DNA of 61,348 nucleotides, counting the filler. It is 5 parts of 5 records of this genome, joined end to end, with 100 filler letters (N's around TTAATTAATTAA, not from the genome) between each part and the next. Parts side by side here need not be neighbours in the genome. Positions count along the whole stretch, not along the records: positions 1 to 7,907 come from SRR31156797_24028; 4 more parts are not named here. The stretch is one strand, 5' to 3'. Within the stretch, counting starts at the first letter, position 1; every line of letters begins with the position of its first letter. This document shows positions 1 to 61,348 of this stretch, piece after piece. Below the pieces are notes generated by a model. It did no database searches. It was not told the DNA's origin and worked only from the letters and a program-made list of their open reading frames with translations. Made by a program: the position numbers and the translations under genes.

Positions 1-151
1 TGTTTCTTGCTCTGCTTGCTCCGGTGGTTTCAGCTCTGGCATTATAAACAGTGTTTCTTGCTCTGCCTTTTCCGGTGGTTTTAGCTCCGGCATTTCAAAT
101 GCTGCTGTTTGCTCTGTCTGTATCGGTGGTTTTGACTCTGGCATTTCAAAC
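1..151 (-). repeat. 51-bp (17-aa) coding tandem repeat, at least 3 units, truncated by window edge
   Basis: FEMPESKPPIQTEQTAA / FEMPELKPPEKAEQETL / FIMPELKPPEQAEQET. Confidence 0.9.
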
Positions 152-825
152 ACTACCGTTTCTTCTGACTGTACGGATGTGACTGCATCAGTATCATTTT
201 GAGGAAATTCAGGTGTACTAATTTTTTCAGCTACCATTTCAGATAATGTAGCCTCATGGATATCATCATCTGCTGCAACCTGCATTACTGATTTGCTTTC
301 CTGAGCCGGGGTAGTTCTGGCAGTTTCAGCTTTTACTGGTTCAGAAATTGCTGATTCTTTCTTTTCCTTCTCAGTTGCCTGTAATTTGGCAGTCTCTAAA
401 CCGGGTTGTTCTGTATATGCCAAATCTATCTCTTCTGCAGAAATTACTTCATCTGCAGAATCAGTAGTATATGTATCTATTTTTTCTTCAAGATCAGGCA
501 TAATTTCTGATTCCACATTTTCTATGCCTGTACTTTCTTCCATATGCCCGGAAATTTCAGATTTGTCTGTATGATCCTGAGTCCCTATAATATTGCTTCT
601 TCCCGGGAAATTAGTTTCAATCATTTCAAGCCTGCTGGAAATGGTGTTCACTTCTTCCTTGAGGATCGCAAATCTTTCAGGCCATGGCAGCACTTCGTCT
701 GAAGGAGAATTCTCCAATGCGTCAAGCTCCCTCTCGATTAATTTTCTGATGAACAGGCTCTTATTCTCTATTACTTCCAATTTGTCAAAAAGTTCATCAG
801 ACATGCTGATAGTAAGTCGTTTCAT
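1..825 (-). CDS. Ribbon-helix-helix (CopG/Arc-like) N-terminal domain protein with long acidic low-complexity/repeat region; 3' end outside window
   Basis: Absent from ORF track. Manual translation from ATG at 825 gives MKRLTISMSDELFDKLEVIENKSLFIRKLIERELD..., an RHH beta-alpha-alpha pattern; frame stays open to base 1; E/S/T/P-rich. Confidence 0.8.
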   Translation of the reverse strand, partial: MKRLTISMSDELFDKLEVIENKSLFIRKLIERELDALENSPSDEVLPWPERFAILKEEVNTISSRLEMIETNFPGRSNIIGTQDHTDKSEISGHMEESTGIENVESEIMPDLEEKIDTYTTDSADEVISAEEIDLAYTEQPGLETAKLQATEKEKKESAISEPVKAETARTTPAQESKSVMQVAADDDIHEATLSEMVAEKISTPEFPQNDTDAVTSVQSEETVVFEMPESKPPIQTEQTAAFEMPELKPPEKAEQETLFIMPELKPPEQAEQET

Positions 826-1013
826 AGCAATCTCTCTTTGATGTTCATTTGTGTAGGATCATACTAGTGTATGCATATATCATACATATATAATTAATGG
901 AAATATATTTTTATGGACATGTTACATGCTGCATGTGTATGAATAAGAAATAAAAAATAAGAAAAATGGCAGTAGCTGCCTGACACAAAAAAAGACATGC
1001 ATGTGAGCGATGT

Positions 1014-1787
1014 TCACATTGACTTTTTACATTCGGGACAAGCCTTGCCCTTTGTAGTCTGGATAAACGAATGTTTTGGTGTTATGCACTTGCATAGGGG
1101 ACACAAATCATTGGCTTTAAATATTTTCTCTACTGACTGCAGATCAGCTTCATAGATATGGGTGTCCCATCCGGTGGATATCAGTGATTCAATCTCGTAA
1201 GGAAGGTCTTGTTCCCTGAATACTTTTTTGAATCCTTCTACAATAGCAGGGATGTTAGCAGGGAATCCTCCAAATGCGTCCCATGAACGATACAGCAGGT
1301 ATATTCTGACCTGCGTTTCATTAAGAAGTTCCACTTTGTATGCTATCCAGCATGGCTGGTCTTCAAATTTAGGGATGTGAACCTCATTTTCCCACAGGAC
1401 GCCTACATGTCTCCTTGAGCCGGGCCTCAGGTTACTTACATTTTCATGAAGTGTGTTGTATGCAGTTTCTCCATATCTGAACAGCTGTTTAGCATAGCAG
1501 TAGTCAAATTTCCTTTTATCGTCATCATTGAGTGAAACATACCAGTCAGCGTATTCTTCTGTGAGTTCTTCCTTGTATTTTTTGATTAGGTTTTCTCCAA
1601 AGGGAACAGCAAAGCTGACTTGCCTGTTGTTTACATCTTTGATTTGTATGGTGGCATGTATCCTCTTTGTTTTTGTTTTGTAGTCTGGCTCGTGTATCTC
1701 TCCCTTAGTGTGTATTTCATAAATCAACTGGGACCATGCAGATGCAATGGTTTTTGCTTTAATGAGTACGGCTTCCATATCGTTCAT
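1014..1787 (-). CDS. Thymidylate synthase (archaeal ThyA-type) family protein with C-terminal CxxC...CxxC zinc ribbon
   Basis: Motifs SRR, QPC (catalytic Cys), YRSWD-x-FGGFPAN, THIYE; C-terminal CPLC and CPEC. Confidence 0.8.
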   Translation of the reverse strand: MNDMEAVLIKAKTIASAWSQLIYEIHTKGEIHEPDYKTKTKRIHATIQIKDVNNRQVSFAVPFGENLIKKYKEELTEEYADWYVSLNDDDKRKFDYCYAKQLFRYGETAYNTLHENVSNLRPGSRRHVGVLWENEVHIPKFEDQPCWIAYKVELLNETQVRIYLLYRSWDAFGGFPANIPAIVEGFKKVFREQDLPYEIESLISTGWDTHIYEADLQSVEKIFKANDLCPLCKCITPKHSFIQTTKGKACPECKKSM

Positions 1788-1840
1788 CCCTTTGAAATAA
1801 AAATGGTTTTATTAAATTAAATGTATGCGCCTTGATATAA

Positions 1841-2704
1841 TCATTTTTGTTCTCTGTCAGTTGTCTGGGTGTTATGTTTTCCCACAAGTGCACTTGCAAG
1901 CATTATGGCTTTGGTATAGTGTCCTCCCACCCTTGAAGTATCCACAAACACGTAGTCATCCATCAATATGGGTGCACCAAGTCCGTCTCCTCCGCCAAGG
2001 AATACAAGTGTTCTGAATATCAGATTACCTGAAATACCATCAGGAGCAAGGATAAAATTTGCCTCCTTTATAGCATCCTCTATCAGTATTGTGTAATGCT
2101 TTGCATCTATTCCCTGTTCCTTAATCCTGTTGACGATGAAGTCTCCTTCAGCCAGCGTTTGGTCAACACGGGGGTTTCTTCCCAGATCTCCAATCCTTCC
2201 TCCTGAAAGGATGCCTACCACTGGTTCAATGTCAAATCTGCGGATATATTCTACACCAAGTTTTATGAACTCGATTTTGTCAGCTAGTTCATTACCTTCA
2301 TCTATGCCCACAGGTGCTATGAAAAAAGGATCTCCGCTGTTTGTCTGCAGCAATGCAATGCGATGCAGTTTCTCTTGATCCAGTATTTTCTTAAGGTGAG
2401 TCAGTGTCTGGGATGCTCCTGCAGTTCCCCTTACGGCTGCATCGATGTATCTGGATTTAAGTAGGTCACCCAGAGTTCTTTCCGGGTCATTGGTCCCAAT
2501 AATCTCGAGGTCAGTTCCTATTTCCTCAATTTCTTTTTTATTTCCTACCAGCAGTACGTGAGCATAACCTGCTTCATGTGCTTCCCTGGCACTTTTAAGC
2601 ATTTTAGGACTGGGATTGCGTACTCCTATGGCAACTCTTGCCTTATTCTGTAATGCCCTTTTTTCTATCAGGCCAAGAAGGTTTTCTGTACTTTTTGATA
2701 CCAT
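1841..2704 (-). CDS. mtxX: Methanogenesis marker protein MtxX (Mmp4); likely start MVSKS at 2704
   Basis: Motifs [16 protein letters not shown], LSGGRxGDLGR, [26 protein letters not shown]. Confidence 0.85.
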
Positions 2705-2791
2705 AGCAAGATACCTACCATTATTAATATCAACTAAAAGAGACAAAGTGGTGCAAACATTAATTACTTTTCCTGAATATTGGGTATAATC

Positions 2792-4276
2792 ATGACTGTG
2801 CAGATGGAATGGGCAGAAAAGTACAGGCCACATACACTTGATGATGTGGTTGGTCACAAAAAAGTAATAAGTGATCTCCGAAAATGGGGCGAACAATGGG
2901 AGCATGGTGTGCCAGAATTAAAGGCAGCGCTGCTGCATGGTTCAGCTGGCATCGGAAAGACGTCTTCTGCACATGCTCTTGCAGATGATCTGGGTTGGGA
3001 AGTAATCGAACTCAATGCCAGTGACCAGAGAACTGCTGGTGTAATCGAAAAGATTGCAGGTTCTGCTTCTACTATGAGCACGCTTACTGGTTCCTCTGCA
3101 AAAAGGATGATAGTACTTGACGAGGCCGATAATCTTCATGGGAATAGTGACCGCGGAGGTTCCCGAGCAATAATCGATGTTGTCAAAAAAACAAACCAGC
3201 CTGTTGTTCTTATTGCCAATGACCTGTATGGTATTTCTTCTTCATTACGCTCGTTATGTCTTGAACTTAAATTTGGTTCTGTGCAGTCTCGTTCCATGAT
3301 TCCTGCCCTCAAAAGGATCGCACAGCAGGAAGGTATCATGTGTGGAGTAGGGGTTATTGAAAAGATCGCTGCATCAGCTGATGGAGATTTCAGAAGTGCT
3401 GTAAACGATCTCCAGGCAGTGGCCCTGGGTCGCACAGAAATTGAAATAGAAGATATATCCACATCTGATCGTGACAATAAGGAATCTATTTTCAAGGTTG
3501 TTGGCAGGATATTCAAGGGCAAGGATGTGTCTTCAGCACTCGACGCTACTTACAATCTTAATGAGACTCCTGAGGACCTTATTCACTGGATTTGTGAGAA
3601 CCTGCCTTATCAGTACACAGGAAAAGGCGAAGAAGCACTTACAGAGGACATTATTCATGGATATACTTACATCTCTCGGGCTGATCGTTTTCTGGGTCGT
3701 GTGCGCAGGCGCCAGAACTATCGTATGTGGCGTTATGCGGGCATGTTAATGACTGGTGGGACTGTAGTATCAAAGACACGAGTACGAGGTGGTTTTGTCA
3801 GGTATCAGCCACCTTCACTGTGGAGAAAAATGGGTCAGATGCGCGCTAAAAAGAATATGCGCAATAATATTGCTGTAAAGGTTGGTGCGCATTGCAATGA
3901 ATCCATGCGCTATTCCCGGCTTGAAGTGGCAAGTCTGTATTCAAAGCTTTTACAGACTGAAGGGTATGACAGGGAAGTTATTGCAGCACTTGGTCTGGAC
4001 ATGGATGAATTACTTTATTTGCTGGGTGCTAAAAAGGTAACTAAAAAAATCCAGCTGGTATATGATGAGGCACAAAAACTGCGCACATCTGCTTATCCTT
4101 CAGACGAACCTGCCTTTTTTGTGGAAAAAACAGCATCTAAGTCTAAAAAAGACCCTTCTCAAATGAGTCTTGACAAGTTGCCAATTCCTTCTCAGGATGG
4201 AAGCGTTTCTGAAAAAACATCAGTTTCAAAGGATAAACCTGCAAAGAAACCTCAGAAGACTCTCTTTGATTTCTGA
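2792..4276 (+). CDS. rfcL: Replication factor C large subunit
   Basis: WAEKYRP, Walker A GSAGIGKTS, IELNASDQR, Walker B LDEAD, C-terminal PIP box QKTLFDF. Confidence 0.95.
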   Translation: MTVQMEWAEKYRPHTLDDVVGHKKVISDLRKWGEQWEHGVPELKAALLHGSAGIGKTSSAHALADDLGWEVIELNASDQRTAGVIEKIAGSASTMSTLTGSSAKRMIVLDEADNLHGNSDRGGSRAIIDVVKKTNQPVVLIANDLYGISSSLRSLCLELKFGSVQSRSMIPALKRIAQQEGIMCGVGVIEKIAASADGDFRSAVNDLQAVALGRTEIEIEDISTSDRDNKESIFKVVGRIFKGKDVSSALDATYNLNETPEDLIHWICENLPYQYTGKGEEALTEDIIHGYTYISRADRFLGRVRRRQNYRMWRYAGMLMTGGTVVSKTRVRGGFVRYQPPSLWRKMGQMRAKKNMRNNIAVKVGAHCNESMRYSRLEVASLYSKLLQTEGYDREVIAALGLDMDELLYLLGAKKVTKKIQLVYDEAQKLRTSAYPSDEPAFFVEKTASKSKKDPSQMSLDKLPIPSQDGSVSEKTSVSKDKPAKKPQKTLFDF

Positions 4277-4679
4277 GCTTGTTTGCTTGGTTAATTTCTA
4301 TATGTGTGGACACGGTGTAATTGATGATATCTTCTACATTGATATATCTATATTAAATAATAGACTTTTCATTATCGCTATTATTTAGTACACTATTAAT
4401 AGTATATATTGTTAATAATACCTGTCGCAGTATCATGGTTTTGTATTATTAGATCAACTAGGGATTTCTGAAGTATGAATGATTCAATCTCATAATGCAC
4501 AATTATTTGTAAAGTCTGTTTATTCTGTAGGATTTATTTAACCCTATAGAAAAAAGGATTCTTTTATTATTATATGGTTTATTATGAAATATACTAAAAG
4601 TAATATTCATTGACAGATAGAACTTTTACATTCAGTAAGTTAATTTTTCATACAGACTTATAGGTGATTCAATGAAAAC

Positions 4680-4755
4680 AGTAAAAATGGAGTGGAGTAT
4701 GAGCGGGTTGGGGAGTGGGGGTTATTGTCAAAAAGAGGATAACCCGCTCATCTAA
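4680..4755 (-). ncRNA. Candidate small RNA, copy 1 (hairpin enclosing C-rich loop)
   Basis: 11-bp stem 4699-4709/4741-4751; minus-strand TTTATATA at 4777-4784 about 25 nt upstream; T-rich 3' end; 25-nt identity with 7126-7150. Confidence 0.6.
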
Positions 4756-4776
4756 TCTGTATTATATCTATTACAG

Positions 4777-4784
4777 TATATAAA
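4777..4784 (-). promoter_or_regulatory. Archaeal TATA box for candidate sRNA copy 1
   Basis: TTTATATA on minus strand at canonical distance from the hairpin. Confidence 0.55.
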
Positions 4785-5120
4785 GCTTACTATGATACTC
4801 ATAATGATGATGAGGTGCTGTTTTCAATGTTTCCTTTTGATATTGAATCTACATGTTTATGATCTTTCTCAATTAATATGAAATGCACATAGATACCCAC
4901 TAAATACCTTACATCCCACTTTTGTCTAGTGACTATAAATGATAATTGGAGTAATTATGCCCATTTTCTTCCTTTTTGAAATAAAAGTGATATCCATTCT
5001 CTTATTAGATATGTCAATTTATTATTCATTCACAGGTCAGAGAGACGTTGTTACCATAGCCATCTGAACTAAGGTTTTGTCTTCCATTGAATGTAAATTC
5101 CGGATAAATCATGGGCTTTA

Positions 5121-5522
5121 GGCTCTGTAGAATTCCTCATTTGAATGGCCTGCGTGATCATGCAGACCAGTCATGATTGCACACCCTCCATTTTGTAAAA
5201 ATCCCACGGTTTTTAATTACCAGTATGCAGAAAAAATTAAAGTCAATATATTCTGTCATCATCGTTTCGGATCGTGCTGGCTTCGCCGGGATCCTCCGGG
5301 ATGGTTGAAGTTGTTCATACTTTTTGATTAGTTTAACTAGTTCTTCCCTGCTAGCCTTATGTTTCCGATAGTTATACAAAAAATCATTAAAAAGCAAGAA
5401 GCAGTTTGATTACCCGCCGCATGCGGCATGTTCCTTCGCAACCATCCTGGAGACTAATTAAATAATTCTATTATTGAAAGTTACTGAGTTCAAAGTCACA
5501 ATTTGCAGGTTTATACAGAGTC
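5121..5522 (-). mobile_element. ~400-bp non-coding MITE-like element with imperfect terminal inverted repeats (copy A)
   Basis: Ends GGCTCTGTAGAA (5121-5132) and TTATACAGAGTC (5511-5522), 10/12 inverted match; reverse complement is colinear with 46596-46998. Confidence 0.7.
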
Positions 5523-5542
5523 CAGATATACATGTATTATAT

Positions 5543-5770
5543 TCATTTTTTCAGCTGCTTTTTTGCCATCATACCCGTGACTGTTGTGTAAGCAAAAATA
5601 ATTACTCCCAGCCACAATATAGGATCACCTATCTCCTTATACCCCAAAATAGAAAGTGCAAGACCTGCACTAAGAATAAGGACATTGACTTTAAGCAGTT
5701 GTTTGTTACGACGAAGAATGGCAATGTTCTTTTGCCTTTTACTAATCATTTCTTTCTTGTTCATGTTCAT
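5543..5770 (-). CDS. Small two-helix membrane protein, hypothetical
   Basis: 75 aa, two hydrophobic segments, 4 bp downstream of sua5. Confidence 0.7.
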   Translation of the reverse strand: MNMNKKEMISKRQKNIAILRRNKQLLKVNVLILSAGLALSILGYKEIGDPILWLGVIIFAYTTVTGMMAKKQLKK

Positions 5771-5774
5771 TAGA

Positions 5775-6827
5775 CTACACCCTGATAATCATATCTGATG
5801 CTTTGCGCACTCTGTTGAAAACTGCCATACCAATTCCATCCTGTCTAAAAGAACCGTCCACTACAATCACATCAACCTTTTTTTCATCCAGGTAACGTAA
5901 TCCATAGAACAGGTTCTTTGCAGCATTCTCCGGTTTGTCCTTTTCTCCAAGGGAATAAAATAATTTTCCTGGAAAAATCGATACTGATTCAGATGTAAGC
6001 AGAAGTCCTATGCCTGCACCCCTCAATTCCAGATCATCCAGAAGCTCCTTTATTCTGGAAACTACTCTGTTATGTTTTCCTTCAACTAGAATTACACTGG
6101 ATTCTGGCGAATAATGGATATATTTCATCCCTGGTGAACGCACTGTTTCACTCTCAGGGTGAACCTTATCATCATAACCTATTCTGACTTCTCCTACACA
6201 TTCTTCCAGTTCCTTCTTGCTTACTTTTCCAGGTCTCAGGATAACAGGGATTTCAGCAGTTACATCAACAACCGTTGATTCAACACCTATGACAACATCT
6301 CCGCCATTAATGACAGCATCAATTCTTCCACCAAGATCTCTTAAAACATGGTCTGCAGTTGTTGGACTTGGTTTCCCGGAAAGGTTTGCACTTGGAGCAG
6401 CTATGCATTTTCCTGAATACTTTATAAGGTCAAGGGCGATTCTGTTTTCAGGCATTCTTACAGCCACAGTATCCAGGCCTCCCGTGGTAATATCGGGGAC
6501 ATATTCCTGTCGCGTCATTACAAGACTTAAAGGACCCGGCCAGAATTTATCCATCAAAAGAGATGCTTTATCGGGTATGTTCCTGACAAGTTTCTTGCAT
6601 CCCTCTCTGGAATCAACATGAACTATTAGTGGATTATCTGCTGGTCTGCCCTTTGCTTCAAATATCCTGGCCACAGCTTTTTCGTTAAGTGCATCTGCCC
6701 CAAGACCATAGACTGTTTCAGTGGGAAAGGCAACAATTCCTCCACTACTGAGTATACGTGCTGCTTCCTGAATCTGCTCTTCACGAGCCTGCTTGCTTAT
6801 ACGGAACACCTTTGTATCTTTATTCAT
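5775..6827 (-). CDS. sua5: L-threonylcarbamoyladenylate synthase (Sua5 type, with SUA5 C-terminal domain)
   Basis: AFPTETVYGLGA, KGRPADNPLIVH, AAPSANLSG, PGMKYxHYSP. Confidence 0.95.
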   Translation of the reverse strand: MNKDTKVFRISKQAREEQIQEAARILSSGGIVAFPTETVYGLGADALNEKAVARIFEAKGRPADNPLIVHVDSREGCKKLVRNIPDKASLLMDKFWPGPLSLVMTRQEYVPDITTGGLDTVAVRMPENRIALDLIKYSGKCIAAPSANLSGKPSPTTADHVLRDLGGRIDAVINGGDVVIGVESTVVDVTAEIPVILRPGKVSKKELEECVGEVRIGYDDKVHPESETVRSPGMKYIHYSPESSVILVEGKHNRVVSRIKELLDDLELRGAGIGLLLTSESVSIFPGKLFYSLGEKDKPENAAKNLFYGLRYLDEKKVDVIVVDGSFRQDGIGMAVFNRVRKASDMIIRV

Positions 6828-7046
6828 GGCCTGATCAGAGTTTAAGGCTGATACATTGATAATGCATCTGCAATGGACTATAAATGTTTGATATTGGTTT
6901 TACAGAGAGATGAAGTTATAATATATAGCAATACTCATGAATTATTTTGTTCACAGATGTGACTAATATATATAATTTTAATATGACAATGATGCCATAT
7001 TGAATTATATTTTATCCTTTTACGATATATTTTTTTAAGTATGGCC

Positions 7047-7069
7047 CGAAAAAGGTAACCCTTTTATAC
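7047..7069 (+). promoter_or_regulatory. BRE/TATA-like promoter for candidate sRNA copy 2
   Basis: Purine run CGAAAAAGG followed by TTTTATAC (7062-7069), about 22 nt before the hairpin. Confidence 0.5.
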
Positions 7070-7087
7070 TATAGTTCCATCTAGTCA

Positions 7088-7160
7088 CGCTGTGAGCGGG
7101 TCTGTTTTTAACCCCACTCCCACACTAACCCCCACTCCCCAACCCGCTCACGTTACTATA
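7088..7160 (+). ncRNA. Candidate small RNA, copy 2 (hairpin enclosing two CCCCACUCCC motifs)
   Basis: 10-bp stem GTGAGCGGGT 7092-7101 / ACCCGCTCAC 7142-7151; loop has two AACCCC(C)ACTCCC units. Confidence 0.6.
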
Positions 7161-7222
7161 ATGGGGAAAGAAGAATAAAGAACACTCGATTATTACTTCT
7201 CTGAAAGGGTGCTTGAAAGTGT

Positions 7223-7592
7223 GTGATCGTAGGCCTGATATGGTCTATTGGATTTTATATTGCAGGAATAAATGGCTGTTTCTTCCTTGGACTCATTACA
7301 GGAATTCTCATCATTGTACCATATATCGGTCCTGTGTTAGGTGTATTCTACGGTGATAGTTGCTTTCAGTATAAGTCCCATCACTGTCGTTCTGGTGATG
7401 ATCACTGTCGTCATAGCTCAGCTTGTGTACAACCTCTATCTTATTCTTTACGTGATCTCGACCAAAGGTGATGTAGATCCCTTACTCAGTATACTTCTGC
7501 CAATCATCTTTGCGGACATACTGGGTGCTCTGGGCATGATACTTTCTATCCCTGCCTATGTCGTCTATAAAGTTGTACTAACTGAATTCTAG
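7223..7592 (+). pseudogene. AI-2E family transporter remnant (5'-truncated, frameshifted near 7345)
   Basis: Frame 1 ...LGLITGILIIVPYIGPVLG; frame 2 ...AQLVYN...DPLLSILL...LGALGMILSIP, together the C-terminal half of an AI-2E permease. Confidence 0.7.
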
Positions 7593-7907
7593 AATAAAGT
7601 GTTGAAGATATACTCAGATGAGTAAGATCTACTTTGTATTGGGCGTATTTTATTATTTGTTGTTATCGAAGCGCTGTAGAAATGCTTATTTGATAAATAG
7701 GTACAAGGAATAATGAATTTGTGAAGTGGGTTCCAGACTAAAAACCAGGAATAAACAAAATCATTACTTTGTGTTTTTGATTACAGGTAACACTCAGGTG
7801 AATAATAATTCTTTTAAATTATAATTGAAAAAGAAAAAAAGAAGTAATTTTTTAACAGATAATCTTTTTGATGTAATCTACCAAATTATACCTTTAATTC
7901 CTTCAGA

Positions 7908-8007
7908 NNNNNNNNNNNNNNNNNNNNNNNNNNNNNNNNNNNNNNNNNNNNTTAATTAATTAANNNNNNNNNNNNNNNNNNNNNNNNNNNNNNNNNNNNN
8001 NNNNNNN
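7908..8007. other. Artificial contig-joining spacer
   Basis: N run + TTAATTAATTAA (7952-7963, stops in all six frames) + N run. Confidence 0.98.
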
Positions 8008-8008
8008 A

Positions 8009-8386
8009 TTAGAAGGAGAATTAACTTTAACTGAAGCAGTTTCTTCAGGAACTGTTGAAACTTCTGAAGCTTTAGATGCTAAAGCAATCATCGCTTTAAC
8101 TGAAACTGGAGCTACAGTAAGAAACATCAGAAAATTATTCCCTACTGCTATGATTTTAGCAATCACTCCAAATGCACAAACTGCAAGACAGTTAATGCTT
8201 ACAAGAGGAGTTTATCCTACAGTTGTTGAAGGAATCAACACAGCTGAAGAAATGAACACAAAAGCTATGGAAGTTGCTGCTAACACAGACTTCATCGTTG
8301 ATGGAGATGTAGTTGTAATGACTTCAGGAGAACACAGTAAAGCTGGAACAACTAACTTAATGAGAGTTGCAGTTGTAAAAAAATAA
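8009..8386 (+). CDS. pyk: Pyruvate kinase, C-terminal part (5' end outside contig)
   Basis: TEAVSSGTVETSEALDAKAIIALTETGATVRNIRKLFP...ARQLMLTRGVYP...GDVVVMTSG...GTTNLMRV. Confidence 0.92.
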   Translation, partial: LEGELTLTEAVSSGTVETSEALDAKAIIALTETGATVRNIRKLFPTAMILAITPNAQTARQLMLTRGVYPTVVEGINTAEEMNTKAMEVAANTDFIVDGDVVVMTSGEHSKAGTTNLMRVAVVKK

Positions 8387-8407
8387 TTATTAAATTAATT
8401 TATATTT

Positions 8408-8434
8408 TAAAGAGGGTTTTTGACCCTCTTTTTT
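8408..8434 (+). terminator. Rho-independent terminator after pyk
   Basis: AAAGAGGGT-loop-ACCCTCTTT plus T run. Confidence 0.8.
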
Positions 8435-8475
8435 ATATGTAAAAAAATACAAACTTGTAAGCTGAAAGATTTTTT

Positions 8476-8517
8476 AATATCACAGTAACTTATTTTTAAA
8501 TAAGTTACTGTGATATT
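8476..8517. repeat. Perfect 20-bp inverted repeat with 2-nt spacer
   Basis: AATATCACAGTAACTTATTT-TT-AAATAAGTTACTGTGATATT. Confidence 0.9.
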
Positions 8518-8942
8518 TTTGTTACTAAATTAAATGAATTTTGGATTTAAGGAAAGCTTATTTTATGATATAAAGTCTTATAATTATCGAAAAAATTCGA
8601 AATAAAGTTCGAAAAAGAGATTTGTTTTTTTTAACTGTACAGTGAAAGTAAAAAAACAGTCAGAAAATGGTGCTAAGTTTGACAAAATAAAAAAATAATA
8701 GAAAAAGTTGATTTCTGATTTAAAAAGTTCTTAAATAATAGTAAAGAATATGATATAATAGACAATAAATTGACTAATCCAAAAAGAGGGTTTTCTTTTG
8801 AAAGTGTAGTATAATTAATGTGAGGTTATCAAAAGAAACAGGTAAACGAAAAAATATTCAAAATACCTATTTGTCAGGTTTGATTTTTGGAGAGGTAAAG
8901 ATATTTCGAAATTTGTAATAGAAGTTGAAAGGAGAGAAATAA

Positions 8943-9533
8943 GTGACAAATTCTTTGGAGAAGCTTATAGATCAATTCAATAAACTTCCCGGAATTGGTA
9001 AAAAAACCGCCTATCGACTAGCGTTTGCAGTACTAGAGATGGAAAAGGAAGAGGTTGAAAAATTTGCTGATACTTTAAATGAGGTAAAAAGCAAAGTGAA
9101 AAAATGTAATGTTTGCGGAAATTTTAGTGAAGAGGAAACTTGCAGTATTTGTACAAACAGCGAAAGAGACCAAAATGTAATTTGCATAGTCGAGGATGCT
9201 AAAGATATCATAGCTATGGAAAGAGCAGGAAGCTACAATGGAGCATATCATGTGTTGCATGGTAAAATTGCTCCACTTAGTGGAATGGGAATAGAGGAGT
9301 TAAATATTAAATCACTACTTCAAAGAGTTGCAGAGAGGGAAATTAAAGAGATCATTTTAGCGCTTAACCCTGATTTAGAAGGTGAAACAACGGCGCTCTA
9401 TATTAGTAAACTTCTAAAGAATTTTGATATAAAAATATCAAAACTTGCCAGTGGAATTCCAATGGGTGGGAACTTGGAATTTTCAGATATTGCAACAATA
9501 GCAAGAGCTTTAGAAGGAAGGACAGAGGTATAA
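8943..9533 (+). CDS. recR: Recombination mediator RecR
   Basis: LPGIGKKTAYRLA HhH, C4 Zn finger, Toprim ICIVE...ALNPDLEGETTA. Confidence 0.97.
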   Translation: MTNSLEKLIDQFNKLPGIGKKTAYRLAFAVLEMEKEEVEKFADTLNEVKSKVKKCNVCGNFSEEETCSICTNSERDQNVICIVEDAKDIIAMERAGSYNGAYHVLHGKIAPLSGMGIEELNIKSLLQRVAEREIKEIILALNPDLEGETTALYISKLLKNFDIKISKLASGIPMGGNLEFSDIATIARALEGRTEV

Positions 9534-9583
9534 CATAATTTAACAATTATGACTATGAAAATAATGTAAAGGGTGAGAAAAAT

Positions 9584-10870
9584 ATGGAAATAATGACTAC
9601 GGTTGAAAAAATTATTTATTTTAGAAAAAAATACAAAATTAGCCAACAAGATTTAGTTAGAGACAAAGTAGCAAGAAGTTACCTTGCGATGGTTGAAACA
9701 GGAAGTAAACCATTAGGAAAGAATTTATTAAGAATTTTAGTTGAAAATTTTGCTGAGATTTTCGCTGAAAGAGGTATCAATGAAACAATTACTGAAGAAT
9801 TTTTACTAAAAACTAAAGAAGAGCAAATTACAGAAAAAACTGAAGAATATTTTGCTAAATTAGATCAAATTGAATTTGGTACTGAAGAATTCGAAGAATT
9901 AATTACAAACATTGAAAAATTATTTTTCAAAGAACATTCTCCAACGAATAAAATTAAATTATTCAAAAAATTAGGAGATATTTATTACACAAAAACTGAG
10001 TATGAAAAATCAAAAAGTTTTTATATTAGAATTTTAAATGAAATGTATCAAACTGAGGATTATGAAACTTTAGGAGAAATTATTATCTCGTTAACTAATA
10101 TTTCTAACTTCTTAAATAGTTTCTCTGAAATTTTAGGATTAGAGCAAAGCTTAAAAGAAAGCTTTAAATTCTTAGAATTTGATATTAGAGGAAAAATTAT
10201 GTTCAATCTTGCTTTAATTCATTTTAACGTAGGAAATTATGAGCAAGCTTTAGAATACTTTGTTATTTTAGAAAAAGAAGCATATAATGATAAAGAGTTC
10301 TTTGAAATTCTAAACATGAAAGCATTATGTTATAAAAATCTTGAAAAATATGACAAAGCAGTTTCAATATACAGAGGTTTATTAATCAGATATGAAGCAC
10401 CTCAAAATAAAATTCTTTGTAATACAAATTTAATGCTTATCTACAAAACTCTTGATGATGAGAAAAAAGTTAAATATTACTTAAGAAAAACTAAAAATCT
10501 TATGAAAGAAATTTACGATAGAAATGAAGAGGATCATCCATTCATTATTCAAGCTGATGCTGTTTTAGGTGAAATTGGTCAATACCTAGGAAATAGTAGA
10601 TTAGCAATTTCTTCATATGAAAAAGCTCTTGAAGCAAAAGATAATTATGAAGGAAATAAAGTTGAATTCGTTGGAAGTAACATTAGAGGTCTTTTAAAAT
10701 TATACGGTGGAAGAGATATCTCCAAAGTAAAAGAATTAGAAGATATCTATTTTGAAACTTTATATAAAAACGAAGGTTATACAGATATCAGCTTTAATTT
10801 CATTGATTATTATTATAGAAATAACTATTTTACTGAAGTAGACAGATATTTAAAAAAAGTAAAAGGTTAA
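9584..10870 (+). CDS. XRE-type HTH plus TPR-repeat transcriptional regulator
   Basis: N-terminal RKKYKISQQDLV...RSYLAMVETG; TPR units such as FNLALIHFNVGNYEQALEYF. Confidence 0.8.
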   Translation: MEIMTTVEKIIYFRKKYKISQQDLVRDKVARSYLAMVETGSKPLGKNLLRILVENFAEIFAERGINETITEEFLLKTKEEQITEKTEEYFAKLDQIEFGTEEFEELITNIEKLFFKEHSPTNKIKLFKKLGDIYYTKTEYEKSKSFYIRILNEMYQTEDYETLGEIIISLTNISNFLNSFSEILGLEQSLKESFKFLEFDIRGKIMFNLALIHFNVGNYEQALEYFVILEKEAYNDKEFFEILNMKALCYKNLEKYDKAVSIYRGLLIRYEAPQNKILCNTNLMLIYKTLDDEKKVKYYLRKTKNLMKEIYDRNEEDHPFIIQADAVLGEIGQYLGNSRLAISSYEKALEAKDNYEGNKVEFVGSNIRGLLKLYGGRDISKVKELEDIYFETLYKNEGYTDISFNFIDYYYRNNYFTEVDRYLKKVKG

Positions 10871-10919
10871 TAAACATTAAATTATATTTTGGTAGTTCTT
10901 CACTAAATAAGTATATATA

Positions 10920-10960
10920 AATAAAAAGCAGTTCTCTTAAACGGGGACTGCTTTTTATTT
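10920..10960 (+). terminator. Rho-independent (bidirectional-looking) terminator
   Basis: AATAAAAAGCAGTTCTC-loop-GGGGACTGCTTTTTATT. Confidence 0.75.
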
Positions 10961-11096
10961 GAACGGAAATATCTAAAAACTTTATTTATTAATATGAATT
11001 TTAAACAGGAAAAATCATGAGTACTTAGTAAACTATAAGATAAGCGATTATTTAGAAAATTATTAGTGAATACTAAACAACAGGAGGAGATGTGCA

Positions 11097-11561
11097 ATGG
11101 AGAAAACTTTTGTTATGATAAAACCTGGTGCTGTTCAAAGAGAGTTAGTAGGTGAAATAATTTCCAGATTTGAAAAAAAAGGAATAAAAATAGTTGGTTT
11201 AAAGATAATGAGAATGACAGAAGATTTGGCAGGGAAACATTATGCTGAACATAAGGAGAAAGCCTTTTTTCCTGAATTAGTTAGCAGTATAACGGCCGGA
11301 CCGCTTATAGTATTAGTATTAGAGGGGAATAACGTTATTAAAACTGCTAGAAAAATGGCAGGAGCAACTAGAGCTGAGGATGCTATTCCGGGAACGATTA
11401 GAGGTGACTACGTACTTGATACCGGTAAAAACGTAATTCATACATCTGATTCTCCTGAAAGTGCGAAAAGAGAAATTGATTTGTTTTTTAAAAAAGAAGA
11501 GATTTTAGATTATACATTAGCAACTGAAGAGTGGATTTATGTATTGCCTAATAGGGCTTAA
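11097..11561 (+). CDS. ndk: Nucleoside diphosphate kinase
   Basis: EKTFVMIKP, PGTIRGDY, NVIHTSDS. Confidence 0.97.
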   Translation: MEKTFVMIKPGAVQRELVGEIISRFEKKGIKIVGLKIMRMTEDLAGKHYAEHKEKAFFPELVSSITAGPLIVLVLEGNNVIKTARKMAGATRAEDAIPGTIRGDYVLDTGKNVIHTSDSPESAKREIDLFFKKEEILDYTLATEEWIYVLPNRA

Positions 11562-11639
11562 ACATTAATTTGTAGGGTTAATTGAGTTGTATTTTCTTGG
11601 TTTTTATGATAAAATTAAATAAAATCAGAGGTGATTTTC

Positions 11640-12083
11640 ATGAAGCAAATAAAAGATGTTATGACTAAAGATGTTATTTGTGTTGATCCTGAAACTTCAT
11701 TAAAAGAAATTGTCGATTTAATGAAAAAGAATGACATAAAGAAAATGCCTGTATTAGATTCCGGTAAAGTTATTGGAGTAGTTAGAGTTGAAGATCTATT
11801 GTACAAAAAGGAGGAAGCACCACTACCTCCAATTTTAGCGATTAATGATTTAATAATTACTTTGCCGAGTAATAAAACTTTTCAAAATAAGTTACAAAAG
11901 CTTACAGCGTATAAAGCCTCAGAAATTATGACTAAAAAGTTTTTACTAGTGGATGTTTCTGAAAATGTTGAAAAGGTTATTACAGAGATAGTAGAAAAAA
12001 ATTATGGCTATACTTTGGTTCAGGAAAATGGAAAGTTAGCCGGAATTATCACGAAAAAAGATTTACTAGACAATATTTTTTAA
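11640..12083 (+). CDS. Tandem CBS-domain protein
   Basis: IKDVMTKDVICV...ASEIMTK...GIITKKDLL; SD GAGGTG before ATG 11640. Confidence 0.88.
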   Translation: MKQIKDVMTKDVICVDPETSLKEIVDLMKKNDIKKMPVLDSGKVIGVVRVEDLLYKKEEAPLPPILAINDLIITLPSNKTFQNKLQKLTAYKASEIMTKKFLLVDVSENVEKVITEIVEKNYGYTLVQENGKLAGIITKKDLLDNIF

Positions 12084-12127
12084 ATAAGTATATAATTGAT
12101 TAATTTTGATATCAAAGTTTTTTATAT

Positions 12128-12151
12128 GCCCTTTTAACTAAGGGCTTTTTT
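12128..12151 (+). terminator. Rho-independent terminator
   Basis: GCCCTT-loop-AAGGGC plus T6. Confidence 0.65.
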
Positions 12152-12206
12152 ATAACATAAGATATTTTGATTAGTCAAAACAAAAATAAGGAAGGTGTAC
12201 AAAAAT

Positions 12207-13487
12207 TTGGAAACATATGGCCAGGTCATTTTTTTAATAGTTTTAATTATCTTATCGGGGTTCTTCTCATCCTCAGAAACTGCATTAACTGCATTTAAAA
12301 TGACTAAATTAAAAAGCATCGAAGAGAAGGACAAGAAAGCATCAGAATTATTGAGAATTTGGCTTAGAAAACCAAATGAATTTTTAACAGGAATTTTAAT
12401 TGGAAACAACGTTGTTAATATACTCGCATCATCTTTAGCAACTGCTTTAGCATTATCAATTATGGGTAATAATTCAAAAAATGCAATTTTAGTAGTAACA
12501 GTTGTCATGACAATTACGATTCTAATATTTGGTGAAATAACTCCAAAGATTGTTGCTAAAAATTATTCGGCTGAAATATCTAGATATGTAATAAGAATAA
12601 TTTATGTCCTTAGTATAGTTCTTTATCCGTTAACTTTGATATTAATTCTTATTTCTAGGACAATTAGCAGATTATTCGGAATAGAAATAAGCGAGAAATC
12701 AATGCTATTAACAGAAGAAGATATCAAATCATTTGTTAGTGTCGGAGAAGAAGAGGGAATACTTGAAGAAGAAGAACGGGAAATGATCCATTCGATATTC
12801 GAATTTGGAGATACAACTGTTAAAGAAGTAATGATACCAAGAACAACTATGTTTACAATTGAAGCATCAAAATCTCTTGAAGAAGTGTGGGACCTGATTA
12901 TAGAGCAAGGTTTTTCTCGAATACCTGTGTATGAAGAAAGAGTAGATAATATATTAGGAATGATATATATAAAAGATCTTTTCACAGTAATAAGAGAAAA
13001 TAGACTGCATGAACCTGTAAAGAATTTTGTACGTCAAGCTTATTTTGTTCCAGAGACAAAGTTACTTGATGAATTATTAGAGGAGTTCAAAAGAGAGCAT
13101 GTCCATATAGCTATTGTTGTAGATGAATATGGAGGAACTGCTGGTATAGTAACAATTGAAGATTTGATTGAAGAGATAGTCGGAGATATTACTGATGAGT
13201 ATGATGTCGACGAGCAAGAAATAAAAGAAGTAGCAGAAGGAAAATATATAATTGACGCAGTTGTTGCGATTGAAGAATTAAATAAAGAACTTGAAATTGA
13301 ACTACCTGAATCAGAAGATTACGATACTTTAGGAGGATATATATACTCAGAGCTTGGCAGAATGCCACTTGAAAATGATAAAGTAGAAGCGGTGGATGTT
13401 GAAATTAAAGTTTTAAAAGTTGAAAAAAGGAGAATTGACCGAGTGCTAATTCTGAAAAAGCAAAACAATGCCAAGCAGGAGGATTAA
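12207..13487 (+). CDS. HlyC/CorC (CNNM-CBS-CorC) family transporter
   Basis: LSGFFSSSETA, IFGEITPK, FSRIPVY, VVDEYGGTAGIVTIEDLIEEIVG, YDTLGGY; probable TTG start at 12207. Confidence 0.92.
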   Translation: METYGQVIFLIVLIILSGFFSSSETALTAFKMTKLKSIEEKDKKASELLRIWLRKPNEFLTGILIGNNVVNILASSLATALALSIMGNNSKNAILVVTVVMTITILIFGEITPKIVAKNYSAEISRYVIRIIYVLSIVLYPLTLILILISRTISRLFGIEISEKSMLLTEEDIKSFVSVGEEEGILEEEEREMIHSIFEFGDTTVKEVMIPRTTMFTIEASKSLEEVWDLIIEQGFSRIPVYEERVDNILGMIYIKDLFTVIRENRLHEPVKNFVRQAYFVPETKLLDELLEEFKREHVHIAIVVDEYGGTAGIVTIEDLIEEIVGDITDEYDVDEQEIKEVAEGKYIIDAVVAIEELNKELEIELPESEDYDTLGGYIYSELGRMPLENDKVEAVDVEIKVLKVEKRRIDRVLILKKQNNAKQED

Positions 13488-13489
13488 AA

Positions 13490-14200
13490 GTGAAAGAGAG
13501 AGTTAAAGGGAATTTAAAGAGGTATTTTTTGGCGGGATTAATTTCCGTTTTACCTTTATTTGCAACTCTATATGTAATTAAGCTAATATTTGATATTGCA
13601 ATATCTTCTATTGCGAAAATATTGCCAGTTCAAAAGATAATAACAACCCTACTTGATAATTATGCAGCTAGCTTTATAGAGATAAAATCAATTGATACAA
13701 TTGTTACAGCAGTATCGATTATTCTTTCGCTTATAATAATTTTTATTGGGATTTACCTGATAGGGGTATGGATTAGCCATTTTATTAATAAAGAGAGTGT
13801 TAGATATTTTGAAAATATTTTTCTAAAAATTCCACTTGCAAAACCAATTTATACTACTTTTAAACAGTTAAGTGTAATAATTTTTTCTAATGAATATAAA
13901 TCATATAAAAAAGTTGTACTTGTGGAATATCCAAGAAAAGGAATTTATAGTTTAGGTTTTTTAACGAAATCTGGTAATGAAATAGCAGAAAATATCATAG
14001 AAACAGAAAAAATTTATAATGTTTTTATACCAACTTCTCCTAATCCGACTTCAGGAATGTTTATTATGTTGCCAGCTGAAGATGTTAAAGAGGTCAATTT
14101 AAAAGTTGAAGAAGCTTTTAAAATGGTTATTTCAGGAGGGGCAATAGTTCCGTCGGATAAACTACTAGGGGGAAAGAATGAAATTAGCAAAAATAAATAA
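13490..14200 (+). CDS. DUF502 family membrane protein
   Basis: KIPLAKPIY, VVLVEYPRKG, VFIPTSPNPTSG. Confidence 0.9.
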   Translation: MKERVKGNLKRYFLAGLISVLPLFATLYVIKLIFDIAISSIAKILPVQKIITTLLDNYAASFIEIKSIDTIVTAVSIILSLIIIFIGIYLIGVWISHFINKESVRYFENIFLKIPLAKPIYTTFKQLSVIIFSNEYKSYKKVVLVEYPRKGIYSLGFLTKSGNEIAENIIETEKIYNVFIPTSPNPTSGMFIMLPAEDVKEVNLKVEEAFKMVISGGAIVPSDKLLGGKNEISKNK

Positions 14201-15092
14201 AGTATTAATATTTCTTTTGATTTCATTAACATTAACATCTTGTACTAAGCTGCAAAACTCAGTAAAAGGCTATATGAAGCAAGAGAAATATAGTTTGATA
14301 AAAGGTATCAATGCGCAGGATCAAGGCAAAACTGAAGAGGCTTTAAAAAACTTTCAGGAAGCCTATGATAGAAACCCAAATAATGTTTTTACTATGAAAC
14401 AGTTAGCATATATTTATAGTGAAATTGGAGAAGAAGCAAAAGCTGAGGAGTTTTATTTGAAAGTTCTGAAAAAAGAACCAAAAGATGGAATAACTCTTCA
14501 TAATTTGGGGATTCTTTACTATAGACAAGAAAAATATACTAAATCCCTAGAATATTTAAATCAGATTCCTAAAAAATCTTTAAATAATGAAATAATAAAG
14601 TTAAAAGTTTATGATTATTATTTACTTGAAGATTATATTAATGCTTATGAGTTTTCACAAGAAATAATTAATAGTGAAACTGATATAGAGTTTTTAGTAA
14701 TCTATGCAAGGGTATTATTCCATACAAAAAAGCTTGGGGAGTTGCATTCGTTTGTAACAAGGCTTTATAAAACCTACCCTGAAACTTATACTGTAATAGA
14801 TGTGTATACAGATCATCTATGGAATAATTTAGGAGAAACGCAAAAAGTAGTTTTAATTTATAAAAATTATATTATTAAAAATGGTGCTGAAAAAGAAGCT
14901 ATTCTTAAAATTTCAGGTTTATTTTATGAAGAAGAAGAATATTTTGAAGCAAAAAAATATATAGGCTTAATTCTGGAAGAAGATATGTTTGATAGAGATG
15001 TTTTGGAATTAAAAGCCAAAATATACAGAAAAACCGGTATGGAAAAGGAAGCTAAAAGAATAGAAGAGATGCTAGCCTACGAAAAGGAATGA
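14178..15092 (+). CDS. TPR-repeat lipoprotein
   Basis: Lipobox LTSC; TPR units (HNLGILYYRQEKY). Confidence 0.8.
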   Translation: MKLAKINKVLIFLLISLTLTSCTKLQNSVKGYMKQEKYSLIKGINAQDQGKTEEALKNFQEAYDRNPNNVFTMKQLAYIYSEIGEEAKAEEFYLKVLKKEPKDGITLHNLGILYYRQEKYTKSLEYLNQIPKKSLNNEIIKLKVYDYYLLEDYINAYEFSQEIINSETDIEFLVIYARVLFHTKKLGELHSFVTRLYKTYPETYTVIDVYTDHLWNNLGETQKVVLIYKNYIIKNGAEKEAILKISGLFYEEEEYFEAKKYIGLILEEDMFDRDVLELKAKIYRKTGMEKEAKRIEEMLAYEKE

Positions 15093-15098
15093 TAAATT

Positions 15099-15424
15099 AT
15101 GAAAGAGTGGCGAATTAGTTTAATATATAAAATATTTGTGTTTGTTATTTTACTCTTATCACCTTGGTGGATATTGATGTTAATCAAAGACAAGGAGATA
15201 TTGGTACACAGATATATAATAGTATATGTATTTCAACTTTTTATATTAATTATGAGTTACACTCTTTATGAATTGCGACTCAGAACATATTACAACAAAA
15301 TTATAAAAAAAACTCGTATGATGAATAAAAAATATGGTATTGTAAACAGTTCTTATAGAAAATTCGTAGGACTTGACAGCTTTTATAGTTTTGAATATTA
15401 TTTTAATGAACAAAATGATAAATT
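15099..15424 (+). CDS. Hypothetical membrane protein, 3' truncated by contig end
   Basis: Two N-terminal hydrophobic helices; runs into N gap. Confidence 0.65.
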
Positions 15425-15524
15425 NNNNNNNNNNNNNNNNNNNNNNNNNNNNNNNNNNNNNNNNNNNNTTAATTAATTAANNNNNNNNNNNNNNNNNNNN
15501 NNNNNNNNNNNNNNNNNNNNNNNN
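15425..15524. other. Artificial contig-joining spacer
   Basis: N run + TTAATTAATTAA (15469-15480) + N run. Confidence 0.98.
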
Positions 15525-15554
15525 GCCGGTGTCATCAGCGAAATTATTGAATAA
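15525..15554 (+). CDS. tuf: Elongation factor Tu, last 9 codons
   Basis: AGVISEIIE* immediately before rpsJ, matching the EF-Tu C-terminus and usual gene order. Confidence 0.8.
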
Positions 15555-15565
15555 GGGAGTGGGGC

Positions 15566-15877
15566 ATGCTAACCAACCAAAAAATCCGGATCCGCTTAAA
15601 AGCATACGATTACAAATTGCTGGATCGCGCCGCCTTGGAAATCGTCGAGACCGCAAGGGAGACAGGAGCAAGGGTGGCCGGGCCCATACCGTTGCCCACG
15701 GTAATCAACAAGTTTTGCGTGCTTAGGTCTCCCCATGTGAACAAAAAGTCGAGAGAACAATTCGAAATAAGAACCCATAAGCGGGTCATGGATATATTGG
15801 AACCGACGCAGCAGACCGTCGATTCGCTCATGAAGCTTGACTTGGCGGCCGGTGTGGATGTGGAGATCAAGCTGTAG
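15566..15877 (+). CDS. rpsJ: 30S ribosomal protein S10
   Basis: [29 protein letters not shown]. Confidence 0.98.
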
Positions 15878-15977
15878 TCAGTGAATAGCGTGGCGGGAGG
15901 GGCTCAGATTCCCCTCTAAAACGGCTCGGGGCGAGCGGCGTGGAAGCCTTGGACGGCGACTTTGGAGTTGAATTCTT

Positions 15978-16601
15978 ATGGTCAACAAGCTTTTTGGCAA
16001 AAAAATAGGTATGACGCGGTACTTCCTCGAAGGAGGAAAAAGCGAATCGGTCAGTGTTGTGAAAATTGGTCCCTGTGTTGTGACCCAGAAAAAGAGCCTA
16101 GAAAAGGAAGGTTATAATGCCATTCAGATCGGGTTCGGGTCCAAAGCCGAGGGACGAACCAATAAACCCCTGAAAGGGCACTTTAAGGCTTCCGGCGGTA
16201 AATGTTTCTCTCATCTGAATGAGGTAAGAGTGGACGACGTCGACGCATTTGAACTGGGGCAGGTAATCAACTCCGAGATCTTTTCCATTGGTGATGTGGT
16301 TCATGTTCGTGGAAGAAGTAAAGGCCGGGGATTTGCGGGCGTTATGAAGCGCTGGGGATTTGGGGGGGGGCGGAAGACACATGGGTCCCGCTCCCATCGG
16401 ATCCCGGGATCCATCGGGAACAGCGCCACGCCGGCAAAAGTAATCAAGGGCAGGAAAATGCCCGGCAGGATGGGGTATACGCATGTGACGACGAAGAATC
16501 TGAAAGTTGTGGACATCAGACCGGATATGGATGTTCTACTGCTTAAGGGATCTGTTCCCGGTGCTCCTGGAAACCTTTTGGAAATTTTTAAGGCCACATA
16601 G
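15978..16601 (+). CDS. rplC: 50S ribosomal protein L3
   Basis: GKKIGMT, SKGRGFAGVMKRW, PGSIG. Confidence 0.98.
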   Translation: MVNKLFGKKIGMTRYFLEGGKSESVSVVKIGPCVVTQKKSLEKEGYNAIQIGFGSKAEGRTNKPLKGHFKASGGKCFSHLNEVRVDDVDAFELGQVINSEIFSIGDVVHVRGRSKGRGFAGVMKRWGFGGGRKTHGSRSHRIPGSIGNSATPAKVIKGRKMPGRMGYTHVTTKNLKVVDIRPDMDVLLLKGSVPGAPGNLLEIFKAT

Positions 16602-16698
16602 ATCAGGGTTTTTTACACCCGGATGGCGCTGGTCCGTTAACGCATTGAGCAGATAGATTCTAATTTCTTAAACAAAATCATGCAGGCAGGGACATCGA

Positions 16699-17322
16699 AT
16701 GACTGTCTTAGACGTATATAATTTGCAGAAAGAAAAGGTTTCGGAAGTGGAGCTGAAGGAGGACGTATTTTCAGTTCCCATCAAGAAGCATGTCCTTCAT
16801 CAGGTCGTCGTTGCGCAGCTGGCAGGCCGCAGATCGGGTACTGCCGCTGTAAAGAACAGGGCTGCGGTAAAAGCTTCCGGTGCGAAGCTTTGGCGACAGA
16901 AAGGTACCGGAAGGGCGAGAGTCGGCAGGGCATCATCTCCCACGAGAAAGGGTGGTGGTGTGGCTTTTGGACCATCTCCACGAAATTATGATCAAAAAGT
17001 CCCCAAAAAGGTCAAGAAAGCCGCTTTGCGCATGGCCCTTACGGACAAGGTTCTTTGTGAACAGCTTTTTGTGATAGATGATTTTGCCCTTCCTGAAATT
17101 AAGACCAAACGGTTTGTTGAGGTCATCAATCGATTTGACGTTCGAAAGGCGCTGATTGTGACCCAAGACAAGTCCGAAAATCTGGAAAAATCTTCTAAGA
17201 ACGTGCAGAAGGTAAAGGTGATGCGGTATGAGGGATTGAATGTTTATGACATCCTGAAATACGATAATCTTTTTCTGGAGCGGGTTGCCGTTGAGAAGAT
17301 AGAGGAGGCATTGGGTTCGTAG
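16699..17322 (+). CDS. rplD: 50S ribosomal protein L4
   Basis: WRQKGTGRAR, GGGVAFGP. Confidence 0.98.
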   Translation: MTVLDVYNLQKEKVSEVELKEDVFSVPIKKHVLHQVVVAQLAGRRSGTAAVKNRAAVKASGAKLWRQKGTGRARVGRASSPTRKGGGVAFGPSPRNYDQKVPKKVKKAALRMALTDKVLCEQLFVIDDFALPEIKTKRFVEVINRFDVRKALIVTQDKSENLEKSSKNVQKVKVMRYEGLNVYDILKYDNLFLERVAVEKIEEALGS

Positions 17323-17609
17323 TGGATATCTATCAAGTGATCAAAGAACCGCACATCACGGAAAAAGCCAACTTGCAAAAAGGGGAAGTCAATCAAGTTT
17401 CCTTTAAAGTGCACAGGCAGGCCAATAAGATTGAGATCCGGCGGGCCGTTGAAGCCCTCTTTAAGACCAAGGTACTGAATGTGCGAACAATGAATATGAT
17501 CGGCAAGAGCAGGCGGATGGGAAGGCATGTGGGTCGAAAACCTCATTGGAAAAAAGCAATTGTTCAGCTTGCTCCGGGCGAAAACATCGAGTTTTTCGAA
17601 GGCATGTGA
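17322..17609 (+). CDS. rplW: 50S ribosomal protein L23
   Basis: PHITEK, ANKIEIRRAVE, WKKAIV; GTG start. Confidence 0.97.
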   Translation: MDIYQVIKEPHITEKANLQKGEVNQVSFKVHRQANKIEIRRAVEALFKTKVLNVRTMNMIGKSRRMGRHVGRKPHWKKAIVQLAPGENIEFFEGM

Positions 17610-17672
17610 TTTGTGGAAACGCCAGGAACTAAAAGACATTAGGTAATTTCAACTTGGGATTCGGAGCAAAGT

Positions 17673-18497
17673 ATGGGCATTAAATCCAGTAAACCCACAT
17701 CTCCCGGCAGGAGATTTCAAACCACCTCCACTTTTGAGGACATAACGCGAAAAAAGCCTGAGAAGAGTCTTCTGAGGGCTTTGAATAAAAAAGGTGGTCG
17801 AAATTCTAACGGTCGTATCACCTCCAGGCACAGGGGCGGTGGTCACAAAAGGGCCTATCGGCTCATCGATTTCAAGCGGGATAAGGATGGTATTCCGGCC
17901 AAGGTGGCTTTCATTGAATATGATCCCAATCGATCCGCCAATATCGCACTTCTCCATTATGTTGACGGCGAAAAGCGGTATATCCTCTCTCCCAAGAATC
18001 TTTCCGTGGGAGATGCCCTCATGTCAGGAGAGCGGGCTGAAATCCGTATTGGTAATGCGCTGCCCCTCAAGGTTATCCCTTTGGGAACCCATATCCACAA
18101 TATCGAGCTGAATATCGGACATGGCGGCCAACTGGCAAGGGGTGCCGGCAGTTATTGTCAGCTCATGGCCAAAGAGGGTAATTATGCACAGGTTAAACTC
18201 CCTTCCGGTGAGGTTCGTCTCATACCGATGGCTTGTAAAGCAACCATTGGGCAGGTGGGTAATCTCGAACACGAAAATATTTCCATTGGAAAAGCCGGCA
18301 GAAAAAGATGGTTTGGAAAAAGGCCCCACGTGAGGGGCGTTGCCATGAATCCTGTCGACCATCCCCATGGAGGCGGCGAAGGGAAGTCTTCCGGTGGACG
18401 ACATCCGGTTACGCCATGGGGGGTACCCACTAAGGGATACAAGACAAGAGTTCGCAAGAGCAGTGACAGATTTATTGTTAAGCGCCGCACGAAATAG
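17673..18497 (+). CDS. rplB: 50S ribosomal protein L2
   Basis: [25 protein letters not shown]. Confidence 0.99.
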
Positions 18498-18557
18498 ACG
18501 TGGTTGTTTTAAGTATTTCTCATTTTGAAAAGATAACAGGGAAGAGGAGGAGGTGCT

Positions 18558-18839
18558 TTGCCAAGATCTCTCAAAAAGGGGCCGTTTGTCGACGGGCATT
18601 TGATAAAGAAAGCCGATGAAGCACGTGAGACCATGAGTCGAAAGATCATCAAGACCTGGTCTCGTAGATCCACTGTGCTTCCCGAATTTGTAGGCTTAAC
18701 CTTTGCGGTGCATAATGGTAAAAAATTTCTGCCGGTATTTGTATCTGAGGACATGGTTGGCCACAAGTTGGGAGAATTTGCACCAACGCGCACATTTTAT
18801 GGCCATGCAGGAGACAAGAAAAGCAAGCTGAAGGGCTAA
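18558..18839 (+). CDS. rpsS: 30S ribosomal protein S19
   Basis: [31 protein letters not shown] start. Confidence 0.98.
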
Positions 18840-18949
18840 AAAGGGTACGATTATCCCGAGTGACGGCTTGTAAAGATAGAATGAAGCTTTGAGAAACCGG
18901 GAAATTCAACAACCCCATTGGGGTTATTGAAAGATTTGTGGGATTTAAT

Positions 18950-19285
18950 ATGGAAATCAAGGCAGTTGCAAGGTTTGTGAGGGTCTCTCCCCAAAAGGTT
19001 CGTTTGGTGATGGCACAGGTTCGGGGAGAGCGGGTTGAAGATGCGTTGGGTTTACTCTCCTTTGCGCCCCAAAAGGGCGCCAAAATCCTTAAAAAATTGG
19101 TCGATTCTGCGGTAGCCAATGCGCAGGAGAATACGGACATGGATGTGGACAATCTCTACATCTCAAAAATTTATGCGGATGAAGGCCCCACTCAAAAAAG
19201 GTGGCGCCCCAGGGCTTTGGGACGGGCAACTAAAATACTCAAAAGGACCAGCCACTTGACCGTTGTTTTAGATGAAAAGTCATAA
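18950..19285 (+). CDS. rplV: 50S ribosomal protein L22
   Basis: SPQKVRLV, SAVANA, KRTSHLTV. Confidence 0.97.
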   Translation: MEIKAVARFVRVSPQKVRLVMAQVRGERVEDALGLLSFAPQKGAKILKKLVDSAVANAQENTDMDVDNLYISKIYADEGPTQKRWRPRALGRATKILKRTSHLTVVLDEKS

Positions 19286-19341
19286 GCGGGATATTATTGT
19301 TTAACCGGAAAAGGGTCTCTCGAACACACTGGAGGTGAATA

Positions 19342-20001
19342 TTGGGACAAAAAGTTCATCCAATCAGCTTTAGATTGGGAATCATCAGGAATTGGGATTC
19401 AAGGTGGTTTGCTGGGGATCAGTATAGCACCTTTGTCTATGAAGACTATAAAATTCGGCAGTTCTTGAAGAAACGCGTATATCAGGCCGGTGTGTCAAAG
19501 ATCGAGATCGAGAGAGCCGCTAGCAAGGTGCGCATCAGGATGCATACTGCTCGGCCGGGTATTGTGATTGGAAAAAAAGGCGTTGAAATCGAGAAAACAA
19601 AAAAAGATCTTGAGAAAATGATCAAACGCGATGTTATCCTCGATATTCAGGAAGTGCGAAAAGCAGAAGTGGATGCCCAGCTGGTTGCGGAAAATGTCGC
19701 CACGCAGCTGGTGCGACGCGTTGCCTTCAGAAGGGCCATGAAAAAAAGTGTCACTTCAGCCTTGAGATTTGGTGCACAGGGAATAAAAATAGCCTGCAGT
19801 GGCAGATTGGGCGGTGCGGAGATGGCGCGCCGGGAATGGTACCGGGAAGGGAGGGTACCGCTTCACACGATCCGGGCAAATATAGATTACGGATTTGCGG
19901 AAGCTTTTACAACATATGGTGTTATAGGCGTAAAGGTTACGATCTTTAAGGGCGAAATCTTGCCTGAGAAGAAACAGAAAGTAGGAACAGCAGATGCTTA
20001 G
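19342..20001 (+). CDS. rpsC: 30S ribosomal protein S3
   Basis: [29 protein letters not shown] start. Confidence 0.98.
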
Positions 20002-20404
20002 CCCAAAAAAAGTAAAATATCGTAAAAGGCAGAAGGGCAGAACCAAAGGAAAAGCGCTTCGGGGCGGTACACTGGAGTTCGGTGAATTCGGCTTGCAGGC
20101 CATGGAGTGCGGATTGATGTCTGCCCAGCAGATTGAAGCTGCCAGGATTGCAATGACGCGGCATGTGAAGCGTGGCGGAAAAGTCTGGATCAGGATATTT
20201 CCGGATAAACCCGTTGGGAAGAAGCCGCTCGAAACCAGAATGGGCAAGGGAAAAGGTGCCCCGGATGGTTGGGTCGCCGTTGTCAAGCCCGGACGTGTGC
20301 TGTATGAATTGGAAGGTGTTCCGAAGGAAGTAGCCGGAGAAGCGTTTCGTCTTGCAGGGCACAAGCTGCCTTTTGGCACCAGATTCATAAGCAGGAGTGA
20401 TTAA
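19994..20404 (+). CDS. rplP: 50S ribosomal protein L16
   Basis: [27 protein letters not shown]. Confidence 0.98.
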
Positions 20405-20407
20405 GTC

Positions 20408-20611
20408 ATGAAGGCCACGGAACTTAGAGAACTGAGCGTTGAGGAGCTGGAAGAGCGTGCAAGGGAGACGGGCCAGGAACTTTTCAACCTTCGGTTTCAG
20501 AAAGCGACCGGACAGTTGGGAAACACCGCCATGATTAAAAAGTCCAAAAGAAATTTGGCGCGTGTTAAAACGATAATCAGGGAAATGGAAATTTCAGGCC
20601 CCAAGTCATAA
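20408..20611 (+). CDS. rpmC: 50S ribosomal protein L29
   Basis: ELFNLRFQKATGQL, ARVKT. Confidence 0.96.
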   Translation: MKATELRELSVEELEERARETGQELFNLRFQKATGQLGNTAMIKKSKRNLARVKTIIREMEISGPKS

Positions 20612-20636
20612 AATGGGCAAATAACATGAGGGTGTG

Positions 20637-20903
20637 ATGAAAGAGCGTGGACAGCAAAGAAAACTGGTTGGCACTGTTATGGGTAATCAGTCAGATAAAA
20701 CCGTTTTGGTAATGGTTGAACGGTTAACAAAACATGCGACCTATGGAAAATACATGCGGAAGCGTTCCAAATATATGGCCCATGATTCCCAAAACAGTTG
20801 TGGTATTGGTGATAAGGTGAGGATTGTTGAAAGTCGACCCATCAGCAAGCGTAAACGATGGGCAGTGGCTGATATTATCGAGAAGGGAAATATTGCGGAC
20901 TAA
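20637..20903 (+). CDS. rpsQ: 30S ribosomal protein S17
   Basis: DKTVLV, AHD, GDKVRIVESRPISK. Confidence 0.96.
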   Translation: MKERGQQRKLVGTVMGNQSDKTVLVMVERLTKHATYGKYMRKRSKYMAHDSQNSCGIGDKVRIVESRPISKRKRWAVADIIEKGNIAD

Positions 20904-20937
20904 TATTGCGCGATATTGATTCATCGGAGCTGAGCAG

Positions 20938-21306
20938 ATGATACAGACTGAAACGAGATTAAGAATAGCCGATAATTCCGGGGCCAAAGTTGTCTCCTGT
21001 ATAAAGGTTTTGGGTGGATCCAAAAGACGATATGCATATGTTGGAGATATCATTGTGGTGGCGGTTAAGGAAGCGATGCCCAACTCCAAAGTGAAAAAGG
21101 GCGACGTGGTCAAAGCGGTCATTGTCAGGACAGCGAAGGAGATCAGAAGGCCTGATGGATCTCATATTAAATTTGATGATAACTCCGCAGTCTTAATCAA
21201 CCCACAAAGTGAACCTATCGGAACGAGAATCTTTGGACCGGTTGCAAGAGAATTAAGAAGTAAGAATTTTATGAAAATTATTTCTTTGGCTCCGGAAGTT
21301 CTTTGA
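20938..21306 (+). CDS. rplN: 50S ribosomal protein L14
   Basis: [26 protein letters not shown]. Confidence 0.98.
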
Positions 21307-21363
21307 GAAGCGGTTGATTTCTTTTTTTGCGGGACCCGGCATTTTCGGGCAGGAGTAAACGGC

Positions 21364-21693
21364 GTGCGGAAAAAACATCCAAGAATAAAAAAAAATGACA
21401 AAGTCATTGTGCTTGTTGGAAAAGAAAAAGGGAAAATCGGCACGGTTTTAAAGGTTGATGTTGAAAAGGAAAAGTTGATTGTTGAAAAAGTCAACATGGT
21501 CAAAAGGCATTCCAAGCCGAATCCGCAGATGGGACAGGGCGGCATCATTGAAAAAGAAGCACCTCTCAGGATTTCAAATGTGATGCTCGTTTGCGACAAA
21601 TGCGCTGAACCAACACGTATCGGAAAGCGCCTATTAGAGGATGGATCAAGGATACGTGTTTGTAAGAAATGCGGAGAGCCACTGGACAAGTAG
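21364..21693 (+). CDS. rplX: 50S ribosomal protein L24
   Basis: KOW GKEKGK, GGIIEKEAP, ISNV; GTG start. Confidence 0.96.
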   Translation: MRKKHPRIKKNDKVIVLVGKEKGKIGTVLKVDVEKEKLIVEKVNMVKRHSKPNPQMGQGGIIEKEAPLRISNVMLVCDKCAEPTRIGKRLLEDGSRIRVCKKCGEPLDK

Positions 21694-21806
21694 GCAAAGT
21701 CCGGTGACCGGTAGGTTTGCCTGGAACCTTTTCATCCGTATTGTGATCTAAGCAAATGTTTTCCAGGTTTACATAAAGAGAGCCTGAAACCTTGGAGGGT
21801 GAATCG

Positions 21807-22346
21807 TTGTCTCGATTGAAGGAAAAATACAATTCCGAAGTGGTGCCTGCTTTGATGAAGGAGTTCAAATATTCGAGCAGCATGGCGGTACCTCGAATTA
21901 AAAAAGTTGTTTTAAATATGGGCCTGGGTGAAGCAATCCAGAATATTAAAATTCTTGATGCCGGTGTTAATGAACTCAGTATGATTGCCGGTCAAAAGGC
22001 TGTTGTTACCAAGGCCAGAAAGTCCATTGCCGGGTTCAAACTGAGAGAAGGGATGCCGATCGGTTGTATGGTTACGCTCAGGCGTAAGCGCATGTACGAA
22101 TTCCTGGACAAACTTTTTAATGCTTCATTGGCGAGGGTTCGCGATTTCAGGGGTATTAAGGGTAAAGTCTTTGACGGCAGGGGGAATTGCAGTCTCGGCG
22201 TAAAAGAATTTATTGTTTTTCCTGAGATTGATTATGACAAAGTTGATAGAATGAAAGGCCTGAATATCACCATCGTAACCACGGCTGGAAGTGATGAAGA
22301 AAGCCGCTTTATGCTGAAGCATTTGGGGATGCCTTTCCGAAACTAA
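21807..22346 (+). CDS. rplE: 50S ribosomal protein L5
   Basis: [27 protein letters not shown] start after GGAGGGTGA. Confidence 0.97.
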
Positions 22347-22373
22347 AGTTGGTGTATTAAAGAGGGGGTTATT

Positions 22374-22559
22374 TTGGCTAGGAAGTCGCTTGTTGTAAAA
22401 GCCCAAAGAAAACCAAAGTTTTCGAGCCGTCAGTACAACCGTTGCCCGATATGTGGACGGCGGAGGGCCTATTTAAGAACATTCGGTATTTGCCGTATCT
22501 GTTTCAGGAACATGGCCTCACGAGGAGAACTCCCTGGGGTGGTAAAATCGAGCTGGTAA
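22374..22559 (+). CDS. rpsN: 30S ribosomal protein S14 (Zn-binding type Z)
   Basis: 61 aa, RCPICGR...CRICFR; TTG start. Confidence 0.96.
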
Positions 22560-22627
22560 ATTTAGTAATTTTTCGATCCTAAGCCCGAAAAGGTCCGGAT
22601 TGGAATAATCAGGGGGCAGAGTGAACA

Positions 22628-23026
22628 ATGAGTATGACGGATCCGGTTGCTGACATGCTGACGCGTATTCGAAACGCCATGAGGGCAGCACATGAACTTG
22701 TTAACATTCCGAGTTCCAAATTAAAAATTAATTTGGCCAATGTCCTTAAATCAGAGGGCTATATCAAAAATCTCAGGCTTATTTCCGATGGCCAGCATCG
22801 ATACATCAGGGTGTTTCTGAAATTTGACAAAAATGGCGTTCCCGTCATTGAAGGGCTGAAACGGATAAGCAAGCCAAGTTGCCGTGTGTATGCGGGGTAT
22901 AATGAAATACCCGAGGTTTTGAACGGGTACGGGGTGAATATCGTTTCGACCTCCAAAGGGATTATGACGGATCGCGAGGCGCGGGAAAAAAAAGTGGGTG
23001 GTGAAATTCTCTGTGCTGTTTGGTAG
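22628..23026 (+). CDS. rpsH: 30S ribosomal protein S8
   Basis: [24 protein letters not shown]. Confidence 0.98.
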
Positions 23027-23067
23027 AATTTTAAGATGTAATAAATGCAAAAACTTGGAGGTTTTTG

Positions 23068-23607
23068 ATGTCACGCATAGGCAAGCAGCCCATCCCCATA
23101 ACAAAAGATGTTGAGGTCAAGATTAACGGGGACATGTTGACCGTGAAAGGGCCGAAGGGCGTACTGGAACGTCGTATCCACAATAAGATTGGGGTGGAAA
23201 TCAGTGGCGAGAAACTATTGATTACCGCGCGCGATAACCTTAGGGAAACACGGGCCCTTCACGGGCTTTTCGGGGCGCTTCTTTCAAATATGGTCACGGG
23301 TGTGACCAAAGGGTTTGAGAGGGCACTGGAAATTGTAGGGGTCGGGTACCGGGCGGAACTGAAAGGTAGAACGGCCATTTTCAACCTTGGATATTCAAAC
23401 CCGATTAATTTCGAACTTCCCGATGGCATCGATGCAAACGTGGATAAAAATAAGATTGTACTCATGGGGATTGATAAAGAACTGGTTGGCAGGACAGCCG
23501 CCAAAATCCGAAGTCTCCGGAAACCTGAGCCTTATAAAGGCAAAGGGGTTAAATATGTGGATGAAACGATTCGGAGAAAAGCAGGAAAGGCTGGGGCGGC
23601 CAAGTAA
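23068..23607 (+). CDS. rplF: 50S ribosomal protein L6
   Basis: MSRIGK, GVGYRA, PEPYKGKG. Confidence 0.98.
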   Translation: MSRIGKQPIPITKDVEVKINGDMLTVKGPKGVLERRIHNKIGVEISGEKLLITARDNLRETRALHGLFGALLSNMVTGVTKGFERALEIVGVGYRAELKGRTAIFNLGYSNPINFELPDGIDANVDKNKIVLMGIDKELVGRTAAKIRSLRKPEPYKGKGVKYVDETIRRKAGKAGAAK

Positions 23608-23643
23608 AATAGGTTGCACAAACTGGAAGAAGGGAAGTCAGAA

Positions 23644-24012
23644 ATGGGTGCCGAGAGTAGCGGGAAGCGAAGGTTAAAACGAAAAATGCGCGTCAGGAAG
23701 CGCGTTAAGGGAAGTTCAGAGAGGCCTCGTTTGTGTGTTTTCAGGAGCGGTAAGCATATTTATGCTCAGGTGATTGATGATACCACAGGTCAAACGCTGG
23801 TCACGGCCTCTTCCGTGGCAAAAGATCTGGCTTCCAAGATAGGTAAAGATGGCGGGAACAAGAAAGGCGCTGCCGTTGTCGGCACAGCCATTGGGACCGC
23901 GGCCCTTGCGAAGGGGATAACCAAAATTGCATTTGATCGAAATGGTTTTTTATACCATGGACGGATAGAAGCCCTATCAAATGCAGCGAGGAAATGTGGC
24001 CTTCAGTTCTGA
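23644..24012 (+). CDS. rplR: 50S ribosomal protein L18
   Basis: RPRLCVFRS, HIYAQVIDD, FDRNGFLYHGR. Confidence 0.96.
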   Translation: MGAESSGKRRLKRKMRVRKRVKGSSERPRLCVFRSGKHIYAQVIDDTTGQTLVTASSVAKDLASKIGKDGGNKKGAAVVGTAIGTAALAKGITKIAFDRNGFLYHGRIEALSNAARKCGLQF

Positions 24013-24140
24013 TGCGGCCGGTTTCCCGGGTTTTGTAACAGGGAAACGGATGGATGTTTTGGGGTTCCTCATCCGGATTTGTAAAAGATGGATTTGCGGG
24101 ACAAAAATGCGGTTTCTGATAAAGGTGGGGGAGAGTTCCA

Positions 24141-24662
24141 TTGTTTGAAGGAGATGATGAAGTTCAGCTAATTGAAAAGGTGGTCCACATTAACCGCGTG
24201 GCGAAGGTTGTAAAGGGCGGCCGACGGTTCAGTTTTAGCGCCATCGTCGTTGTGGGTGATGGCAATGGAAATGTTGGTTGTGGGCTTGGCAAAGCAAATC
24301 AGGTACCTGAAGCGATCAGGAAAGGTATTGAAAAGGCCAGGAAGGATATGACCCCGGTAAGTTTGCATGAGTCCTCCATTCCCTATGAGATTATCGGGAA
24401 ATGGGGTGCCGGTCGTGTGCTCTTAAAACCTGCGGGTCCTGGTACGGGTTTGATTGCGGGTGGCGGGGTTCGTGCGGTTTTAGAGGCGGCAGGGGTGCAG
24501 AATATCCTGACGAAATGTCTGGGATCCCATAATGCCCATAATATTGTAAAAGCCACCGTTATAGGATTAAGGTCACTGCGTGATCCGGCTGAGATCATGG
24601 CCCGAAGGGGAATTGCAATGGAAAACGCGGGAGCAGGCGCCGGGGATTCAACGGTCAGATAA
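24141..24662 (+). CDS. rpsE: 30S ribosomal protein S5
   Basis: [27 protein letters not shown] start. Confidence 0.97.
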
Positions 24663-24729
24663 ATTTAAATAGAGGAAATAGTTGCCGACAGGATCTGTTT
24701 CCAATGCTTTTGTAAGAGAGCCTGAAACC

Positions 24730-24906
24730 ATGAAAGAGACGATAAAAATTACCCTTGTAAAGAGCGGCATTGGTAAAAATAAAAAAATTCGAGATACTTT
24801 GACAGGGCTCGGCCTGACCAAGTTGTGGAAAACCGTTGAGTTGGAAAATACGCCGGCGATCAGAGGTATGATCAACAAAGTTTCATTTCTGGTGAAAATA
24901 GGTTGA
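24730..24906 (+). CDS. rpmD: 50S ribosomal protein L30
   Basis: [22 protein letters not shown]. Confidence 0.95.
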
Positions 24907-24924
24907 GAAAGATGGGACAAGGCA

Positions 24925-25365
24925 ATGAAAATTAATGAACTTTCACCCGCTGAAGGGTCAAGACGAGCACGAAAGAGAGTTGGCAGGGGCCCCGGTTCCG
25001 GGCATGGGAAGACCAGTTGCAGGGGGCATAAGGGACAGAAGTCACGTTCAGGGGGCGGGATCCGTCCCGGGTTTGAAGGGGGACAGATGCCCATACATCG
25101 GCGCCTTCCAAAACGTGGGTTCAAGAATCCTTTTCGTAAAGAATACTGCGTCGTTAATGTGGGTGATCTGAACGATTTTGCGCCCAATACCCAATTGGAT
25201 CCGGACTCCTTAAAAAAGGCAGGTCTGGTATGGAAGATGCTCGACGGTGTTAAATTGCTTGGAACCGGCGAAATTTCACATCCCCTGATAGTTCGGATTC
25301 ACAAAATTAGTCATTCGGCAAGAACGAAAATAGAGGGCGCCGGGGGCAAGGTGGAAATTATCTAA
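24925..25365 (+). CDS. rplO: 50S ribosomal protein L15
   Basis: RVGRGPGSG, GFEGGQMP, RRLPKRGF. Confidence 0.98.
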   Translation: MKINELSPAEGSRRARKRVGRGPGSGHGKTSCRGHKGQKSRSGGGIRPGFEGGQMPIHRRLPKRGFKNPFRKEYCVVNVGDLNDFAPNTQLDPDSLKKAGLVWKMLDGVKLLGTGEISHPLIVRIHKISHSARTKIEGAGGKVEII

Positions 25366-25425
25366 TTTTTTTGTTTTCCGTAAGTCTGGCGGTTCCCTTA
25401 AAAAACCATGATGTGAGATAATTGA

Positions 25426-26739
25426 ATGATTGGTGGCCTACAGAATATTCCTAAGATTCCCGAGTTGAAGAAAAAGATTCTGTTTACTCTGTTAATGCTT
25501 GCCGTTTACCGGGTTGGGTGTCATATTCCAACGCCCGGAATTGACGGGGCTGCATTGGCTGCTTTTTTCGGTGCCAGGCAGGGAACGCTTTTTGGACTTT
25601 TTGACATGTTTTCGGGCGGTGCACTAAGCCAGATGTCGGTCATGGCCCTCGGTATCATGCCATACATCAGTGCTTCCATCATATTGGAATTGATGACCGT
25701 TGTCGTTCCCTATCTTGAAAAGCTGAAAAAGGAAGGGGAACAGGGTCGGAAAAAAATTACCCAGTATACCCGTTATGGGACGGTTGTTTTAAGTGTCATA
25801 CAGGGTTTTGGAATTGCGGTAGGCCTTGAGAACATGAGCAGTCCCGGGGGCGTGATGGTGGTGCCCGTGGGCGGTTGGGGATTTCGTATCCTGACTGTTA
25901 TAACACTCACGGCAGGAACATCCTTTCTCATGTGGCTGGGTGAACAGATCACGGAAAGAGGAATTGGAAACGGTATATCTCTGATCATTTTTTCAGGGAT
26001 TGTGGCGGGTCTTCCCGTGGCGGTTATGAACAGTTTCAGGCTCATGGGGACCGGTGAGTTAACCCCCTTCTTTATGGTGCTCATTTTGGCCCTGATGATT
26101 GTTGTTGTGGGTGTGATCGTTTTTGTTGAGCGGGGACAGCGAAGAATTCCGGTTCAATATGCCAAACGGGTGGTGGGTCGAAAAATGTATGGGGGGCAGA
26201 CCACGCATCTTCCGTTGAAAGTGAACACGGCAGGCGTTATACCGCCCATATTCGCCTCTTCAATTATCATGTTTCCGGCCACCATTGCCAATTTTCTCAG
26301 TGTGGAAGAATATCCTTGGCTCCAACATGTTGTCAATGCCTTGGCCCCCGGGCACATTATCTACACACTGATTTATGTGACGTTCATTTTCTTCTTCTGC
26401 TATTTTTATACAGCGGTTCATTTTAATCCGGTGGATGTTGCCGATAACATGAAACGTTCCGGTGGATTTATTCCCGGCATCAGGCCCGGGAAAAATACGG
26501 CGGAATATATTGATCGAGTTTTGACAAGACTCACATTTTCCGGGGCCATTTACGTTTCGGCAGTTTGTATTTTGCCCAATATTTTGATTTATCATTTGAA
26601 TGTTCCTTTTTACTTTGGTGGTACCGCTCTGTTGATCGTGGTGGGTGTTGCAATGGATACAACCAATCAGATTGAGTCCCATATGCTGACCCGTCACTAT
26701 GATGGCTTCATGAAAAAGGGCTTCGGTAAAACAAGATAA
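25426..26739 (+). CDS. secY: Preprotein translocase SecY
   Basis: [41 protein letters not shown]. Confidence 0.99.
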
Positions 26740-26834
26740 ACCGGTTTCCATAATGGCCTGAATCCGAGTTGGCAATGAGTTAAGTTTTTTAATCTGGCGT
26801 TTTGAAAAGCGTATTCAACCGCAGGATTGAAACA

Positions 26835-27053
26835 ATGGGCAAAGATGAATCCATTGAAGTTGAAGGTGTTGTGATTGAGACCCTGCCCAACGCTGAATTT
26901 AGAGTTGAATTAAAGAATGGTCACAGGGTTTTGGGTCACATATCCGGAAAAATACGGCGGAAATTCATTAAAATTTTGTCGGGGGATGTGGTGACCATAG
27001 AGCTGAATCCCTACGATTTGAGCCGGGGACGGATTATTTACAAATCATCGTAG
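26835..27053 (+). CDS. infA: Translation initiation factor IF-1
   Basis: [26 protein letters not shown]. Confidence 0.96.
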
Positions 27054-27102
27054 GTGCGCTGAACGTTGATGGATATCCAATTAACAAGGAACGGGTGCGG
27101 TT

Positions 27103-27216
27103 ATGAAAGTGAGACCATCGGTTAAGAAGATGTGCAAGAAGTGCAAGATTATTCGGAGACACGGTAAAACCCGTGTGATATGTGAAAACCCTCGTCATAA
27201 GCAGAGGCAGGGATAG
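27103..27216 (+). CDS. rpmJ: 50S ribosomal protein L36 (37 aa, below ORF-track cutoff)
   Basis: [37 protein letters not shown]. Confidence 0.97.
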
Positions 27217-27303
27217 GTTTTTCCCTATTGTAACAGATCACCGGTAGAGACCTATGCTGGTAACTGTTGATGCAACAATCAGGTGTGAAAGAGGAGCTAA
27301 AGA

Positions 27304-27672
27304 TTGGCAAGGATCGCAGGCGTCGATTTACCAAGAGGAAAGAGGATAGAGATCGCTCTGACGTACATATACGGTATCGGGAGGACTTCTTCCCAGAAAA
27401 TGCTTTCCGAAGCAGGTATTGATTGGGATACCAAGTCGGATGAGTTGACCTCTGAACAGATCGCCGGTATTCGAAAGATCATTGATGAAAAATATACCGT
27501 TGAGGGTGATCTCAGGCGTGAAGTGTCCATGAACATCAAGAGGCTTATGGACTTACGTCTCTATAGAGGTTTAAGGCACAGGCGCGGGCTGCCGGTCCGG
27601 GGGCAGAGAACCAGCACCAATGCCAGGACGAGAAAGGGCCCCAGAAGGGGCGTGGTGGGGAAACGGAAGTAA
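27304..27672 (+). CDS. rpsM: 30S ribosomal protein S13
   Basis: [29 protein letters not shown] start. Confidence 0.98.
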
Positions 27673-27692
27673 TAGAGAATTGAGGAAATAGA

Positions 27693-28088
27693 ATGGCAAG
27701 AGCCGAAAAAAAGAAAGGTCGGTCCAAGCGGGAGAAGAAAAACATCCCGACGGGGATTGTTCATATCCAGTCCACTTTCAATAACACCATTGTTACCATC
27801 ACGGATCCGAGCGGTAATGTTATCGCCCAATCAAGTGCGGGCCGGGGCGGCATAAAAGGCTCAAGAAAGAGTACGCCTTTCGCAGCACAAATCGCAGGGC
27901 GTGATGCGGTCAGAAAAGCCATGGACCAGGGGATGCGTGTGGCTGAAGTCCGTGTCAAGGGCCCAGGCGTTGGTCGTGAAGCGGCGCTTCGTTCGCTTCA
28001 AGTTGAAGGATTTACCGTTACCATGATCCGGGACGTCACACCCATACCCCATAACGGTTGTCGGCCTCCGAAAAGGCGAAGGGTTTAA
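27693..28088 (+). CDS. rpsK: 30S ribosomal protein S11
   Basis: [32 protein letters not shown]. Confidence 0.98.
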
Positions 28089-28177
28089 TTTGACAGCTTT
28101 TTATATTTATAAATTGAAATTCGCATGTTCGGGACCACGAACATGGGAAACAAATATTGAAGGTAGGAGGGGCTAGC

Positions 28178-28807
28178 TTGGCTAGATATACGGATTCTTC
28201 ATGCAGGTTGTGCCGACGTGAAAACTTGAAACTATTTCTCAAGGGGGATCGTTGTTACGGCGATAAATGCGCATTTGAGAGACGGGCCTACGCGCCCGGA
28301 CAACATGGCCAGAGAAGAGGGGGGAAACTCTCTGACTACAGCCAGCAGCTCAGAGAGAAACAAAAAGTAAAAAGGATTTATGGTATTTTAGAGAAACAGT
28401 TCAAAGGGTATTACTACAGGGCTGAAAAGCAAAAGGGTATTACCGGGACAAATCTACTGCTTCTGCTGGAAAGTAGATTGGATAATATTGTGTATAAGAT
28501 GGGTTTTGCAGCATCAAGAACTCAGGCCCGGCAGTTGATCAGACATAATCACTTTATGGTGAATCAGAGAAAAGTCAACATACCTTCATACCAGGTTAAA
28601 GTGGGTGATGTGGTTGAGGCAAAAGAAAAAAGCCGAGAAGTTTCTCAGATTATTGAGGCGATGGAGACTGTGGTCAGGCGGGGTGTTCCGGGCTGGATGG
28701 AAGTAGAAAAGGAAGCTTTCAAGGGGACAATGACAGGGCTTCCTAACCGAGAAGATCTCACGATGCCGATTCAGGAGCAGCTTATTGTGGAATTGTACTC
28801 GAAGTAG
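28178..28807 (+). CDS. rpsD: 30S ribosomal protein S4
   Basis: [31 protein letters not shown] start after AGGAGG. Confidence 0.98.
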
Positions 28808-28874
28808 GGTTTTTGGACCGATACGTTACTGAGAGAGCATTTCAAATCGTGAATTAATCAATGGGGGGGCTTTT

Positions 28875-30029
28875 TTGGCAGATCTAAAAAGCAGAAATTG
28901 GCGGGAATTGATAAAGCCAAAACGGATTGAAATCGATCAAGACACCAATACAAATACCTATGGAAAATTTGTATGTGAGCCGCTTGAAAGGGGTTTTGGC
29001 ATCACGATCGGTAATTCGTTGAGACGAATTCTGCTGTCATCCCTGCAGGGGGCGGCGATCGTTTCCGTCAAATTTGACGGCGTCGTTCACGAGTTCTCCA
29101 GTATGCCGGGTGTATTGGAGGATGTTACCGATATTATTCTCAATCTGAAGGAGGTTAAACTTAAAACCCTTGATGTTGAGGAGGCCGTTGTCCGCATCAA
29201 ACGTGAAGGTGAGGGGGTGGTCTCCGCAGGGGATATTGAGACGGACGGTTTCGTTGAAATACTTGAACCGGATCAGCACATCGCCACCATGAATAAAGAA
29301 GGCAAATTGGACATGGAAATGGTGGTCCGGATGGGGAAAGGGTATGTTCCTGCTGAAAGGATGAAGGACGAAAATGCTCCCATCGGTGTTATTGCCGTTG
29401 ATGCCGCCTTTTCATGCGTTAAAAAAGTGAATTATGTGGTTACCAATTCAAGGGTCGGGCAAGTCACGGATTATGACAAGCTTACGTTGGAGGTTTGGAC
29501 TGACGGCAGCGTTTTCCCTGAAGATGCGGTGGCATTTGCAGCCAAGATCCTCAAGGAACAGATGAACCCGTTTATTAATTTCGAAGAAGAAGTGGAGCCT
29601 GTTGAAGAAGAGGAAATCAGCCAGGACGAAGATGTCAACGAAAATCTTTTTAGACCGGTTTCCGACCTTGAATTGTCCGTTCGCTCTGCCAATTGCCTGC
29701 AAAATGCCAAGATAAATCTTATTGGCGAGTTGGTTCAAAAATCAGATTCGGAAATGCTCAAGACAAAAAACTTTGGACGAAAATCGCTGAACGAAATAAA
29801 AGCCATATTGGCGGATATGGGGCTTTCTCTTGGAATGAAACTCGATTTTTTTACGCCCGCCCATGGGTCTAAGGTAGATGCGGAAAAAATGGATTCGACC
29901 AACGACGAAGAGACGTTTTCCGAGACGGAGAGAAATTCCGAGCCTTCGGTAGAGACGGAAGATATGAATTCAACCGGGCAGGCGGGCCATGTGACGGAAG
30001 AAGAAAGTGACAACAAGGATCAGGAATAG
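28875..30029 (+). CDS. rpoA: RNA polymerase alpha subunit with acidic C-terminal extension
   Basis: [42 protein letters not shown] start. Confidence 0.98.
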
Positions 30030-30040
30030 GGGAAAAACCG

Positions 30041-30424
30041 ATGAGGCATAGGAAGGCTGGAAATCAGTTAGGGCGGAATACGAGCCACCGCAGGGCGATG
30101 CTGAGGAATATGGTCACGTCGCTTTTTAAATATGAGCAGATAGAAACCACTGACGCCAAAGCCAAAGCGATCAGGCCGATAGCTGAAAAAATGGTAACGC
30201 TTGCAAAGAGAGGCGATCTGCATGCGCGGCGCCAGGCCTTAAGTTATATGCAGGATAAAGAAGTCACTCACAAGCTTTTCGATGAATTGAAGGATCGGTA
30301 TTTGAACCGACAGGGTGGATACCTCAGAATTATCAAGAAGGGCTTTCGAAAAGGAGATGGTGCTTCCATTTCGGTGGTACAGCTACTGGCTAGCGAAGAG
30401 GGGGAGGCAAACGCAAAGAACTGA
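30041..30424 (+). CDS. rplQ: 50S ribosomal protein L17
   Basis: [20 protein letters not shown]. Confidence 0.97.
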
Positions 30425-30568
30425 TTGTAAACGGATTTTCTGCTATATAATGGAACTCCTTTTACAGCTCCATGAATTTCATAAATGTTACGTTTGTTCC
30501 CCTGTTAAAGGCATCGAGCATCCGTTCCGTTAAAGACAGGTTATGAAACCAAGCGGGAGATACAATTG

Positions 30569-30605
30569 AAACCCTCTTGTCCGATTTGGGCAAGAGGGTT
30601 TTTTT
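30569..30605 (+). terminator. Intrinsic terminator directly upstream of pyrB (possible attenuator)
   Basis: AAACCCTCTTGTCC-GATTT-GGGCAAGAGGGTTT plus T run, ending 12 nt before pyrB ATG. Confidence 0.8.
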
Positions 30606-30617
30606 CGGGGGTTAACC

Positions 30618-31559
30618 ATGAGGAGATTTGAGCATAAAGACCTTCTTGGTATGGAGGCATTGTCTGCTGCCGACATCGGGTTGATTTTGGATACGGCGGA
30701 GTCCCTTAAATCAATTTCTGCAAGGGATATCAAAAAAGCGCCTACCCTCAGGGGCAAAAGTGTTGTTAATTTTTTCTACGAGCCCAGCACCCGGACAAGG
30801 TCTTCATTTGAAATTGCGGCAAAAAGGCTGAGTGCTGACACTTTCAGCCTTTCGGCCTCTACCAGCAGTATGGTTAAGGGGGAAACGCTACTGGATACCG
30901 CCTTGAATTTACAGGCCATGAATCCGGATGTTATCGTTTTGCGGCATTCTTCAAGTGGCGCGCCTTATGTTTTTGCAAATGAGGTAAGGGCCGCGGTTAT
31001 CAATGCCGGTGACGGTATCAATGAGCATCCGACCCAAGCCCTTCTTGATCTTTACACCATCCGGGAGAAAAAGGGTGGTATAGCGGGTCTGAAAGTTGCG
31101 ATTATTGGTGATATTGCCCACAGCCGCGTGGCGCGATCCGATATCATCGGTCTTATCAAGATGGGTGCCGCTGTTACCGTGGCCGGGCCGCCGACCCTGA
31201 TTCCCAAAGGGATTGAGGCCATGGGCGTCACCGTTTCCAATGATCCGGCAATTGCGGTCAAGGATTGCGATGTGGTGATGCTCTTAAGGGTCCAGTTTGA
31301 GCGGCAAAGCAAGCTTCTTTTTCCGAGTATTCGAGAGTACGGTACCTATTTTTGTCTTACCGAAAATGTGCTGAAGGGTGCTAAAAATGACGTGATTGTG
31401 ATGCATCCCGGCCCTTTAAATCGTGGCGTTGAGATTTCCAATGGTGTTGCAGACGGGCCTTATTCCGTTATTCTTGACCAGGTGGCCAATGGGGTTGCAG
31501 TGCGGATGGCGGTGCTTTATCTTTTGATTGGAGGCGCGAAGAGTGATAACGTTGATTAA
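30618..31559 (+). CDS. pyrB: Aspartate carbamoyltransferase catalytic subunit
   Basis: [31 protein letters not shown]. Confidence 0.97.
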
Positions 31560-32832
31560 AGGGGGGCGGGTTGTCAATCCTCATCGGGGTACGGTTGAGG
31601 AAAACGATTTACTCATCGAAAACGGCAAGGTTTCTCGAATATTGCCAAAAGGGGCCTTGGGAGATACATCGATGATTTCAGAGACCCTTGACGCATCGGG
31701 TAAGACGATCGTCCCCGGTCTGGTGGATATGCATGTTCATCTAAGGGAGCCGGGGTTCGAATACAAGGAAACCATTGCCAGTGGTGCAATGGCAGCCGCC
31801 GCAGGAGGTTATTCCGCCATCGCCTGTATGCCCAACACCGATCCACCCAACGATTGTCGTGCGGTGACGGAGTTTATCATTGAACAGGGCAGGAAAGCCG
31901 GTGCGGCCGCGGTTTATCCCATCGCGACCATCTCAAAAGGACAGAAGGGCGAATCTCTGGTCGATTTCTGCGAACTGGCCGCCGCGGGGGCCGTGGGTGT
32001 TTCAGATGACGGGTTTCCCGTTGTTAACAGTGAACTCATGAGACGGGCCCTTGAGTACGCCCATTATTGTGGATTGACCGTGATTTCACATTGTGAAGAT
32101 CTCAATCTGTCCAAGGGCGGTGTCATGCATGAGGGCGAAATTTCAACCCGGTTCGGTTTGCCGGGGATATGCGGTTCCAGCGAAGATATTTTCGTTTACA
32201 GAGAAATTTCACTTGCCCGGCTGACCCGGTGCCCCGTCCATATTGCCCATGTCAGCACCGGCGTTTCCGTTGAATTGGTACGTCGCGCCAAGGAGGAGGG
32301 CCTTCCCGTGACCGCTGAAACCACGCCACACTATTTCACCCTGGATCATGAATCACTGGTGGGATATGATACGTGCTATAAAGTCAATCCGCCGTTGAGG
32401 ACGTCCACGGATGTGGCCCAAATCAAAAGGGGACTTGCTGACGGGGTTATTGATGTGATCGCCACCGATCATGCTCCCCACGACAGTCTTGAAAAGGATG
32501 TGGAATTCGACAAAGCGGCATTCGGTATGATCGGACTTCAAACGGCCCTTCCGTTGACATTGGAACTGGTAAGAGACGGGATTATGACGTTGCCGGATGC
32601 CGTTTCAAAACTCTCTTCCCAAGGGGCGGCTATCCTGGGCATTCCCGGCGGAGAAATAAAGATAGGGGGAAATGCCGATCTGGCCATTATTGATATGGCA
32701 TGTGAATATCGTTTCGAAGAGAAAGATATCCTTTCAAAAAGCAAGAATTCGCCTTTCCTGGGTCGAATGCTGAAAGGGCGATGCGACTTGACAATGCTTG
32801 GAGGGAAGATTGTCTATGAGAGAGACGCATAA
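31543..32832 (+). CDS. pyrC: Dihydroorotase
   Basis: [37 protein letters not shown] start after GGAGG. Confidence 0.95.
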
Positions 32833-34207
32833 GATCCTTGTGGTTGATGATGAAAAGAGCATGCGGGAGTTTCTGGATATCATGTTGGCCAAGGAGGGGT
32901 ATCATGTGGTTTCCGCCAGAGACGGAGAAGAGGCTTTCCGGGTTCTGGAAAAAGACCGCTTTGATCTTGTCATTACCGATATCCGCATGAAAACCATTGA
33001 CGGATTGGGGGTTTTGAGGAAAGTCAAGGAAGTCAACCCCTCTACCGTGGTTGTCTTAATTTCCGCTTTTGCCACGGCTGAAACCGCCGTTGAAGCCATG
33101 AAAGAGGGAGCCTACGATTATATTCCCAAACCGTTTAAGGTCCATGATTTCAAACGTATTATCTCTGAGGCATTGAAATCCTCCCAATCGGCCATTCCGG
33201 TGGATGCTTCGCCCACAAAAGAAAGACTTCATTTTGGTTCCTTGATGGGTGAAAGCCCGCAGATGCGTAAGGTGTACGATCTTATCCGGCGGGTTTCAGG
33301 GACCAAAACCAATATTTTGATTACCGGTGAAAGCGGCACCGGAAAAGAATTGGTGGCACGGGCCATCCATAAGTTGAGTGATCGCAGAGACAGACCCATT
33401 GTGGTCATTAATTGTGCAGGCATCCCCGAAAACCTCATTGAAAGTGAGCTTTTCGGTTTTAAAAAGGGGGCTTTCACCGGCGCCACGGCCGATAAGGAAG
33501 GCCTGTTCGGCGTTGCCGATGGGGGAGTGGTTTTTTTAGATGAGATCGGTGAACTTTCACCGGTGATCCAGGTCAAGTTACTGCGGGTCATTCAAGATCG
33601 GACCTTTACGGCCGTTGGCGGAACGGATGTGAAAGTGGTGGATGTTCGTTTCATCGCAGCCACCAACAAAGATCTTGAAACAGAGGTGATTGATGGCAAA
33701 TTCAGGGAGGATCTCTATTTCCGGTTAAATGTGATCCCCCTTGATCTCCCGCCTTTGAGGGAAAGGGAAGGCGATATTCCGTTGTTGGCCCAGCATTTTC
33801 TCGAAAAATATTCCCTGGAGATGAAAAAAGACATCGGTAAGATATCCGCCTATGCCATGAGCATTCTGCAGAAATATGCATTTCCCGGCAATGTAAGGGA
33901 ATTGGAGAATATTGTGGAGCGGAGCGTGGCCCTGGAGACTTCAAATATCGTTCTGCCGGGGAGCCTGACCTTATCAAACCTGCGCATGGGGGGCGAACCC
34001 ACGGCAATGAGTCCGAAGAGGTCTCTGGACCCCAACGGCATTCAGCTGGACAAGGTGATGGCGGAAATAGAAAAGGGTTATGTGATGCAGGCAATGGAAA
34101 TGGCCAAGGGTTCAAAACAGAAGGCAGCGGACCTGTTGAACATCAACCTGCGTTCCCTGCGGTACAGGCTTGAGAAACTGTTTCCCGAGGAATCAGGTAT
34201 CAAGTAA
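32816..34207 (+). CDS. Sigma-54-dependent response regulator (NtrC/PilR family)
   Basis: Receiver VVDDE...TDIRM; GESGTGKE, GAFTGA, FREDLYFRLNV; Fis-type HTH. Confidence 0.93.
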   Translation: MRETHKILVVDDEKSMREFLDIMLAKEGYHVVSARDGEEAFRVLEKDRFDLVITDIRMKTIDGLGVLRKVKEVNPSTVVVLISAFATAETAVEAMKEGAYDYIPKPFKVHDFKRIISEALKSSQSAIPVDASPTKERLHFGSLMGESPQMRKVYDLIRRVSGTKTNILITGESGTGKELVARAIHKLSDRRDRPIVVINCAGIPENLIESELFGFKKGAFTGATADKEGLFGVADGGVVFLDEIGELSPVIQVKLLRVIQDRTFTAVGGTDVKVVDVRFIAATNKDLETEVIDGKFREDLYFRLNVIPLDLPPLREREGDIPLLAQHFLEKYSLEMKKDIGKISAYAMSILQKYAFPGNVRELENIVERSVALETSNIVLPGSLTLSNLRMGGEPTAMSPKRSLDPNGIQLDKVMAEIEKGYVMQAMEMAKGSKQKAADLLNINLRSLRYRLEKLFPEESGIK

Positions 34208-34221
34208 AAAGTGCCGGGTTA

Positions 34222-35910
34222 TCATCCCCTGGTTTCAAGCATCTTACGGCACTCCTTTATATAAGGTTCCGCTTGATTGGAATTCCGGATCCCGCGAAAG
34301 CAGCCGAGTGCCCGTTGAAACTCCCCCAGATTCATATGACCGATTCCCCGGCAGAGTTTCAGTTGGTCATTTTCAGGAAAAAGCCGTATCCCTTCATTCA
34401 GCAGGGTGATGGACTCCCGGAATGCCTTTTCCTGTTGCTTGATCATGCCCAACCCCAGATAGGCGCGATCGTTCGGCGCATAATCCAGGGATCTATCGTA
34501 CAGGTTTTTTGCCGTTTCCTTTTTGTTGGGAATGTGCTCAATTTTTGCATACTCCCCATGGCTGAAGGTCATGGCCAGCCTGGAGAGAAAATCAGCGTTT
34601 CGTTCACGGAAGGTCTCTTTTTCCGTGAGTTCAATGTCCTTTGTAAAGCCGGATAGGGCCTCGTGGAAGGCGGTCCGCAGCTTTTTGCCGAAGGTGAGGA
34701 TCATTTCTTCGGTTAAATGGGGATCCGTTTCAAAATAGAGGATGTCCTCAATTTTCCGGAGCCATATGTCATCGGTAAGCCCCGATTGTTTCAAATACAT
34801 GTCGTACAGAGTTGTTCCGGGGAAAATATCCAGAATGTAAAAAATGGCGCTCAGGGGTTTGATTTCGTGTATGAGGTCAATGGTTTCCCGTATGGTTTCC
34901 CGGTTTTCACCCGGGGAGCCGTAAATGAAGTAGGCCCGTGCCAGAATTCCGTAGTGGGTGGTCAACCGAAAGGCATTTTTGATCTGTTCCGATTGAATGT
35001 TCTTGTTCAGAAAATGGCGTATTTTTTCGGAACCGCTCTCAACCCCGTAACTGATTTGCGTGCACCCGGCCAGTCTCATCCAGTAGAGTACCTCCTTGTC
35101 AACGAGATCCACCCTGGAGATGGCAAACCATGATATTTTCAATTTACTTTCAATTATTTTCTTACAGATATCAATGACCCTGGCCCTGTTGATCAGGAAT
35201 GTATCATCTGAGAAAAAGAAGAACCTGATACCCCGTTTATAAAGGTATTCCAGTTGTTTGACAAAGTAGGCAGCCGAATGGAACCTGACCTTTCGGCCCC
35301 AGAATCGTGGTGAGCCGCAAAAGGTGCAGTTGCCGGGACAACCCCGGGTGAAAGCCACATGTTGATAGTCAAAGAATTTTGATGGGATGGGCAGATCATC
35401 CAGATTTTTGATGGGGTGTGGGCGCCCTGTTTTCACTGGACGTCCCTGGGTTCTAAAAGCGATTCCCTTGATGGACTTAACGTTTTTTGGGTTCCCTTTC
35501 ATAATGGCCCGAATCAGCTTCAAAAAGGGGTATTCCCCTTCTCCCAGGACACAAAAGTCCACCGCCTTGAAATGGGTGAGGAAATGCTTCCACAGAAAGG
35601 TGGCCCCGATGCCACCGAAAACAACCGCTACCTCCGGGTTCAGCGCCTTTGCGGTCTTTGCAATTTCCAGCGCACCCCATCGATTGGCTTGAAGGACTGA
35701 AAACCCGATAATATCCGGTCTTTTTTCCTTGAGGATCCGGGCCATGAGGTCCGAAGCATTGCCCATATGGGCCCAGTTCAGGATTTCCACACGGTATCCC
35801 TTTTCCTTCAGCAGTGCTCCCACATAGTACAGGCCTAAAGGCGGGGCGCTGATCTCCTCTTCATGGAGACGTGCTTCAAGAAAGGGGGGGTATATGAGTA
35901 ATATTTTCAT
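34222..35910 (-). CDS. B12-binding radical SAM protein with C-terminal TPR
   Basis: MKILLIYPP, PPLGLYY, RGCPGNCTFC, YGVESGS; TPR-like RAYLGLGMIKQQ. Confidence 0.9.
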   Translation of the reverse strand: MKILLIYPPFLEARLHEEEISAPPLGLYYVGALLKEKGYRVEILNWAHMGNASDLMARILKEKRPDIIGFSVLQANRWGALEIAKTAKALNPEVAVVFGGIGATFLWKHFLTHFKAVDFCVLGEGEYPFLKLIRAIMKGNPKNVKSIKGIAFRTQGRPVKTGRPHPIKNLDDLPIPSKFFDYQHVAFTRGCPGNCTFCGSPRFWGRKVRFHSAAYFVKQLEYLYKRGIRFFFFSDDTFLINRARVIDICKKIIESKLKISWFAISRVDLVDKEVLYWMRLAGCTQISYGVESGSEKIRHFLNKNIQSEQIKNAFRLTTHYGILARAYFIYGSPGENRETIRETIDLIHEIKPLSAIFYILDIFPGTTLYDMYLKQSGLTDDIWLRKIEDILYFETDPHLTEEMILTFGKKLRTAFHEALSGFTKDIELTEKETFRERNADFLSRLAMTFSHGEYAKIEHIPNKKETAKNLYDRSLDYAPNDRAYLGLGMIKQQEKAFRESITLLNEGIRLFPENDQLKLCRGIGHMNLGEFQRALGCFRGIRNSNQAEPYIKECRKMLETRG

Positions 35911-36006
35911 ATTTAACGTTATACAGAATGGAAGCGCCATAGGGAAAGATTTTTTCTTATCAATCTCAATTTCCGGGTGGAAGGGTGATCAAGGTGAAAA
36001 AAGTAC

Positions 36007-36035
36007 TTGACAAAGGAACCGTACTGATCCAGAAT
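36007..36035 (+). promoter_or_regulatory. Sigma-70 promoter for the leader-cimA operon
   Basis: TTGACA-N17-CAGAAT. Confidence 0.7.
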
Positions 36036-36085
36036 ACAAAACTTGTACAAATTTATAAATTGATTTTTCGAAACCCGTACCCAAA

Positions 36086-36205
36086 ATGATTTCAATACCC
36101 GATAGCATTATCGTCATTATCAACGCAGCAGGGATCTTCGTATCCTTGTTGCTTCTACTCCTTTTGGTCGGGACAACCAAAACCCATGACCTGATAATGA
36201 CGTAG
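36086..36205 (+). CDS. Branched-chain amino acid attenuation leader peptide (39 aa)
   Basis: MISIPDSIIVIINAAGIFVSLLLLLLLVGTTKTHDLIMT*, with IIVII and seven consecutive Leu codons, between promoter and terminator. Confidence 0.85.
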   Translation: MISIPDSIIVIINAAGIFVSLLLLLLLVGTTKTHDLIMT

Positions 36206-36227
36206 TAATTCAAACAGATTTTCCCCC

Positions 36228-36264
36228 AACCGTTATCAGGTCTTCCTGATAACGGTTTTTTTTT
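36228..36264 (+). terminator. Attenuator terminator of the cimA-leu-ilv operon
   Basis: AACCGTTATCAGG-TCTT-CCTGATAACGGTT plus T run. Confidence 0.9.
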
Positions 36265-36318
36265 GGGCGAAAATGGGGATATCGGTTTTTGATTCGGGAT
36301 TATATGTGGAGAAAGACC

Positions 36319-37893
36319 ATGGCAAAAGAAATTTTCATCTACGATACCACCCTTCGCGATGGTACTCAGGGCGAAGAAGTGACCCTTTCAGCGGAAGATA
36401 AACTGCGAATTGCCAGAAAACTGGATGACTTCGGGATCCCTTATATTGAAGGGGGATGGCCCGGAAGCAACCCGAAAGACGAGCGCTTTTTTGAAATGGC
36501 CAAACAGATCGATTTTAAGAACGCCCGTCTGGCCGCATTCAGCAGTACCCGTCACGCCCACGTCCGTCCGGAGGAAGATAAAAATGTCCGTGCCCTTTTG
36601 CAGACCGAAACGGACACGGTCACCATATTCGGGAAAAGCTGGGATCTTCACGCCACCCGGATTCTGGGTGTTTCCCTGGATGAAAACCTATTCATGATCG
36701 AAGAGACGGTGGCGTATCTGAAAAAACAGGACCGTCAGGTTATTTTCGATGCGGAACATTTTTTTGATGGATACAAGCATAATCCCGAATACGCCCTTAA
36801 AGCCATTCAAGCCGCCGAATCGGGTGGCGCCGATTTTATCGTACTGTGTGATACCAATGGGGGGAGTATGCCCGATGAGGTGAGGGCCGTCATGAAACAG
36901 GTCAAACCTTTATGTGGGGCAAAGGTGGGCATCCACACCCATAATGACTGCGGTCTGGCGCTTGCCAATTCCCTGGTGGCGGTTCAGACAGGGGCCAGCA
37001 TGGTCCAGGGCACCATCAACGGCTATGGAGAACGTTGCGGAAATGTGGATCTTATAAGCGTTGTGGGGAATCTGCATTTTAAACTGGGGGCCCGATGCGT
37101 TTTCCATAAGAGCATGGGCCAACTGACCGAACTCTCGCGGTTTGTGAGTGAAGTGGCCAACATTCCCCCCCAGAATCAGCGTCCCTTTGTGGGAAAAAGC
37201 GCATTTGCCCACAAAGGGGGGGTCCATGTGAGTGCTGTGGCGAAACTTCCCAGGGCTTATGAACATATCCCTCCCGAAGAGGTGGGCAACCGTCGCCGTG
37301 TTCTGGTGTCGGATTTGTCAGGCAAAAGCAACATCGATTTCAAGTCCTGCGAAATGGGCATTAAGCTGGGCGGCAACGGCTATGACAGTGAAAGGATTGT
37401 CAGGGAAATCAAACGCCTGGAAGACGAGGGCTACCAGTTCGATGCGGCTGAAGGATCCCTTGAACTGTTGATCAAGAAGGTGACGGGCCAGTTTAAAGAA
37501 CCATTTACCCTGGAATCATTGCGGGTGACCACTGAAAAGGATCGTGATAAATCCAGCTCGTCCCAGGCGACCATCAAAATTGCAGTGGGGGATGAGTACG
37601 AGATCACAGCGGCCGAGGGTGAAGGCCCCGTGAATGCCCTTGACAATGCCCTCAGAAAAGCGCTCACCAAATTCTTCCCGGAGATCAATGAAATGGCCCT
37701 GGTGGACTTTAAGGTACGTGTCATTGATGGGGGTGGTGCCACGGCAGCCAAAGTGCGGGTCCAGATTGAATCCAGGGATGCCCGGGAGATCTGGTCCACC
37801 ATCGGCGTGTCGGAGAACGTCATCGAGGCCAGTTGGCAGGCCCTGGTTGATAGTGTACAGTACAAATTACTGAAAGAATCAAAGCGGCCTTGA
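36319..37893 (+). CDS. cimA: (R)-citramalate synthase
   Basis: YDTTLRDGTQGE, IEGGWPGSNPKD, FDAEHFFDG, FAHKGGVH, VLVSDLSGKSN. Confidence 0.9.
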   Translation: MAKEIFIYDTTLRDGTQGEEVTLSAEDKLRIARKLDDFGIPYIEGGWPGSNPKDERFFEMAKQIDFKNARLAAFSSTRHAHVRPEEDKNVRALLQTETDTVTIFGKSWDLHATRILGVSLDENLFMIEETVAYLKKQDRQVIFDAEHFFDGYKHNPEYALKAIQAAESGGADFIVLCDTNGGSMPDEVRAVMKQVKPLCGAKVGIHTHNDCGLALANSLVAVQTGASMVQGTINGYGERCGNVDLISVVGNLHFKLGARCVFHKSMGQLTELSRFVSEVANIPPQNQRPFVGKSAFAHKGGVHVSAVAKLPRAYEHIPPEEVGNRRRVLVSDLSGKSNIDFKSCEMGIKLGGNGYDSERIVREIKRLEDEGYQFDAAEGSLELLIKKVTGQFKEPFTLESLRVTTEKDRDKSSSSQATIKIAVGDEYEITAAEGEGPVNALDNALRKALTKFFPEINEMALVDFKVRVIDGGGATAAKVRVQIESRDAREIWSTIGVSENVIEASWQALVDSVQYKLLKESKRP

Positions 37894-38087
37894 GAAAACA
37901 AAAGGAAACCATTCATGGAAACCGGTCAGGTCAACAGGAGGATCACCACCGCAGATTCCGTATTCAACGTGAATCTGCGGGGGGGGCTTGTGGCGGAATA
38001 AAGGGTGAATAAACCCGGCAAAGAATCATTTGCCCGTTGAAGGATTTTGGTTTTTTATCTGTATTTTGTCATAAGGAGAAATGGACA

Positions 38088-39635
38088 ATGGAAGAACGCG
38101 TTATTTTTTTCGATACCACTTTGAGGGATGGGGAACAATCCCCCGGCGCCAGCATGAACAGCGCCGAAAAACTGAGAATTGCCGGCCAGCTGGAAAGGCT
38201 GGGGGTTGATGTGATGGAAGCGGGTTTTCCCGCTTCATCCCCCGGTGATTTTGAATCGGTGCAAATGATCGCCAATAAAATCAGGAACGTTGAAATCGCA
38301 GGCCTTGCCAGGACCGCCAAGGAAGATATCGATCAGGCATGGGCGGCGGTCCGGGACGCGGCCCGCCCCAGGATTCACACCTTTATCGCCACAAGTGACA
38401 TCCACATGAAATACAAGCTTAAAATGACCCGTGAACAGGTCATTGATGAAGCGGTGAAAAGTGTGAAATATGCCAGAAGCCTTTGTGACAGTGTTGAATT
38501 TTCAACGGAAGACGGTACCCGTTCGGATCGGGATTTTCTATGCCGCGTGTTTGAGGCGGTCATTGCGGCCGGTGCGACCACCGTCAACCTGCCCGATACG
38601 GTGGGGTATGCCGTGCCCGAAGAATTCGGCGAACTGGTGAGTTATGTGCGGGCGCACACACCCAATATCCACAAGGCCGTCATGAGTGTTCACTGCCACA
38701 ATGATCTGGGGCTGGCCACCGCCAATACCCTGGCCGGCATAAGAGCCGGTGCCCGTCAGGCGGAGGTGACCATCAACGGTATCGGTGAGCGGGCCGGGAA
38801 CACTTCCCTGGAAGAAATGGTCATGACCCTTTTTACCCGCAGGGATCAAATGGCGTTGGATTTCGGCATCAAAACAGAGGAAATCCATCCCACCAGCCGT
38901 CTGGTCTCCATGATTACCGGTATTGTGGTACAACCCAACAAAGCCATTGTGGGTGCCAACGCTTTTGCCCATGAAGCGGGTATCCATCAGGACGGCGTGC
39001 TCAAAAACCCCATGACCTATGAAATCATGAGTCCGGGTACGGTGGGCCTTTTAGGCAACCGCATGGTCATCGGAAAACACTCGGGACGTCACGCCTTTCA
39101 GGACAAATTGCGTCAGATGGGATACGAATTATCCCGGGAAGAATTAAACCCTCTTTTTGCAAAGTTCAAAGAGCTGGCGGACAAACGGAAAGAGATTCTG
39201 GAAGAGGACATTGAAGCGCTGGTGGCCGAAGAAATTCTGCGGGTTCCCGATATTTATGAACTCCTCTACCTGAATGTGGTCAGTGGCACCGTGGCGGTTC
39301 CCACGGCCACCGTGAAATTGAAAATCCATGGTGAAGAGGCCCAGAGCGCAGGTTTCGGCGTGGGGCCCATCGACGCGACCTTTAACACCATTGTCAAAAT
39401 GACGGGGAGTAACGCCAAACTGATGCGCTTTTCCGTAAACGCCATCACCGGAGGCATGGATGCACAGGGAGAGGTGACGGCGCGCCTTCAGGAGAATGGA
39501 TTCGTGACATTGGGCAAGGGCACCGATTCCGATATTATCACGGCTTCCGCAAAAGCCTTTGTCAACGGATTGAACCGTTTGGAACATCTGAAGCGGAATC
39601 CCAGGTTGTCCCCCAATGAAGCTGTTAGCCTTTAG
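38088..39635 (+). CDS. leuA: 2-isopropylmalate synthase
   Basis: FDTTLRDGEQSPG, HCHNDLG, GIGERAGN, HEAGIHQDG. Confidence 0.95.
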   Translation: MEERVIFFDTTLRDGEQSPGASMNSAEKLRIAGQLERLGVDVMEAGFPASSPGDFESVQMIANKIRNVEIAGLARTAKEDIDQAWAAVRDAARPRIHTFIATSDIHMKYKLKMTREQVIDEAVKSVKYARSLCDSVEFSTEDGTRSDRDFLCRVFEAVIAAGATTVNLPDTVGYAVPEEFGELVSYVRAHTPNIHKAVMSVHCHNDLGLATANTLAGIRAGARQAEVTINGIGERAGNTSLEEMVMTLFTRRDQMALDFGIKTEEIHPTSRLVSMITGIVVQPNKAIVGANAFAHEAGIHQDGVLKNPMTYEIMSPGTVGLLGNRMVIGKHSGRHAFQDKLRQMGYELSREELNPLFAKFKELADKRKEILEEDIEALVAEEILRVPDIYELLYLNVVSGTVAVPTATVKLKIHGEEAQSAGFGVGPIDATFNTIVKMTGSNAKLMRFSVNAITGGMDAQGEVTARLQENGFVTLGKGTDSDIITASAKAFVNGLNRLEHLKRNPRLSPNEAVSL

Positions 39636-39724
39636 CTGTTGCTTGGAACGACGACCTGTTGGGTAACCCGGTCGATAATCTGATGGATTAAATCGTATGT
39701 AATTTAGAACTATACAATCTCAAG

Positions 39725-39776
39725 GCTAACGGCTAACAGCTAATAGCTAATAGCTAACAGCTAATAGCTGACAGCT
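39725..39776 (+). repeat. Heptamer tandem repeat (GCTAAYA consensus), 7 units plus partial
   Basis: gctaacg gctaaca gctaata gctaata gctaaca gctaata gctgaca gct. Confidence 0.9.
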
Positions 39777-39793
39777 CAGGAGGCAATGAATAA

Positions 39794-41053
39794 ATGAGCA
39801 TGACAATCACAGAAAAGATTCTTGCGGCCCATGCGGGGAAGGCGTCTGTTTGCCCGGGAGAGCTCGTCCAGGTTCGGGTGGATCTGGCCCTGGCCAACGA
39901 CATTACGGCCCCCCTGGCCATTAAGGTATTCCATGAACTGGGTGTCCCCGCGGTTTTTGACCGGGAAAAAGTCGCCCTTGTGCCGGACCACTTTGTACCC
40001 AACAAGGATATCCCTTCCGCCCAGCAGGCGAAAATCATGGAGGAATTCGCCTATGAATATGATATTAAAAACTATTTCAAGGTGGGGGAAGCGGGGATCG
40101 AGCATGTGATCCTGCCGGAAAAGGGTCTTGTGGTTCCGGGGGACCTCGTTATCGGGGCGGACAGCCATACCTGCACCTACGGGGCCATGGGCGCTTTTTC
40201 CGCGGGGGTGGGGAGTACCGACCTGGGGGCCATTATGGCCACCGGCAAGACCTGGCTCAAGGTCCCCGAGGCCATCAAGGTGGTGTATGAGGGTAAACCC
40301 GGTCCATGGGTCGGCGGAAAGGATCTGATTCTCTTCACCATCGGCCGGCTGGGGGTTCAAGGGGCCCGTTACAAGAGCCTGGAGTTTACGGGTGGCACCG
40401 TGGCGGATCTCCATATGGACGACCGGTTTACCATGGCCAATATGGCGGTGGAAGCAGGGGCCAAGAACGGCATTTTTGAGCCCGATGGAGAGCTGCGCTC
40501 CTATCTGGAAGGGAGGACGGACCGGGAAGGGGTTTACTTTAAAAGCGATTTGGACGCACAATATGGCGAGGTGGTTGAAATTGACGTGGGTGAAATTGCC
40601 CCCCAGGTGGCCTGCCCCCACTCTCCGGACAATGTGTTGCCGGTGTCTTCCGTGGACCCGGTCCCTTTGGACCAGGTCTTTATCGGCTCCTGCACCAATG
40701 GGCGCATGGAAGATTTAAGGATGGCGGCCGGTATTTTGAAAGGGCGAAGAGCCGCGAAAAAAACCCGGCTGATTGTCATCCCGGGTTCTCCCGCCATCTA
40801 CAAATCGGCCATGAAAGAAGGGATTTTTGAAATACTGCTGGATGCCGGTGCGGTCATCGGCCCCCCCAGTTGCGGCCCGTGCCTGGGTGGACACCTGGGA
40901 ATCCTGGCCGGAGGGGAAAAGGCCCTGTCCACCACCAATCGGAATTTTATGGGCCGTATGGGCCACAGCGAGAGTGAGGTTTATCTGGCCGGCCCGGCGG
41001 TGGCGGCGGCCTCCGCGGTCCTGGGCCGGATCGGCGGCCCGGAAGAAATCTGA
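39794..41053 (+). CDS. leuC: 3-isopropylmalate dehydratase large subunit (short type)
   Basis: [32 protein letters not shown]. Confidence 0.93.
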
Positions 41054-41100
41054 TTTTTTTTATTTTTTTGGCCCCATTGTTTTGGAGGGTAATACATAAC

Positions 41101-41601
41101 ATGAAACTGAAAGGCAGGGTCTGGAAATTCGGGGACCATATCGACACGGATTTGATTATCCCCGCAAGATTCTTAAATGTATCGGACGAAGATGAATTGG
41201 CAAAAAACTGTTTTGCGGACCTGAGGCCCGATTTTGCAGTGAAAGCCAAATCCGGGGGGATCATTGTTGCCGGTGAAAATTTCGGCTGCGGGTCTTCCAG
41301 AGAGCATGCACCCATTGCCATCAAGGCGGCGGGGGTGGATTGTGTCATCGCCAAGAGCTTTGCCAGGATTTTTTATCGCAACGCGTTTAACATCGGTCTT
41401 CCCATTCTGGAGGCGCCGGCCGCACCGGATCTCATGGAGGAAGGGGATCCGATCAGCATCGATCTCGTTTCAGGGGAGATTCGAAGTGAAGAAAGCGGGC
41501 GGGTCATAAAGGCGATGCCTTTGCCGCCGTTCATGCAAGACATCGTGAAATGCGGCGGTTTGGTCCCCTATATTAAGAAATCGATGATGAATTCAAAATA
41601 A
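41101..41601 (+). CDS. leuD: 3-isopropylmalate dehydratase small subunit
   Basis: GDHIDTDLIIPA, NFGCGSSREHAP, SFARIFYRNA. Confidence 0.93.
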   Translation: MKLKGRVWKFGDHIDTDLIIPARFLNVSDEDELAKNCFADLRPDFAVKAKSGGIIVAGENFGCGSSREHAPIAIKAAGVDCVIAKSFARIFYRNAFNIGLPILEAPAAPDLMEEGDPISIDLVSGEIRSEESGRVIKAMPLPPFMQDIVKCGGLVPYIKKSMMNSK

Positions 41602-41643
41602 TTTCCGGCTGATTTTTCAGCCAATGATAAAGGGGGTGTTACT

Positions 41644-42843
41644 ATTAAACTAACAGGCGTTCAAATATTGTTAAAGGCTCTGAAAGATGAAGGGGTGACC
41701 ACTATTTTCGGTTATCCCGGGGCGGCCGTCATCGACATCTATGATGCATTGATCAAAACCGATTTCAAGCATATCCTGGTACGCCACGAGCAAGGGGCCG
41801 TTCATGCGGCCGACGGATATGCCAGGGCTTCGGGTGAGGTGGGGGTCTGTCTTGTCACCTCCGGACCGGGGGCCACCAATACGGTCAGCGGCATTGCCGC
41901 AGCCTATGCGGACTCCATTCCCATCGTGGTATTTACAGGACAGGTACCGACCGGTCTCATCGGAAATGACGCGTTTCAGGAGGTGGATATCGTCGGGATC
42001 ACCAGGCCCTGCACCAAGCACAACTATCTGATTACAAAGATTGATGACCTTGCCAGGACCCTCCGGGAGGCGTTCCATATTGCCAGGAGCGGTCGCCCGG
42101 GACCGGTATTGGTGGATCTGCCCAAGGACATGATGTCCTGTACAACGGAATGGAAACCGGCCAAGGCGGTTAAGCTGAAGTCTTATCAACCCCACTACAA
42201 ACCCAATGTGCGACAGCTGGGCAAGGTGGTTGAACTGATCAAAAAGTCGAAACGGCCTTTGATCCTGGCGGGGGGCGGCGTTATCCTTTCAAAGGCGGCT
42301 GATGAATTGCGGAAATTTGCCCAAGCCGTTGAATCCCCGGTGACCACCACCCTCATGGGACTGGGCGCATTTCCCACCGGTACCCCCAAATGGTTGGGCA
42401 TGATCGGCATGCACGGTACCTATCGTGCCAATATGGCATCCGGGAACTGCGATCTGATGATCGCCGTCGGGGTCCGTTTTGACGACCGGGTGACCGGAAA
42501 AATAGATGCCTTTGCACCAAAGGCCAAAATTGTGCATATTGATATCGATCCCACCTCCATCCGGAAAAACATTCCGGTGGCCATTCCCGTGGTGGGCGAT
42601 TGCAGGCAGACCCTGGAACTGCTGAACGGATTGGTGGCGGCCCAGGTTGGCGGTGTTTTCAACGGTTCCCGCCAGGCCTGGTTTGATCAGATTGAGGAGT
42701 GGAAGAGCACCAAAAAGCTGGAATATCACCAGAAGGAGGTGATTAAACCCCAATATGTGGTGGAAACCCTCCACCGGCTCACAAAAGGGGAGGCCATCAT
42801 CACAACGGAAGTGGGCCAGAACCAGATGTGGACGGCCCAGTAC
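41644..42843 (+). CDS. ilvB: Acetolactate synthase large subunit, 3' truncated; start probably ATT at 41644
   Basis: FGYPG, RHEQGAVHAADGYAR, TSGPGATN, FQEVD, RFDDRVTG, TEVGQNQMW. Confidence 0.93.
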
Positions 42844-42943
42844 NNNNNNNNNNNNNNNNNNNNNNNNNNNNNNNNNNNNNNNNNNNNTTAATTAATTAAN
42901 NNNNNNNNNNNNNNNNNNNNNNNNNNNNNNNNNNNNNNNNNNN
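42844..42943. other. Artificial contig-joining spacer
   Basis: N run + TTAATTAATTAA (42888-42899) + N run. Confidence 0.98.
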
Positions 42944-42945
42944 CA

Positions 42946-43641
42946 GATGTGACTGTGCAGTTGCGCAATAACCTTTATACCATCGGGATTATTGCGGGGA
43001 TTCTCGTTGCTATAGCAATCTCCCAGGTGACAGGTCCGGAGCAGCTATATTCTGTCGTACCGGCTTTAATGCTCATGGTTGCAGGTGGTTCCACACTGCT
43101 CTACGTTGCAGGTATGATAATTTTCGAAAAAGATGAGGGCACCCTCAATGCGGTGATCGTCTCACCACTGAGGACATCCGAATATCTCCTGTCCAAGGTG
43201 GTCACCCTTACTGCACTGGCAACGCTGGAATCATTCGTGATGATCGGCGGTGTAATGTTCATCATGAGTTTTTCGGATAAAGTAAGTTTCCCGAACATTC
43301 CACTCCTGTTGCTTGGCATTATTGCGATCGGTTCTATCTACACACTCATTGGTATCATTCTTATAGTTCGTTTTGACAGGATTACTGATTTTCTCATACC
43401 CATGTCAGTAATTGCAGTACTGCTCCAGCTTCCTTTCCTGTATTTTCTTGGTTGGGTAGTCCATCCTTTACTTCTTATAATTCCCACAAGCGCACCGGCA
43501 ATGCTGATGCAGGGGGCATACATCCCGCTTACTTCATGGGACTGGGGTTATGCGATTATTTACACGGCCATACAGCTCGTTGTCTTTTCGATCTGGGCAT
43601 ACCGTGCTTTTAATACACACATTATCATGAAGGTGAACTGA
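42946..43641 (+). CDS. ABC-2 type exporter permease (5' truncated)
   Basis: IFEKDEGTLNAVIVSPL...EYLLSKV; multiple TM helices. Confidence 0.85.
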   Translation, partial: DVTVQLRNNLYTIGIIAGILVAIAISQVTGPEQLYSVVPALMLMVAGGSTLLYVAGMIIFEKDEGTLNAVIVSPLRTSEYLLSKVVTLTALATLESFVMIGGVMFIMSFSDKVSFPNIPLLLLGIIAIGSIYTLIGIILIVRFDRITDFLIPMSVIAVLLQLPFLYFLGWVVHPLLLIIPTSAPAMLMQGAYIPLTSWDWGYAIIYTAIQLVVFSIWAYRAFNTHIIMKVN

Positions 43642-43643
43642 AC

Positions 43644-44405
43644 ATGCAGATCACAAAAATCGTGTACAATCTCGGAAGCAATGATGTAAAACTCATCAGG
43701 AGGGACAGATTTCTGATATTCATGTTCCTTTTTGCCGCAATAATTGCAGCTGTACTTCATTATGGCCTTCCGTGGCTGAACGTGTATCTGACAGAAACAG
43801 GTCTGTTCCCGATGGAAGGCGTTGCTGCAAGTCTTGAGGAGCTATATCCGATGCTGGTAGCCTTCTTCGCATTCTTTGACGGAGCATTGCTTGTGGGTGC
43901 AGTCTTCGGATTTGTCCTACTTGATGAAAAGGATGGAAATACTATCAAAGCCATGCTGGTCACGCCTGTTCCTTTGAAGCAATATCTGATATATCGCGTA
44001 GCTGTGCCAGCATTTCTGGCTTTCTTTGTTATTTCAGGAATGATTCTCTTTATAGGCCTGGCACTTTTGCCATGGTGGCAAATGCTTTTAATCACAGCCG
44101 GAGCTTCGCTTACAGCATCCATAGTTGCACTGTTCTTTGCAACCTTTGCCGAGAACAAGGTTGAGGGATTTGCTTTATCGAAAGTCGGTGGGATAGCAGG
44201 CTGGACCATTCTGCTGGGCTGGTTCTTACCTGAACCGTGGAGCTGGCTTATGGGGCTGTTTCCTCCTTACTGGGTCAGCAAAGCTTACTGGATGGCATAT
44301 GCGGGTGAAGGTCTGTGGTGGATGGTATTGATAATAGGCATCATCCTTCAGCTTGCTCTGATCATGGTGTTGATAAAGCGGTTCAATAAAGCGGCCTATC
44401 GCTAG
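43644..44405 (+). CDS. ABC-2 type exporter permease
   Basis: LLDEKDGNTIKAMLVTP...YLIYR, AENKVEGFA. Confidence 0.85.
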   Translation: MQITKIVYNLGSNDVKLIRRDRFLIFMFLFAAIIAAVLHYGLPWLNVYLTETGLFPMEGVAASLEELYPMLVAFFAFFDGALLVGAVFGFVLLDEKDGNTIKAMLVTPVPLKQYLIYRVAVPAFLAFFVISGMILFIGLALLPWWQMLLITAGASLTASIVALFFATFAENKVEGFALSKVGGIAGWTILLGWFLPEPWSWLMGLFPPYWVSKAYWMAYAGEGLWWMVLIIGIILQLALIMVLIKRFNKAAYR

Positions 44406-44451
44406 GTTAATATCTCTCTATTATCTCTTCATTCTTTGTAAAGGAAAGAAT

Positions 44452-45132
44452 ATGGAATTGAAAGAAAGGATCATCGACTCGGCCCATGAACTATTTTCCG
44501 AAAAGGGATATGATAAGACCACAGTTGCGGACATAATCCAGAAGGCAGGCAGCTCCAAGGGTGGTTTTTATCATCACTTCAGATCAAAGGAAGAGGTCAT
44601 TGAGGCAATTACCCGGAATTACATGAAAGAATTCCTGCAGTACTACGAGGAGATACTTGAAAGTAATTCTCCTGTAATTGATCTGATAAACGAGGTCCTG
44701 CTCAAAATTACCCGATATAAGGTCAATCAGGTCAAAGACTGGCCGAAACTGAGTCGTATATATTCATTCAGTGGTAACCATATCATTATCAAAAAGATAG
44801 CAGATGACTTTGAAAAGGTCACGACAGAACTTTATGCACAGTTGATACGGAGAGGGAACGAGGAAGGAATTTTCGATGTACAGTATCCAGAGATTCTGGC
44901 AGGACTGTGGACCAGAGAGTTGATGAGGGTTCTTGACGGGTCCAGAGAAGCTATTTTTTCAGAAGAGGGTGTGGTACCCCGGGAATACGAAGAACTACTG
45001 ATTTTCAGTGAAAAGCTGTTCAACGATACACTGGGATTGAAGAACGATAAGATCCACATAAAAAAACCGATTCTTGCTTATGTGGAAGCTATCAGGAAAC
45101 AACTCGGGGATCAGATCTACGCTTTTCAGTAA
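44452..45132 (+). CDS. TetR/AcrR family transcriptional regulator
   Basis: LFSEKGYDKTTVADI...SKGGFYHHFRSKEE. Confidence 0.93.
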   Translation: MELKERIIDSAHELFSEKGYDKTTVADIIQKAGSSKGGFYHHFRSKEEVIEAITRNYMKEFLQYYEEILESNSPVIDLINEVLLKITRYKVNQVKDWPKLSRIYSFSGNHIIIKKIADDFEKVTTELYAQLIRRGNEEGIFDVQYPEILAGLWTRELMRVLDGSREAIFSEEGVVPREYEELLIFSEKLFNDTLGLKNDKIHIKKPILAYVEAIRKQLGDQIYAFQ

Positions 45133-45366
45133 AAAAACCGATTATCATAATTTTCGAGATTATCAGGTCAACCAGATATGATCTCAAATCCTGTCTGGTA
45201 TGTCTGAACTGTGTTAATAATAACGTTTATGTTCCTGGCGATGTCAATAGGTTAGTAAAGATGGAATAAGTTCAACTAATTGTTGCATGCTGTTGGGAGT
45301 ACCCTAACGATAGTTTGAGTTGTTATTCTCAAATTTACCCGGCTTATTGCAAGGAAATGATCCACA

Positions 45367-46575
45367 ATGTCAAGCAAAGAAACATTTGAAACAGAAGACA
45401 AGTATTTTGCACCATTCTTCGTGAAACAGAAGATCTCCGTCGAAAAAGGAGAGGGAGTTTATGTATGGGACGAAGAAGGAAGAAGATACATTGACTTCAC
45501 GGCAGGTTGGGGTGTGACATGCATCGGGCATTCCAATCCGGTTATCACTGATGCTCTGCTGGATCAGGGAAGTAAGATCATTCAGAACCCAAATTCAGGG
45601 CTTACATACTCACCGGCACGTGCACGTCTGCTTTCCCTGATGTCAGAGATTCTCCCTTCCAACCTTGGAAGGGTCTTCTTCACGAACAGTGGAGCTGAGA
45701 CGAATGATGCTGCTATCAAACTTGCCCGAAAGGTCACAGGAAGGCCGGAGGTTGTCTCCACTTTACAGAGTTTCCATGGGCGTACCATCAGCACGGCATC
45801 TGCCACAGGCCAGGCCAAGAGCAGGGACAGGTATGATCCTTTGATGCCCAATTATCGCTTTGTTCCATTCAATGACCTGGCTGCAATGGAAAAGGTTCTT
45901 GATGAAAGTGTGGCAGCAGTGATACTCGAACCCATTCAGGGCGAGGGAGGAATCCGTATCCCTTCAAAGGATTATCTGACAGGAGTCAGTGACCTTTGCA
46001 GGAAGAATGGCACTCTTCTCATCGTAGATGAGATACAGACAGGATTCTTCAGGACAGGCCCTGCCTTTGTTACAGGCGAATGTGGCGTGAAGGTGGATTT
46101 CCTTACCATGGCAAAGGGAATTGCAGGTGGTTTCCCATTTGGCGCTTTTGCTGTATCTGAAGAGGTAGCGGAGAAGTTTGAGATCGGTGACCACGGCGGC
46201 ACGTACTGTGGAAATCCTCTCGGATGCGCTGTTTCATATGCAGTAATCAAGTACCTGCTGGACAACAACATCTCCGACAATGTGAAAGAAATGGGTCAAC
46301 TGGCCCTGAACCGGATGGAACAATGGAAGGCTGCATATGGTGATGCAATTACCGAAGTACGTGGAAAAGGGCTTCTGATCCTGATCGAGTTCAGGAACGA
46401 AGATATTGCCACTAAGATTAAAGATGAATGTCTGGCAAGGGGCTTGCTTGTCACCCAGACACAGGGTATCGGGATCAGGATATTCCCGGCACTCAATGTC
46501 AGGAAAGATGAACTGGAGGAAGGCCTTCAGGCCATGGAAGATGCAATTGGAAGTGTTGTGAAGAGTAGCATTTGA
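45367..46575 (+). CDS. Class-III PLP aminotransferase (acetylornithine aminotransferase-like)
   Basis: NSGAE, SFHGRT, EPIQGEGG, DEIQTG, MAKGIAGG, HGGTYCGNP. Confidence 0.9.
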   Translation: MSSKETFETEDKYFAPFFVKQKISVEKGEGVYVWDEEGRRYIDFTAGWGVTCIGHSNPVITDALLDQGSKIIQNPNSGLTYSPARARLLSLMSEILPSNLGRVFFTNSGAETNDAAIKLARKVTGRPEVVSTLQSFHGRTISTASATGQAKSRDRYDPLMPNYRFVPFNDLAAMEKVLDESVAAVILEPIQGEGGIRIPSKDYLTGVSDLCRKNGTLLIVDEIQTGFFRTGPAFVTGECGVKVDFLTMAKGIAGGFPFGAFAVSEEVAEKFEIGDHGGTYCGNPLGCAVSYAVIKYLLDNNISDNVKEMGQLALNRMEQWKAAYGDAITEVRGKGLLILIEFRNEDIATKIKDECLARGLLVTQTQGIGIRIFPALNVRKDELEEGLQAMEDAIGSVVKSSI

Positions 46576-46595
46576 TAGTGGTGCTCTTCATTTTT

Positions 46596-46998
46596 TTGTC
46601 TGTATGTGTCCTGTTAATTGCAATTTGAGTTCAGCAATTTTCAATAATTTCATTATTTCAGTAGTCTTTAGATTGGTAGTGAAGGAATGTGCCGCTTGCG
46701 GTGGATGTTGTTGTTGTTCTTTCTTTGTCAATGAGTTTTTGTGGATCTATCAGGCACGCAGAGCGGTGGACAACAAGTTTTACTAACCGGAAGTTAAGAA
46801 TAACTAAAACCATCCAGGAGGGCCCGGCGAAGCCGGCACGGCCCGAAAAAGTGAATGCAATAGTATGTTGCCCTCACCTCTTTTTCTACACACCGGCAAT
46901 TTAAGAACGGTCATGTTTTCCATAAAATAGATAGTCGGCAATCATGGCAGGTGCGCCAGGAGTGCATAAGGCATTCGAATGAAGATTTCTACAGAGTC
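46596..46998 (+). mobile_element. ~400-bp non-coding MITE-like element (copy D), homologous to 5121-5522
   Basis: Colinear similarity throughout; right end TTCTACAGAGTC (46987-46998); left end degenerate (TTGTCTGTATG). Confidence 0.7.
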
Positions 46999-47002
46999 AT
47001 TT

Positions 47003-47392
47003 TTACGGATGCATACAGCGTGTAAGTATCACCAGCAATTCCCCGGAAAAGCCTGAGAATACGACAATCTCAAGATTATCATCTATTTTCTCAAAGTCAG
47101 TTTCTACAGCAGTTGCAACCAGTGCCATTACAATTACAATCATCGGATTTGAGAGGATGGAATAGCCAATAACAATGTCCACTGTGAACTCGGCAATGCA
47201 TCCTTCAAGGGATTTTCCGTTCCTAAATATCCTTCTCCTGCCAAATTTCTTGCCTATCAGTGCCGCGCTCATATCTCCGAAGGTTGCCATGACCAGGGCT
47301 GCATAGGCAATATTCTCGCTGAATATGGAGACTGCCGCGATCGCACATAGTGTGAAATAAATGTGTCCTGCAAGTGTGGTCTTTTCCTCCCT
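47003..47392 (-). pseudogene. Dolichol/phytol kinase-like (CTP-dependent) membrane protein, 5' half missing
   Basis: REEKTTLAGHIYF...MATFGDMSAALIGKKFG...KSLEG...DDNL; no start codon upstream of this segment, in-frame stop near 47435. Confidence 0.7.
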
Positions 47393-47601
47393 GCACAGGA
47401 GGCCACTACGCGATAAACGGACCTGATTGCTCGATCAACGAGGATACGATCCCTGATGTCACAAAGGATGAAAAAGTGATGTTGGCAGCCGTGGAGGCAG
47501 GTAAGAAGCTTGGTGAGCTACTGCGTTCTGCTGATTACGACCGCATGAGCACGGCACAGGAAGTCAGGGAAGCTATGATGGCCCTTATGCAGGCACAATA
47601 A
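47392..47601 (+). pseudogene. C-terminal remnant of a gene (flavodoxin/iron-sulfur flavoprotein-like, tentative)
   Basis: Protein-like CTGGHY...PDVTKDEKVMLAAVEAGKKLGELL... begins where the opposite-strand remnant ends; family call from memory. Confidence 0.45.
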
Positions 47602-47711
47602 GAGGGGTAATTTGAATAGTTGCTGATGTTTTAAAATAAGGTTCATGATACCTCACTCGGTGATGCAGATCAACAGAGGGGAATATTGGTGGTTTTAAAA
47701 AGTAGCTAAGA

Positions 47712-48755
47712 TCAGTGAATCACTTCAGAATCCTTATTTTCACCTTTAAGAGAATCCAGTTCGTCATTGTAAGTTTCGATGGAATTGGATATCTCTTCCA
47801 TCTCGCTGTATTTGGCGATGTGGAATAATGCATCCCCTTCGTGGGCGAGTGGCAGGTTGGTCTTCCCGATGACGATGCCAAATACGGAACTTGTGACTTT
47901 TGTCTCGATCTCACCGAGTGGGTCATTGATATATGCCAGCAGATCTCCTTCTTTTACTGAAGTTCCAAGGGGAACTATTGAGCGCAGTATGCCACTTTCA
48001 TGTGCTCTGATCCATTGTGTATCTGCGGAAATGACAGTCTTGTAACTTTTCTTTTTTTTGTTGCTTGGTCTCATGTCCAGATGGGACATAACTCCAAGTA
48101 CGCCACGCACACCTGCCCTGATGGCAACCTCATTAAAGCGGAGTGCTTCGCCTGCTTCGTATAGAAGTACCGGTATATTGTGCTCCAGAGCAGCTTCACG
48201 TAGTGAACCATCACGCAGTTCTGTGTGGATTATAACGGGTACTCCAAAAGCCCTGGCCAATGCCTCTGTTTCTTTGTTCCCTGTCAGAAATGCACGTATC
48301 TGTGGGAGATTATCTCTGGCAACGGCTCCTGTATGAAGGTCGATTATATGCGTACACTTCTCTACGATCTCCACCATCAGGATGTTTGCCAGTCGGGATG
48401 CCATGGAACCTTTCTTTGAACCCGGGAACGATCTGTTCAGGTCTCTTCTGTCAGGCAGGTAACGGGACTGTGAGACAAAACCGAACACGTTCACTATCGG
48501 AATGGTTATGAGAGTGCCTTTCAGATTGTTGACAGTCTTATGTGCCAGAAGGCGGCGAATAATCTCCACACCATTGATCTCATCACCATGTATCGCAGCG
48601 CAGACCAGCAGGCAGGGTCCGGGTTTGCGGCCATGTATGACATGAACTGGCATTGAGGAAGATGTATGGGTATAAAAACTGGGGATGGGCAGTTCGATGG
48701 ACCTTCTTGTCCCCGGCTGTATGGTCGTTCCTGCTATTGTGAGTGGTTCTTGCAT
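47712..48755 (-). CDS. Succinylglutamate desuccinylase/aspartoacylase (M14-like) family protein
   Basis: AIHGDEING, DLNRSFPG, IDLHTG, YEAGE. Confidence 0.92.
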   Translation of the reverse strand: MQEPLTIAGTTIQPGTRRSIELPIPSFYTHTSSSMPVHVIHGRKPGPCLLVCAAIHGDEINGVEIIRRLLAHKTVNNLKGTLITIPIVNVFGFVSQSRYLPDRRDLNRSFPGSKKGSMASRLANILMVEIVEKCTHIIDLHTGAVARDNLPQIRAFLTGNKETEALARAFGVPVIIHTELRDGSLREAALEHNIPVLLYEAGEALRFNEVAIRAGVRGVLGVMSHLDMRPSNKKKKSYKTVISADTQWIRAHESGILRSIVPLGTSVKEGDLLAYINDPLGEIETKVTSSVFGIVIGKTNLPLAHEGDALFHIAKYSEMEEISNSIETYNDELDSLKGENKDSEVIH

Positions 48756-48758
48756 CAA

Positions 48759-49664
48759 TTAGCCTTTTCCTCTGGTTGCAGTCTTGCCAAACTTGCTGTT
48801 CTTCTCGATATATTCGATGATCATGCTTGCAATATCTTTTCCGGTAGCGTCCTCTATTCCTTGTAATCCCGGGCTGGAATTCACTTCCATTACAACAGGT
48901 CCGTGATTGGAGCGCAAGAGATCTACACCAGCAACATTGAGTCCCATTATCTTTGCAGCCCTTACGGCAGTTGAGCGTTCCTCGGGTGTGATCCTGATGT
49001 TTGTTGCGGTTCCTCCCCTGTGCATGTTCGATCTGAACTCACCCTCAGGTCCCTGTCTTTTCATGGAAGCTACAACCTTTCCGCCAACAACGAAACAGCG
49101 GATGTCAGATCCTTTTGATTCCTTTATGTATTCCTGCACCATTATGTTCGCTTTTACACCCATGAATCCTTCAATGATGCTCTCTGCGGCTTTCTGGGTC
49201 TCTGCAAGCACTACACCTATACCCTGTGTACCTTCGAGAAGTTTTACGACAAGTGGTGCTCCTCCAACCATTTCGATCATGTCTTTTATGTCACTTGGCT
49301 TGCTGGCATACACTGTGACTGGAAGACCGATTCCCTGTCTGGATAGTAATTGTAATGATCGTAGTTTGTCCCTGGAGCGTGTAATGGCTACTGACTCATT
49401 CAAGGGGAATACTCCCATCATCTCGAACTGTCGCAGGACGGTTGCACCATATGATGTAACTGATGCGCCTATTCGTGGAATTACTGCATCGAAGTCGTTA
49501 AGGTCCTCTCCTTTGTAGTGGATCGAGGGTTTGTGAGAGGTTACGTTCATGTAAGCACGTAATACATCTATGACAACTACCTCATGACCTCTTTCTTCTG
49601 CTGCTTCGATAAGTCTGCGTGATGAGTAAAGGTTCCTGTTCCTTGATAGTAAAGCAATTTTCAT
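48759..49664 (-). CDS. rimK: Alpha-L-glutamate ligase RimK (ATP-grasp)
   Basis: [46 protein letters not shown]. Confidence 0.93.
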
Positions 49665-50143
49665 TCATTGACCTCAGGTTTTAAGCCGTATGCTGCTTTT
49701 GCATCTATTTTTCCAGATATGTAAGATGCAGCAGAATCTACAACGGCTATGTTCTTTAATGCAGTGCGACCAAGCAACATTCTAAAACGCATGGTGTCAC
49801 GGTCGGTAAGTGTTAGTTCAATTGGATAAGAATGTGTATCAATTACAATAAGTGTTTCGATAACGTAACGCATCTCCCTGTGCCCACCAGAATCGCTCAC
49901 CAGACGCTTTTCCTTTAAGGGAGCTGTGCATTCGACTACCAGTTCCCTGTTCTTCTGTAAGGGGTGGATAAGGAACCGGAGCATGTCAGTACCATTCTCT
50001 GTGTACTGTTCGATGTCAAAAGCATGTAATGCCGATGTTCTTGCACCGGTGTCAACTTTGGCTTTTATGGCAGGAAGTCCGAGTTCAGGTAATGCGACCC
50101 ATTCTCTCCATCCAAGCGCGATAAGCTGTTCATTTTTCTTCAT
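49661..50143 (-). CDS. RimK-associated retropepsin-like protease (RimB-like, Zn_protease family)
   Basis: [29 protein letters not shown] overlap with rimK. Confidence 0.9.
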
Positions 50144-50355
50144 CTGGATTTCTCACATACTTTTTGTAATTTGACAATTAGTTCAAAAGTGATATTTTCA
50201 CCTTTATGGTTCTGAATGTATATAGATATCCTGTCGGCATAGTTTGTTTTGAGTTTAAAGGTAACCGAAGTTGCAGGTTAAATACGGACTATGGTCTATT
50301 ATGCGTGGGTATATAAGGGTGCATAGCCTGATAGAGACTCCAAAAACGAAATTGA

Positions 50356-50898
50356 GTGAATAAAATGCTTAAAATAAAAGGACATGAGATTGGTTCGGTA
50401 GTTGTTAAGGGTGCCAGTAACAGAAGGGCCATACAATTTCAGAATAATATTATTACGATCCTAAGGAAGATCGGTGTTAACGAAAATGACATTGATATTC
50501 CTCTTGAACGTATGGCAATGAAAAAGGCTAAAGCTTCTGCAACCTGGTGGATATCAGATGAAAGGATGCACTACAGCCACAGTATGCAGAAGAACTACGT
50601 AGAGAATCTCTATGTCCTGTCCAGGGTAGTTGAGATCGAGGCTGGCAGGGTACTTTCCGGGGAAAATACATTATCCGAGTTTATCTCTGAGTTCAAAGAG
50701 GATTCTGATGTTTTTAATAAACGTCTTGATGCACGCGAGTTCTTCGGCTGTGACCACGACGAGACTGATTTTGAGGTCATAAATCAAAAATACAAAGCGC
50801 TGTCAAAAGAGCTTCATCCCGACAAACCGACCGGAGATATTGAGAAATTCAAGCAGCTAAATGTTGCACACAAGATACTGAAGAGAGAATTGACATAA
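50356..50898 (+). CDS. Protein with C-terminal DnaJ (J) domain
   Basis: YKALSKELHPDK...FKQLNVAHKIL. Confidence 0.82.
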   Translation: MNKMLKIKGHEIGSVVVKGASNRRAIQFQNNIITILRKIGVNENDIDIPLERMAMKKAKASATWWISDERMHYSHSMQKNYVENLYVLSRVVEIEAGRVLSGENTLSEFISEFKEDSDVFNKRLDAREFFGCDHDETDFEVINQKYKALSKELHPDKPTGDIEKFKQLNVAHKILKRELT

Positions 50899-51042
50899 AG
50901 TAAGTCAATCAGTGTATTAAAACCGGGCGCGGCAGTTTCATGCAATAATCGGTTTCTTGTCCGTTTTTGCTTTCACGCCTGGGGTACACTCATTCATATC
51001 ACAAAAAAGAAAAGAATACTGTTCCTTTGAGTATTCTAAAGA

Positions 51043-51789
51043 TCAAACAGCTTCCTGTTCGAAATAGTCAGAAGTTGTTGAAACTGAACTTACTATTACT
51101 GTTGAACTATTCTGTATGACGTATTCGCTTAACCCGATGTCACTGTCAGGATTTCCCCAGTCATATGTATATCCCAGTCTGGTCCAGGGATACTCATCGT
51201 ATGTACTGTTGTTGAGGGAATTGAACCATTCGACATGTTCCTGTGAGACGTTCTCATTAAAATCAAGCTGAGCCTGGGTATCTGTGATCTCAGGGTCAGG
51301 AGTCGGTCTGAAAAGGTCATCTGGTCTTACCCACATTTCCACAAAATACTCATTTCCGTCATCATACGGAAGACCGATGAGCTGTTCCAGTCTAAGTGTT
51401 AGTTCATCGTTCTGAATATCATTTTGCTCAACGAAGTCTTTCAATTCAGGAATGACCATCACCCATGTGTCTCCCCACCATGTGGACACGTTTGAATCGA
51501 CAGGGTAGCTTTCAGGATACTTGGTCCATGTGACAACAAGGACATATTTATCTCCTGAAACTTCACTCCATTGAAGTTCAGTGTTAGACTCGATTATGGG
51601 GCTCAATTCTGTATATATTTCCTCATCTTCGGCTACCATTGCATCTTCGATTGCAGCCTGGTACATCTGGTCAAGGTCTGTTAGTTCAGCAGGAGATGGA
51701 TCAGGATGTCCGTCAAGAACAAATCCTGCAAATAGTATAGCTACCAGAGATATGGATAATATCAACAATAAATTGCTATTTTTCATCAT
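51043..51789 (-). CDS. Secreted/anchored acidic hypothetical protein
   Basis: N-terminal hydrophobic signal; RLEQLIGLP, LFRP, YPWTRLGYTYDWG. Confidence 0.75.
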   Translation of the reverse strand: MMKNSNLLLILSISLVAILFAGFVLDGHPDPSPAELTDLDQMYQAAIEDAMVAEDEEIYTELSPIIESNTELQWSEVSGDKYVLVVTWTKYPESYPVDSNVSTWWGDTWVMVIPELKDFVEQNDIQNDELTLRLEQLIGLPYDDGNEYFVEMWVRPDDLFRPTPDPEITDTQAQLDFNENVSQEHVEWFNSLNNSTYDEYPWTRLGYTYDWGNPDSDIGLSEYVIQNSSTVIVSSVSTTSDYFEQEAV

Positions 51790-51873
51790 TTGCCCTTTAT
51801 TTGTCTTTTATTGTATTGGCCCGCATTCGTGATATCGAGTCTTCTAATAAATGCTTATGATATCTGTTTTAGC

Positions 51874-52122
51874 CTAAGAGCGAAGTTCTTCTGCTTTGTC
51901 GTAGCATTCATTTGCTTCATCGGATCTGCCAAGTTCTTTAAGCGCATCTCCTTTTCCTTCCCATATGTAGGCATATTCCTGGTTGATCTCTATTGCCTTA
52001 TCATAGCATTCTATTGCTTCATCATATCTACCAAGTTCGTTAAGAGCATACCCTTTTTCTCCCCATGCATGGGTATATTCCGGCTCGATCTCTATTGCTT
52101 TATCGTAGGATTCTATCGCTTC
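51874..52122 (-). CDS. TPR-repeat protein, C-terminal part (5' end outside contig)
   Basis: Absent from ORF track; 34-aa repeats EAIESYDKAIEIEPEYTHAWGEKGYALNELGRYD / EAIECYDKAIEINQEYAYIWEGKGDALKELGRSD. Confidence 0.9.
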   Translation of the reverse strand, partial: EAIESYDKAIEIEPEYTHAWGEKGYALNELGRYDEAIECYDKAIEINQEYAYIWEGKGDALKELGRSDEANECYDKAEELRS

Positions 52123-52123
52123 T

Positions 52124-52223
52124 NNNNNNNNNNNNNNNNNNNNNNNNNNNNNNNNNNNNNNNNNNNNTTAATTAATTAANNNNNNNNNNNNNNNNNNNNN
52201 NNNNNNNNNNNNNNNNNNNNNNN
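52124..52223. other. Artificial contig-joining spacer
   Basis: N run + TTAATTAATTAA (52168-52179) + N run. Confidence 0.98.
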
Positions 52224-52415
52224 TTTTTTGACTGCTGAAAAAAAGTAAAAGCCTTTGTGGCTTGAGCAAAATGAAGTTCTTTCACGTTGAATGAATATGT
52301 TTCTTTAAAAGCGATTTTCCTATAATAATGCCATAGTTTAGAAAAATTGTGCAGAATACATCACATCGCCTTTTTGTTGTGTAACGCTATTTCAGGACTT
52401 GACATGTCATAAAGT

Positions 52416-52449
52416 AAAAAAAAGCCGATTCCTAAAAGAAACCGGCTTT
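52416..52449 (-). terminator. Rho-independent terminator after pruA
   Basis: AAAGCCG...CGGCTTT stem with A run on the + strand (U tail on minus). Confidence 0.75.
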
Positions 52450-52472
52450 GTAATATTTCTAAAACCTATTTA

Positions 52473-54098
52473 TTATCCAAGAAAGGGATATTTAAAATCA
52501 TGAGCAGGAACAAATGTTTCCTTAATGGTTCTTGGTGTTACCCATCTCATTAAGTTGATTGCAGAACCTGCTTTGTCATTTGTTCCAGAACCTCTTGAAC
52601 CTCCAAAAGGTTGTTGTCCAACTACAGCTCCGGTTGGTTTATCATTAATATAAAAGTTTCCGGCGCAGTTAGTTAATCTTTTAGTTGCCAATTCGGCAGC
52701 ATATCTGTCCTGAGCAAAAATAGCTCCGGTTAAGGCGTACATAGATGTGCTATCTAAAATATCCATTGTTTCTTCGAAAGCAGCATCCTCGTATATATAA
52801 ATAGTAACAACAGGTCCAAATAACTCTTCTTCCATAGTGGTATACTTAGGATTAGTAGTTAAAATAACCGTTGGCTCTACAAAATAACCTTTTGATTTAT
52901 CATAGTTTCCACCGAAAATTACTTCAGCTTCCTTGCTAGCTTTAGCTTCTTCAATAGCGCTTGCTTGCTTGTTAAATGAACTTTCATCGATTACAGCATT
53001 TACAAAATTGCTGAAGTCTTCAGGATCACCCATCTTAATTTCAGCTAACTGCTCACCAACGTATCCTTTAATTTCGTCCCACTTACCAGCAGGTAGATAT
53101 ACTCTCGAAGCAGCAGAACATTTTTGACCCTGGTACTCGAATCCACCTCTTACGATAGCAGTAGCAACAGCTTTGGCATCACAAGATTTGTGTGCAAGGA
53201 TAAAATCTTTACCACCTGTTTCTCCAACGATACGTGGGTATGATTTATATTTTTCGATGTTGGCACCGATCGTTTTCCACATGCTTTGAAATACCCCAGT
53301 AGATCCAGTAAAGTGAATACCTGCAAATTCAGGATGTTCAAAAATTACTTTAGCAGCAACCGGTCCTGAAGCATATACTAAATTGATAACACCAGCAGGA
53401 ACACCCGCCTCGTTAAATATTTCCATTAATACCTGTGCAGAGTAAACAGCTGTTTTTGAAGGTTTCCAAACCACTGTATTTCCCATTAAGGCCGGAGCCG
53501 AAGGTAAGTTACCTGCAATAGAGGTAAAGTTGAATGGAGTTAATGCGAATACAAATCCTTCTAATGGACGGTACTCAACACGGTTCCACATGCCTGGAGC
53601 AGATTCTGGTTGTTCTGCATAAATTTCAGTCATGTACTGAACATTGAATCTAAAAAAGTCAGCTAACTCACATGCAGCATCAATTTCTGCCTGGAAAGCA
53701 TTTTTTGATTGACCAAGCATCGTTGCCGCATTTAATTTCTGACGGTATGGTCCGGCAACTAAATCTGCAGCCTTTAAAAATATAGAAGCTCTGTGTTCCC
53801 AACTTAAATTCGCCCACTTTTCTCTGGCAGTCAAAGCAGCATCAATCGCTTGATGTACATGCGTTTCATCACCCTGGTGATAGTATCCTAATGTGTGATT
53901 AATATCGTGAGGAGGGTGAATGGACACTTTGTTTCCTGTTCTGATTTCTTCTCCACCAATATACATAGGTATATCTACCTCGCAAGCTTTATAAGCTTTT
54001 AACTGCGCTTGAAGCGCTTCTTTTTCCGACGTTCCCGGTGCATAACTTAAAACCGGTTCGTTTTCTGCTATGGGCACATTGAAGATTCCTTTAGGCAT
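52473..54098 (-). CDS. pruA: 1-pyrroline-5-carboxylate (L-glutamate gamma-semialdehyde) dehydrogenase
   Basis: TPFNFT, FTGST, GETGGKD, YQGQKCSA, EELFGP, QPFGGSRGSGTNDKAGS. Confidence 0.95.
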   Translation of the reverse strand: MPKGIFNVPIAENEPVLSYAPGTSEKEALQAQLKAYKACEVDIPMYIGGEEIRTGNKVSIHPPHDINHTLGYYHQGDETHVHQAIDAALTAREKWANLSWEHRASIFLKAADLVAGPYRQKLNAATMLGQSKNAFQAEIDAACELADFFRFNVQYMTEIYAEQPESAPGMWNRVEYRPLEGFVFALTPFNFTSIAGNLPSAPALMGNTVVWKPSKTAVYSAQVLMEIFNEAGVPAGVINLVYASGPVAAKVIFEHPEFAGIHFTGSTGVFQSMWKTIGANIEKYKSYPRIVGETGGKDFILAHKSCDAKAVATAIVRGGFEYQGQKCSAASRVYLPAGKWDEIKGYVGEQLAEIKMGDPEDFSNFVNAVIDESSFNKQASAIEEAKASKEAEVIFGGNYDKSKGYFVEPTVILTTNPKYTTMEEELFGPVVTIYIYEDAAFEETMDILDSTSMYALTGAIFAQDRYAAELATKRLTNCAGNFYINDKPTGAVVGQQPFGGSRGSGTNDKAGSAINLMRWVTPRTIKETFVPAHDFKYPFLG

Positions 54099-54161
54099 AA
54101 CTTTAATAGATTATTATCGTTTGTAAATTTTTAACTACAAATTGTGTCAAAATAATGTCTA

Positions 54162-54169
54162 CAAAGTTA
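54162..54169 (-). promoter_or_regulatory. Bacteroidota -7 promoter element for pruA
   Basis: TAACTTTG matches TAnnTTTG. Confidence 0.6.
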
Positions 54170-54285
54170 CAATGTGTAATTTTTGATAATAATGAAATCC
54201 GTCAGGGTTTGGTCTTTTGTGAACATGATTTAAGTCAGGTTTTATGAATTTGATTCTTTTAGTTTGAGATGTAATGTTCAGAGAG

Positions 54286-55557
54286 CTAATGGTATGCAGT
54301 AACAGAGTTGATTTGCCGGTAGCCAATGAGTCTGTCATAGTCTTGTCCCATGCTTCGGTAATAAATCAGAATAAGATAGTCGTTTTCGGTTTTGCTATGT
54401 GAGCCTTCAAATAATGAGACAGTTGCTTCTTTTGAATTGCTGGGTTTAAAGGCAAAATGATAATTATAAAAACCCTGTTTTAACAGAAGCGAAAGTTCGT
54501 ATTGTTTACGATCAAAACTATAAGTCATTTTGGCTTCCTCTGAGAATTGCCAATTAGTCAACGCACCGAGTACAAACACATTTCCACCAACAACTGGCAC
54601 ATCCATGGGTAAAGTAAAATGCACAAAAACATATTCAGCCTCTATTTCGGGATCACGTTCTTCCTGCACTTCAATTACATACCGACCGTTAAAATCGTTA
54701 TTGAAAAAATAAGATTGCCCTGCATAAATAGGATCAGGAAATAATTCTACATGAGAATAAGGATCGTGAAAACTAATATCCTTTATTTTGCTGCTTTTAA
54801 AACGTAAGCTTCTGGTGTCGAGCCATCGGAATTCATTTCCTCCTTCAAACATGGTTTCACGGTTGTAGTTGTATTCTAACAGGTTGTTTTTAATAAATTG
54901 AGGTTTTAAATTCAAAATAGCATTATCAAGTCTTCCATTTTGATATATTTCAGCTGTAATTTCTTCTATTGGGTTTTGAAATTGAATACCCGGATGTTGA
55001 ACTTCAAAATCTACTTCCTGTTTAGCTTTTCGTAATTCAGAATTCATAGTAAATTTCACATCAGGTATGATAGATACCCGTTGTTCGCTTACCATAAAGC
55101 GCTGGGTTAATACTGGTTTATTTTTATCAAAGTCTTCATACACTTTAATAATGTAATTCCCGGAAAGTAATATTTCAATGTCATTATTGGGGATATTTAT
55201 GGTATAATGCACGTAATCTATTGTAGTATTAAAGGAGTATTGGTAGTCCAGAAGTGGAATTTCATTAATGCCTTGTAAATATTCAGTTTCCATTAAAACT
55301 GATGGTTCCCAGTTTCTGTCACAAAGAATAATACAGTAATAGTAATCTTTTGTATCGGCATTTAATTCATCAAACGATAATTCAATCTGTTCATCCAGGT
55401 TCAGGTTCAAAATAGGGTAGGTAAGAGGCCAGCCTTTCTTATGACATTGAACGGTTTTTATTTGATGCTTGTACACTTTGTTGGTTATAGGATGTGCATC
55501 TAAAAAAAAAGAGCAGGAAAAAATCAGTAATGTAATGAACAAAAATGCTTTAGTCAT
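54286..55557 (-). CDS. DUF5103 family protein (type IX secretion plug-like); start probably MTKAF at 55557
   Basis: Signal peptide; LSFDEL, SFNT..YVHY, SGNY, GGNEFR, LLKQGFYNY, TENDY; divergent from nqrA. Confidence 0.75.
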   Translation of the reverse strand: MTKAFLFITLLIFSCSFFLDAHPITNKVYKHQIKTVQCHKKGWPLTYPILNLNLDEQIELSFDELNADTKDYYYCIILCDRNWEPSVLMETEYLQGINEIPLLDYQYSFNTTIDYVHYTINIPNNDIEILLSGNYIIKVYEDFDKNKPVLTQRFMVSEQRVSIIPDVKFTMNSELRKAKQEVDFEVQHPGIQFQNPIEEITAEIYQNGRLDNAILNLKPQFIKNNLLEYNYNRETMFEGGNEFRWLDTRSLRFKSSKIKDISFHDPYSHVELFPDPIYAGQSYFFNNDFNGRYVIEVQEERDPEIEAEYVFVHFTLPMDVPVVGGNVFVLGALTNWQFSEEAKMTYSFDRKQYELSLLLKQGFYNYHFAFKPSNSKEATVSLFEGSHSKTENDYLILIYYRSMGQDYDRLIGYRQINSVTAYH

Positions 55558-55803
55558 TCTTTGTGTAATTAGTTGTTGAGAAATTAATGAAATATGAAAG
55601 TTTAACATAGGCAGGACTGCGATCAGCATGTATCTGCTATTTTTATGTCCAAAACTTTACACCTACGTTCCATTATATTTTTTTGTTTGAAAATAGGTGT
55701 TTTTTATGAAACATGATTATGAGATACTTATCATTTAAAAATTATTTAACGAATTTTTTCTTTATTAGGTGGCCAATGACCATGGTCAAGTTATAATTTA
55801 TTG

Positions 55804-55811
55804 TATTTTTG
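55804..55811 (+). promoter_or_regulatory. Bacteroidota -7 promoter element for nqr operon
   Basis: TATTTTTG matches TAnnTTTG, 31 nt before nqrA ATG. Confidence 0.6.
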
Positions 55812-55842
55812 CATCGAAATTTTAAAAAACTTTTTATCAAAC

Positions 55843-57192
55843 ATGTCAGACGTAATCAAAATAAAAAAAGGTCTTGATATTCGGCTAAAGGGTAAAGCGG
55901 AAAAAGTATTTGGTACTGCCAGCTTGCCTGAGCTATTTGCCATCAAGCCGGGCGATTTTCCTGGTTTGGTTCCAAAGTTAGCGGTTAAGCCTGGTGACAA
56001 AGTTAAAGCCGGTTCGGTGTTGTTTTTTGACAAATATCGTACCGACATTAAATTTGTTTCTCCGGTAAGTGGAGAGGTTCAGGTAGTTAATCGTGGTGAG
56101 CGAAGACGGATACTAGAGGTTGTAGTAAAAAGTGACAACCAAAATGAATCAGAGGATTTTGGTACTGTTGATCCAAAACAGGTATCAAAAGAAGATGCTA
56201 AAGCTAAAATTTTAGCATCAGGAATGTGGCCATATCTTCGTCAGCGCCCATATAACGTGGTAGCGAATCCGGCGGATGAGCCCAAAGCAATCTTTATTTC
56301 AGCATTTGATTCTGCTCCATTAGGACCGGATAATGATTTTATCATGACGGGTCAGGAAAAAGAATTTCAGGCTGGAATTGATGTTTTAAATAAATTGGTT
56401 GAAGGCGGTGTTCACATTGGAGTGAACAATGAAATGGCATCTAAAGCATTTGTTTCTGCGCAGGGAGCAAAAGTTACTGCATTTTCAGGTCCTCACCCTG
56501 CAGGTAATGTGGGAGTTCAGATTCATCATGTATCTCCAATTAATAAAGGAGAAGTGGTATGGACGATTCAACCTCAGGAAGTCATCTCTTTAGGTAAATT
56601 ATTTACACAAGGTATTTACGATGCTTCCAGAATTATTGCGTTGACAGGTTCTGAATTAAAAACCAGAAATTACATTAAGACAAAAGTTGGAGCCAATATT
56701 GCAGCTTATGTGGAGAATAATGTAGAAGAATGTAGTTTAAGATATATCAGCGGTAACGTTTTAACCGGAGATAAAATAGGTAAAGATGGTTATTTAGGAA
56801 GTTACCATTCTCAATTAACGGTTATTCCGGAAGGAGATGATTATGATTTTATGGGATGGGCTGCACCAGGATTGAAAAAATTCAGTGTGTCTAAATCCTT
56901 CTTCTCGTGGTTATGTCCTAAGAAAGAGTATGCTTTAAATGCTAATTTGAACGGAGGTCCTCGTGCGATTATCATGTCGGGTCAGTACGATAAGGTAATG
57001 CCAATGGATATTTTACCGGAGCATTTAATTAAAGCGATTCTTACAGAAGATATAGATAAAATGGAACAGCTGGGAATTTATGAAGTAGCAGAGGAGGATT
57101 TTGCACTTTGTGAATTTGTTTGTACATCTAAATTAGAAATTCAGAGCATCGTTCGTAAAGGATTAGATGTGATGATTAAAGAGATGAGCTAA
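55843..57192 (+). CDS. nqrA: Na(+)-translocating NADH:quinone reductase subunit A
   Basis: IKKGLDI, NRGERR, GPHPAGNVG, EEDFALCEFVCTSK. Confidence 0.96.
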   Translation: MSDVIKIKKGLDIRLKGKAEKVFGTASLPELFAIKPGDFPGLVPKLAVKPGDKVKAGSVLFFDKYRTDIKFVSPVSGEVQVVNRGERRRILEVVVKSDNQNESEDFGTVDPKQVSKEDAKAKILASGMWPYLRQRPYNVVANPADEPKAIFISAFDSAPLGPDNDFIMTGQEKEFQAGIDVLNKLVEGGVHIGVNNEMASKAFVSAQGAKVTAFSGPHPAGNVGVQIHHVSPINKGEVVWTIQPQEVISLGKLFTQGIYDASRIIALTGSELKTRNYIKTKVGANIAAYVENNVEECSLRYISGNVLTGDKIGKDGYLGSYHSQLTVIPEGDDYDFMGWAAPGLKKFSVSKSFFSWLCPKKEYALNANLNGGPRAIIMSGQYDKVMPMDILPEHLIKAILTEDIDKMEQLGIYEVAEEDFALCEFVCTSKLEIQSIVRKGLDVMIKEMS

Positions 57193-57231
57193 TCTGTTGA
57201 ATCAATTTGTAAATATTAAAATCATAATAAA

Positions 57232-58395
57232 TTGAAAGCATTAAGAAATTATTTGGATAAGATCAAACCCAACTTTGAAAAAGGTGGGAAGTTTGAGAAA
57301 TTACACTCAACATTTGATGCTTTTGAGACCTTTCTTTTTGTTCCAAATCATACTTCAAAGTCAGGAGTGCATATTCACGATGCCATCGATTCTAAAAGAA
57401 CGATGTCTGTGGTGGTATTGGCATTAATTCCGGCTTTATTGTTTGGTATTTGGAATACCGGATTGCAACACTTTTTAGCTTTAGGTCAGCCAGATGCTGA
57501 TTTTTGGCAAATGGTAGGGTATGGTGCTTTAAAAGTACTTCCTGTTGTTGTTATATCGTATGCGGTGGGTCTTGGTATCGAGTTTATGTTCGCTCAAATG
57601 AGAGGGCACGAGGTAGCTGAGGGATTCCTGGTTTCAGGTATGTTAATTCCTTTGGTTTTACCGGCAGATATTCCTTTATGGATGGTAGCTGTTGCTACAG
57701 CGTTTGCAGTAATTATTGGTAAAGAAGTTTTTGGTGGAACAGGGATGAATATTTGGAACCCTGCTTTAGTTGCCAGAGCATTCTTATTCTTTGCATATCC
57801 TTCAAAAATGTCCGGAGACTTAATCTGGGTTTCAGGAATGTCAAAAGGTGAAGGTATTGTAGATGGTTTTTCAGGAGCTACACCTCTTGGAAATGCAGCT
57901 ATCGACAAGTTAGATTTATTACCTTCTACTTTAGAAAGTTTTATTGGAACAATACCTGGATCAATTGGAGAAACCAGTACGTTGGCCATCTTAATTGGAG
58001 CTGTAATTTTATTACTAACCGGTATTGGTAACTGGAAAATCATGGTAAGTGTTTTTGCTGGTGGATTCTTAATGGCCTTAGGTTTTAATGCTATTGGAAC
58101 TACAGCACCGATGAATATTGATGCTGTTCAGCAACTTTGTTTAGGAGGTTTTGCCTTTGGAGCTGTATTTATGGCAACTGATCCGGTTTCAGGTTCTCGT
58201 ACCGAAACAGGAAAATTCATCTATGGTTTCTTGATTGGTGTATTTGCCATCATGATTCGTGTGTTCAACCCGGCATACCCTGAAGGTGTAATGTTGGCTA
58301 TTTTATTAATGAACACTTTTGCACCATTGATTGACCATGTTGTTGTTCAAAAAAATATTAAACGCCGTTTAAAAAGGGTTAAAGTAAACGCTTAA
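57232..58395 (+). CDS. nqrB: Na(+)-NQR subunit B
   Basis: KEVFGGTGMN, FMN site SGATPL, FMATDPVS, YPEG. Confidence 0.96.
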   Translation: MKALRNYLDKIKPNFEKGGKFEKLHSTFDAFETFLFVPNHTSKSGVHIHDAIDSKRTMSVVVLALIPALLFGIWNTGLQHFLALGQPDADFWQMVGYGALKVLPVVVISYAVGLGIEFMFAQMRGHEVAEGFLVSGMLIPLVLPADIPLWMVAVATAFAVIIGKEVFGGTGMNIWNPALVARAFLFFAYPSKMSGDLIWVSGMSKGEGIVDGFSGATPLGNAAIDKLDLLPSTLESFIGTIPGSIGETSTLAILIGAVILLLTGIGNWKIMVSVFAGGFLMALGFNAIGTTAPMNIDAVQQLCLGGFAFGAVFMATDPVSGSRTETGKFIYGFLIGVFAIMIRVFNPAYPEGVMLAILLMNTFAPLIDHVVVQKNIKRRLKRVKVNA

Positions 58396-58407
58396 TAAAT
58401 TAGAAAA

Positions 58408-59103
58408 ATGGACAAACAAGGAAATTTATATACATTTCTGTATGCGGCTATTATGGTAATTGTTGTGGCGGCTACTTTAGCTTTAGTTTCAACGGGGCTT
58501 AAAGATAAGCAAGAGAAAAACGTTGAGGTGGCTAAAAAGATTGACATTTTAAAGTCAGTAAATATTGCCAGCGATGCCAGCACTGCAGAAGCATTATACG
58601 AAAAGCATATTGGTGCCAACACGAAGGTTATTAATATGCAGGGAGAAGAAGTAAAAGGTAATGCCTTTGATGTGGACTTAAGTAAAGAAGTTCGCAAATC
58701 TCCTGAAGAACGTAACTATCCACTTTACGTTTGTAAAATGGATAACGGAGAAGAGAAAATCATTATTCCTTTAAGAGGAAAAGGGTTATGGGGACCTATC
58801 TGGGGATATATCTCATTAAATGATGATAAAAACACTGTATTTGGTGCGACTTTCGATCATAAAGGAGAAACTCCGGGATTAGGTGCTGAGATTAGTAAAA
58901 CTTTTTTCCAGGAACCTTTCCAGGGAAAAACCATTTTTAATGAGTCGGGTAGTTTTGCATCTATTTCTGTTGTAAAAGGAGTAGATACATCAAGTAACCC
59001 TCATGCAGTGGATGCAATCTCAGGAGGTACCATTACCAGTAATGGAGTTACTGCTATGTTAAAAGAGTGCCTTATGGGGTACGAAAAGTATTTAAAAAAT
59101 TAA
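58408..59103 (+). CDS. nqrC: Na(+)-NQR subunit C
   Basis: GKGLWG, HKGETPGLG, DAISGGTITS. Confidence 0.96.
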   Translation: MDKQGNLYTFLYAAIMVIVVAATLALVSTGLKDKQEKNVEVAKKIDILKSVNIASDASTAEALYEKHIGANTKVINMQGEEVKGNAFDVDLSKEVRKSPEERNYPLYVCKMDNGEEKIIIPLRGKGLWGPIWGYISLNDDKNTVFGATFDHKGETPGLGAEISKTFFQEPFQGKTIFNESGSFASISVVKGVDTSSNPHAVDAISGGTITSNGVTAMLKECLMGYEKYLKN

Positions 59104-59114
59104 ACGGTTAAAAA

Positions 59115-59771
59115 ATGAGTGACAAAGAACCTTTGTTTTCTGCAAAAAACCGAAAACTTATATCAAATCCGCTTAACGCACAAAACCCGATTACCATTCA
59201 GGTATTGGGTATCTGTTCAGCTTTAGCGGTAACGGCTAAATTAGAGCCGGCAATTGTAATGTCAATTTCGGTAATGTTTGTATTGGTATTTGCCAATTTG
59301 CTAATATCACTTTTACGTAACACCATTCCATCTCGTATTCGTATTATTGTTCAGTTGGTGGTTGTTGCAGCGCTTGTAATTATTGTTGACCAGATTCTTC
59401 AGGCTTTTGCTTACGAAGTTAGTAAGCAGTTATCTGTATTTGTGGGACTGATAATTACCAACTGTATTATCATGGGACGTTTAGAAGCTTTTGCTTTAGG
59501 TAATAAACCATGGCAATCGGTATTAGATGGAGTAGGTAATGCTGCCGGTTACGGTGTAATCTTAATTATAGTAGCTTTCTTTAGAGAGTTGTTTGGTGCA
59601 GGTACCCTTACTTTACCTGGTCTGGGAACATTGACTATTATCCCGGAAGCATTTTATGAAATGGGTTATCAGAATAATGGTTTCATGATCCTTCCTCCTA
59701 TGGCATTGATCACTGTAGCTATTATTATTTGGGTTCAGCGTTCACGTAATAAAGATTTGATTGAATCTTAA
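59115..59771 (+). CDS. nqrD: Na(+)-NQR subunit D
   Basis: LGICSALAVT, VGLIITNCIIMGR. Confidence 0.96.
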   Translation: MSDKEPLFSAKNRKLISNPLNAQNPITIQVLGICSALAVTAKLEPAIVMSISVMFVLVFANLLISLLRNTIPSRIRIIVQLVVVAALVIIVDQILQAFAYEVSKQLSVFVGLIITNCIIMGRLEAFALGNKPWQSVLDGVGNAAGYGVILIIVAFFRELFGAGTLTLPGLGTLTIIPEAFYEMGYQNNGFMILPPMALITVAIIIWVQRSRNKDLIES

Positions 59772-59796
59772 TGACTAACTGGAAAAATTGATTTCA

Positions 59797-60414
59797 ATGG
59801 AAAATATAATTAATATATTCGTCAAGTCTATCTTTATTGATAATATGGTGTTTGCTTACTTCTTGGGTATGTGTTCATACCTGGCAGTATCAAAAACTGT
59901 AAAAACATCGTTCGGACTTGGTTTGGCAGTGGTATTTGTATTATTAATTACAGTTCCTGCCGATTATCTGCTAAATGAATACGTACTTAAGCCTGGAGCG
60001 TTATCCTGGTTAGGTGAAGGATTTGCTGATGTAGACTTAAGCTTCTTAAGCTTTATCATGTTTATTGCAGTTATCGCTTCTATGGTACAGTTAGTAGAAA
60101 TGATAGTAGAAAAATTTGCTCCCGCATTGTACAGTTCTCTGGGTATCTTTTTGCCTTTGATTGCTGTAAACTGTGCTATTTTAGGAGGATCTTTATTTAT
60201 GCAAGAGCGTGAATATGCTTCTTTGGCTGAAGCTACTTCTTTTGGATTAGGTTCCGGAATTGGTTGGTTATTGGCTATTGTAGGTATTGCCGCTATTCGT
60301 GAAAAAATTCAATATTCTGACATCCCGGCTCCATTACGCGGTTTAGGTATTACATTTATCGTAACCGGTTTAATGGGTGTTGCTTTTATGAGCTTTATGG
60401 GAATTCAGCTTTAA
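59797..60414 (+). CDS. nqrE: Na(+)-NQR subunit E
   Basis: [24 protein letters not shown]. Confidence 0.96.
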
Positions 60415-60442
60415 TAACAGTAAGAAAAAACATTGATATAGT

Positions 60443-61348
60443 ATGATATTTTTAGCTAGTCAGGGTGCAGTAATTGCTACCAGTGTGGTAGTTTTCTTAC
60501 TTGTTGTCCTACTGTTGGTGTCTATTCTTTTGTATGCAAAACAAAAGCTTACACCATCAGGAACCGTTACTATTGACATTAATGATGGCGATCAGGCTTT
60601 GGAGGTTTCTCCGGGGCAAACGTTGTTATCTGCATTAGGAAATAATAAAATCTTTCTTCCTTCAGCATGTGGAGGTGGTGGTACATGTGCCATGTGTCGC
60701 TGTCAGGTGAACGAAGGTGCAGGTTCCATTTTACCTACTGAAACAGGTTATTTTACTCGTAAAGAGCAAGCCAATAACTGGCGTTTAGCTTGTCAGGTGA
60801 AGGTAAAAGAAGATATGAAGATGGAAATTCCTCAGGAAGTTCTTGGTATTAAGAAGTGGGAATGTACCGTTGTTTCTAACGATAACGTAGCTACTTACAT
60901 CAAAGAGTTTGTGGTGAAGTTACCTGAAGGTGAAATCTTAGATTTTAAATCAGGAGGTTATATCCAGATTGATGTACCTAAGATCACAGTAGACTTTAAA
61001 GATATGATTATCGGAGAAGAGTATCGTGATGAGTACGAAAAGTATGGTATTTTCGATCTTCAAATGGTTAACCCGGAGCCTACTTACAGAGCCTACTCAA
61101 TGGCTAACCACCCTGCAGAAGGTAATATTGTAATGCTAAACATCCGTATTGCAACTCCTCCTTTTGACAGAGTAAATGGTGGATTTATGAAAGTGAATCC
61201 TGGAGTTTGTTCTTCATTTATTTTCTCTCGTAAGCCAGGTGATAAAGTTACTGTTTCAGGACCTTATGGAGAATTCTTTATTAAGGATACCGATAATGAG
61301 ATGATGTTTATTGGTGGAGGTGCTGGTATGGCTCCAATGCGTTCTCAC
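60443..61348 (+). CDS. nqrF: Na(+)-NQR subunit F, 3' truncated by window edge
   Basis: Absent from ORF track; TM anchor, SACGGGGTCAMCRC, RLACQVKV, RAYSMAN, GGGAGMAPMRSH. Confidence 0.96.
   Translation, partial: MIFLASQGAVIATSVVVFLLVVLLLVSILLYAKQKLTPSGTVTIDINDGDQALEVSPGQTLLSALGNNKIFLPSACGGGGTCAMCRCQVNEGAGSILPTETGYFTRKEQANNWRLACQVKVKEDMKMEIPQEVLGIKKWECTVVSNDNVATYIKEFVVKLPEGEILDFKSGGYIQIDVPKITVDFKDMIIGEEYRDEYEKYGIFDLQMVNPEPTYRAYSMANHPAEGNIVMLNIRIATPPFDRVNGGFMKVNPGVCSSFIFSRKPGDKVTVSGPYGEFFIKDTDNEMMFIGGGAGMAPMRSH

What the first reader, a model, noticed from the sequence alone, without database searches (positions are those of the whole stretch)
4680..7160. Pair of paralogous archaeal small-RNA candidates sharing a C-rich 25-mer
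Seen: TAACCCCCACTCCCCAACCCGCTCA occurs at 7126-7150 (+) and as an exact reverse complement at 4700-4724. In both copies it is the 3' side of a hairpin opened by TGAGCGGGT (stems 7092-7101/7142-7151 and 4699-4709/4741-4751). Each copy has its own TATA-like box ~22-25 nt upstream in the matching orientation (TTTTATAC 7062-7069 on +; TTTATATA 4777-4784 on -). Copy 2 has the CCCCACUCCC motif twice in its loop. Copy 1 has it once, plus a further ACUCCACUCC followed by a U-rich end. Inference: these are two independently transcribed ~70-nt RNAs of one family. Their unpaired CACUCCC/CUCC motifs are complementary to GGAG/GGGAGUG ribosome-binding sites, so they may be trans-acting anti-SD regulators or sponges for a C-rich-RNA-binding protein. 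I cannot tell whether the family is already catalogued.
Basis: partly seen in the sequence, partly recalled or inferred. Interest (0 to 1): 0.8.

Follow-up and report, generated by a model that had tools for sequence, protein, structure and literature searches.

The report
Conserved C-rich-loop small RNA family, Methanosarcinales
The two flagged hairpins are genes for two members of an apparently uncatalogued family of small non-coding RNAs that nearly all methane-cycling archaea of the order Methanosarcinales carry, each showing the same cytosine-rich sequence in an open loop, but what that loop binds is still unknown.

Summary
The exact 25-mer, both hairpins and both TATA-like boxes lie where stated.

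The window's first contig (1-7907) is from a Methanolobus species. The two loci belong to different conserved subtypes of one RNA family. Type A (7092-7151, +) lies beside sua5 in 13 of 18 related loci. Type B (4699-4751, -) is almost letter-identical in five other genomes.

A covariance model finds the family in 147 of 151 genomes sampled from the order. In a phylum-wide sample it hits 19 of 151, and 15 of those are Methanosarcinaceae. Stems differ but stay paired: 96% of cells pair, 9 of 10 pairs show compensatory changes, and 0 of 500 shuffles reach this. The G-poor loop keeps CCCCACUCCCC in 57 of 58 distinct members. TATA boxes and T-runs sit at fixed distances.

There is no Rfam match, and I found no description in the papers I could search.

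Function is unresolved. The loop pairs with ribosome-binding regions no better than shuffled versions of itself, and I found no conserved target. No transcript of the window loci was seen. The scan's own index holds no look-alike.

The parts
7062..7069 (+). TATA-like box of the type A gene (TTTTATAC; relatives have CTTATATA here)
   Evidence: Sequence; aligned with the conserved TATA box of 13 syntenic loci. Across the family the best TATA-like octamer ends 20-28 nt before the stem in 50 of 66 members.
7075..7083 (+). [quoted passage not shown]
   Evidence: Conserved columns in alignment A1 of the syntenic type A loci. It probably lies upstream of the start site, inferred from the 19-22 nt TATA-to-TSS spacing reported for Methanolobus psychrophilus (PMC5378194, passage seen).
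7092..7151 (+). Type A RNA hairpin: 10-bp stem (7092-7101 with 7142-7151) closing a 40-nt loop with one G
   Evidence: Fold; model R1 scores 84.7 bits; stem covariation.
7105..7109 (+). U5 tract in the 5' part of the type A loop
   Evidence: A U4+ tract is present in the loop of 57 of 58 distinct members.
7112..7121 (+). First C-rich motif CCCCACUCCC (type A only)
   Evidence: The 29-mer spanning both motifs is found at up to 3 mismatches in 47 of 177 Methanosarcinaceae genomes, most matches exact, against 0 reversed-control matches.
7129..7140 (+). Family-defining motif CCCCCACUCCCC, ending 1 nt before the 3' arm
   Evidence: CCCCACTCCCC is in the loop of 57 of 58 distinct members. It ends 1 nt before the 3' arm in 55 of the 57 distinct members in which that spacing was scored, and 2 nt in the other 2.
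7163..7166 (+). G-run (GGGG) about 12 nt after the type A stem; relatives have GGGAG/GGGGA here; role unknown
   Evidence: Seen by eye in most syntenic type A loci and in the relative's metatranscriptome contigs; absent from types B and C.
4793..4817 (-). Imperfect palindrome CACCTCATCATCATTATGAGTATCA upstream of the type B promoter (candidate regulator site)
   Evidence: CACCTCATCAT..ATGATGA is conserved in all 6 aligned type B loci while the surrounding flanks differ.
4777..4784 (-). TATA box of the type B gene (TTTATATA on the minus strand)
   Evidence: aligned TATA box in 6 of 6 type B loci.
4699..4751 (-). Type B RNA hairpin: 11-bp stem (4751-4741 with 4709-4699), 31-nt loop with U5 (4734-4730) and CCCCCACUCCCC (4721-4710)
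   Evidence: Fold; R1 scores 70.6 bits. The hairpin and tail are identical at all but one of about 63 positions in 6 genomes.
4683..4698 (-). Type B 3' tail ACUCCACUCC followed by a U5 terminator-like run
   Evidence: A T4+ run lies within 45 nt after the stem in 52 of 67 members, against 11 of 66 in the upstream control.
5775..6827 (-). sua5 (threonylcarbamoyl-AMP synthase), the divergent neighbour and synteny anchor of type A; context only, not part of the RNA
   Evidence: Pfam Sua5_yciO_yrdC 3.5e-62 and Sua5_C 2e-30; used to fetch the related loci.

Best explanation
Both loci are stand-alone genes for small non-coding RNAs of one family.

Anatomy (shown): each gene has an archaeal TATA box about 23-25 nt before a GC-rich 9-12 bp stem. 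The stem holds open a 27-73 nt loop that is almost free of G. The loop carries a U-tract and then the invariant CCCCACUCCCC, which ends one base before the 3' arm. A short tail and usually a T-run follow.

Sizes (inferred): type B (4699-4751, -) would be about 70 nt. The 3' end of type A (7092-7151, +) cannot be placed in this window.

Mechanism (inferred, not shown): the stem acts as a clamp that presents the loop single-stranded. The C-rich motif then pairs in trans with G-rich stretches of other RNAs, most plausibly GGGAG/GGAGUGG-type ribosome-binding regions, and lowers their translation or changes their stability. The U-tract may serve as an Sm-like (SmAP) protein site.

That the loci are real conserved RNA genes I hold at about 0.9. 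The pairing mechanism I hold at about 0.45.
For: - Exact repeat and hairpins.
- Type A sits at the same place beside sua5 in 13 of 18 Methanosarcinales loci, with the TATA box aligned.
- Type B is near-identical over the predicted transcript in 6 genomes, and identity drops at the predicted start and at the T-run.
- Paralogues keep the loop but have unrelated stems: at least 12 stem sequences.
- Covariation. A2: 95.2% paired, 8 of 10 pairs changed on both sides, 0 of 500 shuffles. A4 (58 distinct sequences): 96.0%, 9 of 10 pairs, 71 cells, 0 of 500; slid controls 29-52%. A6 (an independent metagenome set, 61 distinct): 94.9% paired, 78 cells against 23 expected, 0 of 500.
- Distribution: 147 of 151 genomes of the order. 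In the phylum sample 132 of 151 have no match.
- Promoter and terminator statistics against controls.
- Loop statistics: 1.7% G, U4+ in 57 of 58, motif in 57 of 58.
- No conserved reading frame by my reading: U-tract lengths of 5, 6 and 7 shift the frame.
- No conserved same-strand gene downstream.
- GGGGAGTGG followed within 10 nt by ATG occurs 608 times in 177 genomes. The reversed control gives about 165 by my hand count of the table. Some of these sites precede real genes.
- Precedent: Methanosarcina mazei sRNA154 and sRNA41 mask ribosome-binding sites (PMC5867862 and PMC6560208, passages seen).
- A relative's copy is present in contigs of 3 metatranscriptome runs from 3 studies.
Against: - No transcript of the window's own loci was seen. 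The RNA-library contigs are of a relative, at depth 2-6, and run 23 to more than 250 nt beyond the predicted ends, so they show neither ends nor strand and could include DNA.
- In 400 kb of a complete Methanolobus genome the real 20-nt core pairs with 331 start regions at a mean of -7.4 kcal/mol. This is better than gene interiors (-6.0, p 6e-11) but no better than 30 shuffled cores (mean -8.1). The affinity is therefore only that of any C-rich sequence.
- Near-perfect complements in 5 genomes are no more frequent than the reversed control. Those I inspected are the family's own genes read backwards, or coding sequence.
- The best single start-region hit (cas3) is not conserved.
- Invariance of the motif across an order, and its fixed place next to the 3' arm, fit a protein or RNP site at least as well as they fit mRNA pairing.
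- The enrichment of GGGGAGTGG before ATG is expected of any GGAG-containing word, and some counts are overlapping matches or the sRNA genes themselves.
Confidence: 0.45

Rival explanations
1. The RNAs are real, but the invariant loop is a docking site for a conserved protein or RNP rather than an antisense seed. They would then act as a decoy, sponge, scaffold or housekeeping cofactor, in the manner of 6S, Y or CsrB-type RNAs.
For: - The motif is letter-invariant in 57 of 58 distinct members. It ends exactly 1 nt before the 3' arm in 55 of the 57 members scored for that spacing. That kind of positional constraint is usual for protein recognition of a helix-single-strand junction.
- The family is near-universal in the order (147 of 151), which is unusual for mRNA-specific regulators.
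- 21 of 58 members carry 2 or more motifs.
- There are tandem gene arrays.
- No conserved RNA target was found.
Against: - No candidate protein was identified. No conserved protein gene beyond sua5 was seen next to the type A copies, and the neighbours of most other copies were not examined.
- Most members (37 of 58) have a single motif, unlike classical sponges.
- This reading rests largely on the failure to find targets with limited tools.
Confidence: 0.33
2. The RNAs pair with an invariant stable RNA (rRNA or its precursor, SRP RNA, RNase P RNA, tRNA). They would act as a chaperone or guide in ribosome or RNA biogenesis, or as a ribosome-associated RNA.
For: Order-wide invariance of a 15-23 nt single-stranded sequence suggests an equally invariant partner. 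The best site in RNase P RNA scores -20.4 kcal/mol against a shuffled mean of -17.0 (sd 2.0), with 3 of 40 shuffles as low.
Against: - 16S and 23S loci: best -20.1 kcal/mol against shuffled means of -21.3 and -21.8.
- SRP RNA: -19.9 against -21.2.
- 5S: -13.1 against -11.8, with 8 of 40 shuffles as low.
- 4 tRNAs: no better than -11.
- The RNase P value is not significant.
- Only one genome was tested, and only 4 of its tRNAs.
Confidence: 0.08
3. The hairpins are not RNA genes but DNA-level or mobile elements: miniature inverted-repeat transposon ends, protein-binding palindromes, G-quadruplex DNA on the opposite strand, or plain terminators of neighbouring genes.
For: - 10-bp inverted repeats.
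- Several copies per genome.
- The strand opposite type A has four G-tracts.
- The opposite strand of type B folds stably.
Against: - The arms vary by compensatory change while the interior is invariant, which is the reverse of transposon ends.
- Type A is syntenic in 13 of 18 loci.
- TATA boxes sit at a fixed 20-28 nt upstream in 50 of 66 members and T-runs lie downstream on one strand only.
- Four G-tracts occur only in two-motif members.
- Type A's downstream neighbour appeared convergent by my reading of the ORF lists, and its upstream neighbour is divergent, so it terminates no same-strand gene.
- 0 matches in viral contigs.
Confidence: 0.04
4. The transcripts encode small proteins (a leaderless GUG/AUG start at the stem), or type A is a 5' leader regulating a downstream gene.
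For: In the window, GTG at 7092 opens a 28-codon frame through the loop. ATG at 4750 (-) opens a 7-codon frame (read). Many M. mazei sRNAs turn out to be dual-function (PMC11456600, abstract and passages seen).
Against: - U-tract length varies (5, 6, 7 T) among type A orthologues, which shifts the frame and brings early stops (my reading).
- Type B stops after 7 codons.
- No conserved same-strand ORF lies downstream in 13 loci.
- In the window the downstream ORFs are two out-of-frame fragments of an AI-2E transporter.
Confidence: 0.03

Closest known systems
Methanosarcina mazei sRNA41 and sRNA154 (intergenic archaeal sRNAs that mask ribosome-binding sites)
   Same: Same taxonomic neighbourhood (Methanosarcinaceae). 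Both are stand-alone intergenic sRNAs with unpaired loops said to occlude ribosome-binding sites (PMC5867862 and PMC6560208, passages seen).
   Different: I could not see either sequence. The sRNA41 paper (PubMed id 29271512), the 2009 transcriptome paper and the 2018 review are not held. Identity with, or difference from, the present family is therefore untested. In the passages I saw, sRNA41 and sRNA154 are described only for M. mazei. The present family is found in 147 of 151 genomes of the order.
RsaE/RoxS of Firmicutes and 6C (B11) of Actinobacteria (C-rich-region sRNAs; my own knowledge, apart from titles and abstracts listed)
   Same: Short, widely conserved sRNAs whose unpaired C-rich tracts are the conserved part and pair with G-rich ribosome-binding regions.
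   Different: Those are bacterial, have two or more small hairpin loops, and are Rfam families. Here there is one large G-poor loop closed by a single stem, with archaeal promoters and several paralogues with unrelated stems. No Rfam family matches even at E up to 10.
CsrB/RsmZ-type protein-sponge RNAs and 6S/Y RNAs (my own knowledge)
   Same: An invariant short motif is repeated one to three times in exposed positions, there are multiple gene copies, and the distribution is near-universal within a clade. This matches the rival reading.
   Different: No partner protein is known or predicted. There are far fewer motif repeats per RNA than in CsrB. There is no sequence or Rfam similarity.
The 195 intergenic sRNAs of Methanolobus psychrophilus R15, including 'nine highly conserved' cold-induced sRNAs with an upstream 'cold box' (PMC5378194; abstract and passages seen)
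   Same: Same genus. These are intergenic TSS-defined sRNAs, some described as highly conserved, with a conserved motif upstream of their promoters. Type B here also has a conserved palindrome upstream of its TATA box.
   Different: Whether any of them is a member of this family is unknown.

Membership tests
Any Rfam 15 family | Covariance-model match at or near the family's gathering score | tested here: not met
   No match overlapping either locus at E up to 10 in 4300-7600. No gathering-score match in the whole window.
tRNA / tmRNA | Cloverleaf detected by ARAGORN | tested here: not met
   0 genes in the window.
C/D box sRNA | C box RUGAUGA near the 5' end and D box CUGA near the 3' end (motifs recalled from my own knowledge) | tested here: not met
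   By eye, type B begins AGAUGAGC, which is not RUGAUGA. Neither RNA has CUGA near its 3' end. No Rfam C/D family matched.
   The arms vary with compensatory changes while the interior motif is invariant. Type A is syntenic in 13 of 18 loci. Target-site duplications were not examined.
Cis-acting leader / riboswitch | A conserved gene downstream on the same strand | tested here: not met
   No conserved same-strand ORF within about 800 nt downstream in 13 type A loci.
Stand-alone archaeal sRNA gene | Own TATA box about 20-28 nt upstream of the RNA | tested here: met
   50 of 66 members. An octamer score of 7/8 or better occurs in 49 of 66, against 6 of 67 in the downstream control. Window: 7062-7069 and 4784-4777.
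Stand-alone archaeal sRNA gene | Oligo-T termination signal downstream | tested here: inconclusive
   T4+ lies within 45 nt in 52 of 67 members, against 11 of 66 upstream. It is present for type B (4687-4683) but absent within 45 nt of the window's type A.
Stand-alone archaeal sRNA gene | A transcript of the predicted size and ends | tested here: inconclusive
   Only contigs of a relative's copy in 3 RNA libraries, at depth 2-6, running beyond the predicted ends.
Structured RNA family | Base pairs kept through compensatory changes | tested here: met
   96.0% paired, 9 of 10 pairs changed on both sides, 0 of 500 shuffles, slid controls 29-52%. Repeated on metagenome loci. On that set one measure, the number of pairs with a double change, was not above shuffles (5 against 4.1; 163 of 500).
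Anti-Shine-Dalgarno / C-rich-seed regulators (RsaE, 6C, sRNA41 type) | The seed pairs specifically with ribosome-binding regions of targets | tested here: inconclusive
   Start regions pair better than gene interiors (p 6e-11) but no better than with shuffled cores. No conserved target was found.
M. mazei sRNA41 | Sequence identity or orthology with the published sRNA41 locus | not testable with these tools
   The paper and its sequence are not held.

The most novel reading that the evidence does not exclude
This is not an ordinary gene-specific regulator. It would be an order-wide, housekeeping-grade RNA of the Methanosarcinales, comparable in standing to 6S or Y RNA. Its invariant loop (ACACUAACCCCCACUCCCCAACC in most lineages) would dock on one invariant cellular partner, a protein or RNP of the translation or RNA-processing machinery. 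The paralogues (types A, B, C and more) would then be differently regulated versions of the same decoy or cofactor. One possibility is that they include the cold-induced 'highly conserved' sRNAs reported without sequence in the main text for Methanolobus psychrophilus.
Probability: 0.25. Interest if true: 0.85.

Novelty: new member of a known kind. Interest (0 to 1): 0.66.

Why it matters
Few if any trans-acting small RNAs of archaea are known (to my knowledge) to be conserved beyond a genus. This one has a sequence-invariant loop in 147 of 151 sampled genomes of the order that holds the Methanosarcinaceae, plus at least 118 metagenome stretches. To my knowledge that order also includes the ANME-2 methane oxidisers.

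It gives a ready covariance model and a precise probe (the complement of CCCCCACUCCCC). It also sets a clear experiment in genetically tractable Methanosarcina: delete the one or two copies, and pull down the partners.

If the partner is the ribosome-binding region of many mRNAs, or a core protein, this would be a general layer of gene control in organisms that drive global methane fluxes. If individual members are already listed by number in transcriptome tables, the family-level picture would still be new as far as I could search. That picture covers the subtypes, the variable stems with a fixed loop, and the order-wide spread.

Tried and rejected
1. Whole-genome search of the window's own genome: none is held.
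2. rRNA pairing: the best 16S/23S sites are no better than for shuffled cores. SRP RNA, 5S and 4 tRNAs are likewise unremarkable. RNase P is marginal, with 3 of 40 shuffles as low.
3. Near-perfect complements (GGGGAGTGGGG at up to 1 mismatch) in 5 genomes: counts are similar to the reversed control. Of the G003 sites, I inspected 5 exact and 7 one-mismatch sites out of 24. They were more family genes, or coding sequence with GDWG-type codons, and none was an Rfam RNA.
4. Best start-region hit in 400 kb of G003 is cas3, with 13 nt complementary to the first type A motif. The same 13-mer elsewhere in the family is almost always the antisense of family genes, so this target is not conserved.
5. 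Best start-region hit in the window (15535-15570, before an S10-like gene, -22.9 kcal/mol) lies on a different, 49% GC contig of the pseudomolecule. It is therefore not a credible target. The window-wide start-region test was null (p 0.67) and is not meaningful for a mixed scaffold.
6. A tandem GGGGAGTGGGGGG site in genomes G015-G020 looked like a target or sponge, but it is a family gene on the other strand.
7. Recurrent GGGGAGTGG sites in other genera carry no Rfam RNA.
8. Coding potential and the leader reading were rejected.
9. A possible outer helix between TTCCATCT (7075-7082) and the downstream G-run appeared in folds that included upstream sequence. It probably lies outside the transcript. 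I did not test it for covariation.
10. Viral contigs: 0 matches.
X1 is a 6,251-nt, depth-185 contig, so it is DNA-like. The uncovered flanks say nothing.
12. Literature:
   - String searches for the motif returned only eukaryotic papers among those listed: 5 of 5, and the 25 listed of 43.
   - Searches for sRNA41, for Methanolobus sRNAs and for conserved C-rich sRNAs of Methanosarcinales found no description.
   - Three key papers are not held.
13. The scan's own notes hold no look-alike sequence. The word search returned only analogous C-rich-loop sRNAs in unrelated genomes.


Full report
**What is in the window**

The 25-mer occurs exactly twice, at 7126-7150 (+) and 4700-4724 (-). None of 100 shuffles produced a match.

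In both places it forms the end of a loop plus most of the 3' arm of a hairpin. GTGAGCGGGT 7092-7101 pairs with ACCCGCTCAC 7142-7151. On the minus strand ATGAGCGGGTT 4751-4741 pairs with AACCCGCTCAT 4709-4699. Each has a TATA-like box 22 or 25 nt upstream on the matching strand (7062-7069; 4784-4777).

The minus-strand copy is followed by ACUCCACUCC and a U5 run (4698-4683). The plus-strand copy has no T4 run within 45 nt. Folding energy alone does not fix the strand, because the opposite strand of copy 1 folds even better.

The window is not one piece of DNA. It is five contigs joined by N44-TTAATTAATTAA-N44 linkers, with GC contents of 39, 28, 49, 44 and 37%. The finding lies on the first piece (1-7907).

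Genes on that piece are:
- RFC large subunit-like AAA ATPase, 2780-4276
- sua5, 5775-6827 (-)
- two out-of-frame AI-2E transporter fragments, 7223-7592

The best relatives of sua5 are Methanolobus genomes, at up to 78% amino-acid identity.

**The two copies are two conserved subtypes**

I fetched sua5 loci and looked at the 18 from Methanosarcinales. Thirteen carry the plus-strand element ('type A') on the same side of sua5 and in the same orientation. The TATA box, stem and loop are aligned and the loop is letter-identical. In one of the thirteen (L007) it lies about 2.2 kb from sua5 rather than about 0.25 kb.

The five loci without it belong to genomes that have family members elsewhere.

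The minus-strand element ('type B') is not at the equivalent place in those loci. However, near-identical copies exist elsewhere in five other genomes of the Methanolobus-type block. Over the hairpin and tail only one of about 63 positions varies, and the flanks differ. Identity begins within 2-3 nt of the stem and ends at the T-run, which is what a transcript of about 70 nt would give.

Type B loci also share an imperfect palindrome, CACCTCATCAT..ATGATGA, about 12 nt upstream of the TATA box.

A third conserved subtype ('type C', stem UUGCACGGGUGG) and further paralogues exist in relatives but not in the window.

**The family**

- The 29-mer spanning both type A motifs occurs, at up to 3 mismatches, in 47 of 177 Methanosarcinaceae genomes. 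Most matches are exact, and there are 0 reversed-control matches.
- The 15-mer AACCCCACTCCCCAA, at up to 1 mismatch, occurs in 115 of 177 genomes (266 matches). The reversed control gives 8 matches by my count of the table.
- In other genera the architecture is the same but the stems differ: ACGAGCGGGU, UUGAGCGGGU, UUGCGCGGGU, GGGCAUCCGGG, GGGCAUCUGG, GAUCGAGCGAG, GAGGCAUGC, UGCGGGGGA, GCUGACGGGUU and others.
- On a 32-sequence alignment the 10-bp stem is 95.2% paired. Eight of 10 pairs change on both sides, and 0 of 500 shuffles reach this.
- A covariance model built from that alignment finds only the two loci in the window with filters off: 84.7 and 70.6 bits. The next best hits are their own opposite strands, at about 20 bits.
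- Across genomes sampled evenly from the order, 147 of 151 have a match at E <= 0.001, with 1-12 matches each.
- In a phylum-wide sample 19 of 151 match. Fifteen of these are Methanosarcinaceae handles seen before, and four others carry weaker but clearly homologous members. The other 132 have none.
- On 68 model hits (58 distinct) the stem is 96.0% paired. Nine of 10 pairs and 71 cells change on both sides, 0 of 500 shuffles reach this, and slid controls give 29-52%.
- These alignments are fitted to the model and so lean towards it. An independent set was selected only by an 18-mer in the loop, from metagenome contigs. That scan returned at least 118 stretches and stopped at its limit, and 80 loci were returned. 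It gives 85 full-length hits (61 distinct rows including 2 truncated hits), 94.9% paired, and 78 double-change cells against 23 expected (0 of 500). One measure there is not above shuffles: the number of pairs with any double change is 5 against 4.1, reached by 163 of 500 shuffles.

**Common anatomy**

- The best TATA-like octamer ends 20-28 nt before the first paired base in 50 of 66 members. The mode is 23-25 nt.
- An octamer score of at least 7/8 occurs in 49 of 66 members, against 6 of 67 in a downstream control.
- A T4+ run follows within 45 nt in 52 of 67 members, against 11 of 66 upstream.
- In M. psychrophilus, BRE/TATA elements lie about 19-22 nt from the TSS (PMC5378194, passage). 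This would put the start 0-5 nt before the stem. That placement is an inference.
- Loops are 27-73 nt long (median 36) and 1.7% G; 30 of 58 have no G at all.
- A U4+ tract is present in 57 of 58 loops, and CCCCACUCCCC in 57 of 58.
- The motif ends 1 nt before the 3' arm in 55 of the 57 members scored for that spacing, and 2 nt in the other 2. Twenty-one of 58 members have two or more motifs.
- Most environmental members read ...UUUUUUAAUACACUAACCCCCACUCCCCAACCUGCCCAU.

**What it is not**

- No Rfam family matches, even at E up to 10.
- There is no tRNA.
- I saw no C/D boxes by eye.
- It is not a leader: no conserved same-strand ORF lies downstream in 13 loci.
- It is not coding: by my reading, U-tract length differences break the frame.
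- It is not transposon-like: the arms vary and the interior is fixed.
- It is not viral: 0 matches.

**Expression**

Only indirect evidence is available. One search for runs and one laying of reads were allowed. Three metatranscriptome runs from three studies hold contigs of 294, 326 and 954 nt at depth 2-6. These match 7105-7151 at 100%, or 7105-7163 with 3 differences. They belong to a relative with a different 5' loop part, and they run well beyond the predicted ends. A fourth run is DNA-like. This shows presence in RNA libraries and nothing more.

**Function**

I tested the obvious partners.
- The conserved core pairs no better than shuffled cores with the 16S/23S operon, SRP RNA or 5S. 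RNase P RNA is marginal.
- Near-perfect complements are no commoner than a reversed control. Where I inspected them, they are family genes read backwards or coding sequence.
- In 400 kb of a complete Methanolobus genome, 331 start regions pair with the core better than 993 intragenic windows do (-7.37 against -6.02 kcal/mol, p 6e-11). Thirty shuffled cores do as well or better (-8.11).
- The top hit, cas3, is not conserved.
- GGGGAGTGG followed within 10 nt by ATG occurs 608 times in 177 genomes, against about 165 for the reversed pattern (my hand count). It precedes some real genes, such as a PAS-domain protein in four genomes. Any GGAG-containing word would show such enrichment.

So the anti-Shine-Dalgarno reading remains plausible by design, and by precedent in M. 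mazei, but it has no specific support. The motif's invariance over an order and its fixed place beside the helix fit a protein or RNP site about as well.

**Prior knowledge**

String searches for the motif found no archaeal paper among those listed. Searches on sRNA41, on Methanolobus sRNAs and on conserved C-rich sRNAs found no description of such a family.

Three sources that could list individual members by number were not readable: the supplements of PMC5378194, and the M. mazei papers. The claim of novelty is therefore limited to 'not in Rfam 15 and not found in the searchable library'. The scan's own index holds no look-alike.

**Verdict**

It grows into a large, well-supported RNA family: real genes, at about 0.9. 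The mechanism is open: base-pairing seed about 0.45, protein/RNP site about 0.33, stable-RNA partner about 0.08, other readings under 0.1.

Noticed in passing
window 7908-8007, 15425-15524, 42844-42943, 52124-52223: The window is a pseudomolecule of five contigs joined by N44-TTAATTAATTAA-N44 linkers. Their GC contents are 39, 28, 49, 44 and 37%. The pieces may come from different organisms, so gene neighbourhoods across the linkers mean nothing.
   Followed up: partly
window 8008-15424: The 28% GC piece carries RecR (8943-9533) and a pyruvate kinase C-terminal fragment (8150-8386). RecR is a typically bacterial protein (my own knowledge). This suggests a bacterial contig binned with the archaeon.
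   Followed up: partly
window 15535-15877: On the 49% GC piece, an S10-like ribosomal protein gene (my reading of the translation) is preceded by AAGGGAGUGGGGCAUG. That is a 10-nt perfect complement of the sRNA motif (-22.9 kcal/mol). It is probably coincidence, since it lies on a different contig.
   Followed up: partly
window 7223-7592: Two overlapping, out-of-frame ORFs match the C-terminal end of an AI-2E family transporter. One matches Pfam below the cut-off (29.6 bits against 34.3). This is probably a frameshifted or truncated gene just downstream of the type A RNA.
   Followed up: partly
window 4793-4817 (-) and loci L113, L114, L116, L118, L124: A conserved imperfect palindrome, CACCTCATCAT..ATGATGA, lies about 12 nt upstream of the type B TATA box. 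It is a candidate regulator-binding site. It might be the 'cold box' mentioned without sequence in PMC5378194.
   Followed up: partly
L129 (G020:C30:10300-12700), L128, L130, L131, L186, L187, L195: In several other genera, family members stand in tandem arrays of two or three genes within 0.2-2 kb, each with its own TATA box.
   Followed up: no
L148, L149, L151, L128, L129, L145-L147: A subtype in the larger (3.7-4.6 Mb) genomes has a small extra hairpin (GGUCAU..AUGACC) inside the loop and a C-rich 3' tail (CCCACCCCCCCAAUAUCAC). The RNA is thus about 100 nt with two stem-loops.
   Followed up: no
window 7102-7141 (opposite strand): The strand opposite the type A loop has four G-tracts, a G-quadruplex-type pattern. 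This holds only for two-motif members, so it is unlikely to be the conserved function.
   Followed up: partly
window 5543-5770 (-): A 75-aa ORF with a hydrophobic stretch and no Pfam match sits directly downstream of sua5. Its conservation was not checked.
   Followed up: no
L237:839 (G003:C1:580839, minus strand): The cas3 gene of Methanolobus sp. WCC5 appears to start at UUG preceded by AAGGAGUGGGGUUAA. That is a 13-nt perfect complement of the first type A motif, and it is unique to this genome among the 177 searched.
   Followed up: yes
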